The notes under the pieces: model-generated
The model's input: the letters and a program-made list of their open reading frames with translations, nothing else
Databases searched by the model: none
Told to the model about the DNA's origin: nothing
Made by a program: the position numbers and the translations under genes
In this document: piece after piece, positions 1 to 64,000 of the stretch
Position numbering within the stretch: position 1 is the stretch's first letter
How the letters are laid out: each line of letters begins with the position of its first letter
Source of the DNA: an uncultured Planctomycetia bacterium
GTDB taxonomy: Bacteria; Omnitrophota; Gorgyraeia; CAYWPX01
Direction: 5' to 3'
DNA length: 64,000 bases
NCBI GenBank assembly: GCA_964460615.1
Contig: CAYWPX010000002.1
Location: 7,220 to 71,219 of the forward strand

Positions 1-1125
1 ACTGAAAACTCCTCCAGGCTTATCCCTCTCATTGCAGGCTGTTTTGTCCAATATTCATACAAGTATTTGTCATAATTAACAGTGCCTATACCGAAAGGAT
101 GATCCATAGATACATCGTAAGCCAAATGAAAACGTGACAATCTTCCTAAAGCAGAGGTATCCTGGAGCAAAAACCATTTTTTGGAAAAGAAATTAGTGTT
201 GCCGCTTGTTTGAAATGTAAAATAGGCTACGAAAAACAGTAACCCCATAGCGCAAAGGACCAAGACTATCTTCAGCCTTGATAAAATTTTTTCGTGGAAT
301 ATTTTTCGATGCAATATTAGATAACCGATTAAGGCGAAAAAAACACCACCCATTGCCGAACGGGTGGCATTTATAAAGAGCGTTATAGTAACGACTATTA
401 AGCCCAGTTCCATAAATAGTTTGAATTTTTTCGGCTTCCCGAACAAATTGCCTGCAAACATAAAAAATCCCAGCAATAAGATATAAGAAAACTCTATTAT
501 ATTGCGCGATAGGCCTAATATTCTTCCTGCGGGGCTATAGATCTGCGATTTTGCAAGAAATTCCCTTATGCCGTACGCTTCCTGCACACCAAGATACTGA
601 AGGATCCCGATACCGGAATCGACCGTTACAATGATAAGAAAAATGAAAATTACATTTTTGAATTGCCGGATATTTCTTATGCCGAACCCCATCAATAACA
701 CTATCATCAGATTTGAACTAATAGTTACCAGCCAACGGGTATATTCATAAAATTTTGCCCCGGAGTAAATATTGGTAATGACACCGAGCGCAACTAATAA
801 TAACGGGATCTTTAAAAAATCAAGGGTCCTTCTTAGATTTGTACCCTTATAAGAAATGATTTCCCGTAATAGAAATATTGAGCCGATCACTAACGCTATG
901 ATAGTGCGCGGGTTGGCGCCCAATATTTGATAATTTCCAAAACATATTTCAGACACCAGCCAAAAAGTTACAGCCGCAACGGCATTCAGCGAAAGCAGGA
1001 ATAATGCCGGCAATGCGATCACAAAATAAGGCATGGCAAAAATTGAAACTCCGAACAAGTAACCGAATGCTGAGATCCATAATAACTGTAAGGATTTATA
1101 CACCGGCATATTGGATAAACGCATG
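1..1125 (-). CDS. O-antigen ligase / Wzy-like polymerase family membrane protein, 3' end beyond window edge
   Basis: Minus-strand ORF not in the track because it runs off the window. My translation starts MRLSNMPVYKSLQLLWISAFGYLFG and is polytopic. It contains NATRSAMGGVFFALIGY and TVDSGIGILQYLG, typical of the Wzy_C/O-antigen ligase domain, and ends near HPFGIGTVNY. Confidence 0.45.
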
Positions 1126-1128
1126 GAT

Positions 1129-2040
1129 TTAAACATAGGTAATCTTTTTTCTGTAATATGGTACACGCCTTCTTAGAAAACACATAAACGGGTCCTTTAT
1201 ACCCCAGACACAAAATGTCACTATCGGCCTCGGGAGAAAAGTTAAGAGATAATAAACAATATTACGGGTGGAATATAATTTTTTTTCTAACAGCGTTCTG
1301 CATTTCTTAAGCTCTCCCTGCTGCAATAATAAAGAAGATATGATGCGGGCTCGCCTTTGTTCCAGAAAATCGCTCATATTGTTCACTTTTAATTTGCTCG
1401 AATGGCGTATATGGGTAATATTATCGTTGCACCACCTGTATTTCAATAAAGACTCGGGCAATACTTTGATAGAATCCATTTTCAGCCACAAAAACCAGTC
1501 CTGTCCATATCTGTATCTTTCATCATAGCCGCCTGCCCTCAAAAAAGATGACTTGCGGAATAAAACCGAAGAATGAGCGAGCAAATTCTGCCGTTTGATA
1601 ATTTTATTCATTTGGCGGGAGTCCGGAAGTTTCCTTTCCAGAAGCATTTCCCCTGATTCATCTATAATATAGTACCAGGTGCATACCAGATCGGTTTCAT
1701 CGCTCGATGACAAAGCCTCAAACTCTTTGGCGAGGCGTTCGGGAAGAGAAATATCATCAACATCCTGCCGGGCGATATACTCGCCTTTGCTTAGATGAAT
1801 ACCTTTATTCAAAGACTTTGTGAGCCCCATATTTTCCTGATCAATTACTTTTATGCGCTGATCTTTTTGGCTATAGTTATGTAAAATATCCTTTGAACTA
1901 TCCGTTGACCCGTCATTTATAATGATAAATTCAAAATCCCTGAAAGTCTGGCTTAATATGCTCTCGACGGACTCTTTTATATACTTTTCACCGTTATAAA
2001 CAGACATCACTACGCTGATCTTTGGCATAATTAGGCTCAC
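1129..2040 (-). CDS. family 2 glycosyltransferase
   Basis: N-terminus ISVVMSVYNGEKYIKESVESILSQTFRDFEFIIINDGSTD is the GT2 (GT-A) signature with a DxD-type region. Sits inside the polysaccharide locus. Confidence 0.8.
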   Translation of the reverse strand: MSLIMPKISVVMSVYNGEKYIKESVESILSQTFRDFEFIIINDGSTDSSKDILHNYSQKDQRIKVIDQENMGLTKSLNKGIHLSKGEYIARQDVDDISLPERLAKEFEALSSSDETDLVCTWYYIIDESGEMLLERKLPDSRQMNKIIKRQNLLAHSSVLFRKSSFLRAGGYDERYRYGQDWFLWLKMDSIKVLPESLLKYRWCNDNITHIRHSSKLKVNNMSDFLEQRRARIISSLLLQQGELKKCRTLLEKKLYSTRNIVYYLLTFLPRPIVTFCVWGIKDPFMCFLRRRVPYYRKKITYV

Positions 2041-3047
2041 ACTATTGTTAAGATCTCTTGGGTATCTACCCTGTTGGACACAGGAACTGTGAACTTATCG
2101 GCTAGATGCCCCACCGCAACCAATGCTACGATATTCTCATCGCGTTCAATGCCCGCTATTTTCCTTAAGATCATGTCTCTATTCATTTCAACTGACCAAT
2201 TAAGGGTACAGGCAGCCAAACCTTTGAACTGGAGTGCAAATAATAATGACATTAAAAATATGCCTCCATCAATATAACATTGGTTCCTTTCGCCCAGATT
2301 TACAAAACGGGACAGGTCTGATGTAACTATCACTAACTTGCCTATTGAATTTTCAAATCCTCTGACACCGCTAAGGTTATTGATAATGTTCTCTATATCG
2401 TCTTTATCCTTAACTATATATATCCGTACCGGCTGGCGGTTACAGACCGAGGGGGCCTTTTGTGCGATCTTAACCGCTTCGATAATAAGATTTATATCTA
2501 CCTCATCACCGCTGAAATCCCTGACACTGAACCTGCTTGAAGCAAGCGTATGGAAATCTGACTTACTGTTTTTTAGAAGATTTTGTTTAGTAAACTCTAT
2601 GGTACCGCCTCTTTTTTTGATATTCTGGGGAAGAAGATTCCTTAAATAGAGTATGTCTTCGGCGTTTATATCGATCTTGAAATTATTTTTATCATGAAAT
2701 GACAGATAGCTGTCGAGCACTGTCACGCCAAGGATAAAAACATTATTAAAAATATCGAAACCGGCTTTTTCATATCTTTTTAGAAGGTCGATCAAAAGAA
2801 CGATACGCGCTTTACCAAAACCTAGACGGACATTCTTCAAAGCAAGCGCCCTTTCGATAGAATGGGTTAAGAGCATGATATGCGTTGTAAGGTATTTGCG
2901 GTTATTCTTTCTTTTAAACATAGATGAATATTTGATGAACCTTACAAGATCATACAGATAATTTGAAAAAATACCCGGCAAGCTTAGTAAGATCTTGATA
3001 AAAATTTTCAGTTTTTCAGGCAAAATGTTCTTAATAAGGCTCTTCAT
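2037..3047 (-). CDS. nitroreductase-family domain protein with N-terminal extension
   Basis: C-terminal half RFSVRDFSGDEVDINLIIEAVKIAQKAPSVCNRQPVRIYIV...LGERNQCYIDGGIFLMSLLFALQFKGLAACT resembles the nitroreductase fold. Overlaps the GT2 gene by 4 bp, so it is in the same operon. Confidence 0.5.
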   Translation of the reverse strand: MKSLIKNILPEKLKIFIKILLSLPGIFSNYLYDLVRFIKYSSMFKRKNNRKYLTTHIMLLTHSIERALALKNVRLGFGKARIVLLIDLLKRYEKAGFDIFNNVFILGVTVLDSYLSFHDKNNFKIDINAEDILYLRNLLPQNIKKRGGTIEFTKQNLLKNSKSDFHTLASSRFSVRDFSGDEVDINLIIEAVKIAQKAPSVCNRQPVRIYIVKDKDDIENIINNLSGVRGFENSIGKLVIVTSDLSRFVNLGERNQCYIDGGIFLMSLLFALQFKGLAACTLNWSVEMNRDMILRKIAGIERDENIVALVAVGHLADKFTVPVSNRVDTQEILTIV

Positions 3048-3056
3048 CTATGCCCC

Positions 3057-4217
3057 CTATCTGATCCTGTTGAACTTATCTATAAACGATAAGCCTTCGT
3101 TCTTTTTTTCAATTAGTTTTTTACTGATCATATCCGGATCAAAAGATTCCTTGGAAGACTTGAACATTTTTATAAAACTCAGGATATTAAAACCGTCATC
3201 CATAATGTCGTAGTAGAAGTTCGAAAGCCTGAATTCTTCCATTAGGCAGGCAATTTTACTGTCATAGTTTGCGTAATCATAAATATCATCTATCGCAACA
3301 AAAGGGATACTGTTTTTAAGGCAGAAGATCGCGCCATGGAATCTGTCTGTAACGCAAAAATCAAAGTATTTGAACGATCGGGCCCATTCTAAAGGGTTAA
3401 GCCTGTTAAATAAATTAACATCGGCATTTTCATTAAAATAACTCAGCGCGATCACCTGATAGCCGTTATTTTTTAAATAGTCACCTATCTCTTTACGGGC
3501 TTTTTTCTCTGTAAGCAAAACGCCTGCTCTTGGTTTATTAAAATCAACTCCGAACCTTTCAAGATTTTGCTTGAACGAATCCTCATGGTCCAATTCTAAT
3601 AAAAATGTCGGATCAGGGATCTTCGTAATATTGGACAGGTTGGAAAAGTTGAGCGTTCTTATTAAGTCCAAAGTATGAGTATCGCGCACACCGATCAATG
3701 AGAAATTTATTAAACACGTCTTGATCCAATCCTTATGATTTTCACTAAGATCCTCTAAAAATAATTTATTTGCGGATGCTGCAAAAGCGATTTTCTTAGC
3801 CCCCAGATTCCCCGGCAGCCAGTATATATTCGGGAAGGGGCGCGCAAAACGGCCCTTTTCAAGTTTCCAGATCTCATCGCTTCCCACTACTATAATGTCA
3901 TAACGCCCTTTTAAATATTGCCTGACTTTCCTGTAGTCGTTGGAAACGATCCTTTCTTTGCTCAAGGGAAGATTGCTTTTAACAAATTCATTGAATTTAA
4001 GGTACCTTGAAATTTTCGGTATAAGCGTCTTTGGCTTCTTTGTGATCAAAGTTTCTTTGATGTTTTTCATTTCAACGCTCAACGGACGGTAATCGATTAT
4101 TTCTACTTCATAATCTGGCAAATAACTGCTTAAGGCTTTTGAAAGCGCATAAGCTTGAAGCACTGCTCCATCATTTATAGCGTAGTGATACGTCAGAATA
4201 CCGATTTTTTTTGACAT
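3057..4217 (-). CDS. polysaccharide pyruvyl transferase family protein (CsaB/WcaK-like)
   Basis: KIGILTYHYAINDGAVLQAYAL start and a GSDEIW motif; size and context fit the PS_pyruv_trans family. Confidence 0.45.
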   Translation of the reverse strand: MSKKIGILTYHYAINDGAVLQAYALSKALSSYLPDYEVEIIDYRPLSVEMKNIKETLITKKPKTLIPKISRYLKFNEFVKSNLPLSKERIVSNDYRKVRQYLKGRYDIIVVGSDEIWKLEKGRFARPFPNIYWLPGNLGAKKIAFAASANKLFLEDLSENHKDWIKTCLINFSLIGVRDTHTLDLIRTLNFSNLSNITKIPDPTFLLELDHEDSFKQNLERFGVDFNKPRAGVLLTEKKARKEIGDYLKNNGYQVIALSYFNENADVNLFNRLNPLEWARSFKYFDFCVTDRFHGAIFCLKNSIPFVAIDDIYDYANYDSKIACLMEEFRLSNFYYDIMDDGFNILSFIKMFKSSKESFDPDMISKKLIEKKNEGLSFIDKFNRIR

Positions 4218-4218
4218 T

Positions 4219-5652
4219 TTATGCCCTCATATAACTTCTGGAAATTAACTCCCCGACTTCTTTCCTCGCGAAAAAAAACAACAAGGCTAAATAGATAGAT
4301 ACACCAAGAAAAACACATATGGTTAAACTAAATAGCCCTATATTGTTCATGAAAATTCTTGCTATAATAACAATGACGAACATTACAAATGTAACAACAG
4401 AGCTTAATTTGATACCTTGGAAATATGAAAATAGATTAAGACTGATCAATGAATTTGTTATATGCTGGATAAATATAGTCCAGGCAATCTGTTCAATTGT
4501 ATAGCTTATTGCCACTCCGACTAACCCCCAATTCAAACCTATGAAGATAGCCAAGCTGGTGCAGATCACATTTAAGATGCTGAGCTTAAAAAGCCAATCC
4601 GCCTTACCTTGGGATAAAATAATGCTTGTAGTGGTAGTGTAAAGAGAATGGAATATACTGCAAATGCATAATATCCTTATCAGAATTATTGCCCCTGCCC
4701 ACTTCGGCCCAAAGACAACATTGACGAATTCCGGGGCTACTATAAACAAACCTGCCATAAGCGGGAAAGAAATATATGAAATGGACCTGATTATTACCAG
4801 ATAGACTCTCTTGAGGCGCTCCAGATCGTTATGGATTTTTGAAAAAGCAGGGAATAACACCTTTGTGATAACCCAGGATATATTCTGAAGCGGGAACATC
4901 ATTAGTTTGTGCGCAATAGTATAAAGTCCGAGTGCCTGCGGGCCTAAGAATTTTCCTATCAAAAGATAATCCATATTCCTTGCAAGATAATTGACAATAT
5001 TAAAACCTGTGAAATTAATACTGAAATGCAGCATGTCCTTTATCGCAGAATAAGAAAAAAATATTTTTGGCCGCCACTCGGAAAGCTTCCACAGTAAAAA
5101 GCTGTTTAAAATAGTATAGGATAGCATCTGGAAAACTAGGCTCCAAACTCCGAAACCTTTATATGCAAGGATTATCCCGACCGCTCCTGAGCCCGCTATT
5201 GCGACAATATCCCGTATAGTTAAGCTTCTGAAGTCCATTTCCTTCGTTAAAATAGTCTGATGAATTATGGTAAGAGAAGAGATAATGAAATTGAACGACA
5301 GAACGATCAAGATCGGCTTGAGCTCCGGCTTATTATAAAATAATGCAATAAGGGGTGATATCAATATAATGACCGAGGTAAGCAATAACCCGAATCCTAT
5401 ATTGATCCAGAAAGCCGAATATAAATGGCTATTATCTATGTCCTGTTTTTGTATAAGAGCTTTGCTTAGCCCCAGGTCCTTAAAAACATCCCCGAAACCC
5501 GTGAACACTACCGCCATCCCGACAATACCAAAATCACTTGGCGAAAGTAAACGCGCCAATACCGCTGTAATGATCAAACTGCTGACCTGCTTGCCGCCCT
5601 GAGAAACAAAAGACCAGAACAGCCCTTTTATAGTTTTCTGCTTAAGACTCAT
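4219..5652 (-). CDS. Wzx-like oligosaccharide flippase (polysaccharide biosynthesis protein, MOP superfamily)
   Basis: 477 aa with about 12-14 predicted TM helices. Start LKQKTIKGLFWSFVSQGGKQVSSLIITAVLARLLSPSDFGIVGMA is typical of Wzx/RfbX. Confidence 0.7.
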   Translation of the reverse strand: MSLKQKTIKGLFWSFVSQGGKQVSSLIITAVLARLLSPSDFGIVGMAVVFTGFGDVFKDLGLSKALIQKQDIDNSHLYSAFWINIGFGLLLTSVIILISPLIALFYNKPELKPILIVLSFNFIISSLTIIHQTILTKEMDFRSLTIRDIVAIAGSGAVGIILAYKGFGVWSLVFQMLSYTILNSFLLWKLSEWRPKIFFSYSAIKDMLHFSINFTGFNIVNYLARNMDYLLIGKFLGPQALGLYTIAHKLMMFPLQNISWVITKVLFPAFSKIHNDLERLKRVYLVIIRSISYISFPLMAGLFIVAPEFVNVVFGPKWAGAIILIRILCICSIFHSLYTTTTSIILSQGKADWLFKLSILNVICTSLAIFIGLNWGLVGVAISYTIEQIAWTIFIQHITNSLISLNLFSYFQGIKLSSVVTFVMFVIVIIARIFMNNIGLFSLTICVFLGVSIYLALLFFFARKEVGELISRSYMRA

Positions 5653-5713
5653 ATCGCCTGCATTCCCTTTTCATACATTTATCCCTTAAACCTTGGCTAA
5701 GCCGGTTATTTTT

Positions 5714-7117
5714 TCACTTAGCGCCTATACCAAATACCACTACCGGTATCGTCCTTAACAGTATATTCACATCCAGCCATAACGACCAATTATCAATATA
5801 TTCGAGATCCAATTTCATCCATTCCTCAAAATCGCGTATTTTATTGCGGCCCTTGATCTGCCATATGCAACTCAAGCCGGGCTTCATGCTAAGACGCCGC
5901 CTTTGCCAATAATCATATTCTTTGACCTCTTTCGGAAGCGGCGGCCTGGGCCCTATAAGGCTCATGTCGTTCTTTATAACATTCCACAGTTGGGGCAACT
6001 CATCCAGGCTGAATTTTCTTAGGAATCTGCCTATCGGCGTGATCCTGGGGTCATTTTCCATCTTAAACACAGGGCCATCCATTTCATTAAATTTCTTTAA
6101 GCTATCAAGCATAGCTTCTGCGCCTTCAAACATGGTCCTGAATTTATAAAATACGAACTTCCTGCCATTGAGCCCGCACCTTTCCTGCTTAAAGAATACA
6201 GGGCCGCTTGATGTAAGTTTGATAATAACCGCGATGATCGTCAAAAGCGGCGACAATATGACGAGAGCAATAGATGAAAAAATGATATCAATAAGACGCT
6301 TTATTAAAAGAGACCACACTTTATTCGGCGTGCACTCAAAGGTTAGTAAGGGAAAACCATGAAAATCGGCCTGTCTGGGCCGTGAAAGTTTGAGGTTAAA
6401 ATAGTCAAGTGCTACATGCACTTTAAGCCCCTCGGTCTCACAAAAACGCATGATATCCTCTATATCGTAAATCCAGGAACGCGGCACAACGAATATGACC
6501 TCATCCACAACATTATTATTTACGATATCTGGGATATCATCAAAAGACCCGAGTACTTTATAATTATTTATGGATTGATTTTTTCTTGAAGGGTCCTTGT
6601 CAACCATGCCGATTATCCTGAACCCGCATTCATTGTGATTTTCGATCAATGAAACCAGGTTTTCTGCCCTTTTACCCGTACCAACAATAAGAAGGTTCCG
6701 GTAATTATGCCCTTTTTCACGCATGATCCTTACTATGGTTATCAGTATGATCTTCTCAGCCAATATCAAGAGCGCTGACAGCGAAATAGAAAAAACTATT
6801 ATGTCTCTTCCTATATATGTCATATTGAACATGAAAATAAAACTGATAAAAAATAAGAGAGTGAATATACCTGCTTTCGGTATAATATATATTATTTCAT
6901 TGATAGACTTTATCCTGAAAGACTCATACATTTCGAAGAAATAGAGCATTGCAACCCAGATAACAGCGAACACAACCGGGAGGCCCTTAAAACTCGTATA
7001 CATATATATATCACCCTTGGTCTCCAGGTAATATATGAGGTAAAAAGCAAGAAGAGTTATGCCGAAGTCGGCCAGTATCGTAAGCCTTCTGAATACGGTA
7101 GAATACTGCTTAAGCAT
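5714..7117 (-). CDS. undecaprenyl-phosphate sugar phosphotransferase (bacterial sugar transferase, WbaP/WcaJ/EpsL-like priming enzyme)
   Basis: N-terminal TM helices and a C-terminal domain KRLIDIIFSSIALVILSPLL...GPVFFKQERCGLNGRKFVFYKFRTM...DELPQLWNVIKNDMSLIGPRPPLP, the Bac_transf signature. Confidence 0.8.
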   Translation of the reverse strand: MLKQYSTVFRRLTILADFGITLLAFYLIYYLETKGDIYMYTSFKGLPVVFAVIWVAMLYFFEMYESFRIKSINEIIYIIPKAGIFTLLFFISFIFMFNMTYIGRDIIVFSISLSALLILAEKIILITIVRIMREKGHNYRNLLIVGTGKRAENLVSLIENHNECGFRIIGMVDKDPSRKNQSINNYKVLGSFDDIPDIVNNNVVDEVIFVVPRSWIYDIEDIMRFCETEGLKVHVALDYFNLKLSRPRQADFHGFPLLTFECTPNKVWSLLIKRLIDIIFSSIALVILSPLLTIIAVIIKLTSSGPVFFKQERCGLNGRKFVFYKFRTMFEGAEAMLDSLKKFNEMDGPVFKMENDPRITPIGRFLRKFSLDELPQLWNVIKNDMSLIGPRPPLPKEVKEYDYWQRRRLSMKPGLSCIWQIKGRNKIRDFEEWMKLDLEYIDNWSLWLDVNILLRTIPVVVFGIGAK

Positions 7118-7227
7118 CTTTTTTGCTCCCTCCTATACGCGGCTTAATCATATATTTTAAATAGTCATTGCAGTTATAAATTAAAACTTTGTAACAATTA
7201 CCAGAAAAGACATAGATATCAAAAAAA

Positions 7228-7425
7228 TTAAATGCCACACGACTTTTGCCGCATGGCAATATAATTTTCTATCTCTTGATCTGAGATCCTGTAGCCGCCG
7301 CGCCGCCCCTCTTTGTATGCGGCGATTTTTTTCTGCCTTACCAAAAGGCGTAAATGCCCCTCGCTAATACGTAAGATCTCGGCCGCCTCTTTTGTAACAA
7401 GCAATTTTTCTGGTTTCATATGCAT
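7228..7425 (-). CDS. small helix-turn-helix DNA-binding protein (excisionase/MerR-like HTH_17)
   Basis: 65 aa; LVTKEAAEILRISEGHLRLLVRQKKI is an HTH motif. Confidence 0.5.
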   Translation of the reverse strand: MHMKPEKLLVTKEAAEILRISEGHLRLLVRQKKIAAYKEGRRGGYRISDQEIENYIAMRQKSCGI

Positions 7426-7457
7426 TTCAATCCAATATAATATTTTTTAATATCATT

Positions 7458-7768
7458 TATAATTATAAAACAATCCGTGATTTAGAAAAGTGTCGGTTTC
7501 TACTTTTTCTTGACTTTTTTCTACCCATTTTCATTACTTATACCCTCAACAAAAAAATCGGCAATACCGATCGAGCCCCCGATATCTCCCGCCAATAATT
7601 AAAATGCTATTCAGTAGTTTCTTTGTTTTCATATGTATTCCAATTCAGCATAAGATTTTCTAATAGAATTTAATATGGTATGACAATTATAAAAAAATCC
7701 GCAATTAAGAAAAGCGGCGCATTATACTTATTTTTGACTTTTTTCTACCTATTCTTACTACTTATTCT
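7458..7768. repeat. tandemly duplicated ~85-bp promoter/regulatory module (copies ~7458-7545 and ~7684-7768)
   Basis: AATTATAAAA[C/A]AATCCG..A..AAAAG..TCGG....TTGACTTTTTTCTACC is about 80% identical between the two copies. Each copy ends in the TTGACTTTTTTCTACC motif. Confidence 0.6.
7510..7525 (-). promoter_or_regulatory. conserved motif instance 1 (plus TTGACTTTTTTCTACC; gene-sense GGTAGAAAAAAGTCAA), 85-100 bp upstream of the HTH gene
   Basis: Exact 16-mer shared with instances at 7734-7749 and 9632-9647; variants at 11141-11157, 13648-13663 and 15168-15183. Confidence 0.5.
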
Positions 7769-7821
7769 TTTTAGAAGTAAGATAGTGTCATATAAGTATC
7801 GCGGTAAGCGAGATAAAATAC

Positions 7822-9576
7822 CTACATCTCTGATTGAAAAGTAAAGTAAAATGTGGAAGGTCCTGCCCCTGGGGTAGGTTTATCACCAACACTACCTGCC
7901 CAATAGAGGCGCATTGACAAATGTTTAAAATGCAGTAAAAGTCCTCCTCCTACTCCGGCAAGAAATTTACTTTTTTTCTCCCCTGAAAAGGCCTTGCTTA
8001 ACCCTCCTCCTCCTATATCAACGAAAAATACCGGTTGTATCTGATTGCGCAACGGAGTATCCTGGCCAGGAAGCTTCAAGTCATTGGGTATGAAGTATGT
8101 AGGGAATACCCAATCAAAATTCACTACTGCCCCTGTATCCGCAAGGTAATCACCTTCAGGGTAACCTCGTACGGAATCCGCTCCGCCCAATTGGAACTGT
8201 TCGGTGGGCGCAAGAGTATGTGTAGCAGTTTGGAAGCGGCTTCGGATCGTCATGTAACTTTCTAGGAACATCTTCTGCAGCCGATTCAATGAATGCTCAT
8301 ATTTGAAGAAAAAACCTCCCGAGTTCGGCCTGCTCAGTTTGGAATAATCCCGCGAATACGCTCCAAGAAACCTTGCCGTACCAAAACTAAACCTGGGAGA
8401 AAATGACGATTGGCCGGTCATATCTATTTTTGATACATCAAAACCAATATAAGGTATACGAAGCTGGTCATTCGAGGAAGTGGTGCTGCCTACATTATTT
8501 ATCACGGACTTAATGTCAATACCAAGATTCGCATAAGTCTCGGAACTTTCTGATAATTCGAGCTCCCAGGCCAGATAAGGTGAGTAGATCTGCGTATTAC
8601 CCGTGATCTTAAAAGGCTTTAATTCCTTACCCAACTTTGACCAAAAATATGTCGCATTTACGCCCAGCTTTGTCCCATAGGTCCCTACCGGAATACTATA
8701 ACTTACTGATTCGCCAAATGATTTGCCGCTATAGATCGTGCTTAAGAAAATATTATCTCCGAGACCGGAAACGTTTGAACTGCGGATAGTCCACATAGAG
8801 CGGTACTTCCCTGAGAGGCGTGACCCGCGGTTATCCTCCAGGAACCCTATATGCCAGGGGAATTTGTCGTCCACTTTCAGGTATATATCGGATGTTTGCG
8901 GCTCTTTGCCGGTTGAAATCACTGCTTTTATATCAAGGTCAGAGTTTTTGTTGAGGCGCAGGATATCCCTTGCCAAAGTCCTTATGTTCAAAATCTCATT
9001 TTTTTTTAAGTGAATGAATTTTTTTATAAAATCGGTTGAAAACCACTTATTATTTTCAATATTCAGATACCCCATTCTGCCTTCGGCAATACGTAACTCC
9101 ACAGCACCATCCCTGATCTCCTGTTCGGGGATATACACTATGGAAGTTAGATACCCTTTTTTCTTATATTCCAACTCTATCATATTGGCAATTGTCTCAA
9201 TATCGGTAAAGGTAACGGATTTACCGATGTAAGGCTTGTAAATAAATTCAAAATCCTGCCTTTTAAATTCAGTGGATCCCGTGACATTAACTTCTTTTAA
9301 TATAAAGGATGGGCCTTCAATTTCCGGCCGAACTTTCTCTTTTTCAATTTCTATCTTGGGGGCTTTTGGCGTTTTATATTCAAGGTACTTTTTTGCTCTC
9401 TCGCTATCATACTTATAACGCTCTGCCTGCGCGCCCGGTTCCTGCCCAGAAGGTAATCGTGGAGTTTCTTGAGCCAGCGCCCAAATTTCGCAAAAAAAGA
9501 TAAATAAAATCAAAAAAGCCGCTTTACATGCGACCTTCTCGATGATATTGCTACATACCAGATTATCTTTTTTCAT
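7822..9576 (-). CDS. ShlB/FhaC/HecB-family outer-membrane transporter (TpsB-like, POTRA plus beta-barrel)
   Basis: Signal/TM start AAFLILFIFFCEIWALAQE. POTRA-like FILKEVNVTGSTEFKRQDFEFIYKPYIGKSVTFTDIETIANMIELEYKKKGYLTSIVYIPEQEIRDGAVELRIAEGRMGYL. The long C-terminal region is rich in beta-strand pattern. No TpsA partner is present in the window. Confidence 0.55.
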   Translation of the reverse strand: MKKDNLVCSNIIEKVACKAAFLILFIFFCEIWALAQETPRLPSGQEPGAQAERYKYDSERAKKYLEYKTPKAPKIEIEKEKVRPEIEGPSFILKEVNVTGSTEFKRQDFEFIYKPYIGKSVTFTDIETIANMIELEYKKKGYLTSIVYIPEQEIRDGAVELRIAEGRMGYLNIENNKWFSTDFIKKFIHLKKNEILNIRTLARDILRLNKNSDLDIKAVISTGKEPQTSDIYLKVDDKFPWHIGFLEDNRGSRLSGKYRSMWTIRSSNVSGLGDNIFLSTIYSGKSFGESVSYSIPVGTYGTKLGVNATYFWSKLGKELKPFKITGNTQIYSPYLAWELELSESSETYANLGIDIKSVINNVGSTTSSNDQLRIPYIGFDVSKIDMTGQSSFSPRFSFGTARFLGAYSRDYSKLSRPNSGGFFFKYEHSLNRLQKMFLESYMTIRSRFQTATHTLAPTEQFQLGGADSVRGYPEGDYLADTGAVVNFDWVFPTYFIPNDLKLPGQDTPLRNQIQPVFFVDIGGGGLSKAFSGEKKSKFLAGVGGGLLLHFKHLSMRLYWAGSVGDKPTPGAGPSTFYFTFQSEM

Positions 9577-9631
9577 GTGAGCTATCTTATTTTATATAGA
9601 AAATTTGTGAATGACCCAATTATTCTTTTTA

Positions 9632-9647
9632 TTGACTTTTTTCTACC
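9632..9647 (-). promoter_or_regulatory. conserved motif instance 3, 56-71 bp upstream of the TpsB-like gene
   Basis: TTGACTTTTTTCTACC exact. Confidence 0.5.
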
Positions 9648-9739
9648 AAAAATAAAAAACCCCTATTCCATTTTGAATTTGCTGAACAAGTTGTACTAAA
9701 AGGCTTCGGGATTTATACTTTGCCGAAAAATAGACTTTT

Positions 9740-10597
9740 TTAGTTTTTTTTTGCGTAAAATTGGGACAACTTTGTCCTCCTTAGGATCTTATAATTATCC
9801 TTATTACCTCCGCGATAGATCTTTGATTCTCCTGGCTTTAACAATAATAATTTGAGATAATATCTCGCTTTGCCTACCAGAGACACCCTTCTCGCCATGC
9901 CCTCTTCCATCGCATAAGTACAGGTATTACATGTTCCGCACGATAAGCCCATTATTAGGGGCCTATGGCAAAACCAGGTTTTGTCTAATATATAAAGAAA
10001 GCCTAATTTTCTGGCAATAGTCTCCATTTCGATCTTGCTGACATCAAAAAGCGGAAATTTAAAATATTTGAATAACAAAAGATCTTTATCCTGAACCAAA
10101 GGACTTAACTTATAATAGTGCTCATCACCATTAACTATCTTATCTATAGATCCTTTGAGTAATTTGTGTATCGACGTCTCTTTTTCTACGGTAAGCTCGA
10201 TATCCTTGACACCGCTCTGTTCAGCAAACCTGGACAACAATCCATATTGCGTCCCGTACCAGGCTCGTGCACGGAGATTTTTATAGTACGTATTAAGCGC
10301 TTCATTAGATTCTATATCCTCGACATTTATATATTCGGTCGGCAATAAATTGGTACCGGCCCATGGATATTTTCTATATACGATCTTTCTGATTCTATCC
10401 ATGCACTTTATTTCTACCCGGGTAGAGGCCCTATCCTTATAATTGATTATATAATAAGGCTGAATTTCGCCTTTATTGGCAAGTATTAAGCTTATAAGTC
10501 TGAACGTGGAATCCCACCCGCCTGTCCAGAATATATTTGTCTTTTGATCATTAGCCATATCTCGATTAAGCCCCGGATGATTTTGGTTCCTATCCAT
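9740..10597 (-). CDS. QueC/ExsB-like PP-loop ATPase
   Basis: FWTGGWDSTFRL is a PP-loop SGGxDS variant. C-terminal C-x9-C-G-T-C-N-T-C zinc motif as in QueC. An ExsB-type homolog in an EPS locus has precedent. Confidence 0.45.
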   Translation of the reverse strand: MDRNQNHPGLNRDMANDQKTNIFWTGGWDSTFRLISLILANKGEIQPYYIINYKDRASTRVEIKCMDRIRKIVYRKYPWAGTNLLPTEYINVEDIESNEALNTYYKNLRARAWYGTQYGLLSRFAEQSGVKDIELTVEKETSIHKLLKGSIDKIVNGDEHYYKLSPLVQDKDLLLFKYFKFPLFDVSKIEMETIARKLGFLYILDKTWFCHRPLIMGLSCGTCNTCTYAMEEGMARRVSLVGKARYYLKLLLLKPGESKIYRGGNKDNYKILRRTKLSQFYAKKN

Positions 10598-10645
10598 AAC
10601 TTAGGCCGGTTTCTTCATTATCAACATCTTTAAAAATCAGTGCTA

Positions 10646-11071
10646 TTAAGATCCATTCTTATAGCGCTTCATCATTCCTAAAACACCTGCGCCGATCGCA
10701 AACAATGCCGCACTTACAGGCTCCGGGGTCACGCAGGCATGAAGAGTCCCGTAACCGTTAATGTGTACATTATATGAATTTTCCTTCTGCAAAATAGGCC
10801 AATTCCAATTCTTAAGATCACGGCTGACAGTAGACTTCCTCGGAAAACCTTCTTCAAATATTGTATTTTTGTTACCCCCGTATCCCCACCATCCGAGTAT
10901 TGATGTATCATTATTCTTTAATTCAACATGTATCCACGGGATTTCGTTTTTCTTAAATATGTATTTCTCATTCCCCGAACTATCACTTAACCAAAAATCC
11001 TTCGCAAAAGCGCGATCTGAGACAGCTAAAAATAATACTACCGACATGAACACAACAATTATGTTTTTCAT
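10646..11071 (-). CDS. PEP-CTERM sorting-domain secreted protein
   Basis: Signal peptide MKNIIVVFMSVVLFLAVS (start chosen at the internal Met; the track ORF extends to 11122). C-terminus VTPEPVSAALFAIGAGVLGMMKRYKNGS has PEP, a TM helix and a basic tail. Confidence 0.6.
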   Translation of the reverse strand: MKNIIVVFMSVVLFLAVSDRAFAKDFWLSDSSGNEKYIFKKNEIPWIHVELKNNDTSILGWWGYGGNKNTIFEEGFPRKSTVSRDLKNWNWPILQKENSYNVHINGYGTLHACVTPEPVSAALFAIGAGVLGMMKRYKNGS

Positions 11072-11422
11072 ACAACACTCCTTTTTGTAGACTATTTTAC
11101 AAAAAGGTATATGAAAAACCATATGCCAAATCCACTTTTACCATACTTTTTTCTACCAATTATATCTTATAACATTTTTAAGATATGCTTTTACAAGAAC
11201 TTTAACAACAAATCAATGACCATTTGGTTATATAATTTAGTAAATAAGTGAAGTAGTTTATTTTTACTTTTTAAGAATGCGAATACCTGCACAAGTTATG
11301 CTGCCGAGGAAAGGTTAGCCATCAGTTGCTAATAACGGATAAATACCTGCAACATAGCCGTAATAATGCTTTTGTAACAAGTTTTGTTTTATTAATTTAA
11401 TAAATCCGGATAACAAAACCGA

Positions 11423-13552
11423 TTATTGCTGCTCTGACGGCTTTTTATTAAAATCATAATAATCAAAACCCGGACGGACTGCCTGCATCTTCTGCCATAT
11501 AAATGCGTCGGTATTGCCCTCCAGATAATATTTGAGGTAAACGGTTACCATCATTTCGGAGGTTTCAGTCAAAGCATAGAACACTTTACCCCTGTTGAAC
11601 GCATCAATAAAGCAGATCCCGGTTAAACATCCCAGGTTAAACAGTCTTGAATATTTAAATTTGTCCGGTGAAATAGCCAGGTCCCTGCGGGAAATAGCTA
11701 CAAGCCCTTTATAGTGTGTTTTTGGATAACAGATATTATCAACAATTTTTGATACTGTAAGATCTGCTGACCTTATCCTGATTGCGTCAGCGATCACGTT
11801 GCCGCTGGGTGTATTATTATCCAACGATACCCAATAACGCCCGCTCTGAAAATAATATTGCCCCAGGGTATTCCATTGTTTGCCCTTAATTGTCTGGTCG
11901 GCGTAAACTACTACATTAACCGAATTATTATTGATCGTATAGCGGGCAGATCTGGTATTTTTTTCCAAAACCGGCCACCATGAATAGACGTTATAATTTC
12001 CGGGCGTAGAGATCGTAAAATAAAATCTAAATTTATTTTCACCTGAACCGGGCCCTGACCAGTGATAGGTCTTGCCATAACTCGAATCTAGATCCAGGTC
12101 TTCAGCCCAGTTACCTGCGATCTCAACATCCGGTACGTATGATGCGGTATTAGTGATAAAATATTTTCGGTGGTCCAAATTCGACGGATCGGGCGCTTCG
12201 CCCGTAGCGGAATACCACGCCGGCTTCCCGCTTTCCGGGAACCTCTGGAGAGCGCTAGCGCGGGCGGTTTCAACCTTATAATAGGTCGAGTCTCCGGGTA
12301 CCTGATAAGTCAAATAATAGTTATACGGAGGAGCCCCTTTTGGGTCATTGAAGTTATACGGCATAATGGCGCTTGTCCCGTCTTTAAATGTTGGCCACCA
12401 CAGCGGAAAAGAATGGTTTTTTTTCACTACCTGCAGATTAACACGGAAAATTTTTGAACCGTAATTTTCCATTCTTTCATCATCCATATAACGCAGATCA
12501 TTCACTGATTTTTTCGCTATCTCATCTTCGGAAGAGAAAACAAGCCCCATGCCAAAATTGGAGTGGCCGACAAAAATCACATGCGCATTTGAAGTAGTAA
12601 GAGAACGTTTGAACCCTATTGGGTCATCAATAAGGTGAATAAAATGGGTCCTGCCTTTAGCATTTCTGTATACCCATACCTGCCCGCTCTTGGTTGCGCC
12701 AATGGTCTTAAAAAAATATTCCAGATCAGGCTTCATAATAGAAGGAGAATATCCTAGACTGATATATATATGTTCCGTGCTTGTCATAGAGGGATCTATA
12801 TTAACCTCCGTAGACGCTTCTTCCGACCAATTACCGCTATTGTCCTGTACCTTAAAATAGATAGTGTGCTTGCCTGTTGAAAGATTTGTTTTCGTCAGCC
12901 CGGCAGCCGAACCGTCAAAGGTCCCGTCTAAGCTTGAACGCCAGCTATAACCTGTTATCTTTCCGTTCAGATCGGTACCGTGCCCGGAAAACCTGACCTT
13001 GCTTGAAGGCGCTGCGGGATTAGGAGTTATAGAATCTATATAAGCCACAGGGGGGGTGCCGGCAGGGACATAAACAAATTTTATGGCATCTGCGCATGTT
13101 GTATAAATATTATAGCTGAGCGATTTGACGCTGACTGTCCCGCCTCTAATTTTATCAAAGTCATAGATACCGAGAAGGTTCCACCTGCCTCCATTCATTG
13201 TCTGATCCACATATACTATATTGTCTATGCCGGAATGTGTTATGGTAACCGGTGCATAGGTCATGTTATTTGGCGATCGGCTCCACCACATATATACCTT
13301 ATAACGGCCCGATTGCGGCAGATTTGCATGCCACGCATACCTTGAATCGTAATAGCCCAAAAGCGAACCAGAGCCATAAGAATCAGAGGCAGACGTAGGT
13401 ATCCATGTTCCGTGATTGGTTGTTCCGCTAAAACCGTTATCAACGATTATTTCCGTTGGTACTTCTTGCGCTTTTGCCGCAATACCGGCACAAAATTCAA
13501 AAAATAATGATATTACTATCCAAAAAATAATTTTCCTTTTGGTATTTTTCAT
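11423..13552 (-). CDS. large secreted multi-domain repeat protein (two homologous ~130-aa terminal repeats flanking a PKD/Ig-like segment)
   Basis: Signal peptide MKNTKRKIIFWIVISLFFEFCAG. N-terminal repeat YKVYMWW...TITHSGIDNIVYVDQTMNGGRWNLLGIYDF and C-terminal repeat YNVYSWW...VVVYADQTIKGKQWNTLGQYYF are homologous. The central segment has a TPNPAAPSSKVRFSGHGTDLNGKITGYSW PKD-like stretch. Confidence 0.5.
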   Translation of the reverse strand: MKNTKRKIIFWIVISLFFEFCAGIAAKAQEVPTEIIVDNGFSGTTNHGTWIPTSASDSYGSGSLLGYYDSRYAWHANLPQSGRYKVYMWWSRSPNNMTYAPVTITHSGIDNIVYVDQTMNGGRWNLLGIYDFDKIRGGTVSVKSLSYNIYTTCADAIKFVYVPAGTPPVAYIDSITPNPAAPSSKVRFSGHGTDLNGKITGYSWRSSLDGTFDGSAAGLTKTNLSTGKHTIYFKVQDNSGNWSEEASTEVNIDPSMTSTEHIYISLGYSPSIMKPDLEYFFKTIGATKSGQVWVYRNAKGRTHFIHLIDDPIGFKRSLTTSNAHVIFVGHSNFGMGLVFSSEDEIAKKSVNDLRYMDDERMENYGSKIFRVNLQVVKKNHSFPLWWPTFKDGTSAIMPYNFNDPKGAPPYNYYLTYQVPGDSTYYKVETARASALQRFPESGKPAWYSATGEAPDPSNLDHRKYFITNTASYVPDVEIAGNWAEDLDLDSSYGKTYHWSGPGSGENKFRFYFTISTPGNYNVYSWWPVLEKNTRSARYTINNNSVNVVVYADQTIKGKQWNTLGQYYFQSGRYWVSLDNNTPSGNVIADAIRIRSADLTVSKIVDNICYPKTHYKGLVAISRRDLAISPDKFKYSRLFNLGCLTGICFIDAFNRGKVFYALTETSEMMVTVYLKYYLEGNTDAFIWQKMQAVRPGFDYYDFNKKPSEQQ

Positions 13553-13692
13553 AAAAATAACTCCTCACGGCATTTTTACATGATTTAATAAGCACTATAT
13601 TCTAAACCCTTTGAAAAAATATAGCATTGATTCGAATACACCTTTTATTGACCTTTTTCCACTAAGGAATTTTAAACAGGCTTTTCTTTTCT

Positions 13693-13735
13693 GAAAAAGA
13701 AAAACCCTGATCGCATTAAGCAAACAGGGCTAAAG
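13693..13735 (-). terminator. Rho-independent terminator hairpin (CCCTGATCGCATTAAGCAAACAGGG followed by a T-run on the minus strand); near-identical copy at 57533-57575
   Basis: Inverted repeat CCCTG...CAGGG followed on the minus strand by TTTTTCTTTTTC; about 85% identical to the element 3' of tRNA-His. Confidence 0.5.
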
Positions 13736-13971
13736 ATTTTACCTTCAAAACAATTATTAAATAATCCGCCTTTTTATACCTTATTTTTTCTGAATAATTC
13801 CCTTGATACCATAAAGCTTAGGATGACTATTTAGGCCTATCCCTTCGGGTACAAAGAAAGGCGTACCAAATATAATCTTATATACATCTGTCCTCTCTTG
13901 TCCCCACTTAATGATAATAATAACACGTCTTTACTTATATCATCATATATCAATATCCTATTATTGAGCGA

Positions 13972-15096
13972 TCATTTCCATATCTTAATAAAAACTATTA
14001 CCGCGCCGCCAAGTCCGAAAAGAAATATTGATACTGGTTCAGGAATAATAACCTTAGGGGTCAGTAAAAATCCGTATAATATAGGCATCTCTTCTCCGTC
14101 TTCATAAATACGCGTATGTCCATCCCTTGTAAAACCACCTACTATCTGGCCGGAATCGTTAATGCCATCGGCCCACATAAGATTTAACCCTTCCTCATAT
14201 GGGATCAAATCCTGGAGTTTCCTCATCCCTTCCTTACTATCCCAGATAAAAGCAAAATTATTATAGTCTGAACTAGAATATTCTCCCACCACAACGCTAG
14301 AGCTATTTATGGATTTGGCTATGCTATTGACTCCCAATAGATGTATATCTTTTATGCCCTCATTTACATTCCAAATAAAAGCGTGCCTGGGACTTCTCCC
14401 ATCGACAGGAGTTGAGCCTACAACTTCATTCAGTTCATTGATATCATAAACAATTGTAAATTGAATTTCACTTTGGCTAAGAGAACCTATTTCTCTCATC
14501 CCGTCAGGTTCGTCCCATATGGCAGCTCTATTGGCAACACGACCATATTTATCAAGGCTATACATTCCTGCAATCGACCCGCGGTTATTAATACACCTCG
14601 CGTCACTCGTGCCTCCCATGGACCTAAACTCTGTTACACCCTTATCCTGGCTCCACGTGGCAGCGCAAACCGGCTTAAAGTCTTCGCCTCCTAAAGGGCT
14701 ATATTCCCTCGCTACCACACAAGAATCATTTATACTCGAGGGATAAAAACCATAACCGGGAACGTAATCGAGGATCTTTTTCATGCCTGAAGCTTTATTC
14801 CAGATAAAAATATATTTGTTGTTGTAGCCAAGGACATCTCCTTTATTATTAAGGCCCCTGATAAGAAAACTTTGATTTATTTTTGTTATGCCTGAACCTT
14901 CGTCCCAAAAAAAAGCGGTTTTATCTGTAAGCTGCCCCGCCACATTCCCATTGTTGTTCAGATAGAAAGCGTGTTCACTATCGCGAAACCACATTTCAAT
15001 CCCAATGTCTTTGAAATCATACATTGGAAATTCTTTAGCATGAACTAACGGGGCTGACAAAATAAGCGTGATAATAAAAAATAGAATCTTATTCAT
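13972..15096 (-). CDS. PEP-CTERM sorting-domain secreted protein
   Basis: Signal peptide MNKILFFIITLILSAPLVHA. C-terminus IIPEPVSIFLFGLGGAVIVFIKIWK has PEP, a TM helix and a basic end. Confidence 0.6.
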   Translation of the reverse strand: MNKILFFIITLILSAPLVHAKEFPMYDFKDIGIEMWFRDSEHAFYLNNNGNVAGQLTDKTAFFWDEGSGITKINQSFLIRGLNNKGDVLGYNNKYIFIWNKASGMKKILDYVPGYGFYPSSINDSCVVAREYSPLGGEDFKPVCAATWSQDKGVTEFRSMGGTSDARCINNRGSIAGMYSLDKYGRVANRAAIWDEPDGMREIGSLSQSEIQFTIVYDINELNEVVGSTPVDGRSPRHAFIWNVNEGIKDIHLLGVNSIAKSINSSSVVVGEYSSSDYNNFAFIWDSKEGMRKLQDLIPYEEGLNLMWADGINDSGQIVGGFTRDGHTRIYEDGEEMPILYGFLLTPKVIIPEPVSIFLFGLGGAVIVFIKIWK

Positions 15097-15473
15097 ATTT
15101 CCCCTTTTTTACTGATATCAGTTTAAATGAATACATAAAAAAGGCAATGGGGGGTTTCTCTTTTTTTTTGACTAATTTCTATTGTATCAATTACCCTAAA
15201 ATTGGTTTTTATGCAAATATGCCGATAAAATCAAATCTTCAAAAAGAGACAGGCATGATCTGACGGTTTTTTTAAGTTTATTTACTTGTTAAGTTAATTT
15301 TTGATATAATATCTTTTGAAAAAGAACTCGAACCAAATGAAGCTCTAGAACTGCGGACTATTTGTTATATAATAGATAGGATAAAAAAAATTATTACCCA
15401 AAACTATAAGTCTATTAATATAAATAATATAAACATCGCATACCGCGAAAAAGGCCGCGGACAACCCGTAATA

Positions 15474-16193
15474 TTGGTTCACGGGTTTGCCTCATCTTCG
15501 CATACATGGCTTGCCCTGATAAAACTACTTCCCGGCAGATTCAGATATATAACCATAGACCTCAAAGGCTTTGGCCGCTCCGATAAGCCCCGCGACAGGA
15601 ATTATTCGGCTTATGACCAGGCAAAAATATTGTCGGAATTCATCAATCGGCTAAATCTGGATAATGTAATAATAGTAGGGCATTCTTTCGGAGGGATAGT
15701 CAGCCTTGTCTTACTCATATCGAAAAACATAAAGAAGCGGATAGCCGGCCTTATCTTAATAGATACGGTAGCATATTTTAAACATATACCTGATTTTATA
15801 GCAAAATTAAGGATACCTATCGGCAATATATTAGGGCTCAGCATCTTTCCATCGCGCGAACTGGTAATAAATGTCCTTCGGGAAGTCTTTTATGATCGTT
15901 CAAAGATAACTGAAGACCTCATAAGCGCATACACCAAAAACCTGGATTCCCCTGAAGCAAAAAGAAGCCTAGTAAGAAGCGCTGAGCAATTTGTATCTAA
16001 AGATATGCTCCATATACACGAAAAATTCAGTCAGATACACGTCCCGGCACTCATCGTAAGCGGCGAAAAAGACCGCCTTATCCCTGTTGAAGAATCATAT
16101 GCCTTAAAACAAGAGCTTCCTAACGTAAATTTAAAAATTATCCCTATGTGCGGACATTCCCCCCCAGGAAGAATGTCCGGAGGAACTGGCTAA
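15474..16193 (+). CDS. alpha/beta-fold hydrolase (true start probably upstream of the listed TTG)
   Basis: GHSFGG nucleophile elbow, HG oxyanion motif and a C-terminal His motif (MCGHSP). The frame is open back to 15297 and encodes ININNINIAYREKGRGQPVILVHGF, but has no ATG/GTG/TTG before 15474. Confidence 0.7.
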   Translation: MVHGFASSSHTWLALIKLLPGRFRYITIDLKGFGRSDKPRDRNYSAYDQAKILSEFINRLNLDNVIIVGHSFGGIVSLVLLISKNIKKRIAGLILIDTVAYFKHIPDFIAKLRIPIGNILGLSIFPSRELVINVLREVFYDRSKITEDLISAYTKNLDSPEAKRSLVRSAEQFVSKDMLHIHEKFSQIHVPALIVSGEKDRLIPVEESYALKQELPNVNLKIIPMCGHSPPGRMSGGTG

Positions 16194-16209
16194 GATCATC
16201 TCGGAATTT

Positions 16210-17838
16210 TTGGCCAAAATAAAACAGCCGTCTCTATTCTTATTGATAAGGCAGTTAAAGATACGAAAACTTTTTGACCGATTAATGTCTTCTATCTTTG
16301 AGCTATGCTCTTTTGCAAGGATTTCTGAATGCATTAAACACCTTAAACTCAAGCCAAAAGAAGACGGTTGGCGCACTGCGGCACAGGTGTATCTAAGAAC
16401 CGAGCATACTAAATTTATTCTGGCTGCTTTCAGATTGGACCTCTGGTCCGATTTTCCCGCTAAAGAAAATGTATCCGTTGGCATCGCAAAAAAACATCTT
16501 ATTAAAAGACTTGCTTTGTTTTTGTTAGATTATCCGATAACACATCGCCAGCTCAGTTGGGGAAAATTTTCAACTAAGCATGAGAAAAAAGACCCTATAG
16601 ATATTGTCTGTGCCGTTTTTAAGGCCGACGGGACACTCGACAGCATTGAACCATATCTTGATCAGTCCCATGGCTCATTCAGATCTATTAGTGAAGATTA
16701 CATGAACTTATTAGATAGAACAATGGTTAATAAATATAATGAGTTAAATAATTTTAAAGATGAATACCGCCCACGGAGGTTAAAGAAAGATCTGCTAAAG
16801 TGGTTAAAGTCACATCCGCCCGTTCCAAAAAATAGATCTAAGGATGCTTCGCGGTATTTAAAAAGAATCTTGAACAGCACATTTATACATTTTGAAATAC
16901 TAACGGCTAATGACACACATAATGATGTATCGCGTTTTAAATACCCTGATTTTATAAAACGCAAACATCCGGGTTTTGGAATATTAAATATTTGCTGCAG
17001 ATTGACAGGCGATTTAAAAGAGGCTGACCTTTGGTTCCAGATTGCTCATGTTTCAATTGACGGAGTTCCTATGCAGGAAATCCTGAACTCTCTTAAAGCG
17101 CGTTGGAAGACATGCGGTGAACTGATCCTACCTTCAATGTCTTATAAAAAAAATCCGATCATTCCTGAACTGTGCTCAACGACAAGCGGACCTAGCGGGA
17201 AGTACCATGCAGAAAAACTTGTAGATTTCCGTCCATTACTAAAAATAAGAGAAGAGCTTAATCAAAAATATGCGGATAAATTATCATCTCCCATTACAGT
17301 TATCAGTATGCTAGGCTGGGGCCTTGGGCAACATTATATATTTTCAAAACGTCGATTTCTTTTCCCGGTCGACCTGGCAAAATCCGATAATAGGGAACGG
17401 ACTCTCGGATTTGTAAGCATAAGGCCCTCTAAATACATCGACAATCCCGGGCTTGTTGACAGCTTTTTGGAATATCAGCTGGCATTTAACCGCAAACTTT
17501 CAAGGGCGCACGCGAGGATCAATGGAATATATAAACTATTTGAGATATTTGCTTTATTGCCGGCGCCGGTATATTGGTTTATGCAGAGGTTTATGATAAA
17601 ACTTTTTTCAAACGTACTGGGATCAATAGTTATAACAACCATTAAAGATGCTGACTTCTTTGTTGCGCCTTCAAGTGATGTTATCCTGGAGGGATTCATC
17701 GCTTTCGGAAATTTTTCGATACCGACAAAGGATGGGAAAATCGCCGGAATAGTAAGCGTAAAAACAACCAAAGACAATGTTGGGCTTTATTTAAACGCGA
17801 TTGAGGAAATAGCCGGGGATTTCGGAAAATATCTGTGA
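16210..17838 (+). CDS. hypothetical protein with HxxxDG acyltransferase-like motif (possible WS/DGAT or condensation-type CoA-dependent acyltransferase)
   Basis: FQIAHVSIDGVPMQEI at about residue 277 resembles the HHxxxDG catalytic motif; no other firm homology is recognisable by eye. Confidence 0.3.
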   Translation: MAKIKQPSLFLLIRQLKIRKLFDRLMSSIFELCSFARISECIKHLKLKPKEDGWRTAAQVYLRTEHTKFILAAFRLDLWSDFPAKENVSVGIAKKHLIKRLALFLLDYPITHRQLSWGKFSTKHEKKDPIDIVCAVFKADGTLDSIEPYLDQSHGSFRSISEDYMNLLDRTMVNKYNELNNFKDEYRPRRLKKDLLKWLKSHPPVPKNRSKDASRYLKRILNSTFIHFEILTANDTHNDVSRFKYPDFIKRKHPGFGILNICCRLTGDLKEADLWFQIAHVSIDGVPMQEILNSLKARWKTCGELILPSMSYKKNPIIPELCSTTSGPSGKYHAEKLVDFRPLLKIREELNQKYADKLSSPITVISMLGWGLGQHYIFSKRRFLFPVDLAKSDNRERTLGFVSIRPSKYIDNPGLVDSFLEYQLAFNRKLSRAHARINGIYKLFEIFALLPAPVYWFMQRFMIKLFSNVLGSIVITTIKDADFFVAPSSDVILEGFIAFGNFSIPTKDGKIAGIVSVKTTKDNVGLYLNAIEEIAGDFGKYL

Positions 17839-17854
17839 AATGACGAAATACTGC

Positions 17855-19024
17855 CTAAGCAATAGCTGCCTTTTGACGACCTCGTGACATCTCTTTTCGA
17901 AGCATCTCTTTCTGGATAGATTTCTTTTGGACGAACCCGACCATCTGTGTCACTAACTCTTCGGACAAAGCTCTCGGTTTAGGCAAGTTTGCTCCAAGTA
18001 CAGCTTTTAGCTGATCCTGATTGAAAGTCGGTTCCTGCCAAAAATATCTTTCGTATATCTGTATCGAACGGAAAAATCTACGTTCAAGCACTGACAGCTC
18101 TTCAGTATCTTCCTTTTTACACCATGACAATTCCGGCCATGACAAAAACCCTTGAACATATTTCATAAGATTTTTTAGAGATATCGGCTCAGGATGAGTC
18201 AAGTGAAACGTCCCTCCCCATGCCGCTTCACTAGATACCAGCATTGCTATTAATTTTGCTACATAATCGACAGGGATAAAATTTTTCGTGGTTTTAGGGT
18301 CTCCGAGGATCCTAAAGCGGCGATCGCCGGAAAGCTCACCGGAGCCTGCCCTGTTAAGTATCAGCCTATGTATCCATGATAAACGACGTATGAAATCAAA
18401 AAAATGGTGCTCTTCACACATCCATCCGTTCTTGGAATCTCCTACTATTATACTTGGACGAAGGATCATCGCTTTGATCCTCCCCGAAGCCTGCGCTTTA
18501 CGGACCTCATTTTCAGCTGTAGCTTTGCTTCGTTCATAGCTATTCCTGAAACTTCCATTCACATCAAGTTCGTTCTCATATACTAAGCCGGTCCTTGCTC
18601 CGGCAACATAAGCAGAGCTAACATAAGCCATAGCCTTATTCTTGGTAAGGGACGCAAATTCAATAGCCTTGAGAGTACCTCCTATATTGACCTCTTCATA
18701 TATGTTCCAGTCGGTCTCTAAAGCAGTGCAGGCTAAGTTATGAAGTAAGATATCTGCATTTTTAGTATACAAGGAATAAGACTTTTCATCCAGGCCGAAA
18801 TTTGGCTGAGTAGCATTCCCTTCTACTACAAACAGAGTATTACCGAGAGTTTTATCGTATGGAAACAACGGATCGTAATCAAATAAGGATTCTTTAAGGC
18901 GGGTATTGGCATCACTTCCGCGCTTTTGGCGCACAAGCGCTGTTACAGTATGCCCCTTCATAAGTAATTCCCGTAAAAGAACGGTTCCCAAAAAACCATT
19001 CGCCCCGGTCAAAAATATTTTCAT
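17855..19024 (-). CDS. thioester-reductase-family SDR (NAD_binding_4; fatty acyl-CoA/ACP reductase-like)
   Basis: MKIFLTGANGFLGTVLLRELLMKGHTVTALVRQKRGSDANTRLKESL matches the TIGR01746-type N-terminus. YERSK supplies the catalytic Y-x3-K. Confidence 0.65.
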   Translation of the reverse strand: MKIFLTGANGFLGTVLLRELLMKGHTVTALVRQKRGSDANTRLKESLFDYDPLFPYDKTLGNTLFVVEGNATQPNFGLDEKSYSLYTKNADILLHNLACTALETDWNIYEEVNIGGTLKAIEFASLTKNKAMAYVSSAYVAGARTGLVYENELDVNGSFRNSYERSKATAENEVRKAQASGRIKAMILRPSIIVGDSKNGWMCEEHHFFDFIRRLSWIHRLILNRAGSGELSGDRRFRILGDPKTTKNFIPVDYVAKLIAMLVSSEAAWGGTFHLTHPEPISLKNLMKYVQGFLSWPELSWCKKEDTEELSVLERRFFRSIQIYERYFWQEPTFNQDQLKAVLGANLPKPRALSEELVTQMVGFVQKKSIQKEMLRKEMSRGRQKAAIA

Positions 19025-19254
19025 GTATAATGTCTCATTTCAGGAATTTTAGCATTTGTCATTATGTTTGGCATTTTACAGCATCGGCGCCTTAATAGCA
19101 ACTTTTTATTTTTAATATATTTTATACTGTCAAGGCACAGCATTTTTCTCTGTGATTCCCGCCAATATCATAGTAAGCCATTAAGGCGCCCTGAACCAAT
19201 ATCTCTATGCCGGGAAACAAAAACTATAACTGCACCTAAACTTTATAAGTCCGA

Positions 19255-20070
19255 TTATGTATTCTTCCCTAAGATCGGACATCTCCAGACAAACAACCGA
19301 TTGATCAAATCAGGTTTTTTGACCCCCAGAAATGTCCTCTTAATAATGCTATACCCTATTGGTAAGCTTGTATAAATAACCGCTGAAGAGACACCATTTG
19401 CATACAGCTTCTTATCTCCGAATACGCCAAAATTAGTATTTCCAAGGGTCCGGCAAACAACGATATTAGCTTTGCCTACAATCTCTTTTACTCCTTTGAC
19501 AGTCTGAGCCTCTTGGCCCATAGCAGGAATCAAAAGCACGAGTTTCGGCGCACGCGTATTATTGCCAGCGCTTTTGACCGCTTTTTGGATAGCCTCTTTT
19601 CCAGCATGGCACGCTGAAGACGAGCTTGATACCTCTGCCGAGCCTACGCCGAATTTTATATCACTTGATGTAATAGTTATCACAACAACAGAGTTAGTAA
19701 GCTCCTCATTCCCTGACATTTCACCGTATATCTTAGTCCTATCCCCCATAATTTCGCGCGCTTTTTTTAGTACGCCTTCTCCGTTCTTTTTGGCCGCGCC
19801 AAGGATAATGGCAAAAGTAGGGTTCCTGTATTTCTTACCATCGAGCGCCATACTGATAGCATCTTTTATGGCTAGATCCATGTCGGTTTCGGTTGACCAT
19901 CCTATCCCAAGCTCGGTGGAAGTTACTGGTTCCTCATTTGGTTTGATATTGCATACTTTATTATCAGGTCTGGGCAATGATTTCATACCCTCTAAAACTG
20001 CAAAGGTCCCTATAATAAGGACCATGATAATCATTAAAGCAGATCTGCGTCTTTTTCTAACCATAGTCAC
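19255..20070 (-). CDS. hypothetical membrane-anchored protein
   Basis: N-terminal anchor RRRSALMIIMVLIIGTFAVL; no recognisable family. Confidence 0.3.
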   Translation of the reverse strand: MTMVRKRRRSALMIIMVLIIGTFAVLEGMKSLPRPDNKVCNIKPNEEPVTSTELGIGWSTETDMDLAIKDAISMALDGKKYRNPTFAIILGAAKKNGEGVLKKAREIMGDRTKIYGEMSGNEELTNSVVVITITSSDIKFGVGSAEVSSSSSACHAGKEAIQKAVKSAGNNTRAPKLVLLIPAMGQEAQTVKGVKEIVGKANIVVCRTLGNTNFGVFGDKKLYANGVSSAVIYTSLPIGYSIIKRTFLGVKKPDLINRLFVWRCPILGKNT

Positions 20071-20077
20071 CCTCCTA

Positions 20078-20380
20078 TCATATGTCGGGGATCGACTTTA
20101 TGCTCCAAAGCTCCTCTACCAATTTCACAGCACTTTGATTTACCTTATAGCGGAAAGTCCTCCCGACCCTTTCTGAACTGATAAGACCTGCATTACGCAA
20201 TTCCTTAAAGTGATGAGAAATAGTAGAACGTGAGATCTTCACCTGATCGCATGTCTTTGTAAAAGCCATTTCCATACATTCATTGCCAGAGCAGCATTCT
20301 ACATATAAAGCCAGAAAGATCCTTAACCTTTCTTCGCTCGACAGTGCCTTGAATATCCTGCAATAGTTCGATAGTTTCAT
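20078..20380 (-). CDS. ArsR/SmtB-family metalloregulatory transcription factor
   Basis: 100 aa with an HTH STISHHFKELRNAGLI and a cysteine cluster ECCSGNEC. Confidence 0.75.
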   Translation of the reverse strand: MKLSNYCRIFKALSSEERLRIFLALYVECCSGNECMEMAFTKTCDQVKISRSTISHHFKELRNAGLISSERVGRTFRYKVNQSAVKLVEELWSIKSIPDI

Positions 20381-20464
20381 AACAATAGAAGTATATCATA
20401 TTTTAGCCATTTGTCAAGAGTCAATGTATAAATATCTAAAGTGGATGCTCTTGGACAAAAAAAC

Positions 20465-20497
20465 TCAAGCCGTTTTTAAGGCTTGAGTCTGATCTTC
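20465..20497 (-). terminator. Rho-independent terminator downstream of the helicase gene
   Basis: Minus strand CTCAAGCCTTAAAAACGGCTTGAG followed by TTTTTTT. Confidence 0.55.
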
Positions 20498-20554
20498 CAT
20501 AACCGGCATACTTTTAAATTTATGCTCCGGCGAGAGTGTCCTATCTATTGCCGA

Positions 20555-21880
20555 TTAAAAGAGGCTGGCGAATTTATCCTTAAACTCATAAATACGCCGG
20601 TCAAATATTATGTCTTTTGCGGTTACCGGCCGCCGGAGCCTTATGCCGCCAAGCTCCGTGCACCTAGATAATGCCACATAAAGTTGTCCGTGGGTAAACG
20701 CACCGTATCCCAGGTCTATTATAACCTTGTCAAAGGTTTGACCCTGGCTCTTATGAATCGTTATGGCCCATGCCAGCTTAAGAGGGTACTGCGCAAAATC
20801 CCCCACAACCTCGTCCTCTATCTTATCCTCATCTTCGTTGTAGCTATATTCGATCTTCTGCCATCTGGCTATAGGGACATCGCATCTATTTCCATTGATA
20901 TTTACGACTATCGAATCTTCAGAGAGGGCGACGACTTTGGCTAAAGTACCGTTTACCCATTGCTTTGCAGGATCGTTTTTTATCAGTATGACCTGCGCGC
21001 CTTTTTTTAACCTCAATGCGGTATCTGTCGGGTAAGCCGACTCTTCAAATTTTCCGGAAGCCAAAGCCTTATATGTTATTTCTTTTCCGGGAAGACGCGA
21101 TAAGCGATCCTGATTTATTGTATTTGCCAGGCTATTCGTCGTTGTCAGGATTACTGTCTCGTCTTTTTTCTTAAAAACTGCGGCGTCTTCGTGGACCCTT
21201 TTGTTTAATATATCCAGATCCTCTTCGGTATATTCTTTATTCCTCACCCTATTCAAGAGTTCCATAAACGAACTATCTTTTTGTCTATATATGGTCGATA
21301 ACTCAACGGATCTAAGATTGCAATCGTTAAACACTTTGGCGCTGAAAAAATAAGGGCTTGGATATCGCTCTGCCAAGAGCTCTTTTGCTTCATTTTCGAC
21401 CACAGGAGATAACTGGAAAAGATCGCCAAAAAATACCATTTGAACTCCCCCAAACGGCGTCTTCATTTTACCGCGGTTAAGGCGTAGCGCATAATCAATC
21501 CCGTCCATAATATCCGCGCGGACCATCGATACCTCGTCTATTATTACCATGTCGAGATTCTCGACTAACTTCTTGTCCCGAAGCGGCTTTATCGAATCTT
21601 TGTGAATAATCTTTGGAGGCAATCTAAAAAAAGAATGTATTGTCTGTCCGCCGACATTGACCGCCGCGACACCTGTCGGAGCTAAAACAATTATTTTTTT
21701 ACCCGTATTGGCCTTAAAATATTTTAGAAGGGTCGACTTGCCGGTGCCCGCCTTACCTGTGATAAAAAGGCATTCCTTGGTATATTCCATAAGATCAAAT
21801 GCTGATTTAAATTCATCATTTATGTCGAGATGCTCCGGGAGAAAATCCTGTGGTATAGTTTTATCGGTAAAAATTTTCAT
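20555..21880 (-). CDS. Pif1/RecD-family ATP-dependent DNA helicase
   Basis: Walker A FITGKAGTGKST, Walker B MVIIDEVSM, and a Pif1-like C-terminal region WAITIHKSQGQTFD. Confidence 0.7.
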   Translation of the reverse strand: MKIFTDKTIPQDFLPEHLDINDEFKSAFDLMEYTKECLFITGKAGTGKSTLLKYFKANTGKKIIVLAPTGVAAVNVGGQTIHSFFRLPPKIIHKDSIKPLRDKKLVENLDMVIIDEVSMVRADIMDGIDYALRLNRGKMKTPFGGVQMVFFGDLFQLSPVVENEAKELLAERYPSPYFFSAKVFNDCNLRSVELSTIYRQKDSSFMELLNRVRNKEYTEEDLDILNKRVHEDAAVFKKKDETVILTTTNSLANTINQDRLSRLPGKEITYKALASGKFEESAYPTDTALRLKKGAQVILIKNDPAKQWVNGTLAKVVALSEDSIVVNINGNRCDVPIARWQKIEYSYNEDEDKIEDEVVGDFAQYPLKLAWAITIHKSQGQTFDKVIIDLGYGAFTHGQLYVALSRCTELGGIRLRRPVTAKDIIFDRRIYEFKDKFASLF

Positions 21881-22692
21881 ATTATAACTTTCACTTGTGT
21901 CCTTTTTTTACGATAGGTTAGCATAAGGCTGCAATCAGTGATATTTTCCCTACGCATATCGGTTGATATCCGGCTGATAAGCGTCTTAGCCTTATTATGC
22001 CTTTCGCTGATATGAGCAAGAAAAACATGTTTTAAAGCCGCTCTATCGGTAGATCCATTTTTGATCTTTACAAGCGCCCAAGCCGCAGCTTCATTATTAA
22101 GGTGCTCTTTCCAGGTCGACTGATTTGGCGATTTTTTCCAAGCTAACTGGGCGTCATGATTACATTCAAGTATCAGACACTTACAATCATAAAGCATCCT
22201 AACCATACTATCGGTTACTTTGTTTGTATCTGTTAAAAAGCCAACCTTGCAGCGCGAGTTACTATTTTTATACTCTATACAAAAACCAAAGGGCCTCCCT
22301 ACATAACCGCCGTTATGGAAAGTTTTAAAAGGCGCAATCTTCAGATCATTTATTATAAATGGCTTTTCAGTATGATACACTATTTTCAATCGATGATCTT
22401 TGGCGCAATATCGCTCCTTAATGACTTGATATGTTTCATTATGTATATAAATCGGTATTTCGTAGTGATCTGCAATTTTGAAAGTATTTTTAGAAATATG
22501 ATCGACATGCCCATGAGTTATAACAATGCCACTAATAAGCGAAGGGTCTAATTCAATATCTTCCAGGTCTTTTCCGATGTCCTTTAGGCTGATACCGGAG
22601 CAATCAATCAAAATACCGGATTTCTCCGTCCAAATAGCGGTGCAATTACCTTTAGAACTACTTCTAAGCACGCATACTTTTAAATACGACAC
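21877..22692 (-). CDS. MBL-fold metallo-hydrolase
   Basis: ITHGHVDH is the HxHxDH motif. The 4-bp overlap with the helicase start indicates an operon. Confidence 0.7.
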   Translation of the reverse strand: MSYLKVCVLRSSSKGNCTAIWTEKSGILIDCSGISLKDIGKDLEDIELDPSLISGIVITHGHVDHISKNTFKIADHYEIPIYIHNETYQVIKERYCAKDHRLKIVYHTEKPFIINDLKIAPFKTFHNGGYVGRPFGFCIEYKNSNSRCKVGFLTDTNKVTDSMVRMLYDCKCLILECNHDAQLAWKKSPNQSTWKEHLNNEAAAWALVKIKNGSTDRAALKHVFLAHISERHNKAKTLISRISTDMRRENITDCSLMLTYRKKRTQVKVII

Positions 22693-22892
22693 TTTATTCT
22701 TATCCTTTTTTATATATTATAACACGATGTCTTGCTTATAGATATACCCCGCGGAGAAAATTAAAAATAACGACCTATTATTTTTAACTATTTTTATTCA
22801 AACAAAAAATCCTAAGCTTTAATGGCTTAGGATTTGAAATTTGGTTTTGAATCTTTAATAGGGACGGACATCTATTTATTTTTTTACAAACA

Positions 22893-23471
22893 TCATTTTC
22901 CATATACCTTTTTTATAAGCCAAGACATATTTTTACCCAATACGCTCATCGTCAACAATCCCTCTTCATCTTTTTCGACTTCTCCTATTTCGCGCCCTAT
23001 CCCTATATTCCAATACGAAGATCCGACAATTATCATCTGCCCTATCGTAAAAAAATGGTTCAGAGTATCAAATGCATGAATGGCTCCGGAGCGCCTGACC
23101 GAAACAACTGCAGCGCCGATCTTACGTTTAAACATTTCTCCGTTTGCCTTAGAAACAAATCCCGCGCGGTCAATTAAAGCTTTTATCTGCGCCGTGCAAT
23201 CGGCAAAATAAGTAGGCGAGCCTAAGATGATCCCTTCTGCGCGTTCCATTTTTTCAATACATTCATTTACTATGTCATCGGTTATTACACAACGCTTGTT
23301 TTTAGCGGAGAAACATTTATAACAGGCAGTACACCCCTGAATTTTTTCTCCGGCAAGCTGAACAAGTTCAGTCTTAATACCTTCTTTTTCAAGCTCCTTA
23401 AATACATGCCGTATCATTATAGCTGTATTTCCGTCTTTGCGCGCGCTTCCGTTAAAGGCAATAACTTTCAT
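22893..23471 (-). CDS. flavodoxin-like fold NAD(P)H-dependent FMN reductase / iron-sulfur flavoprotein-like
   Basis: MKVIAFNGSARKDGNT start, a cysteine cluster CTACYKC...C, and GSPTYF. Confidence 0.6.
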   Translation of the reverse strand: MKVIAFNGSARKDGNTAIMIRHVFKELEKEGIKTELVQLAGEKIQGCTACYKCFSAKNKRCVITDDIVNECIEKMERAEGIILGSPTYFADCTAQIKALIDRAGFVSKANGEMFKRKIGAAVVSVRRSGAIHAFDTLNHFFTIGQMIIVGSSYWNIGIGREIGEVEKDEEGLLTMSVLGKNMSWLIKKVYGK

Positions 23472-23516
23472 TGCATAACCTACTTTAAAATATTAGAGAA
23501 GTAATTTTCCCGCGGG

Positions 23517-26453
23517 TTAAAAACTATACCTTACCGCTACCGAACCATAAATACCGAAGAATTGATCTTTTATTTCCGTATCGCATGTTCCGACTAAAGA
23601 TACGTTATTGTCCATATCGAAAGAGAGCTTGCCTCCTGCGTTAAAACTGCTTTGGGCGGGTTTGCAGCCATTGGAATTAAACGATGCGCCGCCTCCGTTA
23701 AATGTCGATGTCATAGCCATATCATCTCCCATAAAATCATACAGCCATTTTCCGTGGGCTTCGGGAGTAAATACGCCGTATTTTGATTTCATAGAATAGC
23801 TTACTCCTGCTCCTACGCCTGACTGCAACAGGTTGTAATTTTGGCTCTTAGTAGTTAGGTTCATAGACCCGGCACCTCTTTCAGTATAACCTTCAAGACG
23901 AAGATGGCTGTATTGAAGTGAAGCAAGTGGTGTAAGTTTTACGTTATTGCCTAAATCGAAGTTGTAGCCGCCTCCTATGTAGGCGCCGTATTGCTGGCCG
24001 TCATATGCGGCGTTTGCTTGCCTATTTATAGCAGTCCCGACATTTACATCGCGTTTTCCGTCATACCAGTTCCATGCAAAAGAACCGGCTGCATCTATGA
24101 AGTAAGGATATTTTTTATCCTGGTATCCGCCGTATACTGTTCCTTGGCCGCTGTTGATAACAGTCCTTCCGCTATTAGCATCTGAAAAGACTTTTCCGTA
24201 AGCATAACCTCCGCTTAGGCCAAGTGTGATATTGTCATTAAATAGGTGGTCTATGCCTATTGCTGTTCCGGCATTCCACGCATCGTATCCGAGAACACCT
24301 TTACGCGTGCCTTGTGTAAGATAACTGCCGTAGCCTTTGCCCCATATGCCGTTTAGATTGATCTCGTCACCCGAAGAGATGCCTGTTTTAGCTAAGTCGC
24401 TTGAAGCAACATTTAAGACTTCATTAGCTCTATCAATAGAGGCTCCGACGAAGTTATATAACGAAGACGTAGTGTTATTAAAAACACCCGCATCGACTTC
24501 TGGGACCATGCTGTTGAGGGATTGAGCGATCTCATCTCCCGAAGTTAGCGAATCAAGATTGCCTAAAACTGTTTGCATATCTCCTGTTGCAGTATTATTG
24601 ATAGCAAGATTATTCAAGACTGCACCTGCTGCGCTAGCATCGGGATTAGATGCGTAGCTATTGTAGCTATTAGCGCGGGTTGCAGTTAAAATTAGATCGC
24701 CGGTTGTTTTATCTCCGGAAAAATTAAATATCGGGCTACTCGAACTAATTACGCTTGGCACAGCAGTTATACCCGTGGCCCCTGTATCTACAACTTTAAA
24801 AGTTGCATTATTTGGAATGTATCCGCCTATTGTAACGCCGACGCTGGTTGCCGCGTTTACTAAAGTGCCTGTTGTTGTAATCTTCCCAAAATTAGTTGCT
24901 GAATTAGCCGAAAGATTTAATGTGGAAACATAGCCGTTATTAATTGTCAGCGCACTATTTCCTACATCGAGGGTCGCCGTAGTAGCAGCATTTAAATCAA
25001 TATCTCCGGAAATCGTTCCGCGGTTTGTTATGCTGATTGTTCCGCCGGCCGTGGAACTATCTATAGCCGTGAGACCTGAAATTGTCCCACCGTGATAATT
25101 TGCAATGACTGAATTACCGCTTTCTATTTTTATCGCTGTGCCGGTTGCAGAAGTTGATATCTCGCCGTAATTATTTACTGTATTATTTCCGCTGGTCGGC
25201 ACCGGGACCAAGGCGGAATATACCGTTGTATCGCCTTTAAAAAGAATTGCGATATCATCTGTGCCGACTTCACCCCATTTTACGGTAGTCGCCCCGGATA
25301 TAGTGCCTCTATTCTCAATTTCATAATTTAACGACCAAACCAAAATTCCCTGCCCGCCGGATAAAGAACTTCCGTTAGCGATTTTTATTTTGTTATTATT
25401 AGTTAAATCCGTTTTAATTTTGGTCTGGAAACGATGCCCCGCCCAGATAGTATCGCAGGTACCATTGACATCGAAACTTGCAAAACCATTTCCGTATTCC
25501 GAGCCCGTAGTGGTGCTTAAATTGGTCCCATCATTCCTAGTATAGATATAAGACTGCGTCGGATATATGCCATAAACCGTAACGGTCCCGTAATTATTTC
25601 CTAAAACAGTTCCCGAAAAATTCTGATTTGGAAGAATAACAAATTCGCTCATCCCTTGTATCTCGGAAAGCGTCGAACCGCCGTTATCCCAAAAATAGGT
25701 ATAACCGAATTGCGTAAAAGGGAACTTAGAAGCTCCGCCGCTATAAGCATTATTCCTGAAATTTGTAAAAAAAGTTTTAAAGTCATCATATGTAGCCTGG
25801 AGCATATTGGCTGGCTTAGCAAGGAATGCGCCGCCATCCGTAAAATCGGAAGGATTATTTGAAATGTAAGTCGACATATCAACACGTTTTGTCGGCCGTA
25901 TAAGATTATCGTTTATATAACCTGTCGTAGCAGGTCCTACCGCATACTCAATAGTAGCGTTATGGCTTCCGTCGTTATTCATACCCAATCCTCTCTCAAG
26001 AAGCTTGGTAACATCGGAGCCTGTTAAAGAGCCCTTATTTGTATCAAGAAACTTTGTCATATCATTTCCGACAGTTACAAAAGCACCCGAAGCTGACGCA
26101 ATAGTTCCGACAATATTGTAATCCTCGCCCGGCGCTTTTGTCGTGGAACTGGTAGTTATCCAGAACTGTTGTTTGGATAAAGTTCTTGCAATAACTTTTG
26201 TATCCGTAGCGTCATATTTAATTCCATAACTTGAATTTTCGGAAGACTGCCCCCCTCCGACAATAGTAATAATAGAACTGCCGGGCGAACTCGGCGGAAG
26301 CCAAACGGAGCTAGGCGTAGTAGCATGCGCTATAGCACTAGTTATTGACTCATCATATGTTTCAGCTAGGGCGTTAAATGAAAAACTTAAATAAAATATT
26401 GAGAGGAAAATACTGAGGGGAAAAAATATACAGAGCTTAAAATGTTTCATCAA
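23517..26453 (-). CDS. type V autotransporter (beta-helical passenger plus C-terminal beta-barrel)
   Basis: Signal peptide. Passenger rich in GTISG / G-x-T repeats. The C-terminal ~280 aa has alternating aromatic beta-strands ending ...SVAVRYSF, the terminal Phe typical of autotransporter barrels. Confidence 0.7.
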   Translation of the reverse strand: MMKHFKLCIFFPLSIFLSIFYLSFSFNALAETYDESITSAIAHATTPSSVWLPPSSPGSSIITIVGGGQSSENSSYGIKYDATDTKVIARTLSKQQFWITTSSTTKAPGEDYNIVGTIASASGAFVTVGNDMTKFLDTNKGSLTGSDVTKLLERGLGMNNDGSHNATIEYAVGPATTGYINDNLIRPTKRVDMSTYISNNPSDFTDGGAFLAKPANMLQATYDDFKTFFTNFRNNAYSGGASKFPFTQFGYTYFWDNGGSTLSEIQGMSEFVILPNQNFSGTVLGNNYGTVTVYGIYPTQSYIYTRNDGTNLSTTTGSEYGNGFASFDVNGTCDTIWAGHRFQTKIKTDLTNNNKIKIANGSSLSGGQGILVWSLNYEIENRGTISGATTVKWGEVGTDDIAILFKGDTTVYSALVPVPTSGNNTVNNYGEISTSATGTAIKIESGNSVIANYHGGTISGLTAIDSSTAGGTISITNRGTISGDIDLNAATTATLDVGNSALTINNGYVSTLNLSANSATNFGKITTTGTLVNAATSVGVTIGGYIPNNATFKVVDTGATGITAVPSVISSSSPIFNFSGDKTTGDLILTATRANSYNSYASNPDASAAGAVLNNLAINNTATGDMQTVLGNLDSLTSGDEIAQSLNSMVPEVDAGVFNNTTSSLYNFVGASIDRANEVLNVASSDLAKTGISSGDEINLNGIWGKGYGSYLTQGTRKGVLGYDAWNAGTAIGIDHLFNDNITLGLSGGYAYGKVFSDANSGRTVINSGQGTVYGGYQDKKYPYFIDAAGSFAWNWYDGKRDVNVGTAINRQANAAYDGQQYGAYIGGGYNFDLGNNVKLTPLASLQYSHLRLEGYTERGAGSMNLTTKSQNYNLLQSGVGAGVSYSMKSKYGVFTPEAHGKWLYDFMGDDMAMTSTFNGGGASFNSNGCKPAQSSFNAGGKLSFDMDNNVSLVGTCDTEIKDQFFGIYGSVAVRYSF

Positions 26454-26621
26454 AAAATATATTTATCCATAAAAATTGGGGTCCCCCTATTATTCGCCCT
26501 AGGAAGAACTTCTTGGTATATCCTTTTATATATTATAGCCGAGTAACTGATAGAAACAAGCTAATTTTACTATATAGAGATTTATCCTAACCAAAATGTC
26601 TGTTTTAATACTTAAAGTTAT

Positions 26622-28007
26622 TTATTCCTTAGAAGATACTTTGGAAACAAGCGCTTCAGCAAGCTTTCTCCGGCGTAACTTTCTAACAGTAATGGAGATA
26701 TTATCAAAAGACAATATTTCCCCTGCCTCAATATCTCTGCCGAGTTTTTGTTTAATCCACTCTGCAAGAGTTAATTGTTGTTCGGGCATATTTTCAATTG
26801 GAACTTCGATGTTAAGCGTTGATAAGATAATTTTCATTGAAACTGCACCACCTGCGATCCAGCCCATGCCAAAGGATTGGATATTAGCGGGAAGCCGATC
26901 AAATTCATCTTCAATTTCACCAACCAGTTCTTCAATAATATCCTCCAAAGTAATCATCCCAACAACTTTCTGCTTTTGAGAAATTACAAGAGCGATGTGC
27001 ACCTTTTCGTGCATCATTTCCGATAGAGCCTTCGAAAGCGGCGTTTCTTTAATAATTTTTTTAATTGGTCGTGTTATCCCTTTAACAGAAGGATTATTAG
27101 GGCTAATTTTTAAAGCATTCACAATATCCTTAAAATTAAGGTACCCAATAATTATTTTAGGGTCTCCAGCTTTTTCACACACAGGAAACCGCGTATGCAT
27201 ATCAAGATGCGCTTTTATCAAAGCATCGGAAAGGGTATCGGTCACCGGGATCATTGAAACATAATCAATATCAAGCATAATATCAGCTACTTTTCTTTGG
27301 GACAACTGAGCTGCTGAAAGAACAATCTTTTCTTCATGGGCTCCAATAAGTCGGGATGCCCTGGCAAGAGCAGCTGCAGCCTTTAGCTCATACAAGCTCT
27401 CTATGTCAACAGCAGATTTTCCTTTTGTTTCCTTTGGCCCTAAAATCATGATTTTCTTCACTATCGCCTCAAAAAAAGAGACAGCTGGATTCGCAATACG
27501 GGCAATTGCCTTCATTATCGGTGACAAAGCGAGGCAAACAGATTCTCTGTTATTTAAAGCAAACATTTTCGGAACTAATTCAGCAAAAATAATAGTAAAT
27601 GCGCTTAATGGTATAACAAGAGATATAAGCGCCAATATTTCCGCATACAAATATGGAATCCCTATCGTGGCAAGAAATGGCGTAAAAAATTCCTGCACGC
27701 CAACTCCTCCTATAGCCGCGGCTATAGCGCCTGCCAAGGTTATACCAAGCTGTACCACTGCAAGACTAGCTTCCATTCTGTCTTTCATATAGGCTGCTTC
27801 TTGGGCGCCCTTTTTTTTCTGTTGACAAAGAGTTGAAAGCCTTGCCCGAGAAATTGATGCAAGAGCCATCTCATAAGCGGCAAAAACAGCGTTAACAAAT
27901 AGCATTAAAAAAATAATGAGCATTTTGTAGCCAAAGTTCATATTTTTAACCTCTTTAAAATAAATAAAATCCTGCTTATATTTGCTGATTTTTTCGAAAA
28001 TTACCAA
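26622..28007 (-). CDS. HlyC/CorC-family transporter (CNNM/DUF21 TM domain, CBS pair, CorC_HlyC domain)
   Basis: DUF21-like TM N-terminus (likely start MNFGYKMLIIFL at about 27941), a central CBS pair and the C-terminal transporter-associated domain. Confidence 0.75.
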   Translation of the reverse strand: MVIFEKISKYKQDFIYFKEVKNMNFGYKMLIIFLMLFVNAVFAAYEMALASISRARLSTLCQQKKKGAQEAAYMKDRMEASLAVVQLGITLAGAIAAAIGGVGVQEFFTPFLATIGIPYLYAEILALISLVIPLSAFTIIFAELVPKMFALNNRESVCLALSPIMKAIARIANPAVSFFEAIVKKIMILGPKETKGKSAVDIESLYELKAAAALARASRLIGAHEEKIVLSAAQLSQRKVADIMLDIDYVSMIPVTDTLSDALIKAHLDMHTRFPVCEKAGDPKIIIGYLNFKDIVNALKISPNNPSVKGITRPIKKIIKETPLSKALSEMMHEKVHIALVISQKQKVVGMITLEDIIEELVGEIEDEFDRLPANIQSFGMGWIAGGAVSMKIILSTLNIEVPIENMPEQQLTLAEWIKQKLGRDIEAGEILSFDNISITVRKLRRRKLAEALVSKVSSKE

Positions 28008-28018
28008 TCTATCTTCTA

Positions 28019-29482
28019 CTAATTAATTTTAATCCGTGCCAGTAACTGCTGAAGAGTTGAAAAATCCGTAATATTAGCTAGTATCAGCAAAACATCGCCG
28101 CCTTCTATGACTGTAGATCCAGAAGGAATAATAAATTTGTCATTCCGAGAAATAAGCAAGATAAGGCACTTCTCAGGGATGTTCAAATCGCTGATTCTTT
28201 TACCTACCGCCGCTGAAATGTACGGCACAATAGCTTCCGTTAATTCCGCGTCAATACCTTCTGTTTTTTCAAATTCTATAGGATATTTCTTCCTATAGGT
28301 CAGTGGGACATCCAGTTTCAATAATTTAGAAATAAACGGAATGGATGTCCCTTGAATAAAGACCGACGCGATAACAACAAAGAATACGATATTAAAATAA
28401 ACGTCCGCCTGTGGAATGCCCGCCATAAAAGGGAACGTCGCGAGAATAATCGGAACCGATCCTCTTAGACCAACCCATCCGATCATAATTTTTTTCCGTA
28501 TACTCATCTTAAATGGCAATAGACACAGTATTACGCTGACCGGACGGGCCACTACCATCAAGAGAAATGTAAGCAATAGTCCCGCCCCTATCAACGGAAC
28601 TATATGTGAGGGAAAAACGAGCAGCCCCAGCGTAACAAACATAACGATTTGCATGAGCCAGGCCAAGCCATCATGAAATTTCATAATCATCTTTTTATTG
28701 GGAAACTCCGCATGACCCAACATTAGACCCGCTATATATACCGCCAGAAAACCGTTGCCCTTCAAAAATACGGCAATCACATACGTTAAAAGAACAAGAG
28801 AGATCATCAGCGCTAAATATAGCCCTTCGTATTCCAATTTCAAACGATTGATAAAAAATATGATAAATCTTGCCGATAGATACCCTGTGAGGGCGCCCAC
28901 GCCCATATCGATGACAAATTTTGGGATGAGGAGAGCGATATTTGACCCATTTGCTGCAATGATGCCTATAAATCCTATGGTCAAGAAAACAGCCATAGGG
29001 TCATTGCTGCCGGATTCAAATTCGAGTAGAGGCTTAAGGGGGCTTCTTAGACTTATACGTTTGGATCTCAGTATACTGAACACAGCGGCGGCATCTGTTG
29101 AGGAAACTATAGAACCCAGGAGCATTCCTTCAAGAAAAGAAAACCTCAGGATATATACGGCGAAAATCCCGGTTATAATAGCGGTCAGTAGCACTCCGGC
29201 TGTCGATAGAATAATTCCCGGCAAGACAACAGATTTAGTTTCCTTCCAATTTGTATCCAATCCGCCTGAAAAAATAATGAACATTAAAGCTATTACGCCT
29301 ATCGATTTCGCTAATTGCGCGTTGTCAAAATAAATACCGCCGATGCCTTCCGAGCCGGCAAACATACCAATCGCTAAAAATAGCAATAAAGCAGGAATGG
29401 CGAATTTATCGGAGAGTTTACTTGAAACAACGCTCGCGAATATCAACACCGCTACCCATAACAAAATATATTCAATTTGCAT
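28019..29482 (-). CDS. NhaP-type K+(Na+)/H+ antiporter (CPA1) with C-terminal TrkA_C/RCK_C domain; paralog of 40752..42236
   Basis: Polytopic N-terminal domain with ...GLRGSVPIILATFP... and a C-terminal regulatory domain; more than 75% identical to the second copy. Confidence 0.8.
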   Translation of the reverse strand: MQIEYILLWVAVLIFASVVSSKLSDKFAIPALLLFLAIGMFAGSEGIGGIYFDNAQLAKSIGVIALMFIIFSGGLDTNWKETKSVVLPGIILSTAGVLLTAIITGIFAVYILRFSFLEGMLLGSIVSSTDAAAVFSILRSKRISLRSPLKPLLEFESGSNDPMAVFLTIGFIGIIAANGSNIALLIPKFVIDMGVGALTGYLSARFIIFFINRLKLEYEGLYLALMISLVLLTYVIAVFLKGNGFLAVYIAGLMLGHAEFPNKKMIMKFHDGLAWLMQIVMFVTLGLLVFPSHIVPLIGAGLLLTFLLMVVARPVSVILCLLPFKMSIRKKIMIGWVGLRGSVPIILATFPFMAGIPQADVYFNIVFFVVIASVFIQGTSIPFISKLLKLDVPLTYRKKYPIEFEKTEGIDAELTEAIVPYISAAVGKRISDLNIPEKCLILLISRNDKFIIPSGSTVIEGGDVLLILANITDFSTLQQLLARIKIN

Positions 29483-29559
29483 AGCACTTAGCTCTTTTCC
29501 TAATCGCTATATATTATACATCCGCAGAATTTAATGGCAACAGAGGAAGCTCCTGTTCC

Positions 29560-29694
29560 TTATATGCTCTTATCGTCATTTTTCGGCGGATCATTCTTCT
29601 TTTTTCTACCTGCAAAAAGCATAAAACCAACCCATATTATTGCTCCAGCAAATAACACGTACACAATCCAATCCTGAGATAAATTACCAGTCAT
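29560..29694 (-). CDS. unannotated 44-aa single-TM small membrane protein upstream of NhaP copy 1
   Basis: My translation: MTGNLSQDWIVYVLFAGAIIWVGFMLFAGRKKKNDPPKNDDKSI. A near-identical paralog lies at 43495-43635; both are missed by the track because they are under 60 aa. Confidence 0.5.
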   Translation of the reverse strand: MTGNLSQDWIVYVLFAGAIIWVGFMLFAGRKKKNDPPKNDDKSI

Positions 29695-29775
29695 GTTTTC
29701 AGTCCCTTCTTTTTACTTAAGGCTAATATGACAAAGAATCCGTATGCAACTAACTGTTTTGAGGATATTATGAAG

Positions 29776-30141
29776 TTACGCTATGGGAGGAGCCAGCGAA
29801 TGGCAGGGTATTATTTTCGATAGATTTAAAGTTACGCGCCCACCAGTGGTTATGCGATAAATAAACAAATCCGACAATGCATATACTATAGCCGCTTCTC
29901 TAAAAAGTATTAATTTCGCAAACTTACATAGAGAGTAACCGCTAATGCCAATGCGTGGCGGCGCAGAGAATAAGTCTTCCGAAGCATTAAATATCTTCGA
30001 AACTACCGAGTTACTTCTATCACAATTAGCCAGGTTGGGATAAAAAATTGGATTTGGAAGAAAGAATAGGCAGCAATAGATAAACGATATGAATATTGCG
30101 AGCTCTTTTAGAGCACTTTTCCTTAGATAATTATTGACCAT
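29776..30141 (-). CDS. hypothetical membrane protein (SLAPP-terminal family); paralog of 43721..44092
   Basis: Both copies have an N-terminal TM, conserved FREAAIV/FKESAIV and a C-terminal C-x-SLAPP-x-A. Confidence 0.35.
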   Translation of the reverse strand: MVNNYLRKSALKELAIFISFIYCCLFFLPNPIFYPNLANCDRSNSVVSKIFNASEDLFSAPPRIGISGYSLCKFAKLILFREAAIVYALSDLFIYRITTGGRVTLNLSKIIPCHSLAPPIA

Positions 30142-30278
30142 ATCGATTTATCGCTTTTATTTAATTATTCCGCCTTTCCCCAAAGGCATCATAATTATAC
30201 TTCATTATATGAATGCGGGCAATGGGCTTGCCCATTTCGCCATTCTTATTCAATCCTTAATCGCAAAACAAGAAATTC

Positions 30279-30854
30279 TTAAATGACCATACCGATTATC
30301 TCCTCATTGGGAACCCACGACCGCACCCATGTATTCATTCCCATCTGGGACAGAAATATTTGATTTTTACTATTTGCGGGCGGGAATGTTGAGAATAAAG
30401 GTATGTCCGTCTCGTGGGTACCCCACCCCATTTCCGCGGGAGCGATACCTTCCTCCCTCAATCCTTCGATACTCCATGTCCCCACAAATTCATTATATCT
30501 CTTGGGTCTATTTGTAATCTGAGTATCGTGCTCACTTATATGGATAACCTTGACACCCAGTTCCCTCGCTAAGCAGGAGAATATCTTTGCCTTAAGGCAT
30601 TCTTTGATTTTGTGTTTTATCTTGGGCGAAAGATTGTCCTCACTTATTAATTTCTGAGCGATATCGGCTATGCCTTTCTTTGTGAAATGAGATATAAGCC
30701 CAGGATTGGCGCCATGGTCTAAGATCGCCGTTGTTTTTGGGTCTTTCCACCGGGATGCAATCTTCTGTATTTCTTTCTGACGATAGTAGAGAGACTTTTG
30801 GAATGGGGTTTTATTGTGTATGTCCGCGTAAGGATCCCACTGCTCTACAGACAT
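30279..30854 (-). pseudogene. truncated duplicate (fragment) of homospermidine synthase
   Basis: 191 aa align to residues ~107-300 of the full-length Hss at 36432..37877 (e.g. VEQWDPYADIHNKTPFQKSLYYR vs VEEWDPYAGIHNKTPLQKSLYYR; NEFVGTWSIEGLREEGI identical). It lacks the N-terminal Rossmann domain and the C-terminus. Confidence 0.6.
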
Positions 30855-31054
30855 ATTAATGTATAAAACTTTATTCTCGCGGCATATACGTTATAGCTTT
30901 ATGTTATCTATTTCTTTTCAAATTTTTGCTGTTGCCTCAGCCGCTCCTGCTCCTGTTTTAATAACTTCTGCTTATCATGTTTATTTTTATCTTTTTTGCC
31001 TTTATCTCCCATGACGTTGCCCCCTTTATGTTCAAATCAACTTCGGATTTTTAA

Positions 31055-31624
31055 TTAAAATAGGAACACAGCAGCGGCTACTACGGTAGAATAGTTTCCT
31101 TCCGTATCCACTATTGCGGATTGCGTAATGTTAGACGTGCTTATTATTTTGTCTTTTAGCTGATATATCTCTTTATTCTCATCCCATGATTTATCTTCAT
31201 CGTATTCCACACCAATCGTGGATGCCAGCATTTCGACAGCCAAATCTTCCGCAAAATCACCGGCAACGCGTTCGTTTTCGCCGAAGGCATGGTGTTCGCT
31301 TAAATACCCATATGCGTTCGGATCTGCCGGTACCGCACACCCCACACTGGCCGCTATCAAACGATGTGGCTCGTTTGAGCAACACCTCGACATAACGGTA
31401 AAGGTTATCATTCCCGAGACAAGTTCTTTCAATCCTTCGGCCCTGGGTACTATTTTACATTCTGGCGGCAAAATGCTTGAAACATGCACAAGATTGCACC
31501 TTTCTATCCCCGCATCTCTAAGAGCTAATTCGAAGCTCCTGAGTTCGGCCTTGTGGGTACCAACACCCTTTGTAAAAAACATCTTTTTAGGAACCAGTAG
31601 GTTTTTTCTGGGAACGAGTATCAT
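31055..31624 (-). CDS. pdaD: pyruvoyl-dependent arginine decarboxylase
   Basis: Size and sequence fit PdaD; NLVHVSSILPP holds the Ser-Ser self-cleavage site. Confidence 0.7.
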   Translation of the reverse strand: MILVPRKNLLVPKKMFFTKGVGTHKAELRSFELALRDAGIERCNLVHVSSILPPECKIVPRAEGLKELVSGMITFTVMSRCCSNEPHRLIAASVGCAVPADPNAYGYLSEHHAFGENERVAGDFAEDLAVEMLASTIGVEYDEDKSWDENKEIYQLKDKIISTSNITQSAIVDTEGNYSTVVAAAVFLF

Positions 31625-31642
31625 TTGTTATCCTCCTATAAA

Positions 31643-32563
31643 TTATTTTTTATTAGAAAGCGTAAAAATATAACCCAGCAATCTATATATAAGTTTCGCC
31701 GCTAGAAAGTCTGGCATAATCTGGCCCTGTATTGGACAAAGTTCTACCACATCAAATCCCACCACTTTCTTATCTTTGGCTATCTCTTTTAACAAATCTA
31801 TCGTCTCATACCACCCTATTCCACCCGGTTCTGGCGTTCCTACGGACGGCATGAGCGATGGATCAAAAACATCAAGATCAATTGTTATATACACATTATT
31901 GGATAGACTACTTGAAATATGATCTTTCCATAAAGGTTTTTCTAAAATATCATATACGCTTATAGTCTTAATGTTACCGTTAGGTTGAGTATTTAAAAAA
32001 TCTTTTTCTTCTTTTGATAGGCTGCGCACACCTGCTTGTATAATCGGGCACAATTCAGAGATGCGTCTTGCGGCACAGGCATGATTAAATTTTGACCCTA
32101 AATACTCGTCTCTTAAATCATAATGCGCATCCAGTTGCAATACTGATAGATCCGAATAATATTCTTTAAGCGCTTTAACAACCCCTACGGATACAGAATG
32201 TTCCCCTCCGAGAATTACTGGAAACTTGTTGTTTTTCATGATCTCGTTAACAGCGGCGTAAACTTTTTCTGTCATATCCTCCGGCGCACTATCCGATATA
32301 TCCGGGATTTCCGCGGTATATATTCCCGCCTTAAATGTTTCGTAATTCAATTCGTCGTCAAAAAGCTCCATATTGTGAGACGCGCTTATTATGGCGGCGG
32401 GACCATTTTTCGTTCCTTTAATATACGTTGTTGTTTTTTCATAAGGAATCTGCAATACGGCAATCTTGGACTTTTTGAAATTTGAATAGTCCTCATCTAT
32501 ATCGCCGAACCTCTTATCCGAACAACGATAAAAAACCGGCTCTGTTGTTTGTATACCGTTCAT
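31643..32563 (-). CDS. speB: agmatinase (ureohydrolase family)
   Basis: GGEHSVS, LQLDAHYDLRD and ITIDLDVFDPS are arginase-family Mn-binding motifs. Confidence 0.8.
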   Translation of the reverse strand: MNGIQTTEPVFYRCSDKRFGDIDEDYSNFKKSKIAVLQIPYEKTTTYIKGTKNGPAAIISASHNMELFDDELNYETFKAGIYTAEIPDISDSAPEDMTEKVYAAVNEIMKNNKFPVILGGEHSVSVGVVKALKEYYSDLSVLQLDAHYDLRDEYLGSKFNHACAARRISELCPIIQAGVRSLSKEEKDFLNTQPNGNIKTISVYDILEKPLWKDHISSSLSNNVYITIDLDVFDPSLMPSVGTPEPGGIGWYETIDLLKEIAKDKKVVGFDVVELCPIQGQIMPDFLAAKLIYRLLGYIFTLSNKK

Positions 32564-32579
32564 ATGTTTTAATCTTATA

Positions 32580-32771
32580 TTATTTGAAATTTTCTAATAC
32601 TGTCCTTTCGGCTTCTAACCAATTGTCCAGATCTCGGCCTGATACCTTACCTTTCTTTTCATAAATCTCATATGCTTTCTTTCTGATCATTTCTGTTGCG
32701 TTCTCCGATCCTTGGGGTTTCCTTGAAGCAACAGAAATCTTCCTTATATCTTTTCTCGCCATTTTAATCAC
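32580..32771 (-). CDS. DUF2934-family small protein
   Basis: IRKKAYEIYEKKGKVSGRDLDNWLEAE matches the DUF2934 core. Confidence 0.45.
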   Translation of the reverse strand: MIKMARKDIRKISVASRKPQGSENATEMIRKKAYEIYEKKGKVSGRDLDNWLEAERTVLENFK

Positions 32772-33064
32772 CCCTTTAATTCCGCATTTAATGAATTGTT
32801 CACTAACTCGATTAATTGTGAAATTTTTGCGTGCATCTCTACTTTATCCGCTCCCAGCTCCATCGATTCTGTTATCTTGCTTGCTTCTACTTCCCCTACA
32901 TGCTTCACTTTATCGCCTAAAAGAAGCCTCGCTTCCCTTATTAATTGATTACATCTCTCAGCCGTTACTTTTTTAGCAAAATTCCCTTCGATTTTCTCGA
33001 GTCTGATTTTAAAAAATTCCAGTTCGCTCAAAAGATTCATTCTGAACACCAATTCATTCCTCAT
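32768..33064 (-). CDS. hypothetical coiled-coil protein
   Basis: 98 aa, no recognisable family. Confidence 0.3.
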   Translation of the reverse strand: MRNELVFRMNLLSELEFFKIRLEKIEGNFAKKVTAERCNQLIREARLLLGDKVKHVGEVEASKITESMELGADKVEMHAKISQLIELVNNSLNAELKG

Positions 33065-33067
33065 TTC

Positions 33068-33505
33068 TCATTTTATTCTCTGCGTTGTGTCGCTCTTGCC
33101 GTTTTCCGCTGCTTCCGGCTGATATAGAATCTTCTTAATTTTTAATTTTCTGATACCGCCGGGGACTTTCCATTCAATATCATCTCCGACTCTATAACCA
33201 AGCAGTGCCGTTCCCACAGGCGATAGAACCGATATTCTATTTTGCTTGATGTCGGAATATGCCGGGAAAACTATCGTATACACAATCTCTTCTTGTGTAT
33301 CTAAATCTTTGATGCAAACCTGCGAATCCATGGTAACGATATCTTTGGGAATATCTTTGGATTGAACTATAATCGCTTTCTCAAGCTCGGCCTCAAGATC
33401 TCTCAGATGGATTTCGCTTTCAGCGGCATTTTTTCTCGTTGATATTATTAATTCATGGAGACGCTCTTTATCTATAGCGGTTATGTATAGTGTTCGTTCC
33501 GGCAT
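33068..33505 (-). CDS. GreA/GreB-family regulator (Rnk-like, regulator of nucleoside diphosphate kinase)
   Basis: C-terminal FKBP-like domain ISVLSPVGTALLGYRVGDDIEWKVPGG. Start moved to the internal Met (MPERTLY) because the track ORF overlaps the malic enzyme gene. Confidence 0.55.
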   Translation of the reverse strand: MPERTLYITAIDKERLHELIISTRKNAAESEIHLRDLEAELEKAIIVQSKDIPKDIVTMDSQVCIKDLDTQEEIVYTIVFPAYSDIKQNRISVLSPVGTALLGYRVGDDIEWKVPGGIRKLKIKKILYQPEAAENGKSDTTQRIK

Positions 33506-33521
33506 GATCGCTTTTTCCTCT

Positions 33522-34883
33522 TTAAGCAGCAAGCTTAACTGCATTCGCTATCTTTCTATGAACAGACATATTCATGAAATTAGGTACTATTTCGTTTTTA
33601 TTACAGATATCGGCCAATTTTTCGGCAGCGGCAAATTTCATCGAATACGTAATCTTCGAAGCCTGTGCATCAAGCGCGCCTCGCATAATTCCCGGAAATG
33701 CTAGCGCGTTATTTATAGTCCTGCCGTCTAAGGCAATGCTTGCTCCGGCTTCCAAAGCCTCTTTGGGCCATATCTCCGGTATGGGATTGGCCAAAGCAAA
33801 GACTATCGGATTTTTATTCATAGTTCGTATCATATCTTTAGTGACTATACCGCCGCTAGATAACCCTATAAATATATCCTTCGCGCTTATAACATCTGAT
33901 AGCGCACCTTTTTCTCTTTTCTTATTTGTCATATTGGCAAGGCTACGCTTGTACGAGTTCATGTTTTTTCTTCTTCCTTTATATATGGCACCGGTGGTAT
34001 CGCAGATGACTATATTCTTGACCCCGTATTTAAGCATCATTTTACAGGTTGCCATACCCGCGGCGCCGGCGCCGTTTATAACAACTTTGACTTTTTGCTT
34101 TTTTCTGCCCGTGATTTTAAGCGCACTTATAAGAGCCGCCAAAATAACGACCGCTGTGCCATGTTGGTCATCGTGAAAAACAGGAATGTTTAAATTCCTC
34201 TGTAATTTTTCTTCTATTTCAAAACACAGCGGAGCCTTGATATCTTCTATCATTATCGCGCTGAATGTTTTCGCTATGCCTGTTAATATAGCAACTATCT
34301 CGTCGGCGTTACTGCTTTCTATCAAAAGAGGAACACAGCTGATACCCGCCATCTTATTAAGAATGGCCGATTTGCCCTCCATGACGGGCATCGATGCCAA
34401 TACTCCGATATCGCCCAATCCCAGCACCGCTGAACCGTTTGTGGCGATACAAACGGTATTCCCTATGGATGTATATTCTCTCGCGAGCGATGGTTTATTA
34501 AGGATGTGGTTGCAGACTTGTGCAACGCCGGGAGTATATATCATCCTTAAATCATTTAAATTATCTATTTCAACGAGTGATTTTACCGCTATCTTGCCGC
34601 CTTTATGTATTCTCAAAACTTCGTCTTCTATTGATAATATCTTGTATCCTTTAAGCTTTTTTACCGCCAAGATCGTCTTAAAAAATTGATGTTTGTCGTC
34701 AAAAAATATTATAAACTCTCTTATAACATAATTTGAAGTCAGGTGAATCTTTGTGATATCACCCAGCACGGCTCCATTGGCGCCTAACTCAGATGTCAGC
34801 TTACCCAGCGCCCCGGCCATATCAGGAATCCTGAACCTGATCTTTTTGACTATTTTATTGCTATGTTTTTCTATAAGTTTCAT
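33522..34883 (-). CDS. NAD(P)-dependent malic enzyme with N-terminal ACT domain
   Basis: IYTPGVA, NGAGAAG and ALANP motifs, plus an N-terminal ACT-like regulatory domain. Confidence 0.8.
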   Translation of the reverse strand: MKLIEKHSNKIVKKIRFRIPDMAGALGKLTSELGANGAVLGDITKIHLTSNYVIREFIIFFDDKHQFFKTILAVKKLKGYKILSIEDEVLRIHKGGKIAVKSLVEIDNLNDLRMIYTPGVAQVCNHILNKPSLAREYTSIGNTVCIATNGSAVLGLGDIGVLASMPVMEGKSAILNKMAGISCVPLLIESSNADEIVAILTGIAKTFSAIMIEDIKAPLCFEIEEKLQRNLNIPVFHDDQHGTAVVILAALISALKITGRKKQKVKVVINGAGAAGMATCKMMLKYGVKNIVICDTTGAIYKGRRKNMNSYKRSLANMTNKKREKGALSDVISAKDIFIGLSSGGIVTKDMIRTMNKNPIVFALANPIPEIWPKEALEAGASIALDGRTINNALAFPGIMRGALDAQASKITYSMKFAAAEKLADICNKNEIVPNFMNMSVHRKIANAVKLAA

Positions 34884-34900
34884 GGTTAATATTTCACTAT

Positions 34901-35428
34901 TTATGCCTCATAATTAAACTGGTACTTTGCGGTTGAAAGTTTTCGGAAAAGCGTCTCTTCCTGCGAAAATGCCGGAGATGCGTTGACTATCTTGGAAAAT
35001 CCTTCCCAGATGCCAAACCAGCCAAGAGGCACTAGCAATATTTCGAGTATTTTAATGTAAAGTGTCGAATAAATATTAAAATAAGCCATAAGTGTGATGG
35101 AACTTAAAAAGCAGATGCCTATTAAAATAAAGACAACGCCCTTTTTTCTCATGGTATATATTTCCCGCCTATCCTGCAGCGCCCTGTACTTGAAATACTT
35201 CTTAAGTCTATTGACAACCACCTGTTCCGACTTTTCATCTTTTAATCCTTTTGGCGCGAAAAAAGATATTAGAAGATTTCCCTTCGCCGTTTCCCTGTAT
35301 CTTTTTTTAAGTTCGGATATAAAATCTTCCGACAGGGCCCTCTCATCAAGCGGTCTGGGATCAAAGTCGGAAAAAATATCATCCCATACATCGAGGATTA
35401 TAGAAATTTCTTTAAGTTTTTCACTCAT
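34901..35428 (-). CDS. hypothetical membrane protein
   Basis: Soluble N-terminal half and two C-terminal TM helices. Confidence 0.3.
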   Translation of the reverse strand: MSEKLKEISIILDVWDDIFSDFDPRPLDERALSEDFISELKKRYRETAKGNLLISFFAPKGLKDEKSEQVVVNRLKKYFKYRALQDRREIYTMRKKGVVFILIGICFLSSITLMAYFNIYSTLYIKILEILLVPLGWFGIWEGFSKIVNASPAFSQEETLFRKLSTAKYQFNYEA

Positions 35429-35443
35429 ATGCCCCCGGACGTT

Positions 35444-36412
35444 TTATTTATTTAATATATAATAAAACATAAGCGGCGCCACGATTGTCGCGTCTGATTC
35501 GATTACAAATCTTGGAGTATCAATTCCAAGTTTGCCCCATGTAATCTTCTCATTCGGGACAGCGCCGCTATATGATCCAAATGACGTTATACTGTCGGAT
35601 ATTTGACAAAAATAACCCCACAACCTGCACTTTTTCTTCAAATCAAAGTTAATCAAAGGAACGGTGCATATCGAAAAATCACCCGCGATGCCACCTCCTA
35701 TTTGGAAAAATCCTATTGGTTTATCCTTAGAAATTTTCAAATACCAATCGATAAGCGAGGTCATTTGCTCTATACCGGTTTTAACCGTTGTAACATTGCG
35801 TATCGTTTTTTTGATGATTTGCGCGGCAAAAACATTTCCCAGTGTCGAATCTTCCCAGCCGGGCGTAAAGATCGGCAAGCCTTTCTTATGTGCGGCCAGA
35901 ACCCATGAATTCTTGGGATCGATCTGATACCGGTGCCTTAACTGCCCTTCCTGTATTAATTGATAAATATACTCGTAGGGAAAATACCTTTTTCCTTCTC
36001 TTTCCGCGCGCTGCCATAAAATAATGATCTTGCGCTCGATAAACCTCATGGCTTTCTCTTCGGGTATGCATGTGTCCGTAACACGGTTGTAGCCGCTCTT
36101 TATGATAGATAACTCGTCCTTATCGGATAAATTCCTGTAATGCGGGACTCTTTTATAATATTTATGCGCGACAAGATTAAAGATGTCTTCTTCGAGGTTG
36201 GCTCCGGTGCAACAAATAGCGTGAACCTTATTCTTCCTTATCATTTCGGCCAGCGTAATACCGAGTTCTGCCGTGCTCATAGCGCCCGCCATCGCGACAA
36301 GCATTTTTCCACCCTTGTTGATAAATTTCGCATATGCTTCGGACGCATCTTTTAATGAAGCGGCATTAAAATGGCGGTAATTATCCTGTATGAACTTTTT
36401 TATATTGCCCAT
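35444..36412 (-). CDS. deoxyhypusine synthase-like protein (bacterial DHS-like homospermidine synthase family)
   Basis: AGAMSTAELG and CTGANLEEDIFNL match DHS. Start set at the internal MGNIKKFIQDNY because the track ORF (to 36481) would overlap the hss 3' end. Confidence 0.7.
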   Translation of the reverse strand: MGNIKKFIQDNYRHFNAASLKDASEAYAKFINKGGKMLVAMAGAMSTAELGITLAEMIRKNKVHAICCTGANLEEDIFNLVAHKYYKRVPHYRNLSDKDELSIIKSGYNRVTDTCIPEEKAMRFIERKIIILWQRAEREGKRYFPYEYIYQLIQEGQLRHRYQIDPKNSWVLAAHKKGLPIFTPGWEDSTLGNVFAAQIIKKTIRNVTTVKTGIEQMTSLIDWYLKISKDKPIGFFQIGGGIAGDFSICTVPLINFDLKKKCRLWGYFCQISDSITSFGSYSGAVPNEKITWGKLGIDTPRFVIESDATIVAPLMFYYILNK

Positions 36413-36431
36413 GGAGTACCTCCTGTTATTT

Positions 36432-37877
36432 TTAATCCTTAAAAAGAAAATTTTTGAAGCACCAGGGGTTCTCTTTATCAAGATGCGCCGCCGGATTTTC
36501 TTTGAAAAATATCTGGTAATTTTTGAATGGAGTCCAATCGGACGGTTCCGATATGAATTTTCCGAGATACGGCTCGGCTATTTTAAGCACATAATCATAC
36601 GGGAGGTCCTCCGGAACGCAGACGCCCTTATTCGGGTTTTCTATCATCCACATAACGGCTGAAACTACCCCTATCGCTACCTGTATAGTAGTGGCATTTT
36701 GATGGGGTACGAGTTTTCTCGCCTGGTCTATGCTTAAAATGCTTCCTATCCACCATGAGTTATATCTATGCCCCATCAGGAGCGCGCCGAGTATGTCTTC
36801 GCCCTCGACAATATCGTCGCTCATGATCCTCTGCTTCGGTTGGAGTTCATAATTACGGCAGCGGAGCTCATATAATGAAGATAATGTCTCGCAAGACGGC
36901 ATATAGGCGTAGTGAACTGTGGGCCTATAAATAGGTTTGTCGTTTTCCATAACAGTAAGCCTGTCGGATATGGTAAACGCTTCGCCATGCCTGATGGCCA
37001 TGCCTATGATCTCGTGATGCGGCACCCATGACCTTACCCACGTATTCATTCCCATCTGCGAAAGGAATATCTGGTTTTTCGGGCCGTGATCCGGCACATT
37101 GGCCAAATTGGGCAGTTCTTTTTCATGAGTACCCCAACCCATTTCGGCAGGCGATATTCCCTCTTCTCTTAACCCCTCAATGCTCCATGTTCCCACAAAC
37201 TCATTTAACGCTTTCGGCACATTGGTAACCTGCGTATCCCGTTCGCTTATATGTATCACTTTTATACCGAGATCCATCGCCAAGTGGGCAAAATCTTTTT
37301 TATTTAGATGCCTCTCCAAAATACTTACATCGTTCTTAGGCGTAGCTTTATCCTTTATCGACGCCTCCGCAATATCTAAAATCCCTTTTTTCGCAAAATG
37401 TGATATGAGGCCAGGATTGGCGCCGTGATCTACCACGGCAGTCGTTGAATTATTCCATTTAGCGATTACGCTGCGTAACTGCATATGTCTGTAATATAAC
37501 GATTTTTGAAGGGGCGTCTTATTATGTATTCCGGCGTATGGATCCCATTCCTCTACGGAAGCATTGACATACAAAACTTTATTTTCATAGCACCAGGTAA
37601 GCATGTCTTCACAGCCGATATTCCAAGCGAGATCTATGATAAGCCCCCCGGAGGAAACGTATTTGCCTAATTCCTGCGCCATATTTATCGGGGTAATTCT
37701 TTCCTGATAGAATGTTATCCCTTTTTCCAGCCATTTTTTCAAATGTTCACGCTGATCTACAAAATCCATGATCGTGATATTATGATACGGGATTTTGATG
37801 TGCTTCAATAATATAGGTAAGGTGCATTTCGCTACCGCGCCGTAACCTATGATCAAAACCTTATTCTTAAATTCCAA
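36432..37877 (-). CDS. hss: homospermidine synthase (saccharopine dehydrogenase-like NAD-binding fold)
   Basis: 481 aa with N-terminal Rossmann KVLIIGYGAVAK; length and sequence fit the bacterial Hss family. Confidence 0.7.
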   Translation of the reverse strand: MEFKNKVLIIGYGAVAKCTLPILLKHIKIPYHNITIMDFVDQREHLKKWLEKGITFYQERITPINMAQELGKYVSSGGLIIDLAWNIGCEDMLTWCYENKVLYVNASVEEWDPYAGIHNKTPLQKSLYYRHMQLRSVIAKWNNSTTAVVDHGANPGLISHFAKKGILDIAEASIKDKATPKNDVSILERHLNKKDFAHLAMDLGIKVIHISERDTQVTNVPKALNEFVGTWSIEGLREEGISPAEMGWGTHEKELPNLANVPDHGPKNQIFLSQMGMNTWVRSWVPHHEIIGMAIRHGEAFTISDRLTVMENDKPIYRPTVHYAYMPSCETLSSLYELRCRNYELQPKQRIMSDDIVEGEDILGALLMGHRYNSWWIGSILSIDQARKLVPHQNATTIQVAIGVVSAVMWMIENPNKGVCVPEDLPYDYVLKIAEPYLGKFISEPSDWTPFKNYQIFFKENPAAHLDKENPWCFKNFLFKD

Positions 37878-37907
37878 AATAGCCCTCCTTTTGCACTGAC
37901 TTTTTTA

Positions 37908-38459
37908 TTATTCCACATCGAGATATCTGATATCCTGCTCCGCCGTATCTCGAACATCTTCTATAGTATAAAAAATACCCGGGTCGAATTTTTTGATTAT
38001 CCGCATAACATTGTCAAGTGCTTTATTATTTATAATTGCGTAAACGACCTTTACCTTGCCTTTCGTTCCCTCCGCATTAATAATGGTAGTGCGGTACCCT
38101 GCAGCATATAATACACTTGCCAGTCTTTTATGGTCTTTGCGTGTTATTACTCTGACTTTGAGGTAATGACTCGAGATTTTCCTGGCTATTGACATTCCTG
38201 TAAAAGTCCCCATACTATAACCGGCCGCAAACGCGATATAATTGGCCGGATTATTTAGATGCTGCATTATTTGCGTTATCGCTAAGAGCCATATTAACTT
38301 TTCAAAGAAGCCTATTAGGGCGGCCGTTTTTCTTACGCCCCGCGATACAAACACAATCCTGATCGTTTCCATGCTTACATCTATGACGCGGGCAGAAAAT
38401 ATCAATATCGGGATTATTATCTGCGAGGCTTGTATATTCATGATATATTCTGTGTTCAT
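37908..38459 (-). CDS. DUF2179-domain membrane protein (UPF0316/YitT-related)
   Basis: N-terminal TM helices and a C-terminal DUF2179-like domain. Confidence 0.4.
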   Translation of the reverse strand: MNTEYIMNIQASQIIIPILIFSARVIDVSMETIRIVFVSRGVRKTAALIGFFEKLIWLLAITQIMQHLNNPANYIAFAAGYSMGTFTGMSIARKISSHYLKVRVITRKDHKRLASVLYAAGYRTTIINAEGTKGKVKVVYAIINNKALDNVMRIIKKFDPGIFYTIEDVRDTAEQDIRYLDVE

Positions 38460-38469
38460 AATTCATTTT

Positions 38470-38829
38470 TTAGTTATTTTCCGCGAGCGCTTTTTTCACC
38501 TTTTCGAGCAATAGTTGCGTCCCGTGTGATTTATCGTGATAATCTATAGCGCCTTTAACGATGCTCTTTTGCTCATCAAGGGGATAAACGCTCGCTACTA
38601 TAACTTTCACTTTATTGTGAAATGACTTCATAACTTCATATAAAACACTTCCGAATACCACCGGCATTTTTATGTCGAGCAGCACGAGATCTATCCCGCC
38701 TTTATTCAATGCGTCGTATGCCTCGGATGCGTCGGAACTTTCGATCACTTCGAAGCCTTCATCCGTAAGCAACTGAGTGTATATTTTGCGAACACGATCC
38801 TCGTCTTCAATGATAAGTATTCTTTTCAT
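38470..38829 (-). CDS. single-domain response regulator (CheY-like receiver)
   Basis: ILIIEDE...D-x-K-M-P receiver signature. Confidence 0.75.
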   Translation of the reverse strand: MKRILIIEDEDRVRKIYTQLLTDEGFEVIESSDASEAYDALNKGGIDLVLLDIKMPVVFGSVLYEVMKSFHNKVKVIVASVYPLDEQKSIVKGAIDYHDKSHGTQLLLEKVKKALAENN

Positions 38830-38886
38830 TAATCAAAGTCCTTGGATTAATAATTTTAAGCACAACACGAGTATATCAAATTGCTC

Positions 38887-38914
38887 ATTAATAAATCGTT
38901 AACGATTTATTAAT
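38887..38914. promoter_or_regulatory. 28-bp perfect palindrome ATTAATAAATCGTTAACGATTTATTAAT (candidate operator or bidirectional terminator) between the HK and receiver genes
   Basis: ATTAATAAATCGTT is exactly reverse-complementary to AACGATTTATTAAT. A T7 run follows on the plus strand. Confidence 0.5.
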
Positions 38915-38990
38915 TTTTTTAATAAGTGGGAATAGGGTCGCGATTGGAAATTTCGGGAAGAAATATTATTTGGATACTTTTAGAAGAGCA

Positions 38991-40043
38991 CTAATGAGGC
39001 AAGATTGGCAGAGCCACGATAAATGTGGAGCCCTTGCCAAGCGTACTGTTAACTGTAATATTGGCTTTGTGAAGTTCTGCTATTGACTGGGCAATCGGTA
39101 AACCAAGGCCGGAGCCTGAGGTATATCGATTTTTTTCTTTATTTGCCCGGAAAAATTTATCGAATAACTTCGGTATATCTTCTTCCGCTATGCCCATGCC
39201 GGTATCAGAAACGGATATAATAGCTTTTCTTTTCTTATATTTGATGTCTATTTTTATCTGGCCGTCTTGAGGGGTAAACTTGATGGCGTTATCAATAATA
39301 TTAAAAAATAACCTTCTCAAGCTCAGTTCGTCGCCCTTAACCTGTTCCGATATTTCCGGAATATTAATATCTACGCTTATGTTTTTTTCTGTGGTAAGGA
39401 TTTTGCTCTGTTCATGAATATCTCTAAGAAATTGGTTTAAATCGATTTTTTCAAAATTCAAGAACTCCGGCCTGTATGTCATTTTTGTGAGAAGCAGCAG
39501 GTCTTCTATGGTTTTAAGCATTTTTTTTGATTCGTCCAAAGCAATGCCAATTACTTTTTTATACTCTTCATTATCGCGTTCCTTTTTTAAAGCAATTTCC
39601 GCCTCTCCCCTTATGATGGCGATAGGTGTTTTTAATTCATGCGCTATATAAGAGTTGGATTCCACAATATATTTAAAAGAGCTTTCCAGACGTGATATCA
39701 TATCGTTGAAAGAAGAAATTAAATACTTTGTTTCCGCGCCTGAATGTTTAATATCAACTCTTGCGCTCAAATCTTCATGAGTAATCTGTTCCGCAATTTC
39801 CGCAATCTTTTTGACTGGTTTCATTATGTGTCTTACGATGGCCCGCCATACCAGATATAGGAGCGTAGCTGCTATTAAAATAGGAATAAAAAGTTTTACA
39901 AATATATATCCCTTAACCATATCATCGATTGCTTTTCTGATGTTGTCGCTTGTAAATATATAAATGAAGCAGCTATAAATAAAAAGGAAAGCGCTTAATA
40001 TGACGATATAAACCAAGTCTGTTTTAAATTTTAACTTCTTCAT
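38991..40043 (-). CDS. sensor histidine kinase (TM, HAMP, HisKA, HATPase_c)
   Basis: H-box HELKTPIAIIRGEAEIAL and a G-box GSGLGLPIAQSIAELHKANI. Confidence 0.8.
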   Translation of the reverse strand: MKKLKFKTDLVYIVILSAFLFIYSCFIYIFTSDNIRKAIDDMVKGYIFVKLFIPILIAATLLYLVWRAIVRHIMKPVKKIAEIAEQITHEDLSARVDIKHSGAETKYLISSFNDMISRLESSFKYIVESNSYIAHELKTPIAIIRGEAEIALKKERDNEEYKKVIGIALDESKKMLKTIEDLLLLTKMTYRPEFLNFEKIDLNQFLRDIHEQSKILTTEKNISVDINIPEISEQVKGDELSLRRLFFNIIDNAIKFTPQDGQIKIDIKYKKRKAIISVSDTGMGIAEEDIPKLFDKFFRANKEKNRYTSGSGLGLPIAQSIAELHKANITVNSTLGKGSTFIVALPILPH

Positions 40044-40045
40044 AT

Positions 40046-40714
40046 TTATTCTTTAAGGATATACCCTGTTCCATGGATGGTATGGATAAGCGGCTTGTCA
40101 AAATCTTTATCGATCTTGTTCCTTAGGTGATTTACAAACACATCTATTATATTTGAAAGACTGTCGAATTCCTCATTCCAGACATGCTCGGAAATCATCG
40201 TCCTCGTAATGACTTCATTCGCATTCATAATGAAATATTCCAAAAGCGCATATTCCTTGCTTGTCAGATCGATCTCCTTGCCGTCACGTTTGACTTTATG
40301 GGTAAGCTGGTTCAATTCTAAATCGGCAACCCTAAGTATCGACATCTTATCGGCTCGTTTTCTTCGAAGAAGCGCTCTTACCCGAGCTAAAAATTCATCG
40401 AACGAAAAGGGTTTTGTCAGGTAGTCATCCGCCCCAAAATCCAGCCCCTTCACCTTATCGCGCACACTGTCTTTAGCTGTAATAATCAATATGGGCGTGT
40501 CCATTTTTTTATTTCGTATATGTTTGCATATGGCAAGCCCGTTCGTATCCGGCAGCATAAGATCTAAAATTATCAGATCATAAGGATTGATATCGACCAA
40601 AAAAAGCGCGTCTTCACCATTATGGGCGATATCTATGACATAGCACTCTTCTTTTAGCCCTTTAGTGACAAAATCCGCCATTCTTTTTTCATCTTCTACC
40701 AGCAAGATTCTCAT
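40046..40714 (-). CDS. OmpR/PhoB-family response regulator
   Basis: Receiver domain plus winged-helix Trans_reg_C (LTSKEYALLEYF...GTGYIL). Confidence 0.85.
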   Translation of the reverse strand: MRILLVEDEKRMADFVTKGLKEECYVIDIAHNGEDALFLVDINPYDLIILDLMLPDTNGLAICKHIRNKKMDTPILIITAKDSVRDKVKGLDFGADDYLTKPFSFDEFLARVRALLRRKRADKMSILRVADLELNQLTHKVKRDGKEIDLTSKEYALLEYFIMNANEVITRTMISEHVWNEEFDSLSNIIDVFVNHLRNKIDKDFDKPLIHTIHGTGYILKE

Positions 40715-40751
40715 GCCTTAATTTTACCTCTTTTTCACGATAATCTGAAAC

Positions 40752-42236
40752 TTATTCATTCAACTGCGCCAATGTCTGTTGAAGGGCTGAAAAATCCGCC
40801 GTACTTGCTAAGACCAGCAAAACATCTCCGCCTTCTATAATTACAGATCCGGATGGTATGATAAATTTATCATTTCGGGAAATAAGCATGATGAGGCATT
40901 TCTCCGGAATATTTAAATCGTTTATCGTTTTACCCACTACATTTGAATTATACGGCACTATAATATCTGTCAATTCCGCATCGATACCGTCCGTTTTTTC
41001 AAATTCTATTGGATAGCTCTTCCTGTAAGCAAATGGAACATCCAACTTCAATATTTTAGAAACGAATGGAATGGACGTCCCTTGAATAAAAACCGACGCG
41101 ATAACGACAAAGAATACGATATTAAAATAAATATCCGCTCGCGGAATACCCGCCATAAAAGGAAATGTCGCGAGAATAATCGGAACTGATCCTCGCAATC
41201 CAACCCAGGCTATCATGATCTTTTTTCGAATACCCATTCTGAACGGCAAGAGGCATAACATCACGCTGAGCGGGCGTGCTATTACCATAAGAAGAACTGT
41301 CAACAGTACCCCTACTCCGATCAAAGGAACAATTCGCGAAGGGAAAACAAGCAAACCCAGCGTCACGAACATAACTATCTGCATGAGCCACGCTAACCCG
41401 TCATGAAATTTCAAAGTCATTTTTTTGCCCGGGAATTCCGCCCGGCCTAACATCAGGCCGGCAATGTATACCGCAAGAAAACCATTGCCCTTCAAAAGGA
41501 TAGTTATTGTGTAAATCAAAAGGACGAGCGAAATCATCAGCCCCAGGTAAAGGCCTTCATATTCCAATTTTAAATGGTTTATAAAAAATATTACAAATTT
41601 CGCCATAAGATACCCTATAATGGCCCCCATGCCCATATCGAGCATAAACTTTGGAATGAGATAAGCTATGTTTGTGTTTTTTTCTGCAATAAGACTTATG
41701 AATCCTATGGTCAGAAAAACCGCCATTGGGTCGTTGCTGCCGGATTCGAATTCAAGAAGCGGCTTTAACGGACTCCTGAGACTGATTCGTTTTGATCTAA
41801 GGATGGCAAAGACAGCTGCAGCATCGGTGGAGGAAACTATAGAGCCGAGAAGCATTCCTTCTAAAAAAGAGAATTTTAGAAGATATACTGCGAAGAATCC
41901 CGTAATTATCGCAGTAAGTAGCACTCCTAAAGTCGAAAGTACAACCCCTGGCCAAACAATAGGTTTAGTATCTTTCCAATTGGTATCAAGGCCTCCGGAA
42001 AAAATAATAAAAATTAGGGCCACAACGCCTATAGACTTGGCAAGCCATGGGTCGTCGAAATAAATACCGCCGAGACCTTCCGATCCGGCGAGCATTCCTA
42101 TCGCGAGAAATAGTAATAGGGCGGGAACTCCAAATCTATCGGATATTTTACTGGCGACGATGCTGAAAAGCAATAAAATGCTTCCACCTAACAACAGATA
42201 TTCGAACGATATGTTGACTGTATGTGCGGAATTCAT
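40752..42236 (-). CDS. NhaP-type K+(Na+)/H+ antiporter (CPA1) with TrkA_C domain; paralog of 28019..29482
   Basis: Near-identical in blocks to copy 1 (e.g. GLRGSVPIILATFPFMAGIP). Confidence 0.8.
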   Translation of the reverse strand: MNSAHTVNISFEYLLLGGSILLLFSIVASKISDRFGVPALLLFLAIGMLAGSEGLGGIYFDDPWLAKSIGVVALIFIIFSGGLDTNWKDTKPIVWPGVVLSTLGVLLTAIITGFFAVYLLKFSFLEGMLLGSIVSSTDAAAVFAILRSKRISLRSPLKPLLEFESGSNDPMAVFLTIGFISLIAEKNTNIAYLIPKFMLDMGMGAIIGYLMAKFVIFFINHLKLEYEGLYLGLMISLVLLIYTITILLKGNGFLAVYIAGLMLGRAEFPGKKMTLKFHDGLAWLMQIVMFVTLGLLVFPSRIVPLIGVGVLLTVLLMVIARPLSVMLCLLPFRMGIRKKIMIAWVGLRGSVPIILATFPFMAGIPRADIYFNIVFFVVIASVFIQGTSIPFVSKILKLDVPFAYRKSYPIEFEKTDGIDAELTDIIVPYNSNVVGKTINDLNIPEKCLIMLISRNDKFIIPSGSVIIEGGDVLLVLASTADFSALQQTLAQLNE

Positions 42237-42253
42237 TTCTCACATTGGTATAT

Positions 42254-43174
42254 TTACCATTTTTTGCGCCACCAGAAAACAGCGATTATCATAACCGACA
42301 ATGCCGCTAACGCGAAGATAAACCAGAATGACAAGAAACCCTCATGTTGAGGAATCGGCAACTTCACATTCATAGAAAATAGGCTGACAATAAACGTGGG
42401 AAGCATTATACAAATCGACAGGATCGTGAGGGTCTTCATGCGGATATTTAAATTATTGCTCACCATAGAAACCCACGCGTCCATCATATTGGATATCACC
42501 TGCAGGTATATGTTAGCCTCTTCATTGCATTGCGTCGCCTCTATAGTCATATCTTCCAGAAACTCATTCTGCTCCTGCGATAAAGATATTTTCGCTGAAT
42601 TCGATTTTATCTTTTCAATCACTCGTGAATTGGAGCTTATTGCCTTTAAATAATATACCAGACTTTTTTCTAAGCTGAACATATAGAGCAAGTCCTTGTT
42701 GGTCAAGGCTTGGTTAATCTCTGCCTCAAGCTCGTTAGACACTTTATGTATTACACCAAGGTGTTCCTCGAAATGCTGGACACAACGAAATATCGTTTTT
42801 AAAAATATATCGGAAACAGAATTTAATTTTTGGAATATCCTGCTGTCAAATATATCGGTATCCTCATTCGCCACAATAATTACCTTGTCTAAAAATAAAA
42901 ACAGCCCTAAAGATGATACCTTGAACAGGAAGTTATCCGTGGCGGTATACTTCTTTGGACATTTAATAATGGCCGCTGTATGATTAGGCTCAAATTCCAG
43001 CCGGCCGAGCTCATCCGGATCCAATGCTGAATTATACGTGTGCTCATCTAGTTTAAGCTCGTTGATAAGATAGCTCGTTTCGCGTTCATCGGGTTTGGTA
43101 TAAATATGAACGGCGCCGTGCCCGCCTTCTACTTCTAACAATCTGCTTTCAACTATATTGTAGGTTTTAAGCAT
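42254..43174 (-). CDS. CorA-family divalent cation (Mg2+/Co2+) transporter, GMN-motif variant (SMN)
   Basis: Two C-terminal TM helices with FSMNVKLP in the loop position of the CorA YGMNF signature. Confidence 0.6.
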   Translation of the reverse strand: MLKTYNIVESRLLEVEGGHGAVHIYTKPDERETSYLINELKLDEHTYNSALDPDELGRLEFEPNHTAAIIKCPKKYTATDNFLFKVSSLGLFLFLDKVIIVANEDTDIFDSRIFQKLNSVSDIFLKTIFRCVQHFEEHLGVIHKVSNELEAEINQALTNKDLLYMFSLEKSLVYYLKAISSNSRVIEKIKSNSAKISLSQEQNEFLEDMTIEATQCNEEANIYLQVISNMMDAWVSMVSNNLNIRMKTLTILSICIMLPTFIVSLFSMNVKLPIPQHEGFLSFWFIFALAALSVMIIAVFWWRKKW

Positions 43175-43230
43175 ATCACTGATATTATACTACATAAAAT
43201 GCAAAATGAAAACCCAATGAGGGATAAAAC

Positions 43231-43306
43231 AAAAAACCTTTCCGCTTGATCTCGGAAAGGGTATTTTTTTAATAAAAATAAAAGCCGATAAAGATATCAG
43301 CGGCTT
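43231..43306 (-). terminator. tandem (bidirectional) Rho-independent terminators
   Basis: Minus strand: AAGCCG-ctgatatctttat-CGGCTT + TTTTATTTTTATT (plus 43282-43306; minus-strand T-run 43271-43281, just outside the stated span), then CCTTTCCG-agatcaag-CGGAAAGG + TTTTTT (43231-43260). T-runs are also present on the plus strand. Confidence 0.7.
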
Positions 43307-43468
43307 TTTCTCCTCTTTTGTCTTTCCACCGCTGGTCTTCGGCAACCCAACTACCTTTCCAGCCTTAACACCTGGCTGACGAAGGCTTGTGGCTTTGCGC
43401 CCCACGATTTCTCGTGGTTTACCTTTATCGGCTATATATAGCTTACCATACTATCTTGCTTTTGTCAA
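43271..43468 (-). promoter_or_regulatory. structured leader/sRNA element upstream of corA: promoter plus antiterminator/terminator attenuator (M-box riboswitch-like)
   Basis: TTGACA (43468-43463 on the minus strand), a 17-nt spacer, then TAAGCT. Leader segment GCCGATAAAG (minus, 43433-43424) is exactly complementary to CTTTATCGGC inside the terminator hairpin (43293-43284). AGGTGTTAAGGCT and GGAAAGAC resemble M-box conserved blocks. Confidence 0.45.
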
Positions 43469-43494
43469 GATTAACAATGAATTCTTTCCAATAA

Positions 43495-43635
43495 TTACTT
43501 AGCTTTGTCATTCTTCTCTGCCGAAGGATTATCCTTTTTCTTCTTACCACCGGAAAATATCATAAAGCCAACCCATATTATCGCTCCAGCAAATAGTGCG
43601 TATACAATCCAGTCTTGAGATAAGTTGCCAGTCAT
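43495..43635 (-). CDS. unannotated 46-aa single-TM small membrane protein (paralog of 29560..29694)
   Basis: My translation: MTGNLSQDWIVYALFAGAIIWVGFMIFSGGKKKKDNPSAEKNDKAK. Confidence 0.5.
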   Translation of the reverse strand: MTGNLSQDWIVYALFAGAIIWVGFMIFSGGKKKKDNPSAEKNDKAK

Positions 43636-43720
43636 ATGTAATTTCCTTTCTTTGGCTTGTGCAGCCATTTTAGAAACACGTAATCCCCTTAATATCAGGG
43701 GGACGACGCTATTCAGGAAA

Positions 43721-44092
43721 TTACGCTCCGGGAGGCGCTAAGGAGTAGCAGGATGATATCTTGGCAAGATATAAAGTCGGGCGCTCGATCTGCATCACTA
43801 TTATGCAGAAGAGCGCCATTGATAACGAAGATACAATGGCAGATTCTTTAAAGAGAGTTAATTTTGATAGCTTGTTCAAAGAATGGCTACTAATACTTAG
43901 TCTTGCAGGTAATGAAACGAGGCATGTCGTAACACTAAACTCTCCCGATATTACAGAATTGTTCTCGTTGAAATGATGCGGCCATGAATGAGAAAGTGAA
44001 TTCGGAATAAAAAATACACAATAATATATGGATAAAACACATATCGCCAGTAGTTTTAGAGCTTTCTTGTCTATTTTAAGATAAACCCTCAT
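43721..44092 (-). CDS. hypothetical membrane protein (SLAPP-terminal family), paralog of 29776..30141
   Basis: See copy 1. Confidence 0.35.
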   Translation of the reverse strand: MRVYLKIDKKALKLLAICVLSIYYCVFFIPNSLSHSWPHHFNENNSVISGEFSVTTCLVSLPARLSISSHSLNKLSKLTLFKESAIVSSLSMALFCIIVMQIERPTLYLAKISSCYSLAPPGA

Positions 44093-44226
44093 TATGATAA
44101 CTTGTCCTTTGTCTATTCAATTATATCATTTTTCTTCCGTTTTTACTAAAAGTGCGTTTGAATTAAATATCGTTTTTTGAACATCGAATGCGGCTATTTC
44201 TTGTGCCCTGCTTTTTCTGACCAGCC

Positions 44227-44706
44227 TCATTTTAGAGATTTTTTAATACCTGATAGTTTTAAGAAATGGCTTCTTTCTTCTTCGACAATCTTTTCGATAA
44301 CCGTCTTTTGACAATCCGGCACGAAACCTTTAATCTCTTGGTAGTAGTTAATGGAATCGAGTTCGACTTCGATCCCAAACTGGATGGCCTCCTTTATGTC
44401 TTTTACCTTCCCTGCCATAAGCTGCCCTGTTTTTTCTTTGCTGAAGACATGTTCGTCGGCGAAAGCATGCAAATAGGCTTCGTATTCACCCGGATAACTA
44501 TCCACCATTTCATATTGTTCTGTTTTTGAAAGCATCTCTTCAAAAATCTTGCGGTGCCGTTCGTCTTCATCCGCTAAGAAGTTAAAGATATTCTGCAAAT
44601 CTCTTGCTTTGAATTTTTTCAGCATTTCTCGGTAAAAAATAATACCATTTTCCTCAATGCGTATAGCGGTCTTTAAGATTTCTGCGGCTTTAAATATCTC
44701 GGACAC
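44227..44706 (-). CDS. rubrerythrin-like ferritin-like di-iron protein
   Basis: Two E-x-x-H motifs (DEDERH, EEERSH) in a four-helix-bundle-sized protein. Confidence 0.55.
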   Translation of the reverse strand: MSEIFKAAEILKTAIRIEENGIIFYREMLKKFKARDLQNIFNFLADEDERHRKIFEEMLSKTEQYEMVDSYPGEYEAYLHAFADEHVFSKEKTGQLMAGKVKDIKEAIQFGIEVELDSINYYQEIKGFVPDCQKTVIEKIVEEERSHFLKLSGIKKSLK

Positions 44707-44720
44707 AATGAATTTCTTTC

Positions 44721-45065
44721 TTATTTTGCTCCAATATATTCTTTTAATGCCTGCGCATTATTGTGTTTATCATCTTTTGCCGCGTATAAAAGCGTTATGT
44801 TATTTTTAGCTTTTTTGGGAACTTGATTAATAAGGTCTTTCTTTTTATCGAGTTCTTTAAAATATTTGCGTTTGAATTCCATCCATTTTGCGGGGTCATG
44901 GGCAAACCATTTTCTTAACCGATCGCTCGGAGCAATATCTTTTAACCAAAGATCGATTTTTGCTTTATCCTTACTCACGCCTCTCGGCCATAGCCTGTCC
45001 ACAAGAATTCTAAAACCGTCGCCATCCAAAGGAGTCTCATAAATTCTTTTTATCTTTATCATCAT
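44721..45065 (-). CDS. DUF488-family protein
   Basis: [26 protein letters not shown]...[17 protein letters not shown] matches the DUF488 core. Confidence 0.55.
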
Positions 45066-45067
45066 TT

Positions 45068-45412
45068 TTAACCCTTAATCATGACTAAAAGCATCTTAAA
45101 CTTTTTTATAGCTTTTAAGCTGTGCGGTTTATCGGCCGGCATTATGATCATTCCGCCCTTTTTTACGAGATGCGATTTGCCGGAGATGAAAATTTTTGCT
45201 TCTCCATCCAAGATATAAACCAGGGCGTCAAAGGGTGCAATATGCTCGCTCAAACCCTGACCTTTATCGAAAGCAAAAAGAGTGATGGTGCCGGTGTCTT
45301 TCTTGATAATTTCTCTGCTTACAACCGCGTCATCCTGGTAATCAAGAAGGGCTGACAGCTTAAACGCTCTTCCTCTTAACTCTTTTATATGCTGTTTTAT
45401 AGACGGCGCCAT
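45068..45412 (-). CDS. cupin-domain protein
   Basis: Small beta-barrel-sized protein with a G-x5-H-x-H-like region ([22 protein letters not shown]). Confidence 0.5.
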
Positions 45413-45417
45413 AATAT

Positions 45418-45993
45418 TTATTCCTTTGTTTGCTCCGATTCCGAAACGAGCTTTTTATATCTTGCATGGTCAAAACTTTTGTCAAATTCGGCGAATTCTT
45501 CCAGCATTTCCTCTTGCTCCCGGCCGCTGAAATATTTCATGACAGGGATAAAGAAATGCTTGTCTTCTTTTTCGATGTGTTTCGGATAAAATACGGCTAA
45601 CTCATCCATCAACTTTACTATATCGAATAATGCTTGTCTATCTCCCTGGGCATATTTTTCTTTTGCGGAAACGAGACTTCTTGTCGTGCTGCGTGCATAA
45701 ATATGTTCTTGAACCAACTCATCCATAGTCTTCTTATGATCGGCTTGTAGTTTCTTTTTGGCAAGATCTCTAAATAAAATATCCTCTTCCTTGCCGTGAT
45801 GGCATTTATCGGCATATATCCTGATGAAATCCACCGCCTTATCTATGAAAGCGATATCCGCTTCCTCCCGAGCTTGGAAGTATTTTATTTTTTCTTTAAT
45901 CACCCTTATCATGCGTTCGATCAAACGATGTTCAATCATTAAAGGGCCTATAGGCATCATGATTGCTATCCTTCCGATGTATCTATTAAACAA
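45418..45993 (-). CDS. hemerythrin-like (HHE cation-binding) domain protein
   Basis: MPIGPLMIEHRLIERM N-terminus and histidine/glutamate-rich helices (CHHGKEED, H-x-x-x-E). Confidence 0.65.
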   Translation of the reverse strand: MFNRYIGRIAIMMPIGPLMIEHRLIERMIRVIKEKIKYFQAREEADIAFIDKAVDFIRIYADKCHHGKEEDILFRDLAKKKLQADHKKTMDELVQEHIYARSTTRSLVSAKEKYAQGDRQALFDIVKLMDELAVFYPKHIEKEDKHFFIPVMKYFSGREQEEMLEEFAEFDKSFDHARYKKLVSESEQTKE

Positions 45994-46190
45994 AAGCCTT
46001 CGCCGGGCGTATCACACCCAACAAAGGCTATAAAACGTCCGGAATCTACCCCTCACGGCACGAGACGATCTTCCAAATTTATGCCTCTAATTTATCATAC
46101 CTTTTTACTTTGTCAATGTTATTCGCCCCTCCGCGGGTTCCGGTCGAATTTGGTAACAAAAAGACTCTCTGTGTACAGGCCTATGTTATT

Positions 46191-46457
46191 TCACCACATC
46201 AGAAATGGGTCATATGAATACCCATCTGGTCCGCCTGCTATACACCTTTTCTGTGACAATAGATCATCGATGCTGTAAACTTCCGGAGTGGTGTAAATTC
46301 TTACTTTCCTGCTTTCGTCTTGAAGTCTACAAGTTATCCTCTCGATCTCTTGCACAACAGACCAATCAGACGTTTGTAGACCAGGATTAAATGTTTTTTT
46401 GTCATCATCGTAATAAAATAGAATCCAATATTTCTTAACTTTTAATCTATTTAGCAT
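46191..46457 (-). CDS. hypothetical protein (element-borne)
   Basis: 88 aa, no recognisable family. Confidence 0.3.
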   Translation of the reverse strand: MLNRLKVKKYWILFYYDDDKKTFNPGLQTSDWSVVQEIERITCRLQDESRKVRIYTTPEVYSIDDLLSQKRCIAGGPDGYSYDPFLMW

Positions 46458-46472
46458 ATAATTTTACCCCCT

Positions 46473-48155
46473 TTAATAATCGCTTGGATCCGGTACGAAG
46501 CGATCCTTCACTTCCCTGTGAACCTGCGGATGGTCTATATATCTTAAATCGGGTATACCTCTGAGTTCTCTGCTTTCCGTTATTCGCCGTGCAGTCGATA
46601 CTGGATGCTTCCATACGCGAGGGGTAATCTCGATATTGCTTACAATCATTTCAAGAGCATCCGGCCCGTCATCGTGCAATCCATTCGGGAAAAATCGGAA
46701 TTGATCTAATAAGGTCTTATGTGACAGAGAAAACTGGATAGTTCCTCTATGTATCAAGGAATCCAGTACGTGAATCCTCTTATTCTTATCCCCTCTATTA
46801 TCAACACCTATGATAGGCATATAGAGCCCCTCTGTATCAAGCTGTTGCTGTAGGTCATCCCTCATCAATTTCTGAAAATTATTTATTTCAATAATAAAGG
46901 ATGACGGCCTGTATAGCCTGCATAAATCCATTATCCGGGATACGGTTTCCTTGGGGCCTCTGCGATGGATATCGGCCTCTACAACATACAGTCGGCCATT
47001 CTCGCGGTCTCTTGCCACCATAATTATTGCCGCATAATCTCCTCGCGAGGTGTCGTCGCCCACACACGGGTCGCAGCTACCGATGAAGTCAAGCCAGTCT
47101 TTGCGCGCATCCAATAAATCATGCACGGAATCGTAGGTTTTCTCGATATAATGGAATTTAGCTACGTTAAAAACCGACGACTTGGGATCATAAGGCTCGT
47201 TTTGCAGTTCGCACGAGAATGACAGATGGTTTTCTTCGCGCAGAACCGCAAGATCGTAATAGCTCCATTTTTCAGGCCAAAGAAGCTCGACTCCTTCATC
47301 CATAGCCGCTTTATTTGCCTCATAGAGGGCCCTGGCGGCATCCGGGCCGTATTTGCCCTCGAAGTCCATCTTGTTATTATAGATTTCTGACCACTTCGAC
47401 CAGAGAGACATGTTTTTGGGGTCCGTTCGTATTGCTTTATATATTTTCTTTATCCATTCACGGTTATGATCCGGGCTCAAATATTCATTCAAAAGGCAAA
47501 GCGGATGATATAAAGTTCCCATGAAGATGAAATTCGTATTATCATCTCCGGCCATGAGGACCGACTTGGTAAACCATATTCTTAACTTTTCCATCGATGT
47601 TTCCGAAGCGGTGTCATCCGGTGTTTCTACGTCGTCAATGACTACAACGGTCGGACGGTCTTTGCCGTATTTCGTTCCGCGTATCTTCTGCCCCCGGCCA
47701 AGCGCATGCACCTTTATGCCGTTAAGCGTTTCTATTTGGGCTTTAGTCCAGCGTGGTGGTTTGGGCCTATCTTCTTTTTCAAATATCTCCGGGAAGTCGA
47801 TCCTGAATTTTTCATTCTCGGTCAACTCTTTCTTGACGTTATCGAGTATCTGTATTGCCTGATCCGCCGTATCGGAAAGAATCACTATGAATTTTTCCTT
47901 CTGATAGCAAATGGCATAGATTATATAAAATAATGATATAAGCGTGGATTTAGCAAAGCCTCGCGGCGCGGCTATGGCCACTCTTTTATTTCTGTCTTTC
48001 ATAATTGTTTCGAGAAGCTCATAAACCTCTTTATGCGCGGAAGACGGCTTGATCTTAAAGTAATGCGGCAAGTACATCTTGGCAAACGTATATAGGGATT
48101 TTTCCGAAGGCTTCTTACGCAGTGAACTGATTCCTTTTAATATATTATTTGTCAT
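46473..48155 (-). CDS. phage terminase large subunit
   Basis: Walker A VAIAAPRGFAKST, Walker B VVVIDDVETP, and a C-terminal RNase-H-like nuclease region with acidic residues. Confidence 0.8.
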   Translation of the reverse strand: MTNNILKGISSLRKKPSEKSLYTFAKMYLPHYFKIKPSSAHKEVYELLETIMKDRNKRVAIAAPRGFAKSTLISLFYIIYAICYQKEKFIVILSDTADQAIQILDNVKKELTENEKFRIDFPEIFEKEDRPKPPRWTKAQIETLNGIKVHALGRGQKIRGTKYGKDRPTVVVIDDVETPDDTASETSMEKLRIWFTKSVLMAGDDNTNFIFMGTLYHPLCLLNEYLSPDHNREWIKKIYKAIRTDPKNMSLWSKWSEIYNNKMDFEGKYGPDAARALYEANKAAMDEGVELLWPEKWSYYDLAVLREENHLSFSCELQNEPYDPKSSVFNVAKFHYIEKTYDSVHDLLDARKDWLDFIGSCDPCVGDDTSRGDYAAIIMVARDRENGRLYVVEADIHRRGPKETVSRIMDLCRLYRPSSFIIEINNFQKLMRDDLQQQLDTEGLYMPIIGVDNRGDKNKRIHVLDSLIHRGTIQFSLSHKTLLDQFRFFPNGLHDDGPDALEMIVSNIEITPRVWKHPVSTARRITESRELRGIPDLRYIDHPQVHREVKDRFVPDPSDY

Positions 48156-48156
48156 T

Positions 48157-48822
48157 TTATTCCTCCTTTTTGGGTTTTATCTGTTTAAGCACTCCTACCT
48201 CGAAGGCCATCTCAGCCTTTTCGATCTTGAGCGTCAACGATTTTGCCTCTTCCTGAAGTTCCGGCGTCAAAGTATCTGTTTCCTTCGCGGTATTTATAAC
48301 ATCTTCTATCATCTTTCTAAGCTCGGGAAATGACGCATCTTGGCCTATGCCGTCTATGTGGTGATAAATATCGCCGACGACGCCCACGGGGGCTTGCGGA
48401 AGAAATCCGAGCGCCTGGAGTTTCGTTATCGCATCAATAAATACCTTGGCGGCAAATAGCTCTGCCTGCGCCCTTTCGGAAACCGACGCATCCTTGGATC
48501 TGGCGAGCTTCATCAGATGATCTCTGTGGATACGACCATACATTATCGTTTCACTGGCGAGATTCTTTCGCGCATCCGCATCTAAAGTATCCGCGTTACG
48601 CCTTATCACCCATTCGATATCCCTTTTAATAGTTTTTTCCGAACGTTTAAAGAACTGCGCCATAGCAGGCACGGCCATGCCCTCTCGAAGTAACGTATCA
48701 ACGCAAGCTTGCCGCTCTTCTTTGGTCAGGTTATCTACAGAAAACTCTCCGTCCTTTATCCGCTGAATAAGTGAAAACGTCGGCTGATCATTCTTATCCC
48801 GCAAAGAATCGTTATTTTGCAT
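48157..48822 (-). CDS. HTH-containing protein, possible terminase small subunit
   Basis: Sits immediately upstream of TerL with a 1-bp gap; HTH-like AMAQFFKRSEKTIKRDIEWV. Confidence 0.35.
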   Translation of the reverse strand: MQNNDSLRDKNDQPTFSLIQRIKDGEFSVDNLTKEERQACVDTLLREGMAVPAMAQFFKRSEKTIKRDIEWVIRRNADTLDADARKNLASETIMYGRIHRDHLMKLARSKDASVSERAQAELFAAKVFIDAITKLQALGFLPQAPVGVVGDIYHHIDGIGQDASFPELRKMIEDVINTAKETDTLTPELQEEAKSLTLKIEKAEMAFEVGVLKQIKPKKEE

Positions 48823-50119
48823 CGGTAGGCTCCTTCAGATATTTATCCACGACATTCTGCGAAACATTCTGCCTGCCAACATAGGCTATATATCGGCGAA
48901 TGATCCCGTCTATGTACTTTGGCTCTATCTCCATGCCGTAGCAACGTCTGCCAAGACTTTCTGCAGCTATGAGACTGGACCCACTGCCAAGAAACCCATC
49001 GAATATAACGTCGCCCCTTACAGAGCTATTGCGGATTGCTCTGACCGGAAGCAAAGTGCTCTTCTGCGTCGGATGAATCAAGTCTGACGCCTTGTCCCTT
49101 GCCACTTCCCAGAGATTACTCTCATTCGTAGGGCCATACCACTTGTGTGGGGCGTTCTTAAGCCATGAAAAAATGCAGAACTCTGTTTGCTGGTTGTAGT
49201 CTCCATATGAAATCGCAAACGTAGGCTTAGCCCAAGTAATGATTGTTGAGATATGGAACCCAAGTTCTTTTAGTACTTGGTGAACAAAATAGAACTTGGC
49301 ATGCCCATTCCAAATATAGGCTGATGCCCCTTCTTTTAAATAGCGTCTTATATTGCTTAAGACGCTTTTAATCCATGCCTCATATTCTTCCTCGCTTAAA
49401 TTATCTTTATACAGCGCGTCCCATCGCTTGGATTTCTTGGGTCGTGCTGTAAGATCGGGGCGATCTTGGGCAAGATAGAAACAGCCGTACGGAGGGTCTG
49501 TATGGAGGAGATCTATTTTCGCATCTTGCATTAACATATCCATATCACTTTCTAATGCAGAGTCCCCACACATAATGCGATGGTTGCCTAACTGAATAAT
49601 ATCTCCTCTCTTGGTGATAGGCTCCTTAATGGCGGCAACTGCGGCTTCAAAATCGAAGTCATCCGGGTCCTTAGGCTCACGTAGCCCTTCTAAAAACTTG
49701 TCTACTTCAGAAGAGTCAAAGCCGGATAAACTTAAGTCTATATCCGGAAGCTTGCTTAACTCTTCAATTAGAAGTGGCAGCTTATCAAAATCCCATTCGC
49801 CTTGTATGCGATTTAATGCCAAATTTAAAAGCTTTTCCTTCTCTATGGAAAGGTCAACGATGACCACGTCTACCTCTTTATAGCCAAGCTCAATCAAGGC
49901 GCGTAGCCGCTGATTCCCTCCCACGACATGCCATGTTCGCGAGTTAACAATAAGCGGCTCGTAGCACTCGTAGGTCTTAATACTCTCCACGAGCTTCCTA
50001 AATTCATTTTTTCTCATCTTGCGCGTATTGTACGGCGCAAACTTTACCTGCTCAATAGGCAACTTGTCTCTTTTCATGGGTATTTTCCTTTTATTTTTTG
50101 TGTAAAAAATAGTCTGCAA
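48812..50119 (-). CDS. ParB-like nuclease domain fused to DNA N6-adenine/N4-cytosine methyltransferase (beta-class)
   Basis: N-terminal ParB/Srx motif HVVGGNQRLRAL; MTase motif IV LLHTDPPYG precedes motif I VIFDGFLGSGSS. Confidence 0.75.
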   Translation of the reverse strand: MQTIFYTKNKRKIPMKRDKLPIEQVKFAPYNTRKMRKNEFRKLVESIKTYECYEPLIVNSRTWHVVGGNQRLRALIELGYKEVDVVIVDLSIEKEKLLNLALNRIQGEWDFDKLPLLIEELSKLPDIDLSLSGFDSSEVDKFLEGLREPKDPDDFDFEAAVAAIKEPITKRGDIIQLGNHRIMCGDSALESDMDMLMQDAKIDLLHTDPPYGCFYLAQDRPDLTARPKKSKRWDALYKDNLSEEEYEAWIKSVLSNIRRYLKEGASAYIWNGHAKFYFVHQVLKELGFHISTIITWAKPTFAISYGDYNQQTEFCIFSWLKNAPHKWYGPTNESNLWEVARDKASDLIHPTQKSTLLPVRAIRNSSVRGDVIFDGFLGSGSSLIAAESLGRRCYGMEIEPKYIDGIIRRYIAYVGRQNVSQNVVDKYLKEPTDAK

Positions 50120-50414
50120 TCGCTCTCTCTGGTGTCACTGAATCCGGGAAGTTCACTACCCAGTGAATGCCAGTAAATCCACGTGTCAGTATTAGGTAGT
50201 TTTCATACACGACACATTCGTGCTTAGCTCGTGGAGGGCAACATCTTTTTGACTGTCTTTCTTCTGTAGTTTCTTTGTCGAAGAAGATCCTATTGCATCG
50301 TATGCAGATGACAAGCTTGCCTTGTTCTAGCGTCGCAAGTTTATCTTCAAGCGATACTCCACCCAACCACAGCTCCAGTTTCTTACATTTAATAATTTTG
50401 TTTTCGGGCTCCAT
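50091..50414 (-). CDS. hypothetical small zinc-ribbon-like protein
   Basis: CxxC...CC cysteines (ICIRCNRIF...KRCCPP). Confidence 0.3.
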   Translation of the reverse strand: MEPENKIIKCKKLELWLGGVSLEDKLATLEQGKLVICIRCNRIFFDKETTEERQSKRCCPPRAKHECVVYENYLILTRGFTGIHWVVNFPDSVTPERAIADYFLHKK

Positions 50415-50716
50415 TTTTTATCACCTCCTTTCCAATAGCCTTTCTTTTGGGCGGAGACAATAAAAAAAGGGCCCAAAAGAAGATAGAAATTCACATATTC
50501 AATTTCCATCCTCAATTGGGCCCCGATGCGTTGTTCTGGAATATGGCCCGGTACTTCTACGACTTATTACTTGTAAAAAAATAGCCCTAGCTCTCATTCA
50601 TTCTCATCATCAATTTTGAGCTAGGACTACAATATTCGACGTCAGCTTCACCGTCAAATTAAGTGTATCACAAAATGTTGAAATGTCAATGGCATATCAA
50701 GGAAGATGCATATTAA

Positions 50717-51826
50717 CTATTTTTGCCAAAGCGCCCATAAATCATATTCTTGAAATGCTTTTTTATTATCCGTTAAAAAATGCAAAGATTGTCGCCGACC
50801 CTTAGCAGCAGATCCTGCTTCATGAATTGTTAAAATCTTCCATCCCGTATCCTTCAAAGATTGTCTTAGTATATATACTGGATCGCTTTTCCTTGAATTG
50901 AGACTCCCGAAACGAACTATTAGCCGGGCGTTTTTCTCGCACTTGGTTCCCACATTTTCCCATACTTTTTTAAGCTCTGAACAAAAAATATCAACACTCG
51001 AATGATCAATTTGTCCACACGACGAATAATCAACTTCCGCCTTTCCACCAATAAACCATAACCTAAGCCATTGATCGGGTACATATGTACGCATGCCATA
51101 ATAAGGAGGCGATGTTATGACCCAATTAAATTTGTTCTGAATTTGAGAATATACCTTGGATTCACTACTATCTCCTAGAATAGCTTCCCCTTGTGCTTTA
51201 ATTTCATTACAATAATAACGTTCGGCTCTTCTTTTTATTATTTCAATCACATCTACTTTATTTGGCTGTAAATCCAATCTTTCCCAATATTTTATAGCAT
51301 AGTCGGGCTTGGGCGCATATGTTCTAGGACATTGATTCGATAAATAGCTGGGGAACGATTTAGTAACGGGCCCGTGAAGGGCGCCCATAATTATAGCGCG
51401 TAAAGCTCTTCGTGTTTCAGAAACGCAATTTTTCATTAGCCCTTCTCTTAAGCGGCACATAATTGGCAATACACTCTTATGATATGCTAAGCTCCAAAAT
51501 TCATTGTCTGGCATCTCAGCTGGTTTTTCAATTTCGTCCAGGATTCTTTTTGCAGAATTTACAATCATTGCCGGAGATGTATTAGCTAACTTTGCTTGAG
51601 TTATTGCAACTGCAGTAGGATTACTATCTATTCCTATTGATGATAATTTTAAAGAACGGCTGGCATAATTTGTTGTTCCTCGTCCGCAAAAAGGATCTAA
51701 AACCCATTGTCCTTCTTTTGCATATTTCTTTAATATAGAAAAAGGGAAAACTAGCGGAAACATTGTAAAGTAGGGACAAATCGCATTAAGCGTATAATCT
51801 TTTTTTTGTTTAATCAGCTTGCTCAA
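50717..51826 (-). CDS. DNA methyltransferase (motif I DPFCGRGTT near N-terminus, motif IV TSPPYYG about 190 aa later)
   Basis: An SAM-binding FxGxG-type motif and an SPPY catalytic motif (SPPY/F is common in N4-cytosine MTases). Its start overlaps the HerA-like gene stop by 4 bp (ATGA). Confidence 0.7.
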   Translation of the reverse strand: MSKLIKQKKDYTLNAICPYFTMFPLVFPFSILKKYAKEGQWVLDPFCGRGTTNYASRSLKLSSIGIDSNPTAVAITQAKLANTSPAMIVNSAKRILDEIEKPAEMPDNEFWSLAYHKSVLPIMCRLREGLMKNCVSETRRALRAIIMGALHGPVTKSFPSYLSNQCPRTYAPKPDYAIKYWERLDLQPNKVDVIEIIKRRAERYYCNEIKAQGEAILGDSSESKVYSQIQNKFNWVITSPPYYGMRTYVPDQWLRLWFIGGKAEVDYSSCGQIDHSSVDIFCSELKKVWENVGTKCEKNARLIVRFGSLNSRKSDPVYILRQSLKDTGWKILTIHEAGSAAKGRRQSLHFLTDNKKAFQEYDLWALWQK

Positions 51827-53946
51827 GATGACTTCTTTCCTGTTTTCACATAAGTTTTATTATCACGCTGAGAGTTTCTAAATGAATGCCATGCTTCATT
51901 TTGTGTTCCAAAAATGGTATTTAACGCCTTGGGAACAAGGGCATAAGCTATCTCATCTTTATTTTCAAGAGTATCGGGTAATTTTGAAAGGAGAAACGCC
52001 TTAATAGCCCCGTATGCTGCTCCATCGCCTTTTATTGCATCTATTAATTTCTTATCGTTCTTTAGCGCTTCGACAGCGCTGTTTTCATACACTTCTTTTG
52101 GGTCTGTTACCTTCTCGCTTTCAGCGGATGCAGAAATAGCATCAGTGCCTATTTCTGATGTCGATGCTTTCTTTTCAACCTTTATTGCCTTCTGAAGCAT
52201 TTCATCGAATTTCTTTTTTAATTCCTTCGCATATGTATCAACTGCTGCTTTATTATAGTGAGGATCTAACGTTTTAAATAAGTACTCAAAAGAAAGTACA
52301 CGAATTGGCAAAGGATAGGGTGTACCACCTTCTGAACTCCAAAACACACCTTGTCCTTTAATAGGCTCGTTTAAGAGTCCACTTAAAAGATCTTCACTAA
52401 AATGTGCATTGGCCTTTTTTGTTGCTGACAGATCCGCCATTGATAACAAGTGAAATATAAACCAATTGTCGCCCTGGCTTAAAATCTCCACGGGGATACT
52501 TCCTGGCTGTTGAGTAATCAATAAAGCTCCTAAATCATACTTTCTACCTTCCTTTACCCAAGTTATATACGGCTCCGCAGAGGTAGCGTTTTCATTTAAA
52601 ACTGACTGAGCTTCTTCAACAACTGCAATAGTAGGTATCGTTTTTGGTTCTGCTTCGGTAAACTCCTGTTGATTTCTATCGAATATTCTTCGTAAAATTA
52701 AACCAGATAGAATTAATGCTTGCCCTCCCCTCATCTGGGAGACATCCACAATGCACAATTTACCTTCACCAAGAGCATGTATTAATAGGTCCATCATCTG
52801 GCTAGTTCTATCATGGATCATTCTGATTATGGCAGTCATATTAGCGCGGGCAGCCAATGCTTCAGCTTCTTGGCTATCTTTAAGTTCTAGAATACGGCTA
52901 ACATCTTCTAATGCGGCAGAGTTGCCGTTATTATCAATCAGATTAACTAATTCTTCCCATCGATTCGAAGGTAGCCCTTTTAATTTTCTTACATTCTGCT
53001 GCTCCTGCTTATCTGGACTCAACGCGATCGCAACAACATCTGCTGGCTTTAATCTTCTGATGTCCAATTTAATCCCACCCGCTACAAAAGACTGATAGAA
53101 TTTACTTTTGTTTTGCCTTGAAGTAAATACAACGACTTTATCCTGCAATGCCGGGACATCGCATAATCCAGGCCTACCCTTATCATCTGGCCAAAAATAT
53201 TCTCCATCGGGATCAAAAATTACTGTGCCTACAGGGACTTTCTTATTTCCTTTTTTTGTAACTGTTGGGGTTGATTCATATAGTTTGCTAAAAAGCAATT
53301 TGTTAAGATTTGATTTACCAAAACCAGCCCTTGCAAAAACAAAGCTTCTACGCGAGACTAGTTTATCGATGGGAAATTTTATCAATACTTCGGGGGCTTT
53401 GAGTTGCATCCAATCTTTTACTTCTAATACTTTACTTTTCTCAGCGTAAATATATTCTCCTAAAGCAAAATGTCCAATACTCGCTCCGTCAATATTATGG
53501 CTGGCTATTTCCTTTAAAACGTCTTCGGATAAGAAAGCTACTTTGCTTCCAACATGCGGGAGACGCCTATGCGAAGGTACAAACGTAAGTTTACCATGAG
53601 AATTAGTTCGAACTACTCCTAAAACTCTTATATCAACTCGATACTTAAGATATTGCTCACGTAAATCTTCTGGCACATCACGTTTATCCCGGAGCGCCCT
53701 AATATTAAATTCTTCACCGGAGTCAGAAGAAAGCTTTCCTTCTGCGCAAAAAGACGTTATTCTTCCTAAGACAGCTTCCTCAGCAGTTTCAAGCTGAACT
53801 AGAAGAAATTGCCCATGCATAGGTAAATTTTGGAATTCATTCTTATAAGGAAGGATTAAATCCGCATGAAATTCCAATCCACCTTGTGTAAACCCCTTAA
53901 AGACACCCACAACTTGGTCGGTTGGGAACAATTCTATTTTTGACAT
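51823..53946 (-). CDS. HerA/FtsK-type ATPase (HerA-like helicase)
   Basis: Walker A FARAGFGKSN, Walker B IAVVEEAQ, and downstream LLITQQPGSI, a TQ(R)P-type motif characteristic of the HerA/FtsK clade. An N-terminal barrel-like region precedes the ATPase core. Confidence 0.55.
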   Translation of the reverse strand: MSKIELFPTDQVVGVFKGFTQGGLEFHADLILPYKNEFQNLPMHGQFLLVQLETAEEAVLGRITSFCAEGKLSSDSGEEFNIRALRDKRDVPEDLREQYLKYRVDIRVLGVVRTNSHGKLTFVPSHRRLPHVGSKVAFLSEDVLKEIASHNIDGASIGHFALGEYIYAEKSKVLEVKDWMQLKAPEVLIKFPIDKLVSRRSFVFARAGFGKSNLNKLLFSKLYESTPTVTKKGNKKVPVGTVIFDPDGEYFWPDDKGRPGLCDVPALQDKVVVFTSRQNKSKFYQSFVAGGIKLDIRRLKPADVVAIALSPDKQEQQNVRKLKGLPSNRWEELVNLIDNNGNSAALEDVSRILELKDSQEAEALAARANMTAIIRMIHDRTSQMMDLLIHALGEGKLCIVDVSQMRGGQALILSGLILRRIFDRNQQEFTEAEPKTIPTIAVVEEAQSVLNENATSAEPYITWVKEGRKYDLGALLITQQPGSIPVEILSQGDNWFIFHLLSMADLSATKKANAHFSEDLLSGLLNEPIKGQGVFWSSEGGTPYPLPIRVLSFEYLFKTLDPHYNKAAVDTYAKELKKKFDEMLQKAIKVEKKASTSEIGTDAISASAESEKVTDPKEVYENSAVEALKNDKKLIDAIKGDGAAYGAIKAFLLSKLPDTLENKDEIAYALVPKALNTIFGTQNEAWHSFRNSQRDNKTYVKTGKKSS

Positions 53947-53957
53947 AAATAACTCCT

Positions 53958-55088
53958 TTAGTATCGCTTTTGCGACGGGTCGGTATCTTGAAGATGAAAT
54001 GTATCTAATTTAGGTGATTCCTTACCTAACACATTACGGATAGCATCAAAAATTTGATCTTGCAATATATCAAAATCGAAATCAACTAATGCAGCGTTTT
54101 CATGTGCTTTTTGAAGGCACAGAGGATAGAATGGTATAGGAAAACCATTAATCGCATCTGCGAGTAGATGCCCAAGAATTGTTTGAGCCTGTGGAGTTTG
54201 AGGCATAAAAATATCCACTGGCCAAATCGGATCTCTGGGACTATTCCCAAATTTAACAAAATACATTTTACCCGCAACAAATTTATTTACTTCTCCTTCG
54301 GTGTCTTCACCACGGGCATATTCGGACCACACATATGCCTTCTCTTCAATCTCCTGTGGTATTTCAACATAGGCAGGATAATCACAGTCAAGTATATTCT
54401 CCAGTGCCATTGTTAGACGATAGCGAGATAATACCTTGCTGTGTTTTGCGAGACCAACCAGAAATATCTTCCTGCGTTTTTCTTTTTGTTGTTTTTCAAT
54501 CATCTTACCTAGATTTTCTCTATATTTCTTAAAAAGGTCTTTTGCAAATACTTTGCTACGCAGCAATCCATCGAAAACAATCAATGTATCTGTGCCAAAG
54601 TCTTTTTTCATAACTGAATAAAGAATCGCCCACTCTACAAGCTCTCTATAAACCTGAACCCAACTAATGCTAACCGGCTGATCATTATCGTTACTTCTGA
54701 TCATATGACTTAATTCGGTTAACTGTTTTACTCCTAAATCATACATCATTTCACCAAGGGCTGTTTTAGGGGTACCATTTGCGTTGAACTGTCGAGCGGT
54801 TAACTGTGAAACCTTGGTAGTAGGCGTAATAGCCTCTAAGCAATATTCGTTGTTACTAGAGTCTACAACCCTAATAATCTGAACCAAAAAGGGATCGAAC
54901 TGGACTTGATTATTTCCACCATCGGTTCCTACGAGTGAAATGGATGTGGTGCTTCTTGATTGGATTTTGCGAACGTTGGCTTTTAAAGGCTGGATTTCTT
55001 TTCTTAATTGATCGAGTATTGCTTTATCTGATTTTATGCGCTCTGATATTTCACTTTTAAGTAGCTTTTGACTGTTTGGGTCTATCAT
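53958..55088 (-). CDS. NurA-like nuclease (candidate)
   Basis: SLVGTDGGNNQ and IVFDGLLRS resemble the two DG(S/L) catalytic-aspartate motifs of NurA. A 12-bp gap to the HerA-like gene with a GGAG RBS gives the canonical nurA-herA order. Confidence 0.4.
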   Translation of the reverse strand: MIDPNSQKLLKSEISERIKSDKAILDQLRKEIQPLKANVRKIQSRSTTSISLVGTDGGNNQVQFDPFLVQIIRVVDSSNNEYCLEAITPTTKVSQLTARQFNANGTPKTALGEMMYDLGVKQLTELSHMIRSNDNDQPVSISWVQVYRELVEWAILYSVMKKDFGTDTLIVFDGLLRSKVFAKDLFKKYRENLGKMIEKQQKEKRRKIFLVGLAKHSKVLSRYRLTMALENILDCDYPAYVEIPQEIEEKAYVWSEYARGEDTEGEVNKFVAGKMYFVKFGNSPRDPIWPVDIFMPQTPQAQTILGHLLADAINGFPIPFYPLCLQKAHENAALVDFDFDILQDQIFDAIRNVLGKESPKLDTFHLQDTDPSQKRY

Positions 55089-55226
55089 TGGCCAACCTGG
55101 TTATTTATCATAATTATCTTATATTATACAGCTTATAGCACCATTCGCAATCGAAAAATACCTCTCTATTTACCTTGCTATATCTCTGATTGTATGGCCC
55201 TATTGACCTAAGGAAAGGAGGCCAAA

Positions 55227-55670
55227 ATGAGCGAGATAAATGCACTTAAAAACGCGTCGGCCGAAGAGCTACTTAGGCAATATAAAGAGCTCTATGGCGA
55301 GGATGCTGCCAGTAGCCATAAGCTTTATTTATGGCGAAAGGTCGCCTATAAGCTGCAAGAGCGCGAACATGGCTGCCTATCAGCCAAGGCTAAGAATCGG
55401 CTAAAGAGCCTTATCGAGGAATACGATCCGATAAATAATAAGGCGCTAAGGCCTGACAACCCTGTAGTAAGCCAGACCGCTCCCGGCAAAGATAAACGTA
55501 TACCGATTCCGGGAACGGTGATAACAAAGGATTATAAAGGCTCAAACTACAAGGTCAAAGTCTTAGAAGCAGGCTTCGAGTATGACGGAAAGATCTATAA
55601 GACGCTATCAGCCATTGCTAAGGAAATAACCGGGGCACATTGGAACGGATATCTGTTCTTTAATTTGTAG
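55227..55670 (+). CDS. DUF2924-family protein (typical partner of large serine recombinases)
   Basis: 147 aa, AAGGAGG RBS, sits directly upstream of the recombinase with an 8-bp gap. Confidence 0.5.
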   Translation: MSEINALKNASAEELLRQYKELYGEDAASSHKLYLWRKVAYKLQEREHGCLSAKAKNRLKSLIEEYDPINNKALRPDNPVVSQTAPGKDKRIPIPGTVITKDYKGSNYKVKVLEAGFEYDGKIYKTLSAIAKEITGAHWNGYLFFNL

Positions 55671-55678
55671 GAGGTTTT

Positions 55679-57274
55679 ATGGAAAAGGTTGAAAAGAAAA
55701 AGGTACGCTGCGCTATTTATACACGTGTATCGACATCAGAAGGATTGGAACAAGAGTTTACTTCCCTAGACAATCAGCGCGAGTCCGCTGAAAGCTACAT
55801 CGCCAGCCAGAAGTCAGAAGGATGGACGGCTTTGCCAGAACGTTATGACGATCCTGGCTACACTGGCGCTAATACTGACCGCCCAGCCCTGCAAAAGCTC
55901 ATGGCTGATATCAAAGAAGGTAAGATTGACTCAGTGGTAACTTATAAAGTAGATAGGCTTTCGCGATCACTGCTCGATTTTAGCCAACTCCTAGAGTTCT
56001 TTGAGCAACATAGCGTAACATTCGTTTCTGTAACGCAGCATTTTAACACCAATACTTCAATGGGTCGGCTTACCTTGAATATACTCCTCTCCTTCGCACA
56101 GTTCGAGCGCGAGATCATCTCAGAGCGCACACGCGACAAGATGGGCGCAGCCAAGAAAAAAGGCAAATGGATCGGCGGCAGACCGCCTTTAGGCTATGAT
56201 TTAGATAAGGTTAACCATAAGCTGGTTATAAACCCGAAGGAAGCTAATCTTGTTAAAGAGATCTTCGGCCTTTACTTAGAAAAGCGCTCTCTTCTATCGG
56301 TAGCAATAGCGCTGAATAGCAAGAATCATACCACAAAAAGCTATACAGCTTCTGATGGCAAGAAGTTTGGCAGTGTAAAGTTTAAAAGCACAAGCGTTCA
56401 GCTAATAGTTAAAAATCCGCTATATATCGGCAAAGTAAGCTACCACGGACAGATTTATCCAGGCGAGCAGGAACGTATAATATCCGATGAGATATTCCAA
56501 AAAGCCCACCAAATACTGGCTGATAACCGACGAGAACGCAAAGTGGCTGGCATTACGAGCAACGTGGGCCTCCTTAACGGCATCTTGCGCTGTAAGGCCT
56601 GCAATAGCACCATGTACTACATCTACAGCATGAAAGGCAAAAACAAGTACTATTATTACCTTTGTATGAACGCGCAGAAACGAGGTTATAAAAGCTGCCC
56701 CACGCGCTTAGTCGCAGCCCAAGTAATGGAGAATAGATTTATGGAGTTCTTGAGGTCGATATCCAAAGACCCGAGGATCGAACCTAAAGCCTGGGAAAAG
56801 TTAACCCTCGAAGAAAAGATACCTATCCTTAAATCAATCGCCAAGGTTGCGCATTACGACGCTCATAACGAAACCTTAGAGATAGTGCTGCATAAGGGCG
56901 ATAGAAGCCACGAATTTGCGCTTAAACTGGCCGAGTTAAAGCATATACCGCATCATCGCAGACAGCTCGAGGTTAGCAAGGAACCGCTTGTACGCCAAAA
57001 CCTGATCCTAGGATACCAGATAGACGCGATTTCCAAAGAACGAGGCCGAAGCTTGCGAGAGATCGCAAATTGGCTCGGCATGAACCACCCAAGGCTCTGC
57101 CAGATCGTCAACATGCTGCTCCTCTCGCCTAAAATACAAGAGGAGATCCTCCTCTCCGATAACAAGGCGCTATTCAACATCCCCGAATACAAACTACGCG
57201 ATGTAATCGCAGAGGTCAGCTGGGATAAGCAGCAGGAAGTCTGGAATAAGCTCGTCAAATCCTGCCAAAACTGA
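55679..57274 (+). CDS. large serine recombinase (resolvase/invertase catalytic domain, recombinase domain, zinc ribbon)
   Basis: VRCAIYTRVSTSEGLEQEFTSLDNQRE...DRLSRSL carries the catalytic Ser; CKACNST...C zinc ribbon; 531 aa. Confidence 0.85.
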   Translation: MEKVEKKKVRCAIYTRVSTSEGLEQEFTSLDNQRESAESYIASQKSEGWTALPERYDDPGYTGANTDRPALQKLMADIKEGKIDSVVTYKVDRLSRSLLDFSQLLEFFEQHSVTFVSVTQHFNTNTSMGRLTLNILLSFAQFEREIISERTRDKMGAAKKKGKWIGGRPPLGYDLDKVNHKLVINPKEANLVKEIFGLYLEKRSLLSVAIALNSKNHTTKSYTASDGKKFGSVKFKSTSVQLIVKNPLYIGKVSYHGQIYPGEQERIISDEIFQKAHQILADNRRERKVAGITSNVGLLNGILRCKACNSTMYYIYSMKGKNKYYYYLCMNAQKRGYKSCPTRLVAAQVMENRFMEFLRSISKDPRIEPKAWEKLTLEEKIPILKSIAKVAHYDAHNETLEIVLHKGDRSHEFALKLAELKHIPHHRRQLEVSKEPLVRQNLILGYQIDAISKERGRSLREIANWLGMNHPRLCQIVNMLLLSPKIQEEILLSDNKALFNIPEYKLRDVIAEVSWDKQQEVWNKLVKSCQN

Positions 57275-57328
57275 GCCATTAACTAGAGATAAATCTAGCC
57301 AATAATTCGCCAATTCCTAGTTAATGGC
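57275..57328. repeat. 12-bp perfect inverted repeat GCCATTAACTAG / CTAGTTAATGGC (30-nt spacer) immediately after the recombinase stop; candidate att/recombinase-binding site or terminator
   Basis: Arms at 57275-57286 and 57317-57328. Confidence 0.5.
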
Positions 57329-57532
57329 ATTTCTGTCGCTATAATTTCGCGCAAATCTCGCCCATAAAGCATTAACTACGGGAGACTAAAATCAGGCCAC
57401 TTCAGAGATAAATCGCGCCTTTTGGGCGATCTGTGTGCGCTATCTGGAGAAATTTTACATGCATAAAAAGAAAAGCGCACTTCCGTCGGAAGATGCGTTA
57501 AAACTAATGCCCTAACTCTTTAACACGTAAAG

Positions 57533-57575
57533 ACAAAGGAAAAGCCCTGATCGCGTTAAGTAATCAGGGCTATAA
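57533..57575 (-). terminator. Rho-independent terminator 3' of tRNA-His (copy of the element at 13693-13735)
   Basis: GCCCTGAT-tacttaacgcg-ATCAGGGC followed on the minus strand by TTTTCCTTTGTCTTT. Confidence 0.5.
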
Positions 57576-57608
57576 ACCTCTCTCCTCTCTGAATCAGGAG
57601 ATAATTAT

Positions 57609-57686
57609 TGGGGTGGGTAACCGGATTTGAACCGGCGACGTCTTGAGCCACAGTCAAGTGCTCTGCCAGGCTGAGCTATACCCACC
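57609..57686 (-). tRNA. tRNA-His (GUG)
   Basis: Minus strand: G-1 then GUGGGUA acceptor; anticodon loop CUGUGGC (GUG); T-loop GGTTCAAATCC; discriminator C73; encoded CCA. Cloverleaf folds by hand. Confidence 0.85.
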
Positions 57687-57855
57687 TTATTAACTTACTA
57701 TGCGAAGTCCGCCATTTTTATGGCAGGCTGCCTGCCCGCCAATGTTTGTGGCGGGAGCTATACCCACCGTAAAACAGTTACCAGTATACAGTGGACAGTT
57801 AACAGTCAAAGCTTTTTTAAACTGTCAACTGTTGTCTGTGAACTGTAAACAAAAT

Positions 57856-57932
57856 TGGTCGGGGCGCTCAGATTCGAACTGAGGACCCCTTGCTCCCAAA
57901 GCAAGTGCGCTAGCCAGCTGCGCTACGCCCCG
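57856..57932 (-). tRNA. tRNA-Pro (UGG)
   Basis: CGGGGCG acceptor paired with CGCCCCG; anticodon stem CTTGC/GCAAG with loop TTTGGGA (UGG); T-loop TTCGAAT; ACCA end. Confidence 0.85.
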
Positions 57933-58062
57933 ACAAATAATTATTTCAGCGTGTCCCTTTAGGGACTACGCCCCTATAATGCAGTTTTAAGTCTTAAGTT
58001 CTAAGTTGTAAGTTTATATTTTGGTCTTACTACTTACAGCTAACAACTTAGAGCTGTATTTA

Positions 58063-58376
58063 TGGCGCGCCCGACCTGACTCGAACAGGTGACCCTCTGC
58101 TTAGCTTACCGCACCGAATTACTTCGGCTCCCAATAATACTTTGGGATTGTGGTCTGGACTTTCTCTTAGGCATTTCAGCCTCGCCGTGTAAAGTCTCTA
58201 CACTTCCCCACATTAATTAGGGGTAGCTCGGTATTGTCCTGAATCACAGGATGTTCACCGAATTAGCGGCGTCCACTTCATAAGTTCAATTCCCTATGAA
58301 GGCTCCCAACGTTGTCCCACGCTTACTTTTCATAAGCTTAGGCTCCTACTGAAGGCAGATGCTCTATCCAACTGAG
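58063..58376 (-). tRNA. tRNA-Arg (UCU) interrupted by a 237-nt intron in the anticodon loop
   Basis: 5' exon GCGCCCGTAGCTCAGTTGGATAGAGCATCTGCCTT (58376-58342) and 3' exon CTAAGCAGAGGGTCACCTGTTCGAGTCAGGTCGGGCGCGCCA (58104-58063) join to a perfect 77-nt cloverleaf with anticodon loop CU-UCU-AA. Confidence 0.65.
58105..58341 (-). ncRNA. group I (self-splicing) intron candidate inserted between tRNA positions 34 and 35
   Basis: The 5' exon ends in U and the intron ends in G (GGTAAG). R-like element GTAGAGACTTTACAC and S-like element AAAGTCCAGACC can form P7 (GACTT/AAGTC) with a P8-like hairpin AGGCTGAAATGCCT between them. No ORF inside. Confidence 0.5.
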
Positions 58377-58459
58377 CTACGGGCGCACAAAAACAGTACA
58401 CTGTTCTCAGTACACAGTATACAGTTCTTTCTGTGTACTTTGTACATTGTACAGTGTAC

Positions 58460-58981
58460 TTATTTATAATATCTCGCTGTCACTTCATCCCACTTATTCT
58501 GGGATTTAAGGATTATGTCAATGACTTCTCTGGCAGCACCTCTGCCGCCGGATTTTTCAGTCGTGTAATGGGTGATCTCTTTTACCTCATTAACTGAGTT
58601 TGGGACCGAAACCGCCAATCCGACCCTTTTTAAAATCGGTATATCTATAAGATCATCCCCGATAAAACAAACTTCATCAGGGGACAGTCTTAATTTCTTT
58701 ATAAGTTTTTCAAAAATCTTTAATTTATCATGATGATTCTGAAAAACATACTTAACTTTAAGTTCTTTGGCTCTGTTTCTTACTATCTTTGAAGCCTTGG
58801 CGGTAATAATGGCAACTTTTATTCCTGCCCTATGAAGCAGGATTATGCCAAGTCCGTCCTGTACATCGAAAAATTTTAATTCATCCCCGTAATTGCCGTG
58901 AATGATCCTGCCGTCAGTAAGAACTCCATCAATATCAAATATAACCAGTTTTATCTTCTTAGCTCTATCATCAATTGTCAT
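58460..58981 (-). CDS. kdsC: 3-deoxy-D-manno-octulosonate 8-phosphate phosphatase (HAD family)
   Basis: LVIFDIDGVLTDGRI HAD motif I; size and context fit. Confidence 0.75.
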   Translation of the reverse strand: MTIDDRAKKIKLVIFDIDGVLTDGRIIHGNYGDELKFFDVQDGLGIILLHRAGIKVAIITAKASKIVRNRAKELKVKYVFQNHHDKLKIFEKLIKKLRLSPDEVCFIGDDLIDIPILKRVGLAVSVPNSVNEVKEITHYTTEKSGGRGAAREVIDIILKSQNKWDEVTARYYK

Positions 58982-59029
58982 ATTTTCACCTGCTTTTACT
59001 TTTTAACTGTTAACTTATTTCACTGTCAA

Positions 59030-59986
59030 CTAAACAATTCCTGCTCTCAACAAATCCTGGACATCAAGTAAGCCTATCGGCCTGTGGTTCTTATCTACCA
59101 CGGGGACTTCGTCTATCTTTTTTGCCTGCATTATCTTAAGCGCTTCGGCTGCCAAGCAGTCCTTAGATATTGTAACCGGGTTTTTTGTCATCACATCCTT
59201 AATTTTTTTATTTACAATATCCGCGTTTTTCTCCAAATGCCTCCTTAGATCGCCGTCAGTGAATATCCCCAAAAGCTTCCCTTTTTTATCCACTACGCTT
59301 GCTGAGCCGGCGCGTGCGTTTGTAATCTCTAAAAGAACGTCCTTTACGACACTGTCTTCTCTCACAATGGGATTAAGCCCGTCTTTCCTCATTATATCAG
59401 ATACTAGTAATAAAAGTTTTTTTCCTAAACTCCCTCCGGGATGAAATAACGCAAAATCTTCCGCCTTAAAACCTTTTTTATCTAAAAGAGCTACTGCTAT
59501 AGCATCTCCCATGGCAAGCATCGCAGTAGTACTCGCAGTAGGCGCCAAGTTCATCGGGCAAGCTTCCTTTTTTACCTCTACATCAATAACACAGTCGCTA
59601 TTCTTTGCCAAAGTTGACTTAGTATTGCCGACCATTGATATCAACTTAGCACCAATTCTTTTAATTATAGGAAGAAGCTTGATTATCTCTTCGGTCTCGC
59701 CGCTATTTGAGATAGCTATCACACAATCTTCTTTCGTGACTCTTCCAAGATCCCCGTGAAGCGCTTCCGCAGGATGCAAAAATAAACTAGGGGTTCCCGT
59801 AGATGACAAAGTGGCGGAGATTTTTTGCGCAATAAAACCGGGTTTACCCATACCGGTGACAATGACTCTGCCTTTAGTGGCGTATAGTATATCAATTGAA
59901 CACTCAAAAGTCTTGTCAATTTTTTTGATAAGGCTCCCTACTGCGTCTCGCTCTATCTGTAGGACTTTTTTTGCTTTATTCTGCAT
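59030..59986 (-). CDS. kdsD: arabinose-5-phosphate isomerase (SIS plus CBS pair), KpsF/GutQ family
   Basis: SIS domain GRVIVTGMGKPGFIAQKISATLSSTGTPSLFLHPAEALHGDLG and a C-terminal CBS pair. Confidence 0.85.
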   Translation of the reverse strand: MQNKAKKVLQIERDAVGSLIKKIDKTFECSIDILYATKGRVIVTGMGKPGFIAQKISATLSSTGTPSLFLHPAEALHGDLGRVTKEDCVIAISNSGETEEIIKLLPIIKRIGAKLISMVGNTKSTLAKNSDCVIDVEVKKEACPMNLAPTASTTAMLAMGDAIAVALLDKKGFKAEDFALFHPGGSLGKKLLLLVSDIMRKDGLNPIVREDSVVKDVLLEITNARAGSASVVDKKGKLLGIFTDGDLRRHLEKNADIVNKKIKDVMTKNPVTISKDCLAAEALKIMQAKKIDEVPVVDKNHRPIGLLDVQDLLRAGIV

Positions 59987-60069
59987 TGTTCACCATTAAT
60001 TAAGAAGTCAGAGAACAGAAAAATCTTTTTTTTATCTGTTTTCTGTTATCTATTTTCTGTCTTCTCTTT

Positions 60070-60894
60070 TTATAAACTTCTAACAACATCCCCAAGCGTC
60101 TTCATTTTCACTAATAGCTCTTCCAGGTCCTTAAGCGCGATCGAATTCGGACCGTCACATAAAGCCTTTTTAGGATTTTCGTGTACCTCTATAAATATCG
60201 CATCGGCCCCCACCGAGATCGCCGCCATCACTAGCCCCGGGACAAATTTACTTTCTCCCCCGCTGGAACAACCCTCGCCTCCGGGAAGCTGCACAGAATG
60301 CGTAGCATCATAAACTATCGGATAGCCCAATTCTTTCATTATCATAATTGAGCGAAAATCGCTTACCAGATTATTATAGCCGAAGCTTACTCCCCGCTCA
60401 GTGATAGTAACTTTTTTATTGCCAGATTCGGTGATCTTATCAATGATATTTTTAATATCCCAAGGCGCTAAGAATTGTCCTTTTTTGATATTTATGATCT
60501 TTCCTGTTTTTGCAGCTGCGACGACAAGGTCTGTCTGCCTGCACAAGAAAGCGGGTATCTGGATTATATCTAAAACCTCTTTAGCGTCCTTTATCTGGTC
60601 TATGTTATGCACATCGCTAAGTATCGGAAGGTCAAATTTATCCTTAACCTCTTTTAATATTTTCAATCCCTCTTTAAGCCCGGGGCCCCTGAAAGATTTT
60701 ACCGATGACCTATTAGCTTTATCATAGCTAGCTTTGAAAATATAAGGGATATCAAGCCTGTCTGTCAGTTCTTTAACAAATTTAGCATGCCTAATGGCGC
60801 TTTCGCGGCTTTCAATAACACACGGGCCGGCGATCAACACAACAGGGTTATTTTTGCCGCCTATTTTCACTTTATCTATTTTTATCTCATTCAT
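60070..60894 (-). CDS. kdsA: 3-deoxy-8-phosphooctulonate synthase (KDO8P synthase)
   Basis: Classic KdsA blocks LIAGPCVIESRE...PYIFKASYDKANRSS...GLKIL...TDVH. Confidence 0.85.
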   Translation of the reverse strand: MNEIKIDKVKIGGKNNPVVLIAGPCVIESRESAIRHAKFVKELTDRLDIPYIFKASYDKANRSSVKSFRGPGLKEGLKILKEVKDKFDLPILSDVHNIDQIKDAKEVLDIIQIPAFLCRQTDLVVAAAKTGKIINIKKGQFLAPWDIKNIIDKITESGNKKVTITERGVSFGYNNLVSDFRSIMIMKELGYPIVYDATHSVQLPGGEGCSSGGESKFVPGLVMAAISVGADAIFIEVHENPKKALCDGPNSIALKDLEELLVKMKTLGDVVRSL

Positions 60895-60897
60895 GAT

Positions 60898-62433
60898 CTA
60901 CCTCAAAAAATATCCAGGAGAAGTAAGTGCCAGATCTGTCGTAACATTTATCCCGAGTTTCCTTAGTCCGCCCTCATCGCCTCGCGTCGGTATATGAGTG
61001 ATATGCATATCGCAATCTTTCAATTCCTTGAGCTTTTTTATACAGGCCTCTGCCGCCGGGTTAACGCTAGAGCTCATAGATAATACTACAAGAGTTTCCT
61101 CCAGGTCAAGGCTTTCTGAATTTAAGCCAAGTATATCTTTTTTAAAATACTTGAGATTCTCGATCAAATTCTTTGGTATCAAATGCATATCATCCGGTAT
61201 CTTGGCCATAAATTTAAGTGCGTTTATCACCGCACTCGATGCCGCGTGCATTAACGGCGAATTTTTCCCGATAATAATTTCTCCTGTTTTTAGCTCTATA
61301 GCCGCCCCGCAAAAAATACCTTTATTGCCCTTGCCGGTCTTCTCTGCGTCACTTGCCGCCAGGCGGGCATTTAAAACCGCTTTTCTGTCCTCCGGCTTTA
61401 ATCCCAGTTCCTGCATCAATAAAAAAGCTCTTTCGACCGTATCTTTTTTTTCTAGCCCTAAAAAATATTCTAAGTTATACCTAAAATACCTTCTTATTAT
61501 CTCTAATTTTGCAGCACACCTCACAGCCTCATCATCTACTATACCAAATCCTGCCCTATTAACACCCATATCTGTGGGAGAGTTATACATAGGGATATCT
61601 TTTGCGCCTTTTCCTACTATATGTTCAAGGATACTTCTTAATATCGGAAACGCCTCAACATCCCTGTTATAATTTATTGAAGTCTCGTTATAAGTCTTAA
61701 GATGGAATGGATCTACTAAATTAAAATCCTTCAGGTCCGCCGTTGCCGCCTCATAGGCCACATTAACCGGATGATCCAAAGGGATATTCCATATGGGAAA
61801 CGTCTCAAACTTAGCATATCCGGAATTTACCCCGTTTTTATGATCATGATAAAGCTGTGATAAACATGTGGATAACTTCCCGCTTCCGGGCCCCGGGGCA
61901 GTGACAACAACTATAGGCCTTTCAGTTTTTATATACTGATTTTTGCCATATCCATCAGGCCCGACTATCTTATCCACATCCGATGGGTAGCCTTCTATTT
62001 CAAAGTGCGTATATACTTTTATATTTCTTCTTTCAAGCTTGTTCTTTAATTTTATAGCTCCTGACTCATTCTTAAACCTCGTGAGCACTACTGCCGCTAC
62101 CTTAAGGTCCCAATCTTTCAGGTCATCCAAAGTCTTAAGCGCAGCAACATCATACGTCAATCCAAAGTCGCCTCGTATCCTGCCGGCTTCGATGTCATTT
62201 GAGTAGATACAGAAAATTATCTCAACTTTATCTTTAAGCCGCTGAAGAAGCTTTATCTTAACATTGGGATCGTATCCGGGTAAGACCCTCGCCGCGTGAT
62301 AATCAAAGCAGAGCTTGCCGCCAAACTCGAGATACAGCTTCTTATCAAATTTTGAAACACGTTCAAGTATGTACCGAGTCTGCTCGTCCAAATACTTTTC
62401 GTTATCAAATCCGCGATTTATTTTATTATACAT
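60898..62433 (-). CDS. DUF1846/UPF0371-family protein embedded in the KDO operon
   Basis: 511 aa; N-terminal GFDNEKYLDEQTRYILERVSKFDKKLYLEFGGKL recalled as characteristic of UPF0371. Overlaps kdsB by 8 bp. Confidence 0.4.
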   Translation of the reverse strand: MYNKINRGFDNEKYLDEQTRYILERVSKFDKKLYLEFGGKLCFDYHAARVLPGYDPNVKIKLLQRLKDKVEIIFCIYSNDIEAGRIRGDFGLTYDVAALKTLDDLKDWDLKVAAVVLTRFKNESGAIKLKNKLERRNIKVYTHFEIEGYPSDVDKIVGPDGYGKNQYIKTERPIVVVTAPGPGSGKLSTCLSQLYHDHKNGVNSGYAKFETFPIWNIPLDHPVNVAYEAATADLKDFNLVDPFHLKTYNETSINYNRDVEAFPILRSILEHIVGKGAKDIPMYNSPTDMGVNRAGFGIVDDEAVRCAAKLEIIRRYFRYNLEYFLGLEKKDTVERAFLLMQELGLKPEDRKAVLNARLAASDAEKTGKGNKGIFCGAAIELKTGEIIIGKNSPLMHAASSAVINALKFMAKIPDDMHLIPKNLIENLKYFKKDILGLNSESLDLEETLVVLSMSSSVNPAAEACIKKLKELKDCDMHITHIPTRGDEGGLRKLGINVTTDLALTSPGYFLR

Positions 62434-63160
62434 TAGCCTCTAATCTCGACTTGACCTTTTCAAGGTCATCGGGAGTATCCACCCCGATAGTATCAAATTT
62501 GGTCTCAACCATCTTTATCTTATAACCATTCTCTAAGACCCTCAGTTGCTCCAATGATTCGCATTTTTCGAGATATGACTTCGGAAGATTTGTATATTCA
62601 TAAAGAAAATCTTTTGTGTAGGCGTATATGCCCAGATGCTTATAATAAAGCTTTGCTTCTTCCTTTAATCTGGGGTATGGTATAGGACTGCGTGAAAAAT
62701 ATATCGCAAAACCATTCTTATCAACGATCACTTTTACGACATTGGGATTATTGATCTCATCAAGGTTTTCCATTTTCTTCATAAGGCTTGCCATGGAGAT
62801 ATTTTTATGATCAAGTATCGTCCTTACGAGGCTATCGACCATCTCCGCCTGGATCAAAGGCTCATCGCCCTGGATATTAACTATGACATTAACGTCTATT
62901 GCGTTAACGACCTCGGCGATCCTGTCTGTCCCGGTCATATGATCGGGAGAAGTGAACACCGCTTTACCGCCAAAACTTTTTATTACCTCCATAACTTCAT
63001 CATTATCAGTCGCTATAACCAGATCATCTAACATTTTGGCTTTTTTGCAATTTTCCCATATATGTTGAATGATCGGCTTCCCGTTCAAATCTGCAATAAC
63101 TTTTTTAGGGAATCTTGTCGAGCCAAACCTTGCGGGGATAACCCCGATCGCATTTTTCAT
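62426..63160 (-). CDS. kdsB: 3-deoxy-manno-octulosonate cytidylyltransferase (CMP-KDO synthetase)
   Basis: IPARFGSTRFPKK N-terminus and IVNIQGDEPLI motif. Confidence 0.85.
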   Translation of the reverse strand: MKNAIGVIPARFGSTRFPKKVIADLNGKPIIQHIWENCKKAKMLDDLVIATDNDEVMEVIKSFGGKAVFTSPDHMTGTDRIAEVVNAIDVNVIVNIQGDEPLIQAEMVDSLVRTILDHKNISMASLMKKMENLDEINNPNVVKVIVDKNGFAIYFSRSPIPYPRLKEEAKLYYKHLGIYAYTKDFLYEYTNLPKSYLEKCESLEQLRVLENGYKIKMVETKFDTIGVDTPDDLEKVKSRLEANV

Positions 63161-64000
63161 TTGGTCACTTCCTTTTCTATTCTTTCGATTAACTCATCGG
63201 GTGTCACGACAGCTATACCTACCTTGCCTACAACTATTCCGGCAGCGCAATTTGCTATGTGAGCAGCTTCAAGGGGCGTAGCACCGGCGCATAAAGCAAG
63301 AGTAAATGCGCTTATAACAGTATCCCCCGCTCCGCAGACATCAAAAACCTCCTGGGCTACTGTAGGGATCTTTGTCATATTGTTCTTTTCGAATAAACAC
63401 ATTCCATTTTCACCCAGTGTTATTAAAAGTGTCTGGGATTTTAACAGACCCATAAGTTTTTTCCCGGCCAAAGCCAGTGATTTGTCGTCCTTAATATCTA
63501 TATTTACCGCATTGCCTGCTTCAAAATGGTTGGGGGTAAGGCTCGTTACGCCTTTATAATACTCGAAATGCTCAATTTTAGGATCAACTGTAATGATCTT
63601 TTTGTGCGCCTTGCCAAGCTTGACTATCTCTTTGACCAATCTTGAAACTATCAGTCCTTTCCCGTAATCTTCAATTATTATGCCGTCTATAGAATCGATC
63701 TTCTTCTTGGCAAAATTAATTATGCCTGTGATTATATCCTCATCTATCGGGTCCGGTTTTTCTTTATCGATCCTTACCACCTGCTGATGATGGGCTATGA
63801 CCCTCGTCTTAAGCGTAGTAGGCCTTGATTTATCAATAAATACGCCTTCGGTATTAATCCCGAGCTTTTTAAGCTCCTTTGAAAGGATCCTTCCGCGCTC
63901 GTCTTTGCCAATGACGCTTGCTAAAGAAGAATTGCCATAAAGGGCTCTTATATTATTGGCTACGTTACTGGCACCGCCCGGCATGAAGCTCTCTCTATTC
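63157..64000 (-). CDS. PfkB-family carbohydrate kinase, likely D-glycero-beta-D-manno-heptose-7-phosphate kinase (HldE/RfaE domain I); 5' end beyond window
   Basis: GGASNVANN and the C-terminal DVCGAGDT(V) PfkB signature. The frame stays open upstream of the listed Met to the window edge. Confidence 0.6.
   Translation of the reverse strand, partial: NRESFMPGGASNVANNIRALYGNSSLASVIGKDERGRILSKELKKLGINTEGVFIDKSRPTTLKTRVIAHHQQVVRIDKEKPDPIDEDIITGIINFAKKKIDSIDGIIIEDYGKGLIVSRLVKEIVKLGKAHKKIITVDPKIEHFEYYKGVTSLTPNHFEAGNAVNIDIKDDKSLALAGKKLMGLLKSQTLLITLGENGMCLFEKNNMTKIPTVAQEVFDVCGAGDTVISAFTLALCAGATPLEAAHIANCAAGIVVGKVGIAVVTPDELIERIEKEVTK

Follow-up and report, generated by a model that had tools for sequence, protein, structure and literature searches.

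The motif that recurs in front of a cluster of secretion genes in the window (the whole 64-kb stretch of DNA analysed here) is best read as the upstream half of an activator operator of about 42 bp at sigma-70-type promoters, and the best candidate to read it would be a response regulator that joins a receiver (REC) to an AraC-type (HTH_18) DNA-binding domain; judging from the sequence, we give this interpretation a probability of roughly 0.6. Through this shared cis signal, neighbouring genes for secretion and for exopolysaccharide are predicted to form a single regulon.

Six copies of a shared signal in the window

The exact 16-mer TTGACTTTTTTCTACC was read at 7510-7525, 7734-7749 and 9632-9647, as the initial annotation had reported, and a scan of the window gave variants with three mismatches at 11142-11157 and 13648-13663. 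With up to three mismatches allowed, the scan returned 7 matches against 1.14 expected, a number attained in 0 of 100 shuffles; the other two three-mismatch matches, at 29595 and 34094, both lie within coding regions and do not have the extended architecture described below. A weaker sixth copy, at 15168-15183, was found by direct reading of the sequence. When a 42-nt matrix built solely from 36 sites of other organisms was run over the window, the six sites took the top six ranks (scores in Table 1), the seventh-ranked score was -1.4, and the maximum over 20 Markov-1 random windows was 6.5. Since this foreign matrix places it in the top six, the weak copy, which had been counted in from the start, is a genuine member of the set, and the six-copy motif is confirmed as a genuine shared signal far above chance.

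All six copies are intergenic and lie on the gene-sense (minus) strand, which upholds what had been proposed on location and orientation, but they are not six independent gene promoters. The sites at 7510 and 7734, in promoters s1 and s2, are not independent, since a stretch of about 140 bp is duplicated in tandem there (7400-7541 versus 7613-7765), and because the 7734 copy has no full gene downstream the six sites amount to five transcription units and one orphan promoter. On the 3' side of s2 lie a degenerate copy of the 5' end of the HTH gene and then a terminator-like hairpin (7572-7556); in the relatives L002 (4331) and L140 (110), too, the HTH promoter is preceded by another promoter with the motif. 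In these same two relatives the sequence is conserved from the s1 motif as far as the start codon, and in a phylogenetic footprint of the HTH promoter the conservation among three relatives begins at the 5' edge of the motif. Neither the window copies nor the foreign ones fit a mobile or MITE-like cassette, for which co-conserved flanks and terminal repeats would be expected: common flanks are confined to s1 and s2, by local tandem duplication, the other window copies share the element alone, and the foreign copies, on contigs of GC 0.33-0.64, share nothing past the element and the hexamers.

The gene identities given earlier hold broadly (ShlB/POTRA_2, Golvesin_C/PKD, HAF-repeat, small PEP-CTERM and HTH_17). 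The start of the small PEP-CTERM gene, placed at 11122 in the initial annotation, moves to 11071, downstream of the Shine-Dalgarno sequence AAGGAG. Its promoter, s4, probably also serves the QueC-like gene. For s3, the mRNA may be leaderless, because the predicted transcription start at about 9577 adjoins the start codon at 9576. The HTH_17 gene is, by synteny with other polysaccharide loci, the first gene of a polysaccharide locus, and control by s1 of the glycosyltransferase and flippase genes that follow it would require read-through of a hairpin at 7258-7233.

Table 1. Predicted promoters and associated genes in the window, with promoter parts as read from the sequence and scores from the foreign 42-nt matrix
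Feature	Coordinates	Strand	Parts or remarks	Score (bits)
Promoter s1, HTH_17 gene	7462..7525	-	28-mer GGTAGAAAAAAGTCAAGAAAAAGTAGAA 7525-7498; -35-like TTTTCT 7489-7484; -10 TATAAT 7467-7462; predicted start ~7455	47.0
Promoter s2, orphan tandem duplicate of s1	7686..7749	-	28-mer 7749-7722; TTTTCT 7713-7708; TATAAT 7691-7686	41.9
Promoter s3, ShlB/TpsB-like gene	9584..9647	-	28-mer 9647-9620; -35 TTCACA 9611-9606; -10 TAAGAT 9589-9584 (TTCACA-16-TAAGAT)	45.1
Promoter s4, small PEP-CTERM gene	11094..11157	-	28-mer GGTAGAAAAAAGTATGGTAAAAGTGGAT 11157-11130; weak -35 11122-11117; -10 TAAAAT 11099-11094	23.1
Promoter s5, Golvesin_C/PKD gene	13599..13663	-	28-mer AGTGGAAAAAGGTCAATAAAAGGTGTAT 13663-13636; -10 TAGAAT 13604-13599	23.8
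Promoter s6, HAF-repeat PEP-CTERM gene	15120..15183	-	28-mer AATAGAAATTAGTCAAAAAAAAAGAGAA 15183-15156; -35 TTGCCT 15147-15142; -10 TAAACT 15125-15120	25.8
Exopolysaccharide priming glycosyltransferase	5714..7117	-	downstream of HTH_17 gene; flippase next (4219-5652)	
Small HTH_17 (excisionase-family) DNA-binding protein, 63/65 aa	7228..7425	-	start codon 7419 or 7425	
ShlB/FhaC-type (TpsB-like, POTRA_2) outer-membrane transporter, 584 aa	7822..9576	-	target gene	
QueC-like PP-loop protein, 285 aa	9740..10597	-	without own motif; probably co-transcribed with small PEP-CTERM gene	
Signal-peptide protein with PEP-CTERM tail, 141 aa	10646..11071	-	TIGR02595 16.9 bits against cutoff 16 (borderline)	
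Secreted protein with Golvesin_C and PKD-like domains, 709 aa	11423..13552	-	target gene	
Secreted HAF-repeat protein with PEP-CTERM tail, 374 aa	13972..15096	-	target gene; C-terminus ...IPEPVSIFLFGLGGAVIVFIKIWK	

A tandem bipartite element in fixed register with promoter-like hexamers

The conserved element is not 16 nt long, as first described, and extends over about 42 nt (rGTrGAAAAAAGTCAAnAAAAAGnrGAA-tnAGCCAAT), of which the 16-mer is the distal part, at about -70 to -55 relative to the predicted start. It abuts a sigma-70-like -35 hexamer, with a TATAAT-like -10 hexamer at a fixed distance. Counted from the end of the 28-mer, every one of the six window sites has its -35-like hexamer at +8/+9 and its -10 hexamer, TAnnnT, at +31/+32. 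The foreign sites agree in this register, and their -10 consensus (+32 to +37) reads T.63 A.78 T A.67 A T.74. Conservation in the foreign sites continues beyond the pattern that was searched (G26.93, A28.93, T29.74, A31.78, G32.89), and at least four of the five CCAAT bases are present at +5 to +9 in 29 of 75 candidate matches, against about 1.6% expected by chance.

The element is built of a bipartite unit, GyrGAA-N4-GyCAAT (box A, about 4 nt, box B), that is repeated directly and in tandem, so that box A occupies positions 2-7 and 23-28 (a 21-nt period) and box B positions 12-17 and 32-37 (a 20-nt period). The repeat is clear in the sites of loci that were fetched with the regulator protein, whose proximal half played no part in their selection. 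The proximal box B, GCCAAT at +4 to +9, leads into a TTtACa -35 hexamer at +9 to +14; this box is degenerate in the window sites and in those of close relatives. The element also has near-invariant G/T/C columns (GTrG, GTC, GnrG, GCC) and two A-tracts, at positions 6-11 and 18-22. Thus organised, it shows direct-repeat half-sites with a period of about 21 bp and two boxes about 10 bp apart in each, as in a tandem operator, and the proximal one of these half-sites borders on or overlaps the -35 hexamer, as in the class II arrangement.

Conservation across lineages and linkage to an AraC-type response regulator

The same architecture occurs in many metagenome contigs (GC 0.33-0.64). The relatives of the window are Omnitrophota, and the motif is also found in metagenome-assembled genomes labelled by their submitters as Omnitrophota, Aureabacteria, Endomicrobiales, Margulisiibacteriota and 'Deltaproteobacteria'; the sample fetched with the motif comprises at least 120 rows among the matches listed and is biased by the search pattern. 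Control Omnitrophota loci (about 54 kb) held no copy of the motif. Elsewhere, the genes behind it include receiver-only response regulators, histidine kinases, Hsp20, a LonB-like protease, Poly_export, a REC-T2SSE ATPase, a Crp-like regulator and a P-type ATPase, among others. The initial view of a dedicated regulon signal is therefore borne out as regards a shared cis-regulatory signal and fails as regards its restriction to PEP-CTERM and secreted genes, given these unrelated targets.

Among the matches listed, no protein family other than the REC-containing proteins recurs in the motif loci, and the only DNA-binding gene that recurs beside the motif is a conserved REC+AraC response regulator. 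Its orthologs, found with tblastn, adjoin the motif in at least nine motif-fetched loci among the matches listed; the gene directly follows the motif in L014/L058, L054, L059 and L091, and directly precedes it in L018, L096, L106 and L110. Conversely, among the matches listed, no motif-fetched locus without a bona fide motif contained the regulator. In non-redundant loci fetched with the regulator protein and not with the motif, the motif is present in 5 of 5; together their 68 kb contain 8 sites with a score of 22 or more, most of them before a receiver-only gene. The family, with HTH_18/HTH_AraC domains, is 55-65% identical across the same lineages as the motif, and has no curated NCBIfam equivalog. 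Its gene was not found in the 64-kb window. We consider it most likely that the motif is read by this conserved AraC-type response regulator, and not by a special sigma factor or by the neighbouring HTH protein.

Known operators of the AraC family offer a close parallel. The sites of AraC (I1-I2) and XylS are direct repeats in tandem, recur at about 21 bp and either touch the -35 hexamer or overlap it, and MarA uses its two HTH motifs to read a pair of boxes separated by about one helical turn. Like these class II operators (AraC I1-I2 at pBAD, XylS at Pm, the MarA marbox), the element has a bipartite half-site suited to two HTH motifs and two direct-repeat half-sites about 21 bp apart, the proximal one abutting or overlapping a sigma-70 -35 hexamer, and the candidate reader likewise carries HTH_18/HTH_AraC domains. 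The box sequences differ, being here GyrGAA / GyCAAT with long A-tracts, and the candidate regulator, tied to the motif by genomic linkage, is a fusion with a phospho-receiver, whereas AraC is ligand-binding.

Under our interpretation, the regulator would be encoded elsewhere in the genome, outside the window, and activated through phosphorylation by its PAS-type histidine kinase. A dimer of its two-HTH AraC-type DNA-binding domain would bind head-to-tail to the operator of about 42 bp, from about -72 to -36, with the proximal box B touching the -35 hexamer, and would recruit RNA polymerase to promoters with weak -35 hexamers, thus activating rather than repressing them. The element could in this manner switch on five transcription units together: those of the two PEP-CTERM genes (one followed by the QueC-like gene), the Golvesin_C/PKD gene, the TpsB-like gene and the HTH_17 gene.

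Alternative readings and comparison with other known systems

It is possible, though unlikely, that the element is the operator of another transcription factor, and that the conserved REC+AraC regulator is just one of the genes which this factor controls, or lies next to them. The motif stands before many genes for signalling, the regulator's own included, linkage by itself fits a reader and a target equally, and in L134, L136 and L137 the regulator gene has no copy of the motif directly upstream. Yet no second DNA-binding family recurs in the motif loci among the matches listed, regulator and motif occur together in every regulator-seeded locus, and an AraC-type dimer fits a tandem bipartite repeat that abuts the -35 hexamer. 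The initial annotation had suggested as binder the adjacent small HTH_17 protein, which would then autoregulate and control the local cluster. Its gene is no more than 8 kb from any of the six window sites, one of these sites drives it and is kept before it in the close relatives L002 and L140, and excisionase-family proteins can in general bind head-to-tail direct repeats; however, orthologs 70% identical to it sit in other, more distant Omnitrophota polysaccharide loci without the motif, the motif occurs in regulator-seeded loci of other lineages and phyla without an HTH_17 match, and targets elsewhere are unrelated to polysaccharide loci. This protein is probably not the binder, and we regard the proposal as quite improbable.

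A factor-independent upstream element, in which phased A-tracts would act as an UP element or as curved DNA contacting the alpha subunit of RNA polymerase and so boost strong promoters, also seems improbable to us. The element resembles the site of the alpha C-terminal domain in being A-rich and upstream of the -35 hexamer (about -40 to -60), and its two A-tracts, about one helical turn apart at -65 to -49, overlap the classical UP region. UP elements, however, are A/T-only at -59 to -38 and belong to strong promoters generally, whereas here near-invariant G, T and C positions are present, the sequence does not match the UP consensus NNAAAWWTWTTTTNNNAAANNN, the element reaches -72, only six promoters in 64 kb carry it, and the linkage to the regulator gene would be left unexplained.

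The promoter of an alternative sigma factor, of ECF type or sigma-54, is highly improbable. A motif common to functionally related envelope genes is typical of ECF regulons, and block 2 (AAGTAnAA) superficially looks like a -10, 17 nt after GGTAGA. The ECF reading, put forward in the initial annotation, was nevertheless rejected, since the motif, at about -70 to -43 from the predicted start, does not itself supply the -35 and -10: separate sigma-70-like hexamers (TTtACa and TAtAaT) follow in fixed register, 9 and 31-32 nt past the 28-mer, in window and foreign sites alike, and GGAAC/CGTC-type elements are absent. As for sigma-54, TGGCAC-N5-TTGCW at up to two mismatches gave 18 matches in the window against 23 expected, and no -24/-12 site in any of the six upstream regions. 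The PEP-CTERM cis element described by Haft and colleagues in 2006, to which the motif had been likened, consists of an enhancer motif, ~63 nt and a sigma-54 -24/-12 promoter, is confined to Proteobacteria with PrsR, PrsK and PrsT and has the NtrC-type reader PrsR (PMC1569441). We rejected this candidate too: a -24/-12 site is missing, the relatives of the window are Omnitrophota and not Proteobacteria, the promoters are sigma-70-like with an operator touching the -35 hexamer, and the targets elsewhere are not PEP-CTERM genes; no NtrC-type regulator is found among the annotated window genes, in an annotation that is incomplete. The two systems are alike in having an upstream DNA signal common to single-gene PEP-CTERM operons beside an exopolysaccharide locus, and in a predicted reader that is a two-component response regulator.

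The AraC-type operator that we favour also resembles the pho box of PhoB/OmpR regulators, where direct repeats that recur about every 10-11 bp lie immediately upstream of the -35 hexamer or in its place and a dimer of the phosphorylated response regulator binds the tandem boxes. Unlike in PhoB/OmpR systems, no OmpR-type DNA-binding domain was found in the motif loci among the matches listed, and two box types, A and B, alternate in the element, so that its true repeat unit is about 21 bp.

Motif copies in the window and the genes that follow them

The 16-mer TTGACTTTTTTCTACC occurs exactly at three positions in the window and with three mismatches at two more, and the weak sixth copy that had been proposed was confirmed both by direct reading and by its rank among the top six window matches to a matrix built from foreign sites, that is, sites from outside the window (see table). 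As the initial annotation described, all six copies lie in the sense of minus-strand genes, and all six are intergenic. Allowing up to three mismatches, the window holds seven matches against 1.14 expected, a number attained in none of 100 shuffles, and the two matches not counted among the six fall within coding sequence. All six copies are present, but they are not all independent, as a segment of about 140 bp is tandemly duplicated and accounts for those of promoters s1 and s2; nor does each precede a full gene, the s2 copy standing only in front of a degenerate HTH 5' end that stops at a hairpin. The exopolysaccharide locus headed by the HTH_17 gene comprises a priming glycosyltransferase, a Wzx flippase, a pyruvyl transferase and a GT2 protein. 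No motif copy lies upstream of the gene for a 978-aa autotransporter (beta-domain E-value 6.5e-55), so that the predicted regulon excludes some secreted-protein genes of the window.

Coordinates of promoters, motif copies and other features (window positions unless a locus is named)
Feature	Coordinates	Strand	Remarks
Promoter s1	7462..7525	-	Exact 16-mer at 7510; 63/65-aa HTH_17 protein, first gene of exopolysaccharide locus
Promoter s2	7686..7749	-	Exact 16-mer at 7734
Promoter s3	9584..9647	-	Exact 16-mer at 9632; ShlB/POTRA_2 (TpsB-like) transporter
Promoter s4	11094..11157	-	Variant at 11142; small PEP-CTERM protein (actual start 11071), then QueC-like gene
Promoter s5	13599..13663	-	Variant at 13648; 709-aa Golvesin_C/PKD secreted protein
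Promoter s6	15120..15183	-	Weak copy 15168-15183; 374-aa HAF-repeat protein with PEP-CTERM tail
Three-mismatch matches in coding sequence	29595; 34094		
HTH_17 gene	7228-7425	-	
Terminator-like hairpin with T-run	7258-7233	-	Very end of HTH_17 gene, before priming glycosyltransferase at 7117
Orphan promoter region, window	7549-7749	-	Terminator-like hairpin at 7572-7556
Orphan promoter region, L002	4331-4503		
Orphan promoter region, L140	110-423		
-10 region of TpsB-like gene	9576-9589	-	
-10 region of L054 REC+AraC gene	6650-6725		
Autotransporter gene	23517-26453	-	
Two-component cluster	38470-40714	-	OmpR-type response regulator at 40046-40714
CorA-like Mg2+ transporter gene	42254-43174	-	
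c-di-GMP-I-GGC riboswitch	43337-43432	-	

An extended element in fixed register with promoter-like hexamers

Aligned in gene sense, the six copies lengthen the motif to GGTAGAAAAAAGTCAA-nAAAAAGTAnAA. Scanning a metagenome collection with GTRGAAAAANGTCWANWAWARG gave at least 120 matches, many of them chance or coding occurrences (among them a family of gut contigs with GGTGGAAAAAGGTCTACAAAAAGCTGGA), which were left out by a criterion of extended architecture. Among the matches listed, several dozen non-redundant ones are conserved beyond the searched pattern, with GAA at positions 26-28 and, counted from the end of the 28-mer, t-n-A-G-C-C-A-A-T (+1 to +9) and the hexamers TTtACa (+9 to +14) and TAtAaT (+32 to +37). 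At least four of the five CCAAT bases at +5 to +9 were found in 29 of 75 candidates among the matches listed, where chance would give about 1.6%. The window copies keep the same register, with a -35-like hexamer at +8/+9 in all six and -10-like hexamers at +31/+32 (TATAAT, TATAAT, TAAGAT, TAAAAT, TAGAAT and TAAACT); for s3, an automated promoter scan independently returned TTCACA-16-TAAGAT. The 16-mer therefore takes up about -70 to -55 of an element that extends from about -72 to -36. Transcription is predicted to begin some 43 nt beyond the 28-mer, near 7455, 7679, 9577, 11087, 13592 and 15113 for s1 to s6. When a 42-nt matrix was made from 36 foreign sites only, the six window sites ranked first with 23-47 bits, the next window match scored -1.4, 20 random windows gave at most 6.5, and the scan of the 64-kb window yielded no site beyond the six. 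We put at roughly 85% the probability that this is a true operator of the activator type, placed upstream of sigma-70-like promoters.

The element can be read as a bipartite unit present twice in tandem, in which box A (GyrGAA) occupies positions 2-7 and 23-28 and box B (GyCAAT) positions 12-17 and 32-37, with A-tracts between the boxes and the proximal box B merging into the -35 hexamer. The proximal half is also present in sites never chosen on it, namely those of loci fetched with the regulator protein described below. The window and its close relatives retain the distal unit and the proximal box A well, but their proximal box B is degenerate. The HTH promoter is kept in the window and in the related loci L002 and L140, conservation starting precisely at the 5' edge of the motif. 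L002, found via the HTH protein (75% identical), has the gene order HTH, porin, priming transferase, Poly_export and Wzz, and carries three more motif copies, a tandem pair ahead of the HTH gene and a single one ahead of a histidine-kinase/receiver operon. A search of genome contigs with the TpsB protein returned one 48%-identical Omnitrophota locus (L001), which lacks the motif.

The window, L002 and L140 all have an "orphan" motif promoter, 173-314 nt upstream of that of HTH_17; the one in the window precedes the degenerate HTH 5' end (an ORF of 28 codons) and then a terminator-like hairpin. Such a promoter could serve as a tandem promoter or yield a short transcript or a small RNA. At the TpsB-like gene the predicted -10 hexamer ends 7 nt before the ATG and there is no Shine-Dalgarno sequence, and the same holds for the REC+AraC gene of locus L054, which suggests that both mRNAs may be leaderless.

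A candidate regulator linked to the element

A single gene family recurs at the motif loci, a response regulator of about 245 aa with REC and AraC (HTH_18) domains. By tblastn, among the matches listed, its ortholog adjoins the motif in 9 motif-fetched loci, the motif preceding the gene in L014/L058, L054, L059 and L091 and following it directly in L018, L096, L106 and L110; no ortholog was found in any fetched locus without a bona fide motif, and no second recurrent family emerged when the ORFs of the motif loci were all clustered. In the reciprocal direction, the motif was present in 5 of 5 non-redundant loci fetched by the protein alone (L134 and L136 to L139), where 68 kb contain eight sites with scores of 22 or more, which all keep the register described above and usually precede a receiver-only gene. 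About 54 kb of regulator-free Omnitrophota polysaccharide loci (L001, L007, L010) hold no motif copy. The family is extensive and exceptionally well conserved, counting 633 matches at E <= 1e-20, with 55-65% identity across lineages labelled by their submitters as Omnitrophota, Aureabacteria, Margulisiibacteriota, Endomicrobiales and Deltaproteobacteria, and has no curated equivalog in NCBIfam. On this genomic linkage, the REC+AraC protein is probably the reader of the element, although it is not encoded within the 64-kb window. Its gene repeatedly adjoins a receiver-only gene and oxidative-stress genes (ferritin/rubrerythrin, desulfoferrodoxin, ferredoxin, hemerythrin, rubredoxin, AhpC) in L059, L134, L136 and L139, a neighbourhood that hints at a possible oxygen or redox signal.

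The genes after the motif in foreign loci form a heterogeneous set, which includes receiver-only response regulators, histidine kinases, a REC-T2SSE ATPase, a Crp-like regulator, an HTH_17-HD-GYP protein, Hsp20, a LonB-like protease, Poly_export, epimerases, a P-type ATPase, a cupredoxin, DoxX and several small secreted proteins.

Alternative readings of the element

The initial annotation had offered the adjacent small HTH protein or an alternative sigma factor as the binder. The HTH_17 protein is encoded right behind one of the copies, but 70%-identical orthologs occur in other Omnitrophota polysaccharide loci without the motif, and the motif occurs in loci without HTH_17, which makes it an unlikely reader. 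An alternative sigma factor promoter is contradicted by the sigma-70-like hexamers, which are separate from the motif, and by the absence of -24/-12 sites from the six upstream regions. The suggested tie to the cis element described by Haft and colleagues also falls, as their PEP-CTERM box is a proteobacterial sigma-54/PrsR site and a different thing, the same paper stating that further motifs remain to be found outside Proteobacteria (PMC1569441). A plain UP element would account neither for the invariant G/T/C columns nor for the linkage to the regulator. That some other factor reads the element we consider less probable than reading by the REC+AraC regulator.

Further candidates were rejected. 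Reading the motif itself as a -35 (GGTAGA) and -10 (GTAnAA), or as a sigma-H-like promoter, conflicts with the separate conserved -35 and -10 downstream of it in foreign sites; a divergent -35 formed by plus-strand TTGACT conflicts with downstream genes all co-oriented with the gene-sense motif; and resemblances to a DnaA box and to IHF, LytTR and MraZ sites were dropped as poor sequence matches. The OmpR-type regulator of the window was dismissed, since no OmpR-type DNA-binding domain is present in the motif loci among the matches listed; with a HAMP histidine kinase and a receiver-only protein it forms a two-component cluster unlinked to the motif. An Rfam search of 7-16 kb gave no RNA family, and the motif is therefore not a known RNA element.

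Proposed mechanism and significance

Class II activators of the AraC/XylS type are known from AraC at I1-I2, XylS at Pm and MarA. Their operators resemble the present element in being tandem bipartite direct repeats, in a period of about 21 bp and in a proximal site touching the -35, and on these three features we propose a phosphorylated dimer of the REC+AraC regulator as the binder. It would bind from -72 to -36 and recruit sigma-70 RNA polymerase to promoters that in this window have weak -35 hexamers (TTTTCT, ATGGTT, ATGCTA, TTGCCT), and phased A-tracts may contribute a bend. The predicted effect in the window is co-activation of five units, namely two PEP-CTERM genes and the genes for the Golvesin_C protein, the TpsB-like transporter and HTH_17; control of the exopolysaccharide biosynthesis genes would require read-through of the hairpin at the end of the HTH_17 gene. 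In locus L002 only 15 nt separate the HTH gene from the next one. In this genome a two-component signal is predicted to activate the PEP-CTERM proteins jointly with a TpsB-type transporter and the head of the exopolysaccharide locus, in what would be a functional analogue of proteobacterial PrsK/PrsR built of different parts.

An activator site at a sigma-70 promoter is an ordinary kind of finding. Literature searches with the motif strings returned only unrelated primers and shRNAs, those on Omnitrophota promoters and AraC regulators gave nothing relevant, and no description was found of the element's sequence or of the regulator; judged from sequence, this appears to be an undescribed operator-regulator pair, strikingly conserved over several uncultivated lineages. 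More tentatively, one regulator with an operator of about 42 bp, near-unchanged in a range of phyla that are uncultivated and for the most part anaerobic (Omnitrophota, Aureabacteria, Elusimicrobiota/Endomicrobiales, Margulisiibacteriota and some 'Deltaproteobacteria' MAGs), might constitute an undescribed master switch. If so, it would couple a PAS-kinase signal to surface/biofilm functions (exopolysaccharide export, PEP-CTERM proteins, the TpsB transporter, the REC-T2SSE ATPase) and stress functions (Hsp20, Lon, rubrerythrin, superoxide reductase), as a deeply conserved, so far unnamed regulon of the LexA or Fur kind. Since Omnitrophota and neighbouring candidate phyla lack cultures, next to nothing is known, to our knowledge, of how their genes are regulated. 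The element offers a directly testable handle on such regulation in Omnitrophota, and a machine-scannable conserved operator together with a named candidate regulator family would make regulons predictable straight from MAGs.

Two further features of the region were recorded. The HTH_17 (excisionase-family) gene, 58-65 aa, is conserved in Omnitrophota polysaccharide loci (window, L002, L006-L011), where it lies between export (Wzz, Poly_export) and biosynthesis genes. A c-di-GMP-I-GGC variant riboswitch (RF03167; 62.8 bits, gathering score 59) lies directly upstream of the gene for a CorA-like Mg2+ transporter.

Follow-up and report, generated by a model that had tools for sequence, protein, structure and literature searches.

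The MTGNLxQDW micro-protein family of Candidatus Omnitrophota and a duplicated member encoded among K+ and Mg2+ transporter genes

Very small membrane proteins are often overlooked or left as 'hypothetical', and those that have been studied, such as KdpF, AcrZ and MgtS, are real regulators of transporters. KdpF is a 29-residue subunit of the KdpFABC K+ pump, and AcrZ, MgtS, MgtR, MntS and CydX are similar transporter-bound micro-proteins. The type I and type V toxins Hok, TisB and GhoT/GhoS are likewise small and hydrophobic, and ghoST has a two-gene layout in which the partner is encoded first. Among bacterial antiporters, KhtU and CpeB belong to the CPA2 group.

In Bacillus subtilis (KhtSTU) and Streptomyces (CpeABC), the K+/H+ antiporter operon, which includes an RCK_C/TrkA_C module, contains a small extra ORF, KhtS and CpeC respectively (PMC10117811). 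The nhaA-I riboswitch class senses Li+, some variants answering to Na+, and its gene associations, in the portions of the source drawn on here, include nhaD, otsA, 'citrate transporter' and 171 'hypothetical' genes (White et al. 2022; PMC9646797); micro-protein genes of the kind described below appear in those portions under 'hypothetical' only. For Omnitrophota, trehalose counts as a compatible solute (PMC8542988).

The window analysed here is a stretch of 64,000 nucleotides from a Candidatus Omnitrophota MAG. Its minus strand carries two paralogous modules, each with the order 121/123-aa ORF, 44/46-aa single-helix ORF and K+/H+ antiporter of the CvrA/NhaP2 type (Table 1). The first two genes, hereafter the cassette, are present twice, in an island of K+ and Mg2+ transporter genes. 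A preliminary description had located two such modules, and all of their features were found where it placed them, on the minus strand. Its statement that the small ORFs were unannotated fails in places, because the 44-aa and 123-aa ORFs are present in the public gene calls of the source contig, as 'hypothetical protein'.

Table 1. Features of the two modules and their neighbours, by position in the window
Feature	Position	Strand	Basis or remark
CNNM/CBS/CorC-type divalent-cation transporter, downstream of antiporter 1	26622-28007	minus	Context gene
K+/H+ antiporter copy 1, 487 aa, CPA1 exchanger + TrkA_C, CvrA/NhaP2 type	28019-29482	minus	Pfam, NCBIfam
Promoter-like site TTGCCA-16-TATAAT, between peptide stop and antiporter ATG, copy 1	29513-29540	minus	11/12 consensus positions
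Micro-protein gene copy 1, 44 aa	29560-29694	minus	ORF; MTGNLSQDW motif, one TM helix, Lys-rich tail; Shine-Dalgarno-like GAAGGGA upstream
121-aa ORF copy 1	29776-30141	minus	N-terminal hydrophobic helix, second helix ~73-97, C-terminal SLAPPIA
Promoter-like site TTGCCC-17-TATAAT, 5' of 121-aa ORF	30194-30222	minus	10/12 consensus positions; consensus match only
Saccharopine-dehydrogenase-family gene fragment, abuts copy 1	30279-30854	minus	Sacchrp_dh_C match, assigned to family level; putative hss of the preliminary description
OmpR-type response regulator and HAMP/HisKA histidine kinase, downstream of antiporter 2	38991-40714	minus	Context genes
K+/H+ antiporter copy 2, 494 aa	40752-42236	minus	Begins 17 nt past corA stop
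CorA-family divalent-cation channel gene (corA)	42254-43174	minus	Pfam CorA 1e-40
Two terminator-like hairpins with U-tracts, putative riboswitch expression platform	43237-43301 (43284-43301 and 43237-43260)	minus	
Predicted c-di-GMP-I-GGC riboswitch aptamer, between peptide copy 2 and corA	43337-43432	minus	Rfam RF03167
Micro-protein gene copy 2, 46 aa from conserved MTGNL start	43495-43635	minus	AAAGGAAA Shine-Dalgarno-like site before this ATG; M1 invariant in family
123-aa ORF copy 2, paralogue of 121-aa ORF, ends SLAPPGA	43721-44092	minus	ORF

The 44/46-residue ORFs are genuine, strongly conserved genes; the membrane protein that they encode has one helix. The two window peptides are identical at 25 of their first 28 residues (89%; ~85% in the preliminary description) and at 73% overall, and codons 1-29 differ between the copies by 11 synonymous and three non-synonymous changes (dN 0.045, dS 1.13, dN/dS ~0.04; binomial p = 9e-6). 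The N-terminal motif has been kept through synonymous changes that include serine codons passing from TCT to AGT, and the frame is unbroken in 20 distinct DNA variants. Hence the suggestion that the small ORF is a real gene is borne out by the disparity between dN and dS, and its conservation beyond this genome is established by homologues in other contigs and other members of the Omnitrophota; contigs with these genes come from digester and groundwater samples (JGI 3300029288, for example). In copy 2 the frame is likewise open from an ATG farther upstream, which would give 57 aa.

Both window peptides start MTGNLSQDWIVY(V/A)L, which corresponds to the family opening M-T-G-N-L-x-Q-D-W followed by x-V-Y-x-L, and their tails, ahead of which there is no Lys or Arg, read RKKKNDPPK and GKKKKDNPS. 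AF2 modelled a single helix across residues 9-31, with a pLDDT of 94 for residues 11-20, and a disordered tail; by the positive-inside rule, the N-terminus would lie outside and the Lys-rich tail inside. Searches of Pfam, NCBIfam, PADLOC and PHROGs with the peptide gave no meaningful match, Pfam and NCBIfam returning at E <= 1 nothing other than sub-threshold matches to hydrophobic segments (TrbC, LPXTG anchor, DUF3098). No curated model of a catalogued small transporter subunit, KdpF and OadG included, matched it in either of these two databases, and a PDB sequence search with the family profile gave nothing below E = 1.

A profile search (E <= 1) placed the peptides in a family of at least 200 clusters. 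Among the 120 matches listed, E ranges from 2e-19 to 2e-15 and length from 35 to 51 aa, counted from the conserved MTGNL start, and Candidatus Omnitrophota is the sole organism named. The family consensus is MTGNLxQDWPVYVLLGAVVFFF.YVIIKGN with a Lys-rich tail; in the 121 clusters examined for invariance, M1, G3, L5, Q7 and W9 are present in all 121, D8 and V11 in 120 and T2 in 119. At 44 and 46 aa, with one TM helix and a Lys-rich tail, the window peptides fit the family in size and shape. They represent a subtype with Ile at position 10 and an AGAIIWVGFM helix, to which 11/121 members belong, the other subtype comprising 110/121. Judged by these comparisons, the MTGNLxQDW family appears to be previously uncharacterised and undescribed, and the window copies are a diverged subtype of it, apparently relocated.

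The family is usually found at the 3' end of a trehalose operon (OtsA-OtsB-DUF5752-TreT), where a Li+/Na+-sensing nhaA-I riboswitch and between one and four further micro-ORFs often precede the peptide. Across 15 distinct canonical loci, TreT lies upstream of the peptide in 12 and the riboswitch in nine; the gene downstream is an NhaD-like CitMHS permease in eight (2-12 nt away), a P-type cation ATPase in one (23 nt), an H+/Na+ pyrophosphatase in one (132 nt) and not a transporter in five, and in none of the 15 does a CvrA/NhaP2 antiporter lie beside the peptide. The companion micro-ORFs fall into families of the form MKLSGWIFMIISW..., ...LQQLGVLxLAILFS..., MKxIFIIMGVCILAGVLCVIFA... and a shorter MTGN paralogue, and a lone Rnf/Nqr-like protein of 202 aa sometimes accompanies the canonical peptide. 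The variety of exporters encoded downstream could equally mean a peptide that has no transporter partner. A literature search found no paper naming DUF5752, nor any on these micro-ORFs. Within the 64-kb window the canonical context (TreT, CitMHS permease, nhaA-I) was not found, and a permissive Rfam scan of 29400-30300 detected no nhaA-I or other riboswitch hidden at copy 1. Since nhaA-I and the trehalose genes are absent from within 64 kb in the window clade, a canonical function is carried over to the window by inference.

Both antiporters exceed the cutoff of 355 bits for the NCBIfam equivalog NF003716 (593.7 for copy 1 and 607.9 for copy 2), contain Na_H_Exchanger (Pfam 4e-49 in copy 1) and C-terminal TrkA_C (RCK_C) domains, and are of the type named CvrA or potassium/proton antiporter in source annotations. 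They had been described as nearly identical, with the peptides immediately 5' of them; the measured identity is 80%, and the adjacency applies to copy 1 (77 nt) and not to copy 2, where riboswitch and corA come between the two. Both antiporter units possess a promoter-like site of their own, and the TTGCCA-16-TATAAT element before the antiporter is conserved in an alignment with L005, L013, L015, L016 and L022; in L005, the same regulator/kinase pair as in the window also follows the antiporter. The interval between the copy 2 peptide and its antiporter holds a promoter-like site, the riboswitch, the terminators and corA. Position 43337-43432 is predicted to be a c-di-GMP-I-GGC riboswitch with a downstream expression platform: the RF03167 match is full-length (1-80) at 62.8 bits, against a gathering score of 59, and an alternative pairing is offered by 14 nt at the aptamer's 5' edge (43420-43433), which complement 43283-43296. 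The fold of the region has z = -5.7, and the element also occurs in L009, L016, L021 and L022.

The two modules had been attributed to recent duplication, a view that the divergence of the copies contradicts. Synonymous sites are near saturation in the peptide (dS as above), the antiporter (dS 1.72) and the 121-aa ORF (pS 0.76), and contigs other than this one contain close counterparts of either copy type; on these two grounds the duplication is old and the cassette copies are old paralogues. One other MAG has two arrangement types. In the window's clade four arrangements occur: (1) putative hss fragment-cassette-antiporter; (2) riboswitch-corA-cassette-antiporter; (3) cassette-riboswitch-corA-antiporter; and (4) antiporter...CNNM-DUF454-cassette. 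All four cassette positions are inside the K+/Mg2+ transporter island, and relatives also show the order riboswitch-corA-121aa-peptide-antiporter; the acquisition of corA and the leader RNA by copy 2, as the preliminary description had it, is one possibility only. The synteny with NhaP, put forward for testing in the preliminary description, is present within the clade, cassette and antiporter sharing one same-strand cluster in 9/9 variants with a long enough contig; these are not nine independent events, because the window-type loci all belong to a single narrow clade. L001 has its cassette 3.3 kb downstream of the antiporter, with a terminator-like hairpin behind it. L014 is 91.8% identical to the window in DNA exactly from the peptide ATG to the antiporter end, and its 121-aa ORF differs; this gene is swapped or hypervariable while its flanks stay 88-92% identical. 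A search of the cassette flanks for repeats marking a mobile element found a 14-nt direct repeat only, and no terminal inverted repeats. Compared with the full-length gene in L001, the saccharopine-dehydrogenase fragment beside copy 1 has lost an internal stretch, the last 36 nt alone being kept, at 30257-30292.

The SLAPPxA ORF of 121-125 aa is a genuine coding gene, clade-restricted, fast-evolving and exchanged between lineages. An identity of 45% (E = 2e-26) links the 121-aa and 123-aa proteins, which share the C-x-SLAPP-x-A ending that had been noted for the window; relatives do not keep the Cys in front of SLAPP. The family features, shared by both window copies and 10 further variants, are a length of 121-125 aa, an N-terminal hydrophobic helix, a C-terminus of (S/A)LAPPx(A/V/T) and a gene 78-105 nt ahead of that for a window-type peptide. 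The frame contains no stops in 12 diverged variants that have only 42-55% protein identity, against 3-16 stops in the other five frames, and the chance of a stop-free shuffled sequence is 0.0005 per sequence. The ratio dN/dS is ~0.2-0.45, and in close pairs ~0.2-0.3 (p = 0.0004-0.004), six such pairs showing purifying selection. An exhaustive profile search of 1.84e9 representative proteins recovered only six true relatives, and the most distant of them (P0019, locus L034) has no peptide after it; a further match, P0020, a repetitive translation of 1028 aa, was spurious. Pfam, NCBIfam, PADLOC and PHROGs gave nothing meaningful, and the AF2 model was uninformative (pLDDT 44.6). An origin by fusion of the small ORFs of canonical loci was discarded on an hhalign probability of 0.9% against the LQQLGVL family. 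Coding on the opposite strand was also rejected, because an antisense ORF of 71-76 aa in copy-2-type loci is broken in the other types (3-16 stops). We infer that the 121-aa protein is a clade-specific membrane partner of the peptide.

The preliminary description had proposed the peptide as an accessory or regulatory subunit dedicated to the NhaP2/CvrA antiporter, comparable to KdpF or AcrZ; 121-aa protein, peptide and antiporter would then form one functional unit. Such a role is consistent with the same-strand cluster seen in every testable window-clade variant, with a cassette 56-81 nt upstream of the antiporter in five distinct arrangements, with a TM face specific to the window's clade, and with the block of identity shared with L014, which indicates that peptide and antiporter were inherited together. 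We nevertheless consider it unlikely, since a conserved, near-consensus promoter-like site parts the peptide from the antiporter, the order in L001 is reversed with a terminator-like hairpin after the cassette, and all 15 loci of the other subtype, to which most of the family belongs, have other neighbour genes; the long interval in copy 2, with its own promoter-like site, riboswitch, terminators and corA, argues in the same direction. A regulatory uORF or leader peptide, for which the act of translation or membrane insertion and not the finished product would control the downstream transporter gene, would explain the extreme shortness of the ORF, its place directly upstream of transporter genes and often inside a riboswitch-controlled leader region, and gaps of 2-23 nt in canonical loci that suggest translational coupling. 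It is improbable, however, given that conservation peaks in the N-terminal motif and the whole helix while the C-terminal residues, which would occupy the ribosome exit tunnel, are variable, that the space between window peptide and antiporter holds a promoter-like site and no attenuator or terminator, and that the peptide can also be the last gene before a terminator-like hairpin (L001) or precede unrelated genes.

A semi-mobile, self-contained module, formed by a peptide acting as a membrane-active toxin of the type I or GhoT kind and by the variable 121-aa protein as its antidote or immunity partner, would make the link with transporters incidental. The small, hydrophobic peptide with its charged tail, the four insertion positions, the exchange of the 121-aa gene between well-conserved flanks and the two copies per genome all suit it. 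Against these stand conservation of the peptide throughout the sampled Omnitrophota, in a fixed operon position and under very strong purifying selection, the confinement of all four positions to a single cation-transport island, and the absence of PADLOC matches and of any conserved antisense promoter or RNA at the locus, which together make it improbable. A type I toxin-antitoxin system combines a small hydrophobic toxin ORF with an overlapping or adjacent antisense RNA and has a patchy distribution; in sequence scans the locus shows the hydrophobic peptide but no convincing antisense promoter, no RNA family match and, across Omnitrophota, broad conservation. As for chance frames in a conserved non-coding leader, with conservation at the level of RNA, the small size and absence of the family from Pfam and NCBIfam are the only points in their favour; codon-level analysis refutes them, 11/14 substitutions being synonymous, with the serine codon switches, frames unbroken in every variant and no Rfam match, and the probability left to them is negligible.

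The peptide is probably a small transporter-associated protein and not a dedicated part of the K+/H+ antiporter. Its gene neighbourhoods suggest, with a rough probability of 0.55, that it is a small membrane protein acting in the response to salt and cation stress, either as a promiscuous modulator of exporters or via a constant partner. Embedded in the membrane, the micro-protein would serve this response as small subunit or modulator and might stabilise or tune whichever cation exporter is co-expressed; alternatively, it could act via a partner that all these loci have in common. In the window clade it would have been relocated beside CvrA, CorA and CNNM, its TM face altered (to ...LFAGAIIWVGFM...) while the external MTGNLSQDW motif was retained, a combination that fits a change of partner. 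A bolder proposal, which we hold to be quite unlikely, is that the MTGNLxQDW protein and its companion micro-ORFs, sometimes with the Rnf/Nqr-like protein, form an undescribed membrane assembly for sensing or handling Na+/Li+, whose induction through the Li+/Na+ riboswitch would coincide with that of trehalose synthesis and of a Na+ exporter; in the window clade, one subunit would have been rewired to the K+/H+ antiporter-CorA island and acquired a new, fast-diversifying partner of 121 aa.

The analysis brings to light a micro-protein family, so far uncharacterised, that counts at least 200 clusters and comes from an uncultured phylum; its nine-residue N-terminal motif is unusually invariant and predicted to face outward. 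Gene order ties the family to salt stress through neighbouring trehalose-synthesis genes, exporters of Na+/K+ and, for many of the genomes, a Li+/Na+ riboswitch, and it may explain part of the large class of 'hypothetical' genes downstream of that riboswitch. Its members also offer short, easily synthesised candidates for the study of how cation exporters are tuned. The window itself provides the more modest result of a real, diverged and duplicated family member paired with a clade-restricted 121-aa gene.

Of the described systems, Hok, TisB and GhoT resemble the peptide in size, single hydrophobic helix, charged tail and multiple copies, and in a partner of ~100-120 aa encoded first, as in ghoST; they differ from it in its vertical conservation across the sampled Omnitrophota, fixed operon position, invariant external motif and very low dN/dS, and no antisense RNA or PADLOC match was seen. 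With the 121-aa ORF and the peptide placed ahead of an antiporter that carries TrkA_C, the module recalls KhtS and CpeC, although the window antiporter is a CPA1-type CvrA and the cassette has its own promoter-like site and moves independently of that antiporter. By analogy with KdpF, AcrZ and MgtS, a single-helix protein of fewer than 50 aa encoded beside cation transporter genes plausibly binds a transporter in the membrane and may be expressed under ion stress; unlike that group, it has no sequence relationship to them in Pfam or NCBIfam, the exporter next to it is not always of one kind (NhaD-like permease, pyrophosphatase, P-type ATPase, NhaP2), and a promoter-like site parts the window peptide from the antiporter. 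The window copies also differ from nhaA-I-controlled genes, as they lack nhaA-I and copy 2 is followed by a predicted c-di-GMP-I-GGC riboswitch for corA and the antiporter. The canonical peptides, in contrast, lie directly downstream of nhaA-I, like the genes of the Li+-I (nhaA-I) and Na+-I riboswitches (nhaA, nhaD, DUF1646, oadG, otsA), and their company of an NhaD-like permease and of otsA, otsB and treT matches the gene associations given in the consulted portions of White et al. 2022 (PMC9646797).

Purifying selection on the peptide encoded by the 44- and 46-aa ORFs is strong: dN/dS averages 0.04 over 12 distinct DNA variants from the window clade ('window-type'), all of which have a Shine-Dalgarno-like AAGGA/GGGA ahead of the MTGNL start. 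Between the two window copies, codons 1-29 contain 11 synonymous changes and 3 non-synonymous ones (dN 0.045, dS 1.13; synonymous excess p = 9e-6), and the N-terminal motif is preserved across synonymous changes that include serine codon switches from TCT to AGT. The small ORF is a real gene, as the preliminary description had proposed; conservation at the RNA level was considered as an alternative and rejected, because the motif is kept through these synonymous changes. It had also been called unannotated, when in fact public gene calls for the source contig, which belongs to an Omnitrophota MAG, already carry the 44-aa and 123-aa ORFs as hypothetical proteins.

A search with the single peptide sequence returned 11 close relatives and no more, and a profile including distant members recovered 200 clusters at E <= 1, which places its conservation well outside the window genome. 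Among the matches listed (the best 120 of the 200 clusters), E-values ran from 2e-19 to 2e-15 and the sole named organism was Candidatus Omnitrophota. The motif M-T-G-N-L-x-Q-D-W-P-V-Y-V-L-L-G is nearly invariant in the 121 sequences examined; the 11 window-type ones carry Ile at position 10 together with the helix ...LFAGAIIWVGFM... AF2, given a 55-sequence alignment, predicted a single confident helix (residues 9-31) and a disordered Lys-rich tail, and the positive-inside rule would place the N-terminus outside the cell. As modelled, the peptide has one helix, and it belongs to a large family of uncharacterised micro-proteins for which Omnitrophota is the only named source. Neither it nor the 121-aa protein encoded upstream returned a curated family, solved structure or paper from Pfam, NCBIfam, PADLOC, PHROGs and the literature, or, for the peptide profile, from PDB sequences.

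The wider family was tallied over 15 distinct 'canonical' loci. In the recurring order, OtsA (in some loci with MscS after it), OtsB, DUF5752 and a TreT-type trehalose synthase come first and an nhaA-I riboswitch next. Between this riboswitch and the MTGNL peptide stand one to four further conserved micro-ORFs of the single-helix kind, at times accompanied by a 202-aa Rnf/Nqr-like or a PII-like protein; a 423-aa CitMHS/ArsB/NhaD-like permease begins 2-12 nt after the peptide. TreT lies upstream of the peptide in 12/15 loci and an nhaA-I aptamer, on the same strand, in nine (once in tandem). The NhaD-like permease is immediately downstream in 8/15; one locus has instead an H+/Na+ pyrophosphatase (132 nt), one a P-type cation ATPase (23 nt) with a Na/Ca exchanger after it, and five have other genes. 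The canonical context is a trehalose and Na+-exporter operon, often with an nhaA-I riboswitch upstream. At one such locus (L037) a second nhaA-I aptamer sits directly upstream of otsA (519-575), so that trehalose synthesis and the micro-ORF/exporter unit are both apparently under Li+/Na+ riboswitch control. White et al. (2022, PMC9646797) showed the nhaA-I class to sense Li+, with some variants responding to Na+, and among the genes they associate with it are 171 'hypothetical' ones as well as nhaD, otsA and 'citrate transporter'; in Omnitrophota, trehalose is viewed as a compatible solute (PMC8542988). Gene order and regulation together assign the peptide family to a salt/cation stress operon.

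At the loci tabulated below, Omnitrophota nhaA-I aptamers are followed by a conserved battery of micro-ORFs, three to six in number, each single-helix and 28-51 aa long, comprising MKxIFIIMGVCILAGVLCVIFA..., MKLSGWIFMIISW...SRIFKKGLGG..., M...LQQLGVLxLAILFS..., a short MTGN(F/V)WH(D/G)W paralogue and MTGNLxQDW itself, at times with a lone 202-aa Rnf/Nqr-family protein. These families had no Pfam or NCBIfam match, and may form part of the 171 'hypothetical' genes counted for the class. Small membrane proteins of other kinds also turn up repeatedly in the peptide's vicinity (L003 5150-5506; L024 2008-2283; L030 465-749), among them an unassigned protein of ~91 aa, ending ...KPLY.(Y/F)W(F/I)KK, in two canonical loci.

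Features of the two window copies, and micro-ORF battery sites at compared loci (L numbers, other contigs or genomes)
Feature	Position	Strand	Remarks
Saccharopine-dehydrogenase-family gene fragment (hss of the preliminary description)	30279-30854	minus	first in copy 1 order
121-aa ORF, copy 1	29776-30141	minus	81-nt gap to peptide
44-aa ORF (peptide), copy 1	29560-29694	minus	77-nt gap to antiporter
Near-consensus promoter TTGCCA-16-TATAAT	29540-29513	minus	between peptide stop and antiporter ATG
487-aa K+/H+ antiporter, copy 1	28019-29482	minus	Na_H_Exchanger domain and TrkA_C
CNNM/CBS/CorC transporter	26622-28007	minus	downstream of copy 1 antiporter
Agmatinase/arginase-family gene	31643-32563	minus	polyamine gene set
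Pyruvoyl-dependent arginine decarboxylase	31055-31624	minus	polyamine gene set
Rubrerythrin		minus	first in copy 2 order, before 123-aa ORF
123-aa ORF, copy 2	43721-44092	minus	85-nt gap to peptide
46-aa ORF (peptide), copy 2	43495-43635	minus	followed by riboswitch
c-di-GMP-I-GGC riboswitch	43337-43432	minus	62.8 bits; gathering score 59
Two terminator-like hairpins		minus	between riboswitch and corA
corA	42254-43174	minus	ends 17 nt before antiporter
494-aa antiporter, copy 2	40752-42236	minus	
OmpR-type response regulator and histidine kinase		minus	downstream of copy 2 antiporter
Micro-ORF battery, L031	3872-5144		
Micro-ORF battery, L036	5564-6144		
Micro-ORF battery, L035	4871-6147		
Micro-ORF battery, L037	5559-6180		
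Micro-ORF battery, L038	3823-5144		
Micro-ORF battery, L039	4400-5144		
Micro-ORF battery, L011	1185-1966		
Micro-ORF battery, L026	300-1432		
Micro-ORF battery, L043	5150-6147		

Within the window, the layout of two paralogous ORF-peptide-antiporter modules was borne out, although the antiporters share 80% identity, less than the 'nearly identical' of the preliminary description, and a riboswitch and corA intervene in copy 2; the copy 1 antiporter scores 594 bits against a cutoff of 355 (NCBIfam NF003716). Over their first 28 residues the two peptides agree at 25 positions, and the 121-aa and 123-aa ORFs are 45% identical, both with the SLAPPxA end. The duplication, previously thought recent, is old, since synonymous divergence is near saturation (dS 1.13 for the peptide; dS 1.72, dN 0.124 for the antiporter; pS 0.76 for the 121-aa ORF) and each copy type has a close counterpart on another contig (L015 for copy 1, 94% DNA identity; L020 for copy 2, 98% protein identity). 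One other MAG carries two arrangement types. Across the clade the pair of peptide and 121-125-aa ORF occupies four positions, all within one cation-transport island: between the hss fragment and antiporter (copy 1, L013-L015); between riboswitch-corA and the antiporter (L005, L016, L022); before riboswitch-corA-antiporter (copy 2, L009, L019-L021); and after antiporter...CNNM-DUF454, followed by a terminator-looking hairpin and unrelated restriction-modification genes (L001). The window holds two old, relocated copies, each paired with a clade-restricted gene.

That gene, a 121-125-aa ORF, lies 78-105 nt upstream of the window-type peptide in 12/12 variants. Its frame has no stops in any of the 12, at 42-55% mutual protein identity, against 3-16 stops in the other five frames, and shuffled sequence gives a stop-free frame 0.05% of the time; six close pairs show a significant synonymous excess (dN/dS ~0.2-0.45, p = 0.0004-0.004). 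By these measures it is a real gene, albeit a weakly constrained and fast-evolving one. When 1.84 billion representative proteins were searched exhaustively with a profile, six true relatives emerged, the most distant of which lacks this peptide downstream, and AF2 failed to give a usable fold (pLDDT 44.6). The invariant C-terminal (S/A)LAPPx(A/V/T) resembles, we speculate, a protease or PDZ-domain recognition tail. Comparison with one related locus, L014, shows mosaicism: DNA identity is 91.8% from precisely the peptide ATG to the antiporter end and 87.9% in the hss fragment, whereas the 121-aa ORF is unalignable apart from its final 71 nt. Since the unalignable stretch (window 29695-30256; L014 1824-3588, with ~1.3 kb extra), comprising the ORF and flanking spacers, lies between neighbours 88-92% identical, the comparison points either to exchange of a cassette or to a very high rate of divergence in this one gene.

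Copy 1 adjoins a polyamine gene set (30257-32563, minus) of agmatinase/arginase-family gene, arginine decarboxylase and hss-like fragment. Relative to L001 the fragment has an internal deletion, with the 3'-terminal 36 nt all that remains of its end, and it is similarly truncated in L005 and L014. A 14-nt direct repeat (AATCGRTATGGTCA, minus strand) at 30284-30297 and 30135-30148 marks the fragment's end and the 121-aa ORF start codon, with a promoter-like site between, and may be a recombination junction. In copy 2, the c-di-GMP-I-GGC variant riboswitch (43225-43440 region, minus) lies upstream of corA and antiporter. The aptamer 5' edge (43420-43433) is complementary to 43283-43296, which doubles as the 3' arm of a terminator hairpin with a U-tract after it; a second terminator follows at 43237-43260, and the region's fold has z = -5.7. 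The aptamer also precedes corA in L009, L016, L021 and L022. A 560-aa ORF at 46473-48155 (minus) has a weak, sub-threshold match to a phage T7-type terminase RNaseH-like domain (20.6 bits, cutoff 27) and may mark a prophage or the remains of a phage ~2.4 kb 5' of copy 2. Elsewhere, in L001-L004, the gene immediately 5' of the 124-aa ORF encodes a DUF454 protein. Two window-type loci, L009 (JAKLHJ010000092.1) and L010 (JAKLHJ010000006.1), belong to a GTDB representative labelled 'Patescibacteria group bacterium RA.bin60'; the products of their peptide, antiporter and corA genes match the window's at 73-93% protein identity. NCBI records name close relatives of these genes as Candidatus Omnitrophota, and the label or binning may be wrong.

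We infer a membrane role for the peptide, as a small subunit or modulator within the response to salt and cation stress. Its neighbouring exporter differs between loci (NhaD-like permease, pyrophosphatase, P-type ATPase, NhaP2), so the peptide would be either promiscuous or acting through a constant partner, for which the companion micro-proteins are candidates; the clade-specific helix change, with the external motif retained, would fit a switch of partner once the gene had relocated. A dedicated subunit of NhaP, in line with the earlier suggestion of an accessory subunit co-encoded with the antiporter, is possible, though less well supported. The promoter between peptide and antiporter is kept in five diverged relatives, and a second promoter-like site lies 5' of the 121-aa ORF; the antiporter therefore need not share a transcript with the peptide. 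A leader peptide and a toxin-like cassette are likewise possible readings with less support than a membrane subunit or modulator. Less likely, and more interesting, is that the riboswitch-controlled micro-protein battery forms an assembly of its own.

Micro-proteins encoded beside transporters are a known concept (KdpF, AcrZ, MgtS). K+/H+ antiporter operons with small extra ORFs, KhtS and CpeC, have also been described (PMC10117811).

Follow-up and report, generated by a model that had tools for sequence, protein, structure and literature searches.

A probable class I c-di-GMP riboswitch upstream of a CorA-family gene

The 64,000-nt stretch of DNA analysed here (the window) carries, ahead of a gene for a CorA-family channel, an RNA element that we read as a class I c-di-GMP riboswitch (GEMM-I fold) with its own promoter on the minus strand and with a first terminator, T1, that would be released by c-di-GMP. 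Judging from sequence comparison and structure models, we estimate the probability of this reading at roughly 70%. The element would represent a further member of the c-di-GMP-I class, present in uncultivated bacteria and apparently following an unusual platform logic, and c-di-GMP is the likely ligand of the aptamer upstream of corA.

The riboswitch, both terminators, both promoters and corA all lie on the minus strand. The corA gene (42254–43174, ATG at 43174) encodes a protein of 306 aa that matches Pfam PF01544 (E=9.8e-41) and aligns to the M. jannaschii CorA 4cy4. Between it and a small transmembrane ORF (43668–43495, minus strand), the initial annotation had described a promoter, about 150 nt of hairpin-rich RNA, two strong terminators and a second TATAAT close to the corA ATG, all of which we recovered. 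The riboswitch promoter, read directly from the sequence, spans 43440–43468, with the -35 element TTGACA at 43468–43463, a 17-nt spacer and the -10 element TAAGCT at 43445–43440. The latter agrees with TATAAT at only three of six positions and was missed by a consensus scan; upward of 25 related loci share the geometry, their -10 element reading TATATT, TAAACT or TATACT. It is kept in the related loci L002, L005, L006 and L172 and, as TTGAAA-17-TATACT, in more than 20 loci in which a GH1 beta-glucosidase gene follows (GH1-type loci). Transcription is predicted to start a few nt ahead of GCCGAU. A 276-nt stretch of the region folds well beyond shuffled sequences (z = -4.8), and none of the 200 shuffles equalled it.

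An aptamer comprising P1, P2 and P3 is located at 43337–43432 (minus strand), and covariance models establish its identity at the sequence level. Scanning positions 42000–45000 with all 4227 Rfam families under permissive filters, we found that RF03167 (clan CL00126) matched over its whole length (model positions 1–80 of 80) with 62.8 bits (gathering score 59; E=8.5e-14). In a scan of the whole window at gathering thresholds, a second family of clan CL00126 also exceeded its own gathering score; besides the aptamer of this clan, only two tRNAs were returned (57612–57685 and 57859–57932, minus strand, 63–65 bits). Other families in the region gave far-sub-threshold matches caused by the two terminators (STnc370 with 29.6 bits vs 54; trpB; L10 leader). 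RNAalifold predicted 27 pairs across 11 relatives, 12 of them with both sides changed, supporting P2 and P3. A 71-aa ORF (43405–43190) overlaps the aptamer; a coding reading was rejected since the stems vary by compensatory substitutions, which fits an RNA better than a protein.

Structural work on Vc2 places the two c-di-GMP guanines in pairs with G20 and C92 and shows A47 in contact with the ligand (PMC5888326). Aligned to the model, the window aptamer has G as the last base of J1/2, A as the first base of J2/3 and C ahead of the 3′ strand of P1. It appears to hold the canonical triad G20/A47/C92 (Vc2 numbering) and reads as a canonical c-di-GMP sensor. With Vc2 (Vibrio cholerae; RF01051) it shares the three-helix fold, the GAAA tetraloop on P2 and G/A/C at 20/47/92, and with the RF01051 class in general a covariance match above threshold, a position 5′ of a gene and an expression platform made of an intrinsic terminator. 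It differs from both in that P3 of the corA-type loci is without the canonical 11-nt tetraloop receptor and position 91 is G, in that the 3′ arm of the terminator pairs with the 5′-most strand of the aptamer and not with a local arm alone, and in that it stems from uncultivated lineages (bins labelled Omnitrophota and others). The canonical P3 receptor, CCUAAG...UAUGG, is kept in GH1-type relatives, and CCUUCGU...GGAAAGG stands in its place in the window, L002, L005 and L006. A full-text literature search directed at CorA returned no association with a c-di-GMP riboswitch, as far as titles and abstracts tell, and we met no published account of the GH1 association either.

Near its C-terminus, the CorA-family protein (42254–43174) has SMN (..LFSMNVKLP..) compared with the GMN signature, which reads YGMNF in 4cy4. 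The motif is the same in the window, L002, L005 and the contigs with an identical protein (the four relatives whose protein sequence was inspected), and judging from it the ion carried by such a protein may be one other than Mg2+.

Pairing between the aptamer and the first terminator

The 5′ end of the aptamer had previously been noted to be complementary over 10 nt to the first terminator, and this complementarity is exact: GCCGATAAAG (43432–43423) has its reverse complement at 43293–43284, with two occurrences in the window against 0.24 expected. It lengthens to a helix of 12–14 bp between the 5′ strand of the aptamer and the segment just ahead of the first U-tract, with a duplex energy of -19 kcal/mol in the window. 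We denote the two partners as strands A and B. Strand A (AGCCGAUAAAGGUA, 43420–43433, minus strand), delimited by the model alignment, holds the 5′ strand of P1, the ligand-contacting junction J1/2 with the equivalent of G20 and the first pairs of P2; hence A:B and the ligand-bound fold are mutually exclusive. Strand B (AUCUUUAUCGGCU, 43283–43295, minus strand), delimited by the exact 10-mer complement, is also the 3′ arm of T1. This predicted terminator (43271–43301, minus strand) consists of the hairpin GCUGAUA-UCUU-UAUCGGC (43301–43284) and the U-tract UUUUAUUUUUAUU (43283–43271), and its local stem is weak (-7.1 kcal/mol). A terminator consensus scan returned six sites in 3 kb against 2.6 expected, T1 and a second terminator, T2, both among them; as modelled, both show the G+C-rich stem directly before a U-tract that characterizes intrinsic terminators.

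The A:B pairing is borne out by comparison across loci. A perfect complement of 9–13 nt exists in about 28 of them, and in all modules the minimum-free-energy fold from the start of the aptamer to B has an A:B helix of 11–14 bp that encloses the aptamer. In an alignment of the A and B segments with 26 rows, almost every cell of the 12-bp core is paired, and sliding the register lowers pairing from 82% to 27–45%. Both sides changed in L112 (U-A to G-C) and L119 (G-C to U-A), and wobble changes occur in L101, L092, L110 and L128. As strand A belongs to the aptamer and is conserved, covariation is sparse; the stronger argument for the pairing is the invariance of B within an otherwise hypervariable expression platform.

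Between the aptamer and B, a linker helix at 43298–43334 (minus strand) pairs CAGCGGU (43334–43328) with GCCGCUG (43304–43298) at a duplex energy of -11.2 kcal/mol. Compensatory changes bear it out as well: the pairing reads CAGCGGU:GCCGCUG in the window, CGGCGAC:GUCGCCG in L002 and CCAGCGG:CCGCUGG in L005. In corA-type loci this helix sequesters a third copy of GCCG that would otherwise be able to build the small local T1 hairpin. Its purine-rich loop ACAAAAGAGGAGAAAAAG (43305–43322, minus strand) is kept in L002, L005 and L006, including the most divergent corA-type locus. The loop resembles a Shine-Dalgarno sequence, and a start codon does not follow; a small ORF behind the SD-like GAGGAG was discarded as no start codon stands at a usable distance in four loci.

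Conservation of the module in uncultivated bacteria

Relatives of the CorA protein, 57–93% identical, were found on ten MAG contigs, whose bins are labelled inconsistently (Omnitrophota, ‘Planctomycetia’, ‘Patescibacteria’, Elusimicrobia). The same aptamer precedes corA in three relatives (L002, L005 and L006) and in the contigs with an identical CorA protein. The gene upstream of the riboswitch varies between a small transmembrane ORF, a DUF488-like gene and a phage terminase gene; as this neighbour differs, the link between riboswitch and corA is not merely frozen synteny. Scanning metagenomes with an aptamer pattern yielded 120 loci, about 28 of which have the architecture of the window: a near-consensus promoter, an aptamer starting with (A/U)GCCGAUAAAGG, the complement CUUUAUCGGC with a U-rich tail behind it, and a second strong terminator. 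At this level the conservation of the module is evident from the sequences. A GH1 beta-glucosidase (at least 15 syntenic loci), a NUDIX hydrolase, a small zinc-ribbon protein or corA is encoded behind the modules. The genes adjoining c-di-GMP riboswitches in poorly known uncultivated bacteria would in this way gain a CorA-like channel with SMN for GMN, a GH1 beta-glucosidase and a NUDIX hydrolase.

In 11 modules a TATAAT, often as TGnTATAAT, stands 5–11 nt ahead of the start codon; about five others have a repeat insert between promoter and start codon. MITE-like inserts bounded by long terminal inverted repeats (GAGCACATAACTTATGGAG ... CTCCATAAGTTATGTGCTC) are located at about 2560–2690 in L092 and at the equivalent place in L101, L185 and L108, where they separate the post-T2 promoter from the downstream start codon. 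The GH1-type synteny (L092, L096, L098, L101, L151, L185) comprises an MFS transporter, a lipoprotein ending in ..GKVGPKTWAxLSKHL.., the riboswitch module and GH1. Two short contigs with an identical CorA protein, L012 and L013, start inside the aptamer (positions 1–20 of each) at ..TAAAGGTAAACC; that the assemblies broke at the conserved 5′ strand hints at an element that recurs within those communities or genomes.

About 3 kb upstream of the riboswitch, the window contains a phage-like cluster on the minus strand (46473–48155 and 48812–50077) with a terminase large subunit (phrog_38, E=2e-94) and a ParB-like DNA methyltransferase (phrog_498, E=8e-115). A homologue of the terminase gene also exists in L005 (810–2531), where it ends about 190 nt ahead of the riboswitch, and the riboswitch–corA unit may be located at the border of a prophage-like element. 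A first viral scan with a loose pattern gave 67 loci, all chance matches within coding sequence, and the viral pattern scan revealed no copies of the riboswitch module. No GGDEF, EAL or HD-GYP motifs were found in the window and 16 loci, 64 kb being too small to be informative in this respect.

The second terminator and the promoter of corA

Terminator T2 is predicted at 43226–43261 (minus strand), where the terminator scan returned the hairpin CCCUUUCC...GGAAAGG (43260–43237) and a U-tract (43236–43226). T1 and T2 lie 110 and 63 nt ahead of the corA ATG. Unlike T1, T2 has no overlap with the strand competing with the aptamer; it formed in every fold, and no conserved alternative pairing between it and the aptamer was found. 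Of the 20 module loci whose downstream sequence is long enough to be read by eye, 19 have a T2 and L113 shows none, and its stem differs between loci by compensatory changes, which fits a structural terminator. We considered a switch at T2 through pairing of the 7-nt GGAAAGG of P3 with the 5′ arm of T2, which is possible in the corA-type loci and by eye has no equivalent in the GH1-type. Likewise, pairing of the T2 tail with codons 3–5 of corA (AGGUUUU:AAAACCU) was dropped, as the window is complementary there and L002 and L005, inspected by eye, are not.

Behind T2, corA has a promoter of its own at 43184–43212 (minus strand), returned by the scan with 10 of 12 matches: a -35-like TTTTCA (43212–43207), a 17-nt spacer and TATAAT (43189–43184), only 9 nt ahead of the ATG, i.e., of the leaderless type. 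The block is kept in L001, L002, L003 and L006. L001, whose CorA is 93% identical, has neither riboswitch nor T2, yet has the block TTTCATTTT.CATTTTATGTAGTATAATATCAGTGATATG; its retention in this riboswitch-less relative identifies it as corA’s own promoter, separate from that of the riboswitch. A Shine-Dalgarno sequence is absent ahead of the corA ATG in the window; other window genes do use GGAGG-type sites. The same layout, with TATAAT 5–11 nt from the start codon and no Shine-Dalgarno sequence, occurs in L096, L098, L110, L135, L151, L154, L166, L195 and L157 as well as in the window (43184–43174), and the promoters of these TATAAT-proximal genes look like leaderless-type promoters.

Given the independent promoter near the ATG and the missing Shine-Dalgarno sequence in the window, a simple model in which read-through turns on corA does not fit. 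Past T1, polymerase would meet T2, which is apparently ligand-independent, and then the separate corA promoter. With T2, this promoter and no Shine-Dalgarno sequence in the way, read-through at T1 appears to have no obvious route to corA expression. Any effect on corA could come from a leaky T2 that gives a leadered mRNA or from promoter occlusion or polymerase hand-over at the junction of T2 and promoter, or there may be none. The layout of A:B terminator, T2 and leaderless-type promoter poses the question of whether, and how, a riboswitch can govern a gene that has no 5′ UTR.

A dual-terminator arrangement is known from Bc1, a c-di-GMP-I riboswitch of Bacillus thuringiensis, in which c-di-GMP unfolds T1 and T2 persists and hides the response (PMC11218506). 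In both cases a GEMM-I aptamer is followed by two rho-independent terminators, 28 bp apart in Bc1 (PMC11218506) and with 23 nt between the stems here; T1 is ligand-sensitive in Bc1 and predicted to be so here, and T2 is apparently constitutive. In contrast to Bc1, where an RBS and the start codon follow T2 on the same transcript, T2 of the window is followed by the independent promoter with its 9-nt distance to the ATG. Zur binding has also been reported for Bc1.

It is conceivable, though on balance we doubt it, that corA is under no control in cis at all and that the element is a stand-alone small RNA responding to c-di-GMP through its T1 and T2 ends, or that T2 masks the response as it does in Bc1 (PMC11218506). 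Such a view would agree with the order of own promoter, two terminators and independent corA promoter, with the persistence of the latter in L001, where riboswitch and T2 are missing, and with the occurrence of T2 in 19 of 20 readable modules; downstream of the module in L191 there is only a convergent tRNA and no co-oriented gene. However, the modules precede the next gene in the same orientation, the corA link survives three different upstream neighbours, and a conserved target-pairing segment was not found. Should T2 merely mask the switch, this would be a second, independent instance of a puzzling design.

Riboswitch-controlled non-coding RNAs such as EutX/Rli55 (AdoCbl riboswitch) and SreA/SreB, which we take to alternate between a short and a long transcript that does not enter a coding gene, offer a further comparison. 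The long form of this type bears a functional segment (ANTAR sites or target pairing), whereas the extra 45 nt of the long form in the window consist only of an AU-rich spacer and the T2 hairpin.

A scheme that would retain control in cis without any action through a 5′ UTR is more speculative, and we regard it as rather improbable: the riboswitch would gate polymerase traffic from T1 to T2, with A:B as the regulated terminator, and leaderless genes would be set by promoter occlusion or hand-over. T2 directly adjoins the independent promoter, and in the GH1-type loci its 3′ arm, TTGGGA, stands 16–18 nt ahead of TATAAT, at the position of a -35 element.

Polarity of the switch

Strand A can contribute to the c-di-GMP pocket or to the helix with B, but not to both at once. 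Without c-di-GMP, the A:B helix of 12–14 bp would form, enclose the whole aptamer and, ending at the U-tract, serve as the stem of T1, so that transcripts would end after about 150 nt. Binding of c-di-GMP would lock A and the 3′ strand of P1 within the aptamer, and the conserved linker helix would hold the third GCCG copy; B would then be partnerless and polymerase would get past T1. This polarity, with termination at T1 in the ligand-free state and read-through in the presence of c-di-GMP, is the one towards which we lean on the basis of the folds.

Since the U-tract follows directly after B, whichever helix takes up the 3′ end of B, A:B included, resembles a terminator. In partition-function folds of the full RNA, the last three bases of B were paired with a probability of 1.0. 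As a proxy for a ligand-locked aptamer, we folded the segment downstream of the aptamer alone. With the aptamer excluded in this way, the last three B bases were paired at a probability of 0.12 or less in each of the four corA-type loci. Of the 20 other modules, 11 had no base reaching 0.5 at all three B positions; the B ends of L086, L154, L185 and L195 remained well paired. Yarnell and Roberts reportedly observed in 1999 that pairing of the 3′ arm in trans suffices for transcript release. The position of B at the U-tract, these fold probabilities, the effect of 3′-arm pairing in trans and the unfolding of T1 in Bc1 all favour a switch that is turned on by its ligand.

The initial annotation had proposed an antiterminator/terminator switch. 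That the 5′ end competes for the 3′ arm of T1 stands; the antiterminator polarity is doubtful, as A:B itself ends at the U-tract. Of the two alternative conformations considered there, the local T1 hairpin formed in some constrained folds, whereas A:B was present in every minimum-free-energy fold. Under the opposite polarity, A:B would be an antiterminator, and c-di-GMP would lock A, let B pair with GCUGAUA (43301–43295) and allow T1 to form, making an OFF switch. We consider this unlikely, albeit with some points on its side: the terminator scan detects precisely the local hairpin with its U-tract, and the hairpin arises when the downstream segment is folded with its U-tract free to pair, as well as in one fold with A blocked. 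A relative, L112, has B as the 5′ arm of a terminator further downstream, which makes A:B a genuine antiterminator there. However, A:B reaches the same U-tract and should terminate by itself, and the weak local stem (-7.1 kcal/mol) has to compete with the conserved linker helix (-11.2 kcal/mol); without the aptamer, the bases at the end of B have a pairing probability of 0.12 or less in corA-type loci. In the GH1-type modules, moreover, the sole local partner of B is the 3′ strand of P1, which would be occupied in a ligand-bound aptamer. We therefore retain the polarity in which c-di-GMP releases T1.

Ligand specificity

RF03167, the top-scoring Rfam model, describes c-di-GMP-I-GGC, and the aptamer could in principle be a specificity variant, of the GGC or another type, for a different signalling nucleotide; we judge this very improbable. 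The window shares with RF03167 the G, instead of A, just ahead of C92 and the GCCAC / UGCCGAAG context, and its P3 is missing the canonical tetraloop receptor, which would suit a variant. However, G20 and C92 are canonical, and where the consensus ...GACGCGAAgCc... has the name-giving G of J2/3, the window (...GGCGCAAAGCC...) is mismatched in that column and has A. We take ‘GGC’ to name positions 20/47/92 (after Weinberg et al. 2017). Judged by its sequence, the window aptamer lacks the G at J2/3 that defines c-di-GMP-I-GGC (RF03167). Among sister modules with the same core, the best match alternates between RF01051 and RF03167, with 60–81 bits on RF01051 (gathering score 35), and according to a published survey the two models recognise the same sequence set (PMC9943018). 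In view of the canonical triad, the alternating best match in the sisters and this survey, we treat the ‘GGC’ label as a matter of model competition. A c-AMP-GMP riboswitch (GEMM-Ib) was rejected, too: the position-20 base is G in the window (AAAGG). The diagnostic base of that class is presumably A20.

An M-box riboswitch that senses Mg2+ and governs an Mg2+ channel, as the initial annotation had suggested from the neighbouring CorA gene and two M-box-like blocks, has practically no likelihood left and stands refuted by the sequence and structure models, as RF00380 gave no match at E<=10 under permissive filters in 42000–45000 and none at its gathering score in the whole window, the model search returning the c-di-GMP-I aptamer of clan CL00126 instead, as the GEMM-I aptamer and two terminators account for the whole region, and as the identical module type also precedes GH1 and NUDIX genes. 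Both words do exist, one in the variable loop of P3 and the other in the linker, without support from a covariance model. What holds of the leader reading is a promoter-driven, ligand-sensing structured leader, in which Mg2+ sensing has no part; a plausible call is corrected here, the presence of a CorA gene being no proof of an M-box.

One locus of the set combines a similar aptamer with another kind of gene. In L153, another GEMM-I aptamer (6431–6700) precedes a protein with HAMP and adenylate/guanylate-cyclase domains (ORF 6696–9482), and the complement of the 5′ flank of the aptamer (AAGAGCCGA:UCGGCUCUU) again precedes a U-tract.

Follow-up and report, generated by a model that had tools for sequence, protein, structure and literature searches.

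What would a nuclease, a DNA translocase and a DNA methyltransferase, encoded together on a bacterial mobile element, do for their host? Three minus-strand genes raise this question in the window, by which we mean the whole 64,000-nucleotide stretch of DNA that was analyzed. The first-pass annotation described them as NurA-like, HerA-like and DNA methyltransferase genes; all three are present and intact, with every motif that it quoted, and the family assignments hold. The nuclease gene (53958..55088) and the ATPase gene (51823..53946) lie 11 nt apart, and the ATPase gene overlaps the methyltransferase gene (50717..51826) by 4 bp. A minus-strand sigma-70-like site at 55123..55150 (TTGCGA, 16 nt, TATAAT), ~35 nt upstream of the nuclease start codon, is likely the operon promoter; it is a consensus match only (10 of 12 positions), and promoter-like sites in the region showed no enrichment over shuffles.

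Predicted enzymes of the cassette

Profile and fold comparisons place the 376-aa protein among NurA-superfamily nucleases, nearest to TdpB. It scores 20.3 bits against Pfam PF09376 (gathering score 21; E=4.2e-4) while covering profile positions 3-253 of 254, and it has the RNase H-like fold of NurA. TdpB was the sole match of its profile among PDB sequences and the top match in fold comparison, far ahead of all others. D56 (GTDGG), D173 (FDG) and H329 are each retained by at least 98% of 88 homologues, and in TdpB the DG motif falls at the position of D173. We regard these three as candidate catalytic residues because of the known NurA motif pattern, in which catalytic acidic residues lie in DG-type motifs and are accompanied by a histidine. 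Asp49 of TkoNurA is a published instance (PMC12977600).

The 707-aa protein is classed by its sequence as a HerA-type ATPase, predicted to be hexameric and nearest to TdpA. It matches Pfam DUF87 (PF01935) with 73.1 bits (threshold 23.2; E=4.6e-20), and its Walker A (GFGKS208) and Walker B (VVEEAQ442; VxEEAQ442-447) motifs do not vary among 25 homologues. Of the PDB entries, TdpA matches best (E=2e-24 from the single sequence, 8e-26 from the profile), with Sulfolobus HerA at 4e-15. Conservation falls from 60-89% in the core to 27-41% in the C-terminal tail (residues ~551-707). Co-variation between this tail and the methylase was rejected as a sign of contact because the DNA encoding the tail borders the methylase gene.

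The 369-aa protein is assigned as a DNA amino-methyltransferase (N4/N6 type) with intact SAM-binding and catalytic motifs. It matches Pfam PF01555 (E=1.1e-13) as well as PADLOC MTase_II models, and its motif I (DPFCGRGTT44) and motif IV (SPPY239) are invariant across sets of 56, 32 and 40 homologues. The enzyme had initially been thought unusual, a view we do not share: motif I, a helical insert and motif IV follow the ordinary alpha-class order, and the enzyme is colinear with E. coli Dam and with several of the type II methylase models in PADLOC. Its AlphaFold model shows a Rossmann fold (pLDDT 81.8). Among PDB sequences it matches cytosine-N4 methyltransferases, and the product is probably N4-methylcytosine. 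Because catalytic-type residues are conserved throughout, all three enzymes are predicted to be active.

Linkage and mobility across genomes

Homologous loci keep the grouping seen in the window. In a survey of 80 genome loci from ~15 phyla, NurA and HerA were adjacent in every case; the families common to these loci are those of the nuclease (79 loci with a full-length ORF), the ATPase (75 loci) and the methylase (55 loci), and no other conserved gene was found beside the pair. Among the 71 loci informative for methylase presence, ~55 carry the methylase family within the locus, and ~14-16 lack it in the 1.5-8 kb fetched on each side. The methylase-less loci retain an intact NurA-HerA pair, 90-94% identical to that of methylase-bearing relatives, so a neighboring methylase is not required for the pair to be tolerated. 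When an alignment-based metagenome scan was anchored on the methylase instead, HerA-NurA was adjacent in 68 of 75 informative loci, in three gene arrangements. NurA and HerA co-evolve tightly (r=0.95), and the methylase follows less closely (r=0.71), having clearly been exchanged at times for other members of its family. Rather than a chance neighborhood, the three genes form a functional unit that is conserved and co-inherited across phyla, and the methylase family is almost confined to the NurA-HerA pair. Cultured hosts include Methylococcus capsulatus Texas, Cupriavidus cauae, Desulfacinum infernum and Thermomonas flagellata.

The proposed location on a mobile element is borne out as well. 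A serine-recombinase island of ~11 kb, located beside tRNA-His (57609-57685), carries the cassette as cargo. The integration module, encoding a DUF2924 protein and a large serine recombinase on the plus strand (55227..57274), adjoins the tRNA gene and lies outside the cassette, as does a minus-strand block (46473..50119) for a ParB-N6/N4 methylase fusion, a 221-aa HTH protein and a terminase large subunit. By position, the HTH protein is small-terminase-like. A search for attachment-site repeats found no direct repeat of at least 14 nt shared between the tRNA-His region and other parts of the window, as expected for a serine recombinase. The DUF2924-recombinase pair also flanks the cassette in L024, L029, L073, L081 and L082, and the ParB-fusion/HTH/terminase block is syntenic in L082 and L133. 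In a comparison with the syntenic island L082, identity is 88-92% for NurA and HerA and 42-60% for the island's own genes, and the GC content of the cassette (37-39%) is lower than that of the remaining island (43-46%). Homologues across the ~15 phyla share 64-70% identity. Their neighbors include integrases, serine recombinases and other recombinases, along with defense-type genes: type I restriction-modification (R-M), DISARM DrmD, Gabija-like UvrD helicases, Hachiman HamC, SIR2, HEPN and GmrSD. Searches by tblastn of 72,556 plasmid records and 50,697 phage records detected no nuclease homologue, a result that counts against a role in restriction; in IMG/VR, the nuclease occurs on one contig only.

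Relation to described systems

The closest solved relatives, by sequence and by fold, belong to TdpABC, reportedly described by An et al. in 2025 (Nat Chem Biol) as a phosphorothioate-dependent defense of thermophiles; 8wet, 8wfd and 8y1k are cryo-EM structures of TdpAB. The hosts of our cassette are instead mesophilic environmental bacteria of many phyla. TdpA and TdpB form the restriction half of TdpABC; their counterparts are encoded side by side here too, but are only distant homologues (15-18% identity when aligned by structure), and the cassette ATPase has an extra variable tail of ~150 aa relative to TdpA. The modification gene also differs, being the phosphorothioation enzyme tdpC in TdpABC and a PF01555 SAM-dependent methyltransferase in the cassette. 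A search with a 160-aa TdpA segment returned only fragmented or IS-interrupted genes in uninformative context, and the NurA-sized neighbor in one of these loci (L166) matched the family weakly (hhalign E=0.014). TdpABC is described as a phosphorothioate-based R-M system (PMC12914056, PMC13223576), so an R-M-like system built on a HerA-like/NurA-like pair was already known.

Nor is the triad itself undescribed, as had been supposed. An operon on the ICETh1 element of Thermus thermophilus HB27, published in 2017 for its part in DNA donation ("transjugation"), comprises TthHB27I/Tth111II, the NurA-like TTC1878, TdtA (TTC1879) and the methylase TTC1880; the NurA-like gene and TdtA are needed for donation, and the methylase knockout is viable with only a minor effect (PMC5365140, PMC7767461). 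The likeness, judged from the published gene layout, extends to the order of NurA-like nuclease, HerA/FtsK ATPase and PF01555 methylase, to nuclease length (377 aa compared with 376 aa), to the 4-bp ATPase-methylase overlap (preceded in ICETh1 by a 2-bp spacing) and to location on a small, tRNA-adjacent integrative element. The two differ in ATPase length (568 aa for TdtA, 707 aa here) and in integration enzyme, a tyrosine integrase in ICETh1 and a serine recombinase in the window. Moreover, the ICETh1 operon begins with a type IIG restriction-methylation enzyme, whereas a divergent DUF2924 gene lies upstream in the window; a type IIG enzyme is absent from the window, and none is a conserved neighbor in the 80 loci.

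Other HerA systems were compared as well. The archaeal and Deinococcus HerA-NurA machines draw on the same two superfamilies, encoded by adjacent genes, with a ring translocase presumed to feed a nuclease dimer. Sir2-HerA and DUF4297-HerA (Gao_Her) resemble the cassette in pairing a HerA-family ATPase with an effector on mobile defense loci, but their effector is an NADase or a Cap4-like nuclease rather than NurA, they have no modification gene, and neither a Sir2 nor a DUF4297 effector stands beside the cassette HerA. A PADLOC check (PADLOC-DB v2.0.0) matched no system, with no match for the nuclease and partial HerA matches only for the ATPase; its anti-phage HerA models and those of NCBIfam cover only ~100-180 C-terminal residues and fall far under their cut-offs (53 bits against 800 for HerA_antiphage). 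We rejected MADS and DndFGH, to which the ATPase has partial P-loop matches reflecting generic similarity (mad8, E=2.6e-11; DndH, E=2e-4); the remaining components of mad1-8 or dndF, dndG and dndH were not found. A literature search returned no paper describing an anti-phage NurA-HerA-methylase system.

A restriction-like reading and its rivals

We favor the view that the cassette is a mobile R-M-like defense system related to TdpABC, at a probability of roughly 0.55. This reading is the best supported because of the TdpA/TdpB homology, the linkage of the genes, their mobility and the company of defense genes. By analogy with archaeal HerA-NurA and TdpAB, HerA would form a hexameric ring that threads double-stranded DNA into a NurA dimer for processive degradation. 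The methylase may mark the resident genome, probably with N4-methylcytosine, and either this mark or the methylase bound at its own sites would block loading or translocation on self DNA, leaving destruction to fall only on incoming phage or plasmid DNA that lacks the mark. Since only one methylase family ever accompanies the pair, the methylase probably serves as a specificity subunit or physical partner of the machine, in the manner of type I and III systems, rather than an interchangeable stand-alone type II enzyme. Two points weigh against gating by methylation: the homologue alignment revealed no indel-variable target-recognition region in the methylase, and the HerA pore contacts the DNA backbone, whereas the proposed mark is a base methyl. 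The defense logic of the first-pass annotation is supported in part, by the conserved mobile unit, its defense neighbors and its TdpAB relatives; the strict version, in which the methylase marks self, is weakened because about one-fifth of NurA-HerA loci lack the methylase and the Thermus knockout is viable.

If methylation does gate the machine, the cassette would be a widespread sibling of TdpABC in which a base methylase replaces phosphorothioation, and the HerA-NurA "thread and shred" machine would be coupled to different DNA marks. Such a system would represent an additional R-M class whose nuclease is processive and non-site-specific and whose hosts are mostly environmental bacteria, which current defense catalogues under-sample. 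The Thermus transjugation operon would then need a second look, as DNA donation might be a by-product of the shredder.

The methylase-less loci invite a different and appreciably less probable explanation, in which NurA-HerA is a self-sufficient, trigger-activated effector like Sir2-HerA and DUF4297-HerA, and the methylase is an accessory that might tune the system, act epigenetically or shield the element's own DNA from other restriction systems, but would not be the mark that tells self from non-self. Methylase loss or relocation has been recent and repeated, in at least three groups, with NurA-HerA left intact. Directly upstream on the same strand, methylase-less L005, L010, L012 and L023 encode a ~1100-aa Sacsin-like + NOV_C protein, and others contain a WYL regulator and type I R-M. 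HerA partners in known defense systems act without modification (PMC11291478, PMC11472057), and the viable Thermus mutant agrees with this explanation (PMC5365140, PMC7767461). Dispensability is nevertheless hard to reconcile with ~90% of the methylase family residing beside HerA-NurA in several gene orders, and TdpAB, the closest solved relative, is modification-gated.

The resemblance to ICETh1 suggests instead a module for horizontal transfer rather than defense, whose ATPase exports chromosomal or element DNA that the nuclease processes. We consider this unlikely, despite the shared gene order, tight spacing and integration at a tRNA gene, and the requirement for the NurA-like gene and TdtA in donation (PMC5365140, PMC7767461). 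Transjugation requires a recipient of high competence, which is peculiar to Thermus; the upstream type IIG enzyme that ICETh1 needs is neither present in the window nor conserved; cassette neighbors are mostly defense rather than transfer genes; and a restriction-like shredder releasing fragments could itself produce the Thermus phenotype. More doubtful still is that the cassette is not, or not only, immune but a portable donation engine of the ICETh1/TdtA type, in which case the nuclease-assisted pumping of chromosomal DNA from donor cells, a process so far reported in Thermus alone, would have its genes on islands of bacteria from ~15 phyla. A housekeeping role in double-strand-break end resection, as for archaeal and Deinococcus HerA-NurA, with the methylase incidental, is highly improbable given the patchy, horizontally transferred distribution of the cassette, its place on islands among defense genes and its tight linkage to a dedicated methylase. 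The 80 loci show no linkage to Mre11/Rad50 or RecJ, and NCBIfam repair-HerA equivalogs score the ATPase at ~51 bits against cut-offs of 800-970.

Nuclease, ATPase and methylase genes of the cassette

Three genes on the minus strand of the window, encoding a nuclease (53958-55088; 376 aa), an ATPase (51823-53946; 707 aa) and a DNA methylase (50717-51826; 369 aa), are packed closely together, with 11 nt separating the nuclease and ATPase genes and a 4-nt overlap between the ATPase and methylase genes. A good match to a sigma-70-like promoter lies ~35 nt 5' of the nuclease gene. The coordinates and lengths of these ORFs agree exactly with those reported in a first-pass annotation of this DNA, and all of the motifs quoted there are found in the three proteins.

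The 376-aa protein had been described as NurA-like, and its match to the Pfam NurA profile covers nearly the entire profile while scoring 20.3 bits versus a threshold of 21 (E=4.2e-4). When an alignment of 33 members of the nuclease family was searched against all PDB sequences, the sole match was TdpB (E=0.0036), the nuclease of the phosphorothioate-based TdpABC system; this alignment spans the FDG motif and the GV(A/T)K(H/R)S block after it. An AlphaFold model of the protein (pLDDT 70.6, pTM 0.75; the strand bearing D56 is modelled poorly) matches the fold of TdpB (Foldseek E=6e-7), and D56, D173 and H329 show at least 98% conservation among 88 homologues. Because TdpB is the only PDB sequence matched and its fold is matched as well, the protein is assigned to the NurA superfamily as a TdpB-type nuclease, in support of the earlier assignment.

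The 707-aa protein clearly matches Pfam DUF87/HerA (E=4.6e-20), as anticipated from its motifs, and its Walker A and Walker B motifs are invariant among homologues. Its closest solved relative is TdpA, the ATPase of TdpABC (E=2e-24 with the single sequence, 8e-26 with the family profile), followed by Sulfolobus HerA (4e-15) and, more weakly, the Sir2-HerA and DUF4297-HerA ATPases. The third protein matches the Pfam N6_N4 methyltransferase family through its motif-I region (E=1.1e-13), and DPFCGRGTT (motif I) and SPPY (motif IV) are kept in all homologues examined. The model of this protein (pLDDT 81.8) shows a Rossmann methyltransferase in which a helical insert separates these motifs, and it aligns colinearly, if loosely, with E. 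coli Dam. The methylase had been called unusual on account of its motif arrangement; this is instead the ordinary order of the alpha class. That its product is m4C is a guess, drawn from the SPPY motif and weak PDB matches to cytosine-N4 methyltransferases.

In searches with PADLOC-DB v2.0.0, the nuclease matched no model, the ATPase matched generic HerA, mad8 and DndH models over part of its length only, and the methylase matched generic models of type II methylases. TdpA is reportedly a hexamer and TdpB a dimer, and together they are said to translocate along and degrade unmodified DNA, with the sulfur mark blocking both on self DNA. Accounts of TdpABC within two reports describe a restriction-modification-like system whose mark is made by tdpC alone (PMC12914056, PMC13223576); the window encodes a TdpAB-like half, with a methylase replacing TdpC. 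The first-pass annotation knew of no described triad of this kind, but the same gene order has been published for ICETh1, an element integrated at a tRNA gene in Thermus thermophilus HB27 (PMC5365140). The ICETh1 operon encodes the type IIG enzyme Tth111II/TthHB27I, a NurA-like protein (377 aa), the HerA/FtsK ATPase TdtA (568 aa) and a PF01555 methylase (410 aa), with spacings of 4, 2 and -4 bp (PMC5365140). As judged by published gene order and sizes, its nuclease-ATPase-methylase order is like that of the window. The cassette is thus a variant of the Tdp type that is linked to methylation, and its architecture has a published twin in Thermus.

Linkage of the triad and exchange of its methylase

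Starting from the nuclease, we fetched 80 loci from one-genome-per-species contigs of ~15 phyla, including Bacteroidota, Alpha-, Beta- and Gammaproteobacteria, Desulfobacterota, Chloroflexota, Acidobacteriota, Gemmatimonadota, Nitrospirota, Verrucomicrobiota, Planctomycetota, Myxococcota, Armatimonadota, Latescibacterota, Binatia, Cyanobacteria and Abditibacteriota. Cultured hosts of the cassette include Methylococcus capsulatus Texas ATCC 19069, Cupriavidus cauae MKL-01, Desulfacinum infernum DSM 9756 and Thermomonas flagellata. Homologues are 56-70% identical to the window proteins (88% for the closest metagenome match), a pattern that, across so many phyla, indicates horizontal spread under strong constraint. 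The family is compact, accounting for 499 of 1.84 billion representatives clustered at 50% identity, yet it is widespread and uncharacterised; tblastn searches of 72,556 plasmid and 50,697 phage records did not find the nuclease.

All-against-all clustering of ORFs from the 80 loci revealed only three true shared families, namely the nuclease (79), the ATPase (75) and the methylase (55); the remaining clusters are shadow ORFs overlapping these genes. In this nuclease-anchored set, the methylase gene most often follows NurA-HerA immediately and in the same orientation (~48 loci); in 3 loci it lies downstream but in reverse orientation, in 2 it immediately precedes NurA-HerA, and in 2 it is located within 6 kb. 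It was not found in the fetched stretch (1.5-8 kb each side of NurA-HerA) in 14-16 of ~71 informative loci. A reverse scan of metagenome contigs anchored on the methylase gave 75 informative loci; HerA adjoins the methylase in 68 of these, as does NurA where the contig allows. The window order accounts for 47 of the 68, a convergent arrangement for 15 and other arrangements, including methylase-NurA-HerA, for 6. Conservation of the triad, which the first-pass annotation had proposed to check, is thus evident from both anchors. Because the association is reciprocal and survives rearrangement, it argues for a functional link and not mere co-inheritance.

Within this association, the methylase is exchanged, though the replacement invariably belongs to the same family, because its identities correlate less tightly with those of NurA and HerA (r=0.71) than the latter do with each other (r=0.95; 88 complete triads), and because some locus pairs combine 86-95% identical NurA and HerA with methylases that are only ~46% identical. 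Loss or relocation of the methylase has also been recent and has occurred repeatedly: where it is missing, NurA-HerA remains intact, with 90-94% identity to relatives that carry the methylase.

Exchange of the methylase is accompanied by divergence of the ATPase C-terminal tail (residues ~551-707; window 51823-52296), a ~150-aa region that TdpA (586 aa) and TdtA both lack and that is 27-41% conserved, versus 60-89% for the core. At near-identical HerA cores, tail identity is 0.53 with differing methylases and 0.67 with like ones, and the tail is most divergent where the adjoining methylase was swapped. The tail may serve in docking or sensing, but the signal is confounded by gene adjacency; since the tail-coding DNA adjoins the methylase gene, shared recombination breakpoints explain the co-variation equally well.

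Function of the cassette

The reading best supported by these comparisons is a restriction-modification-like cassette. The methylase would mark resident DNA, a HerA ring would thread DNA into NurA for degradation, and either the mark or the methylase on its sites would block HerA-NurA on self DNA. That a single methylase family is used exclusively suggests that this enzyme acts as a physical partner of HerA-NurA. The defence role proposed in the first-pass annotation is reasonable, yet unproven. To our knowledge, there is no means by which the HerA pore could read a base methyl group, which weighs against a simple restriction-modification model. So do the recent, repeated losses or relocations of the methylase beside intact NurA-HerA, and the viability of the ICETh1 methylase mutant, which shows a minor effect only (PMC7767461).

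NurA-HerA might instead be a stand-alone, trigger-activated effector, an explanation kept alive because methylase-less loci show other partners, either an upstream ~1100-aa Sacsin-like/NOV_C protein or a WYL regulator with type I restriction-modification (R-M) genes. DNA donation is less likely, as is housekeeping repair; in ICETh1, donation of DNA by "transjugation" needs the NurA-like gene, TdtA and the type IIG enzyme (PMC7767461).

Carrier island and neighbouring genes

The cassette lies in an apparent ~11-kb island (46191-57274), flanked on one side by DUF2924 and large serine recombinase genes (55227-57274) beside tRNA-His, and on the other by genes for a ParB-methylase fusion, a terminase large subunit and a 221-aa HTH protein whose position resembles that of a small terminase (46473-50119). 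Capsid and portal genes were not found beyond the terminase module, where hemerythrin, cupin, DUF488 and rubrerythrin-like genes come next. The carrier looks like an island or phage remnant and not a complete prophage; a phage satellite and a decayed prophage are both conceivable. Its module order is repeated in a metagenome contig (L082) and partly in another locus (L133). Between L082 (cassette counterpart, 2693-7055) and the window (50717-55088), NurA is 88%, HerA 92% and the methylase 60% identical. Since identity is only 42-60% for the other island genes, NurA and HerA must have been transferred recently from one related island to another, alongside a differing methylase allele. The cassette has a GC content of 37-39%, versus 43-46% for other island genes, and is cargo moving independently of its carrier.

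The ParB-methylase (48812-50119), ~600 nt past the cassette, joins an N-terminal ParB domain to a beta-class N6/N4 methylase and is part of the terminase module, outside the cassette; one of the PADLOC models for type II methylases matches it strongly (E=2e-87). Between the two methylases, a 107-aa ORF (50091-50414) has zinc-ribbon-like CxxC and CC...C spacing, no match in Pfam, NCBIfam or PADLOC, and no homologue in any of the related loci. A 14-nt copy of the tRNA-His 5' end (GAGCTATACCCACC) recurs between tRNA-His and tRNA-Pro (57673-57686 and 57755-57768) and may be a tRNA fragment from earlier integration.

Elsewhere, genes immediately next to the cassette include those for tyrosine integrases, serine recombinases, a plasmid replication initiator, WYL regulators, type I R-M, DISARM DrmD, UvrD/GajB-like helicases, Hachiman HamC-like DUF3223 proteins, and SIR2, HEPN and GmrSD proteins. 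In a betaproteobacterial subgroup lacking the methylase, a ~1100-aa gene lies directly upstream on the NurA strand (L005:4544-7855, L010:4487-7858, L012:4426-7884 and L023:4632-7886). Its product, which begins with a Sacsin-like (HATPase-type) domain and ends with a NOV_C domain, may take the place of the methylase as third component; in size it resembles the 1106-aa type IIG enzyme encoded upstream of NurA in ICETh1, but it differs in domains. Several proteobacterial loci (L002, L008, L014, L018, L055 and L070) carry a divergent WYL-domain regulator immediately upstream of NurA, beyond which lie type I R-M genes (two HsdM and HsdS) or, in L055, the cassette methylase. A DUF3223/HamC-like gene follows NurA-HerA in L002, L014, L018 and L070. 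These arrangements suggest WYL-controlled expression and composite defence islands. Finally, in two loci (L166:1684-6081 and L167) with no methylase found nearby, a distant TdpA-like HerA gene, 40% identical to the TdpA C-terminus, is preceded by a NurA-sized gene (380 aa) and interrupted by an IS3-family transposase, in phage-like surroundings that include a GP38-type tail-fibre domain.
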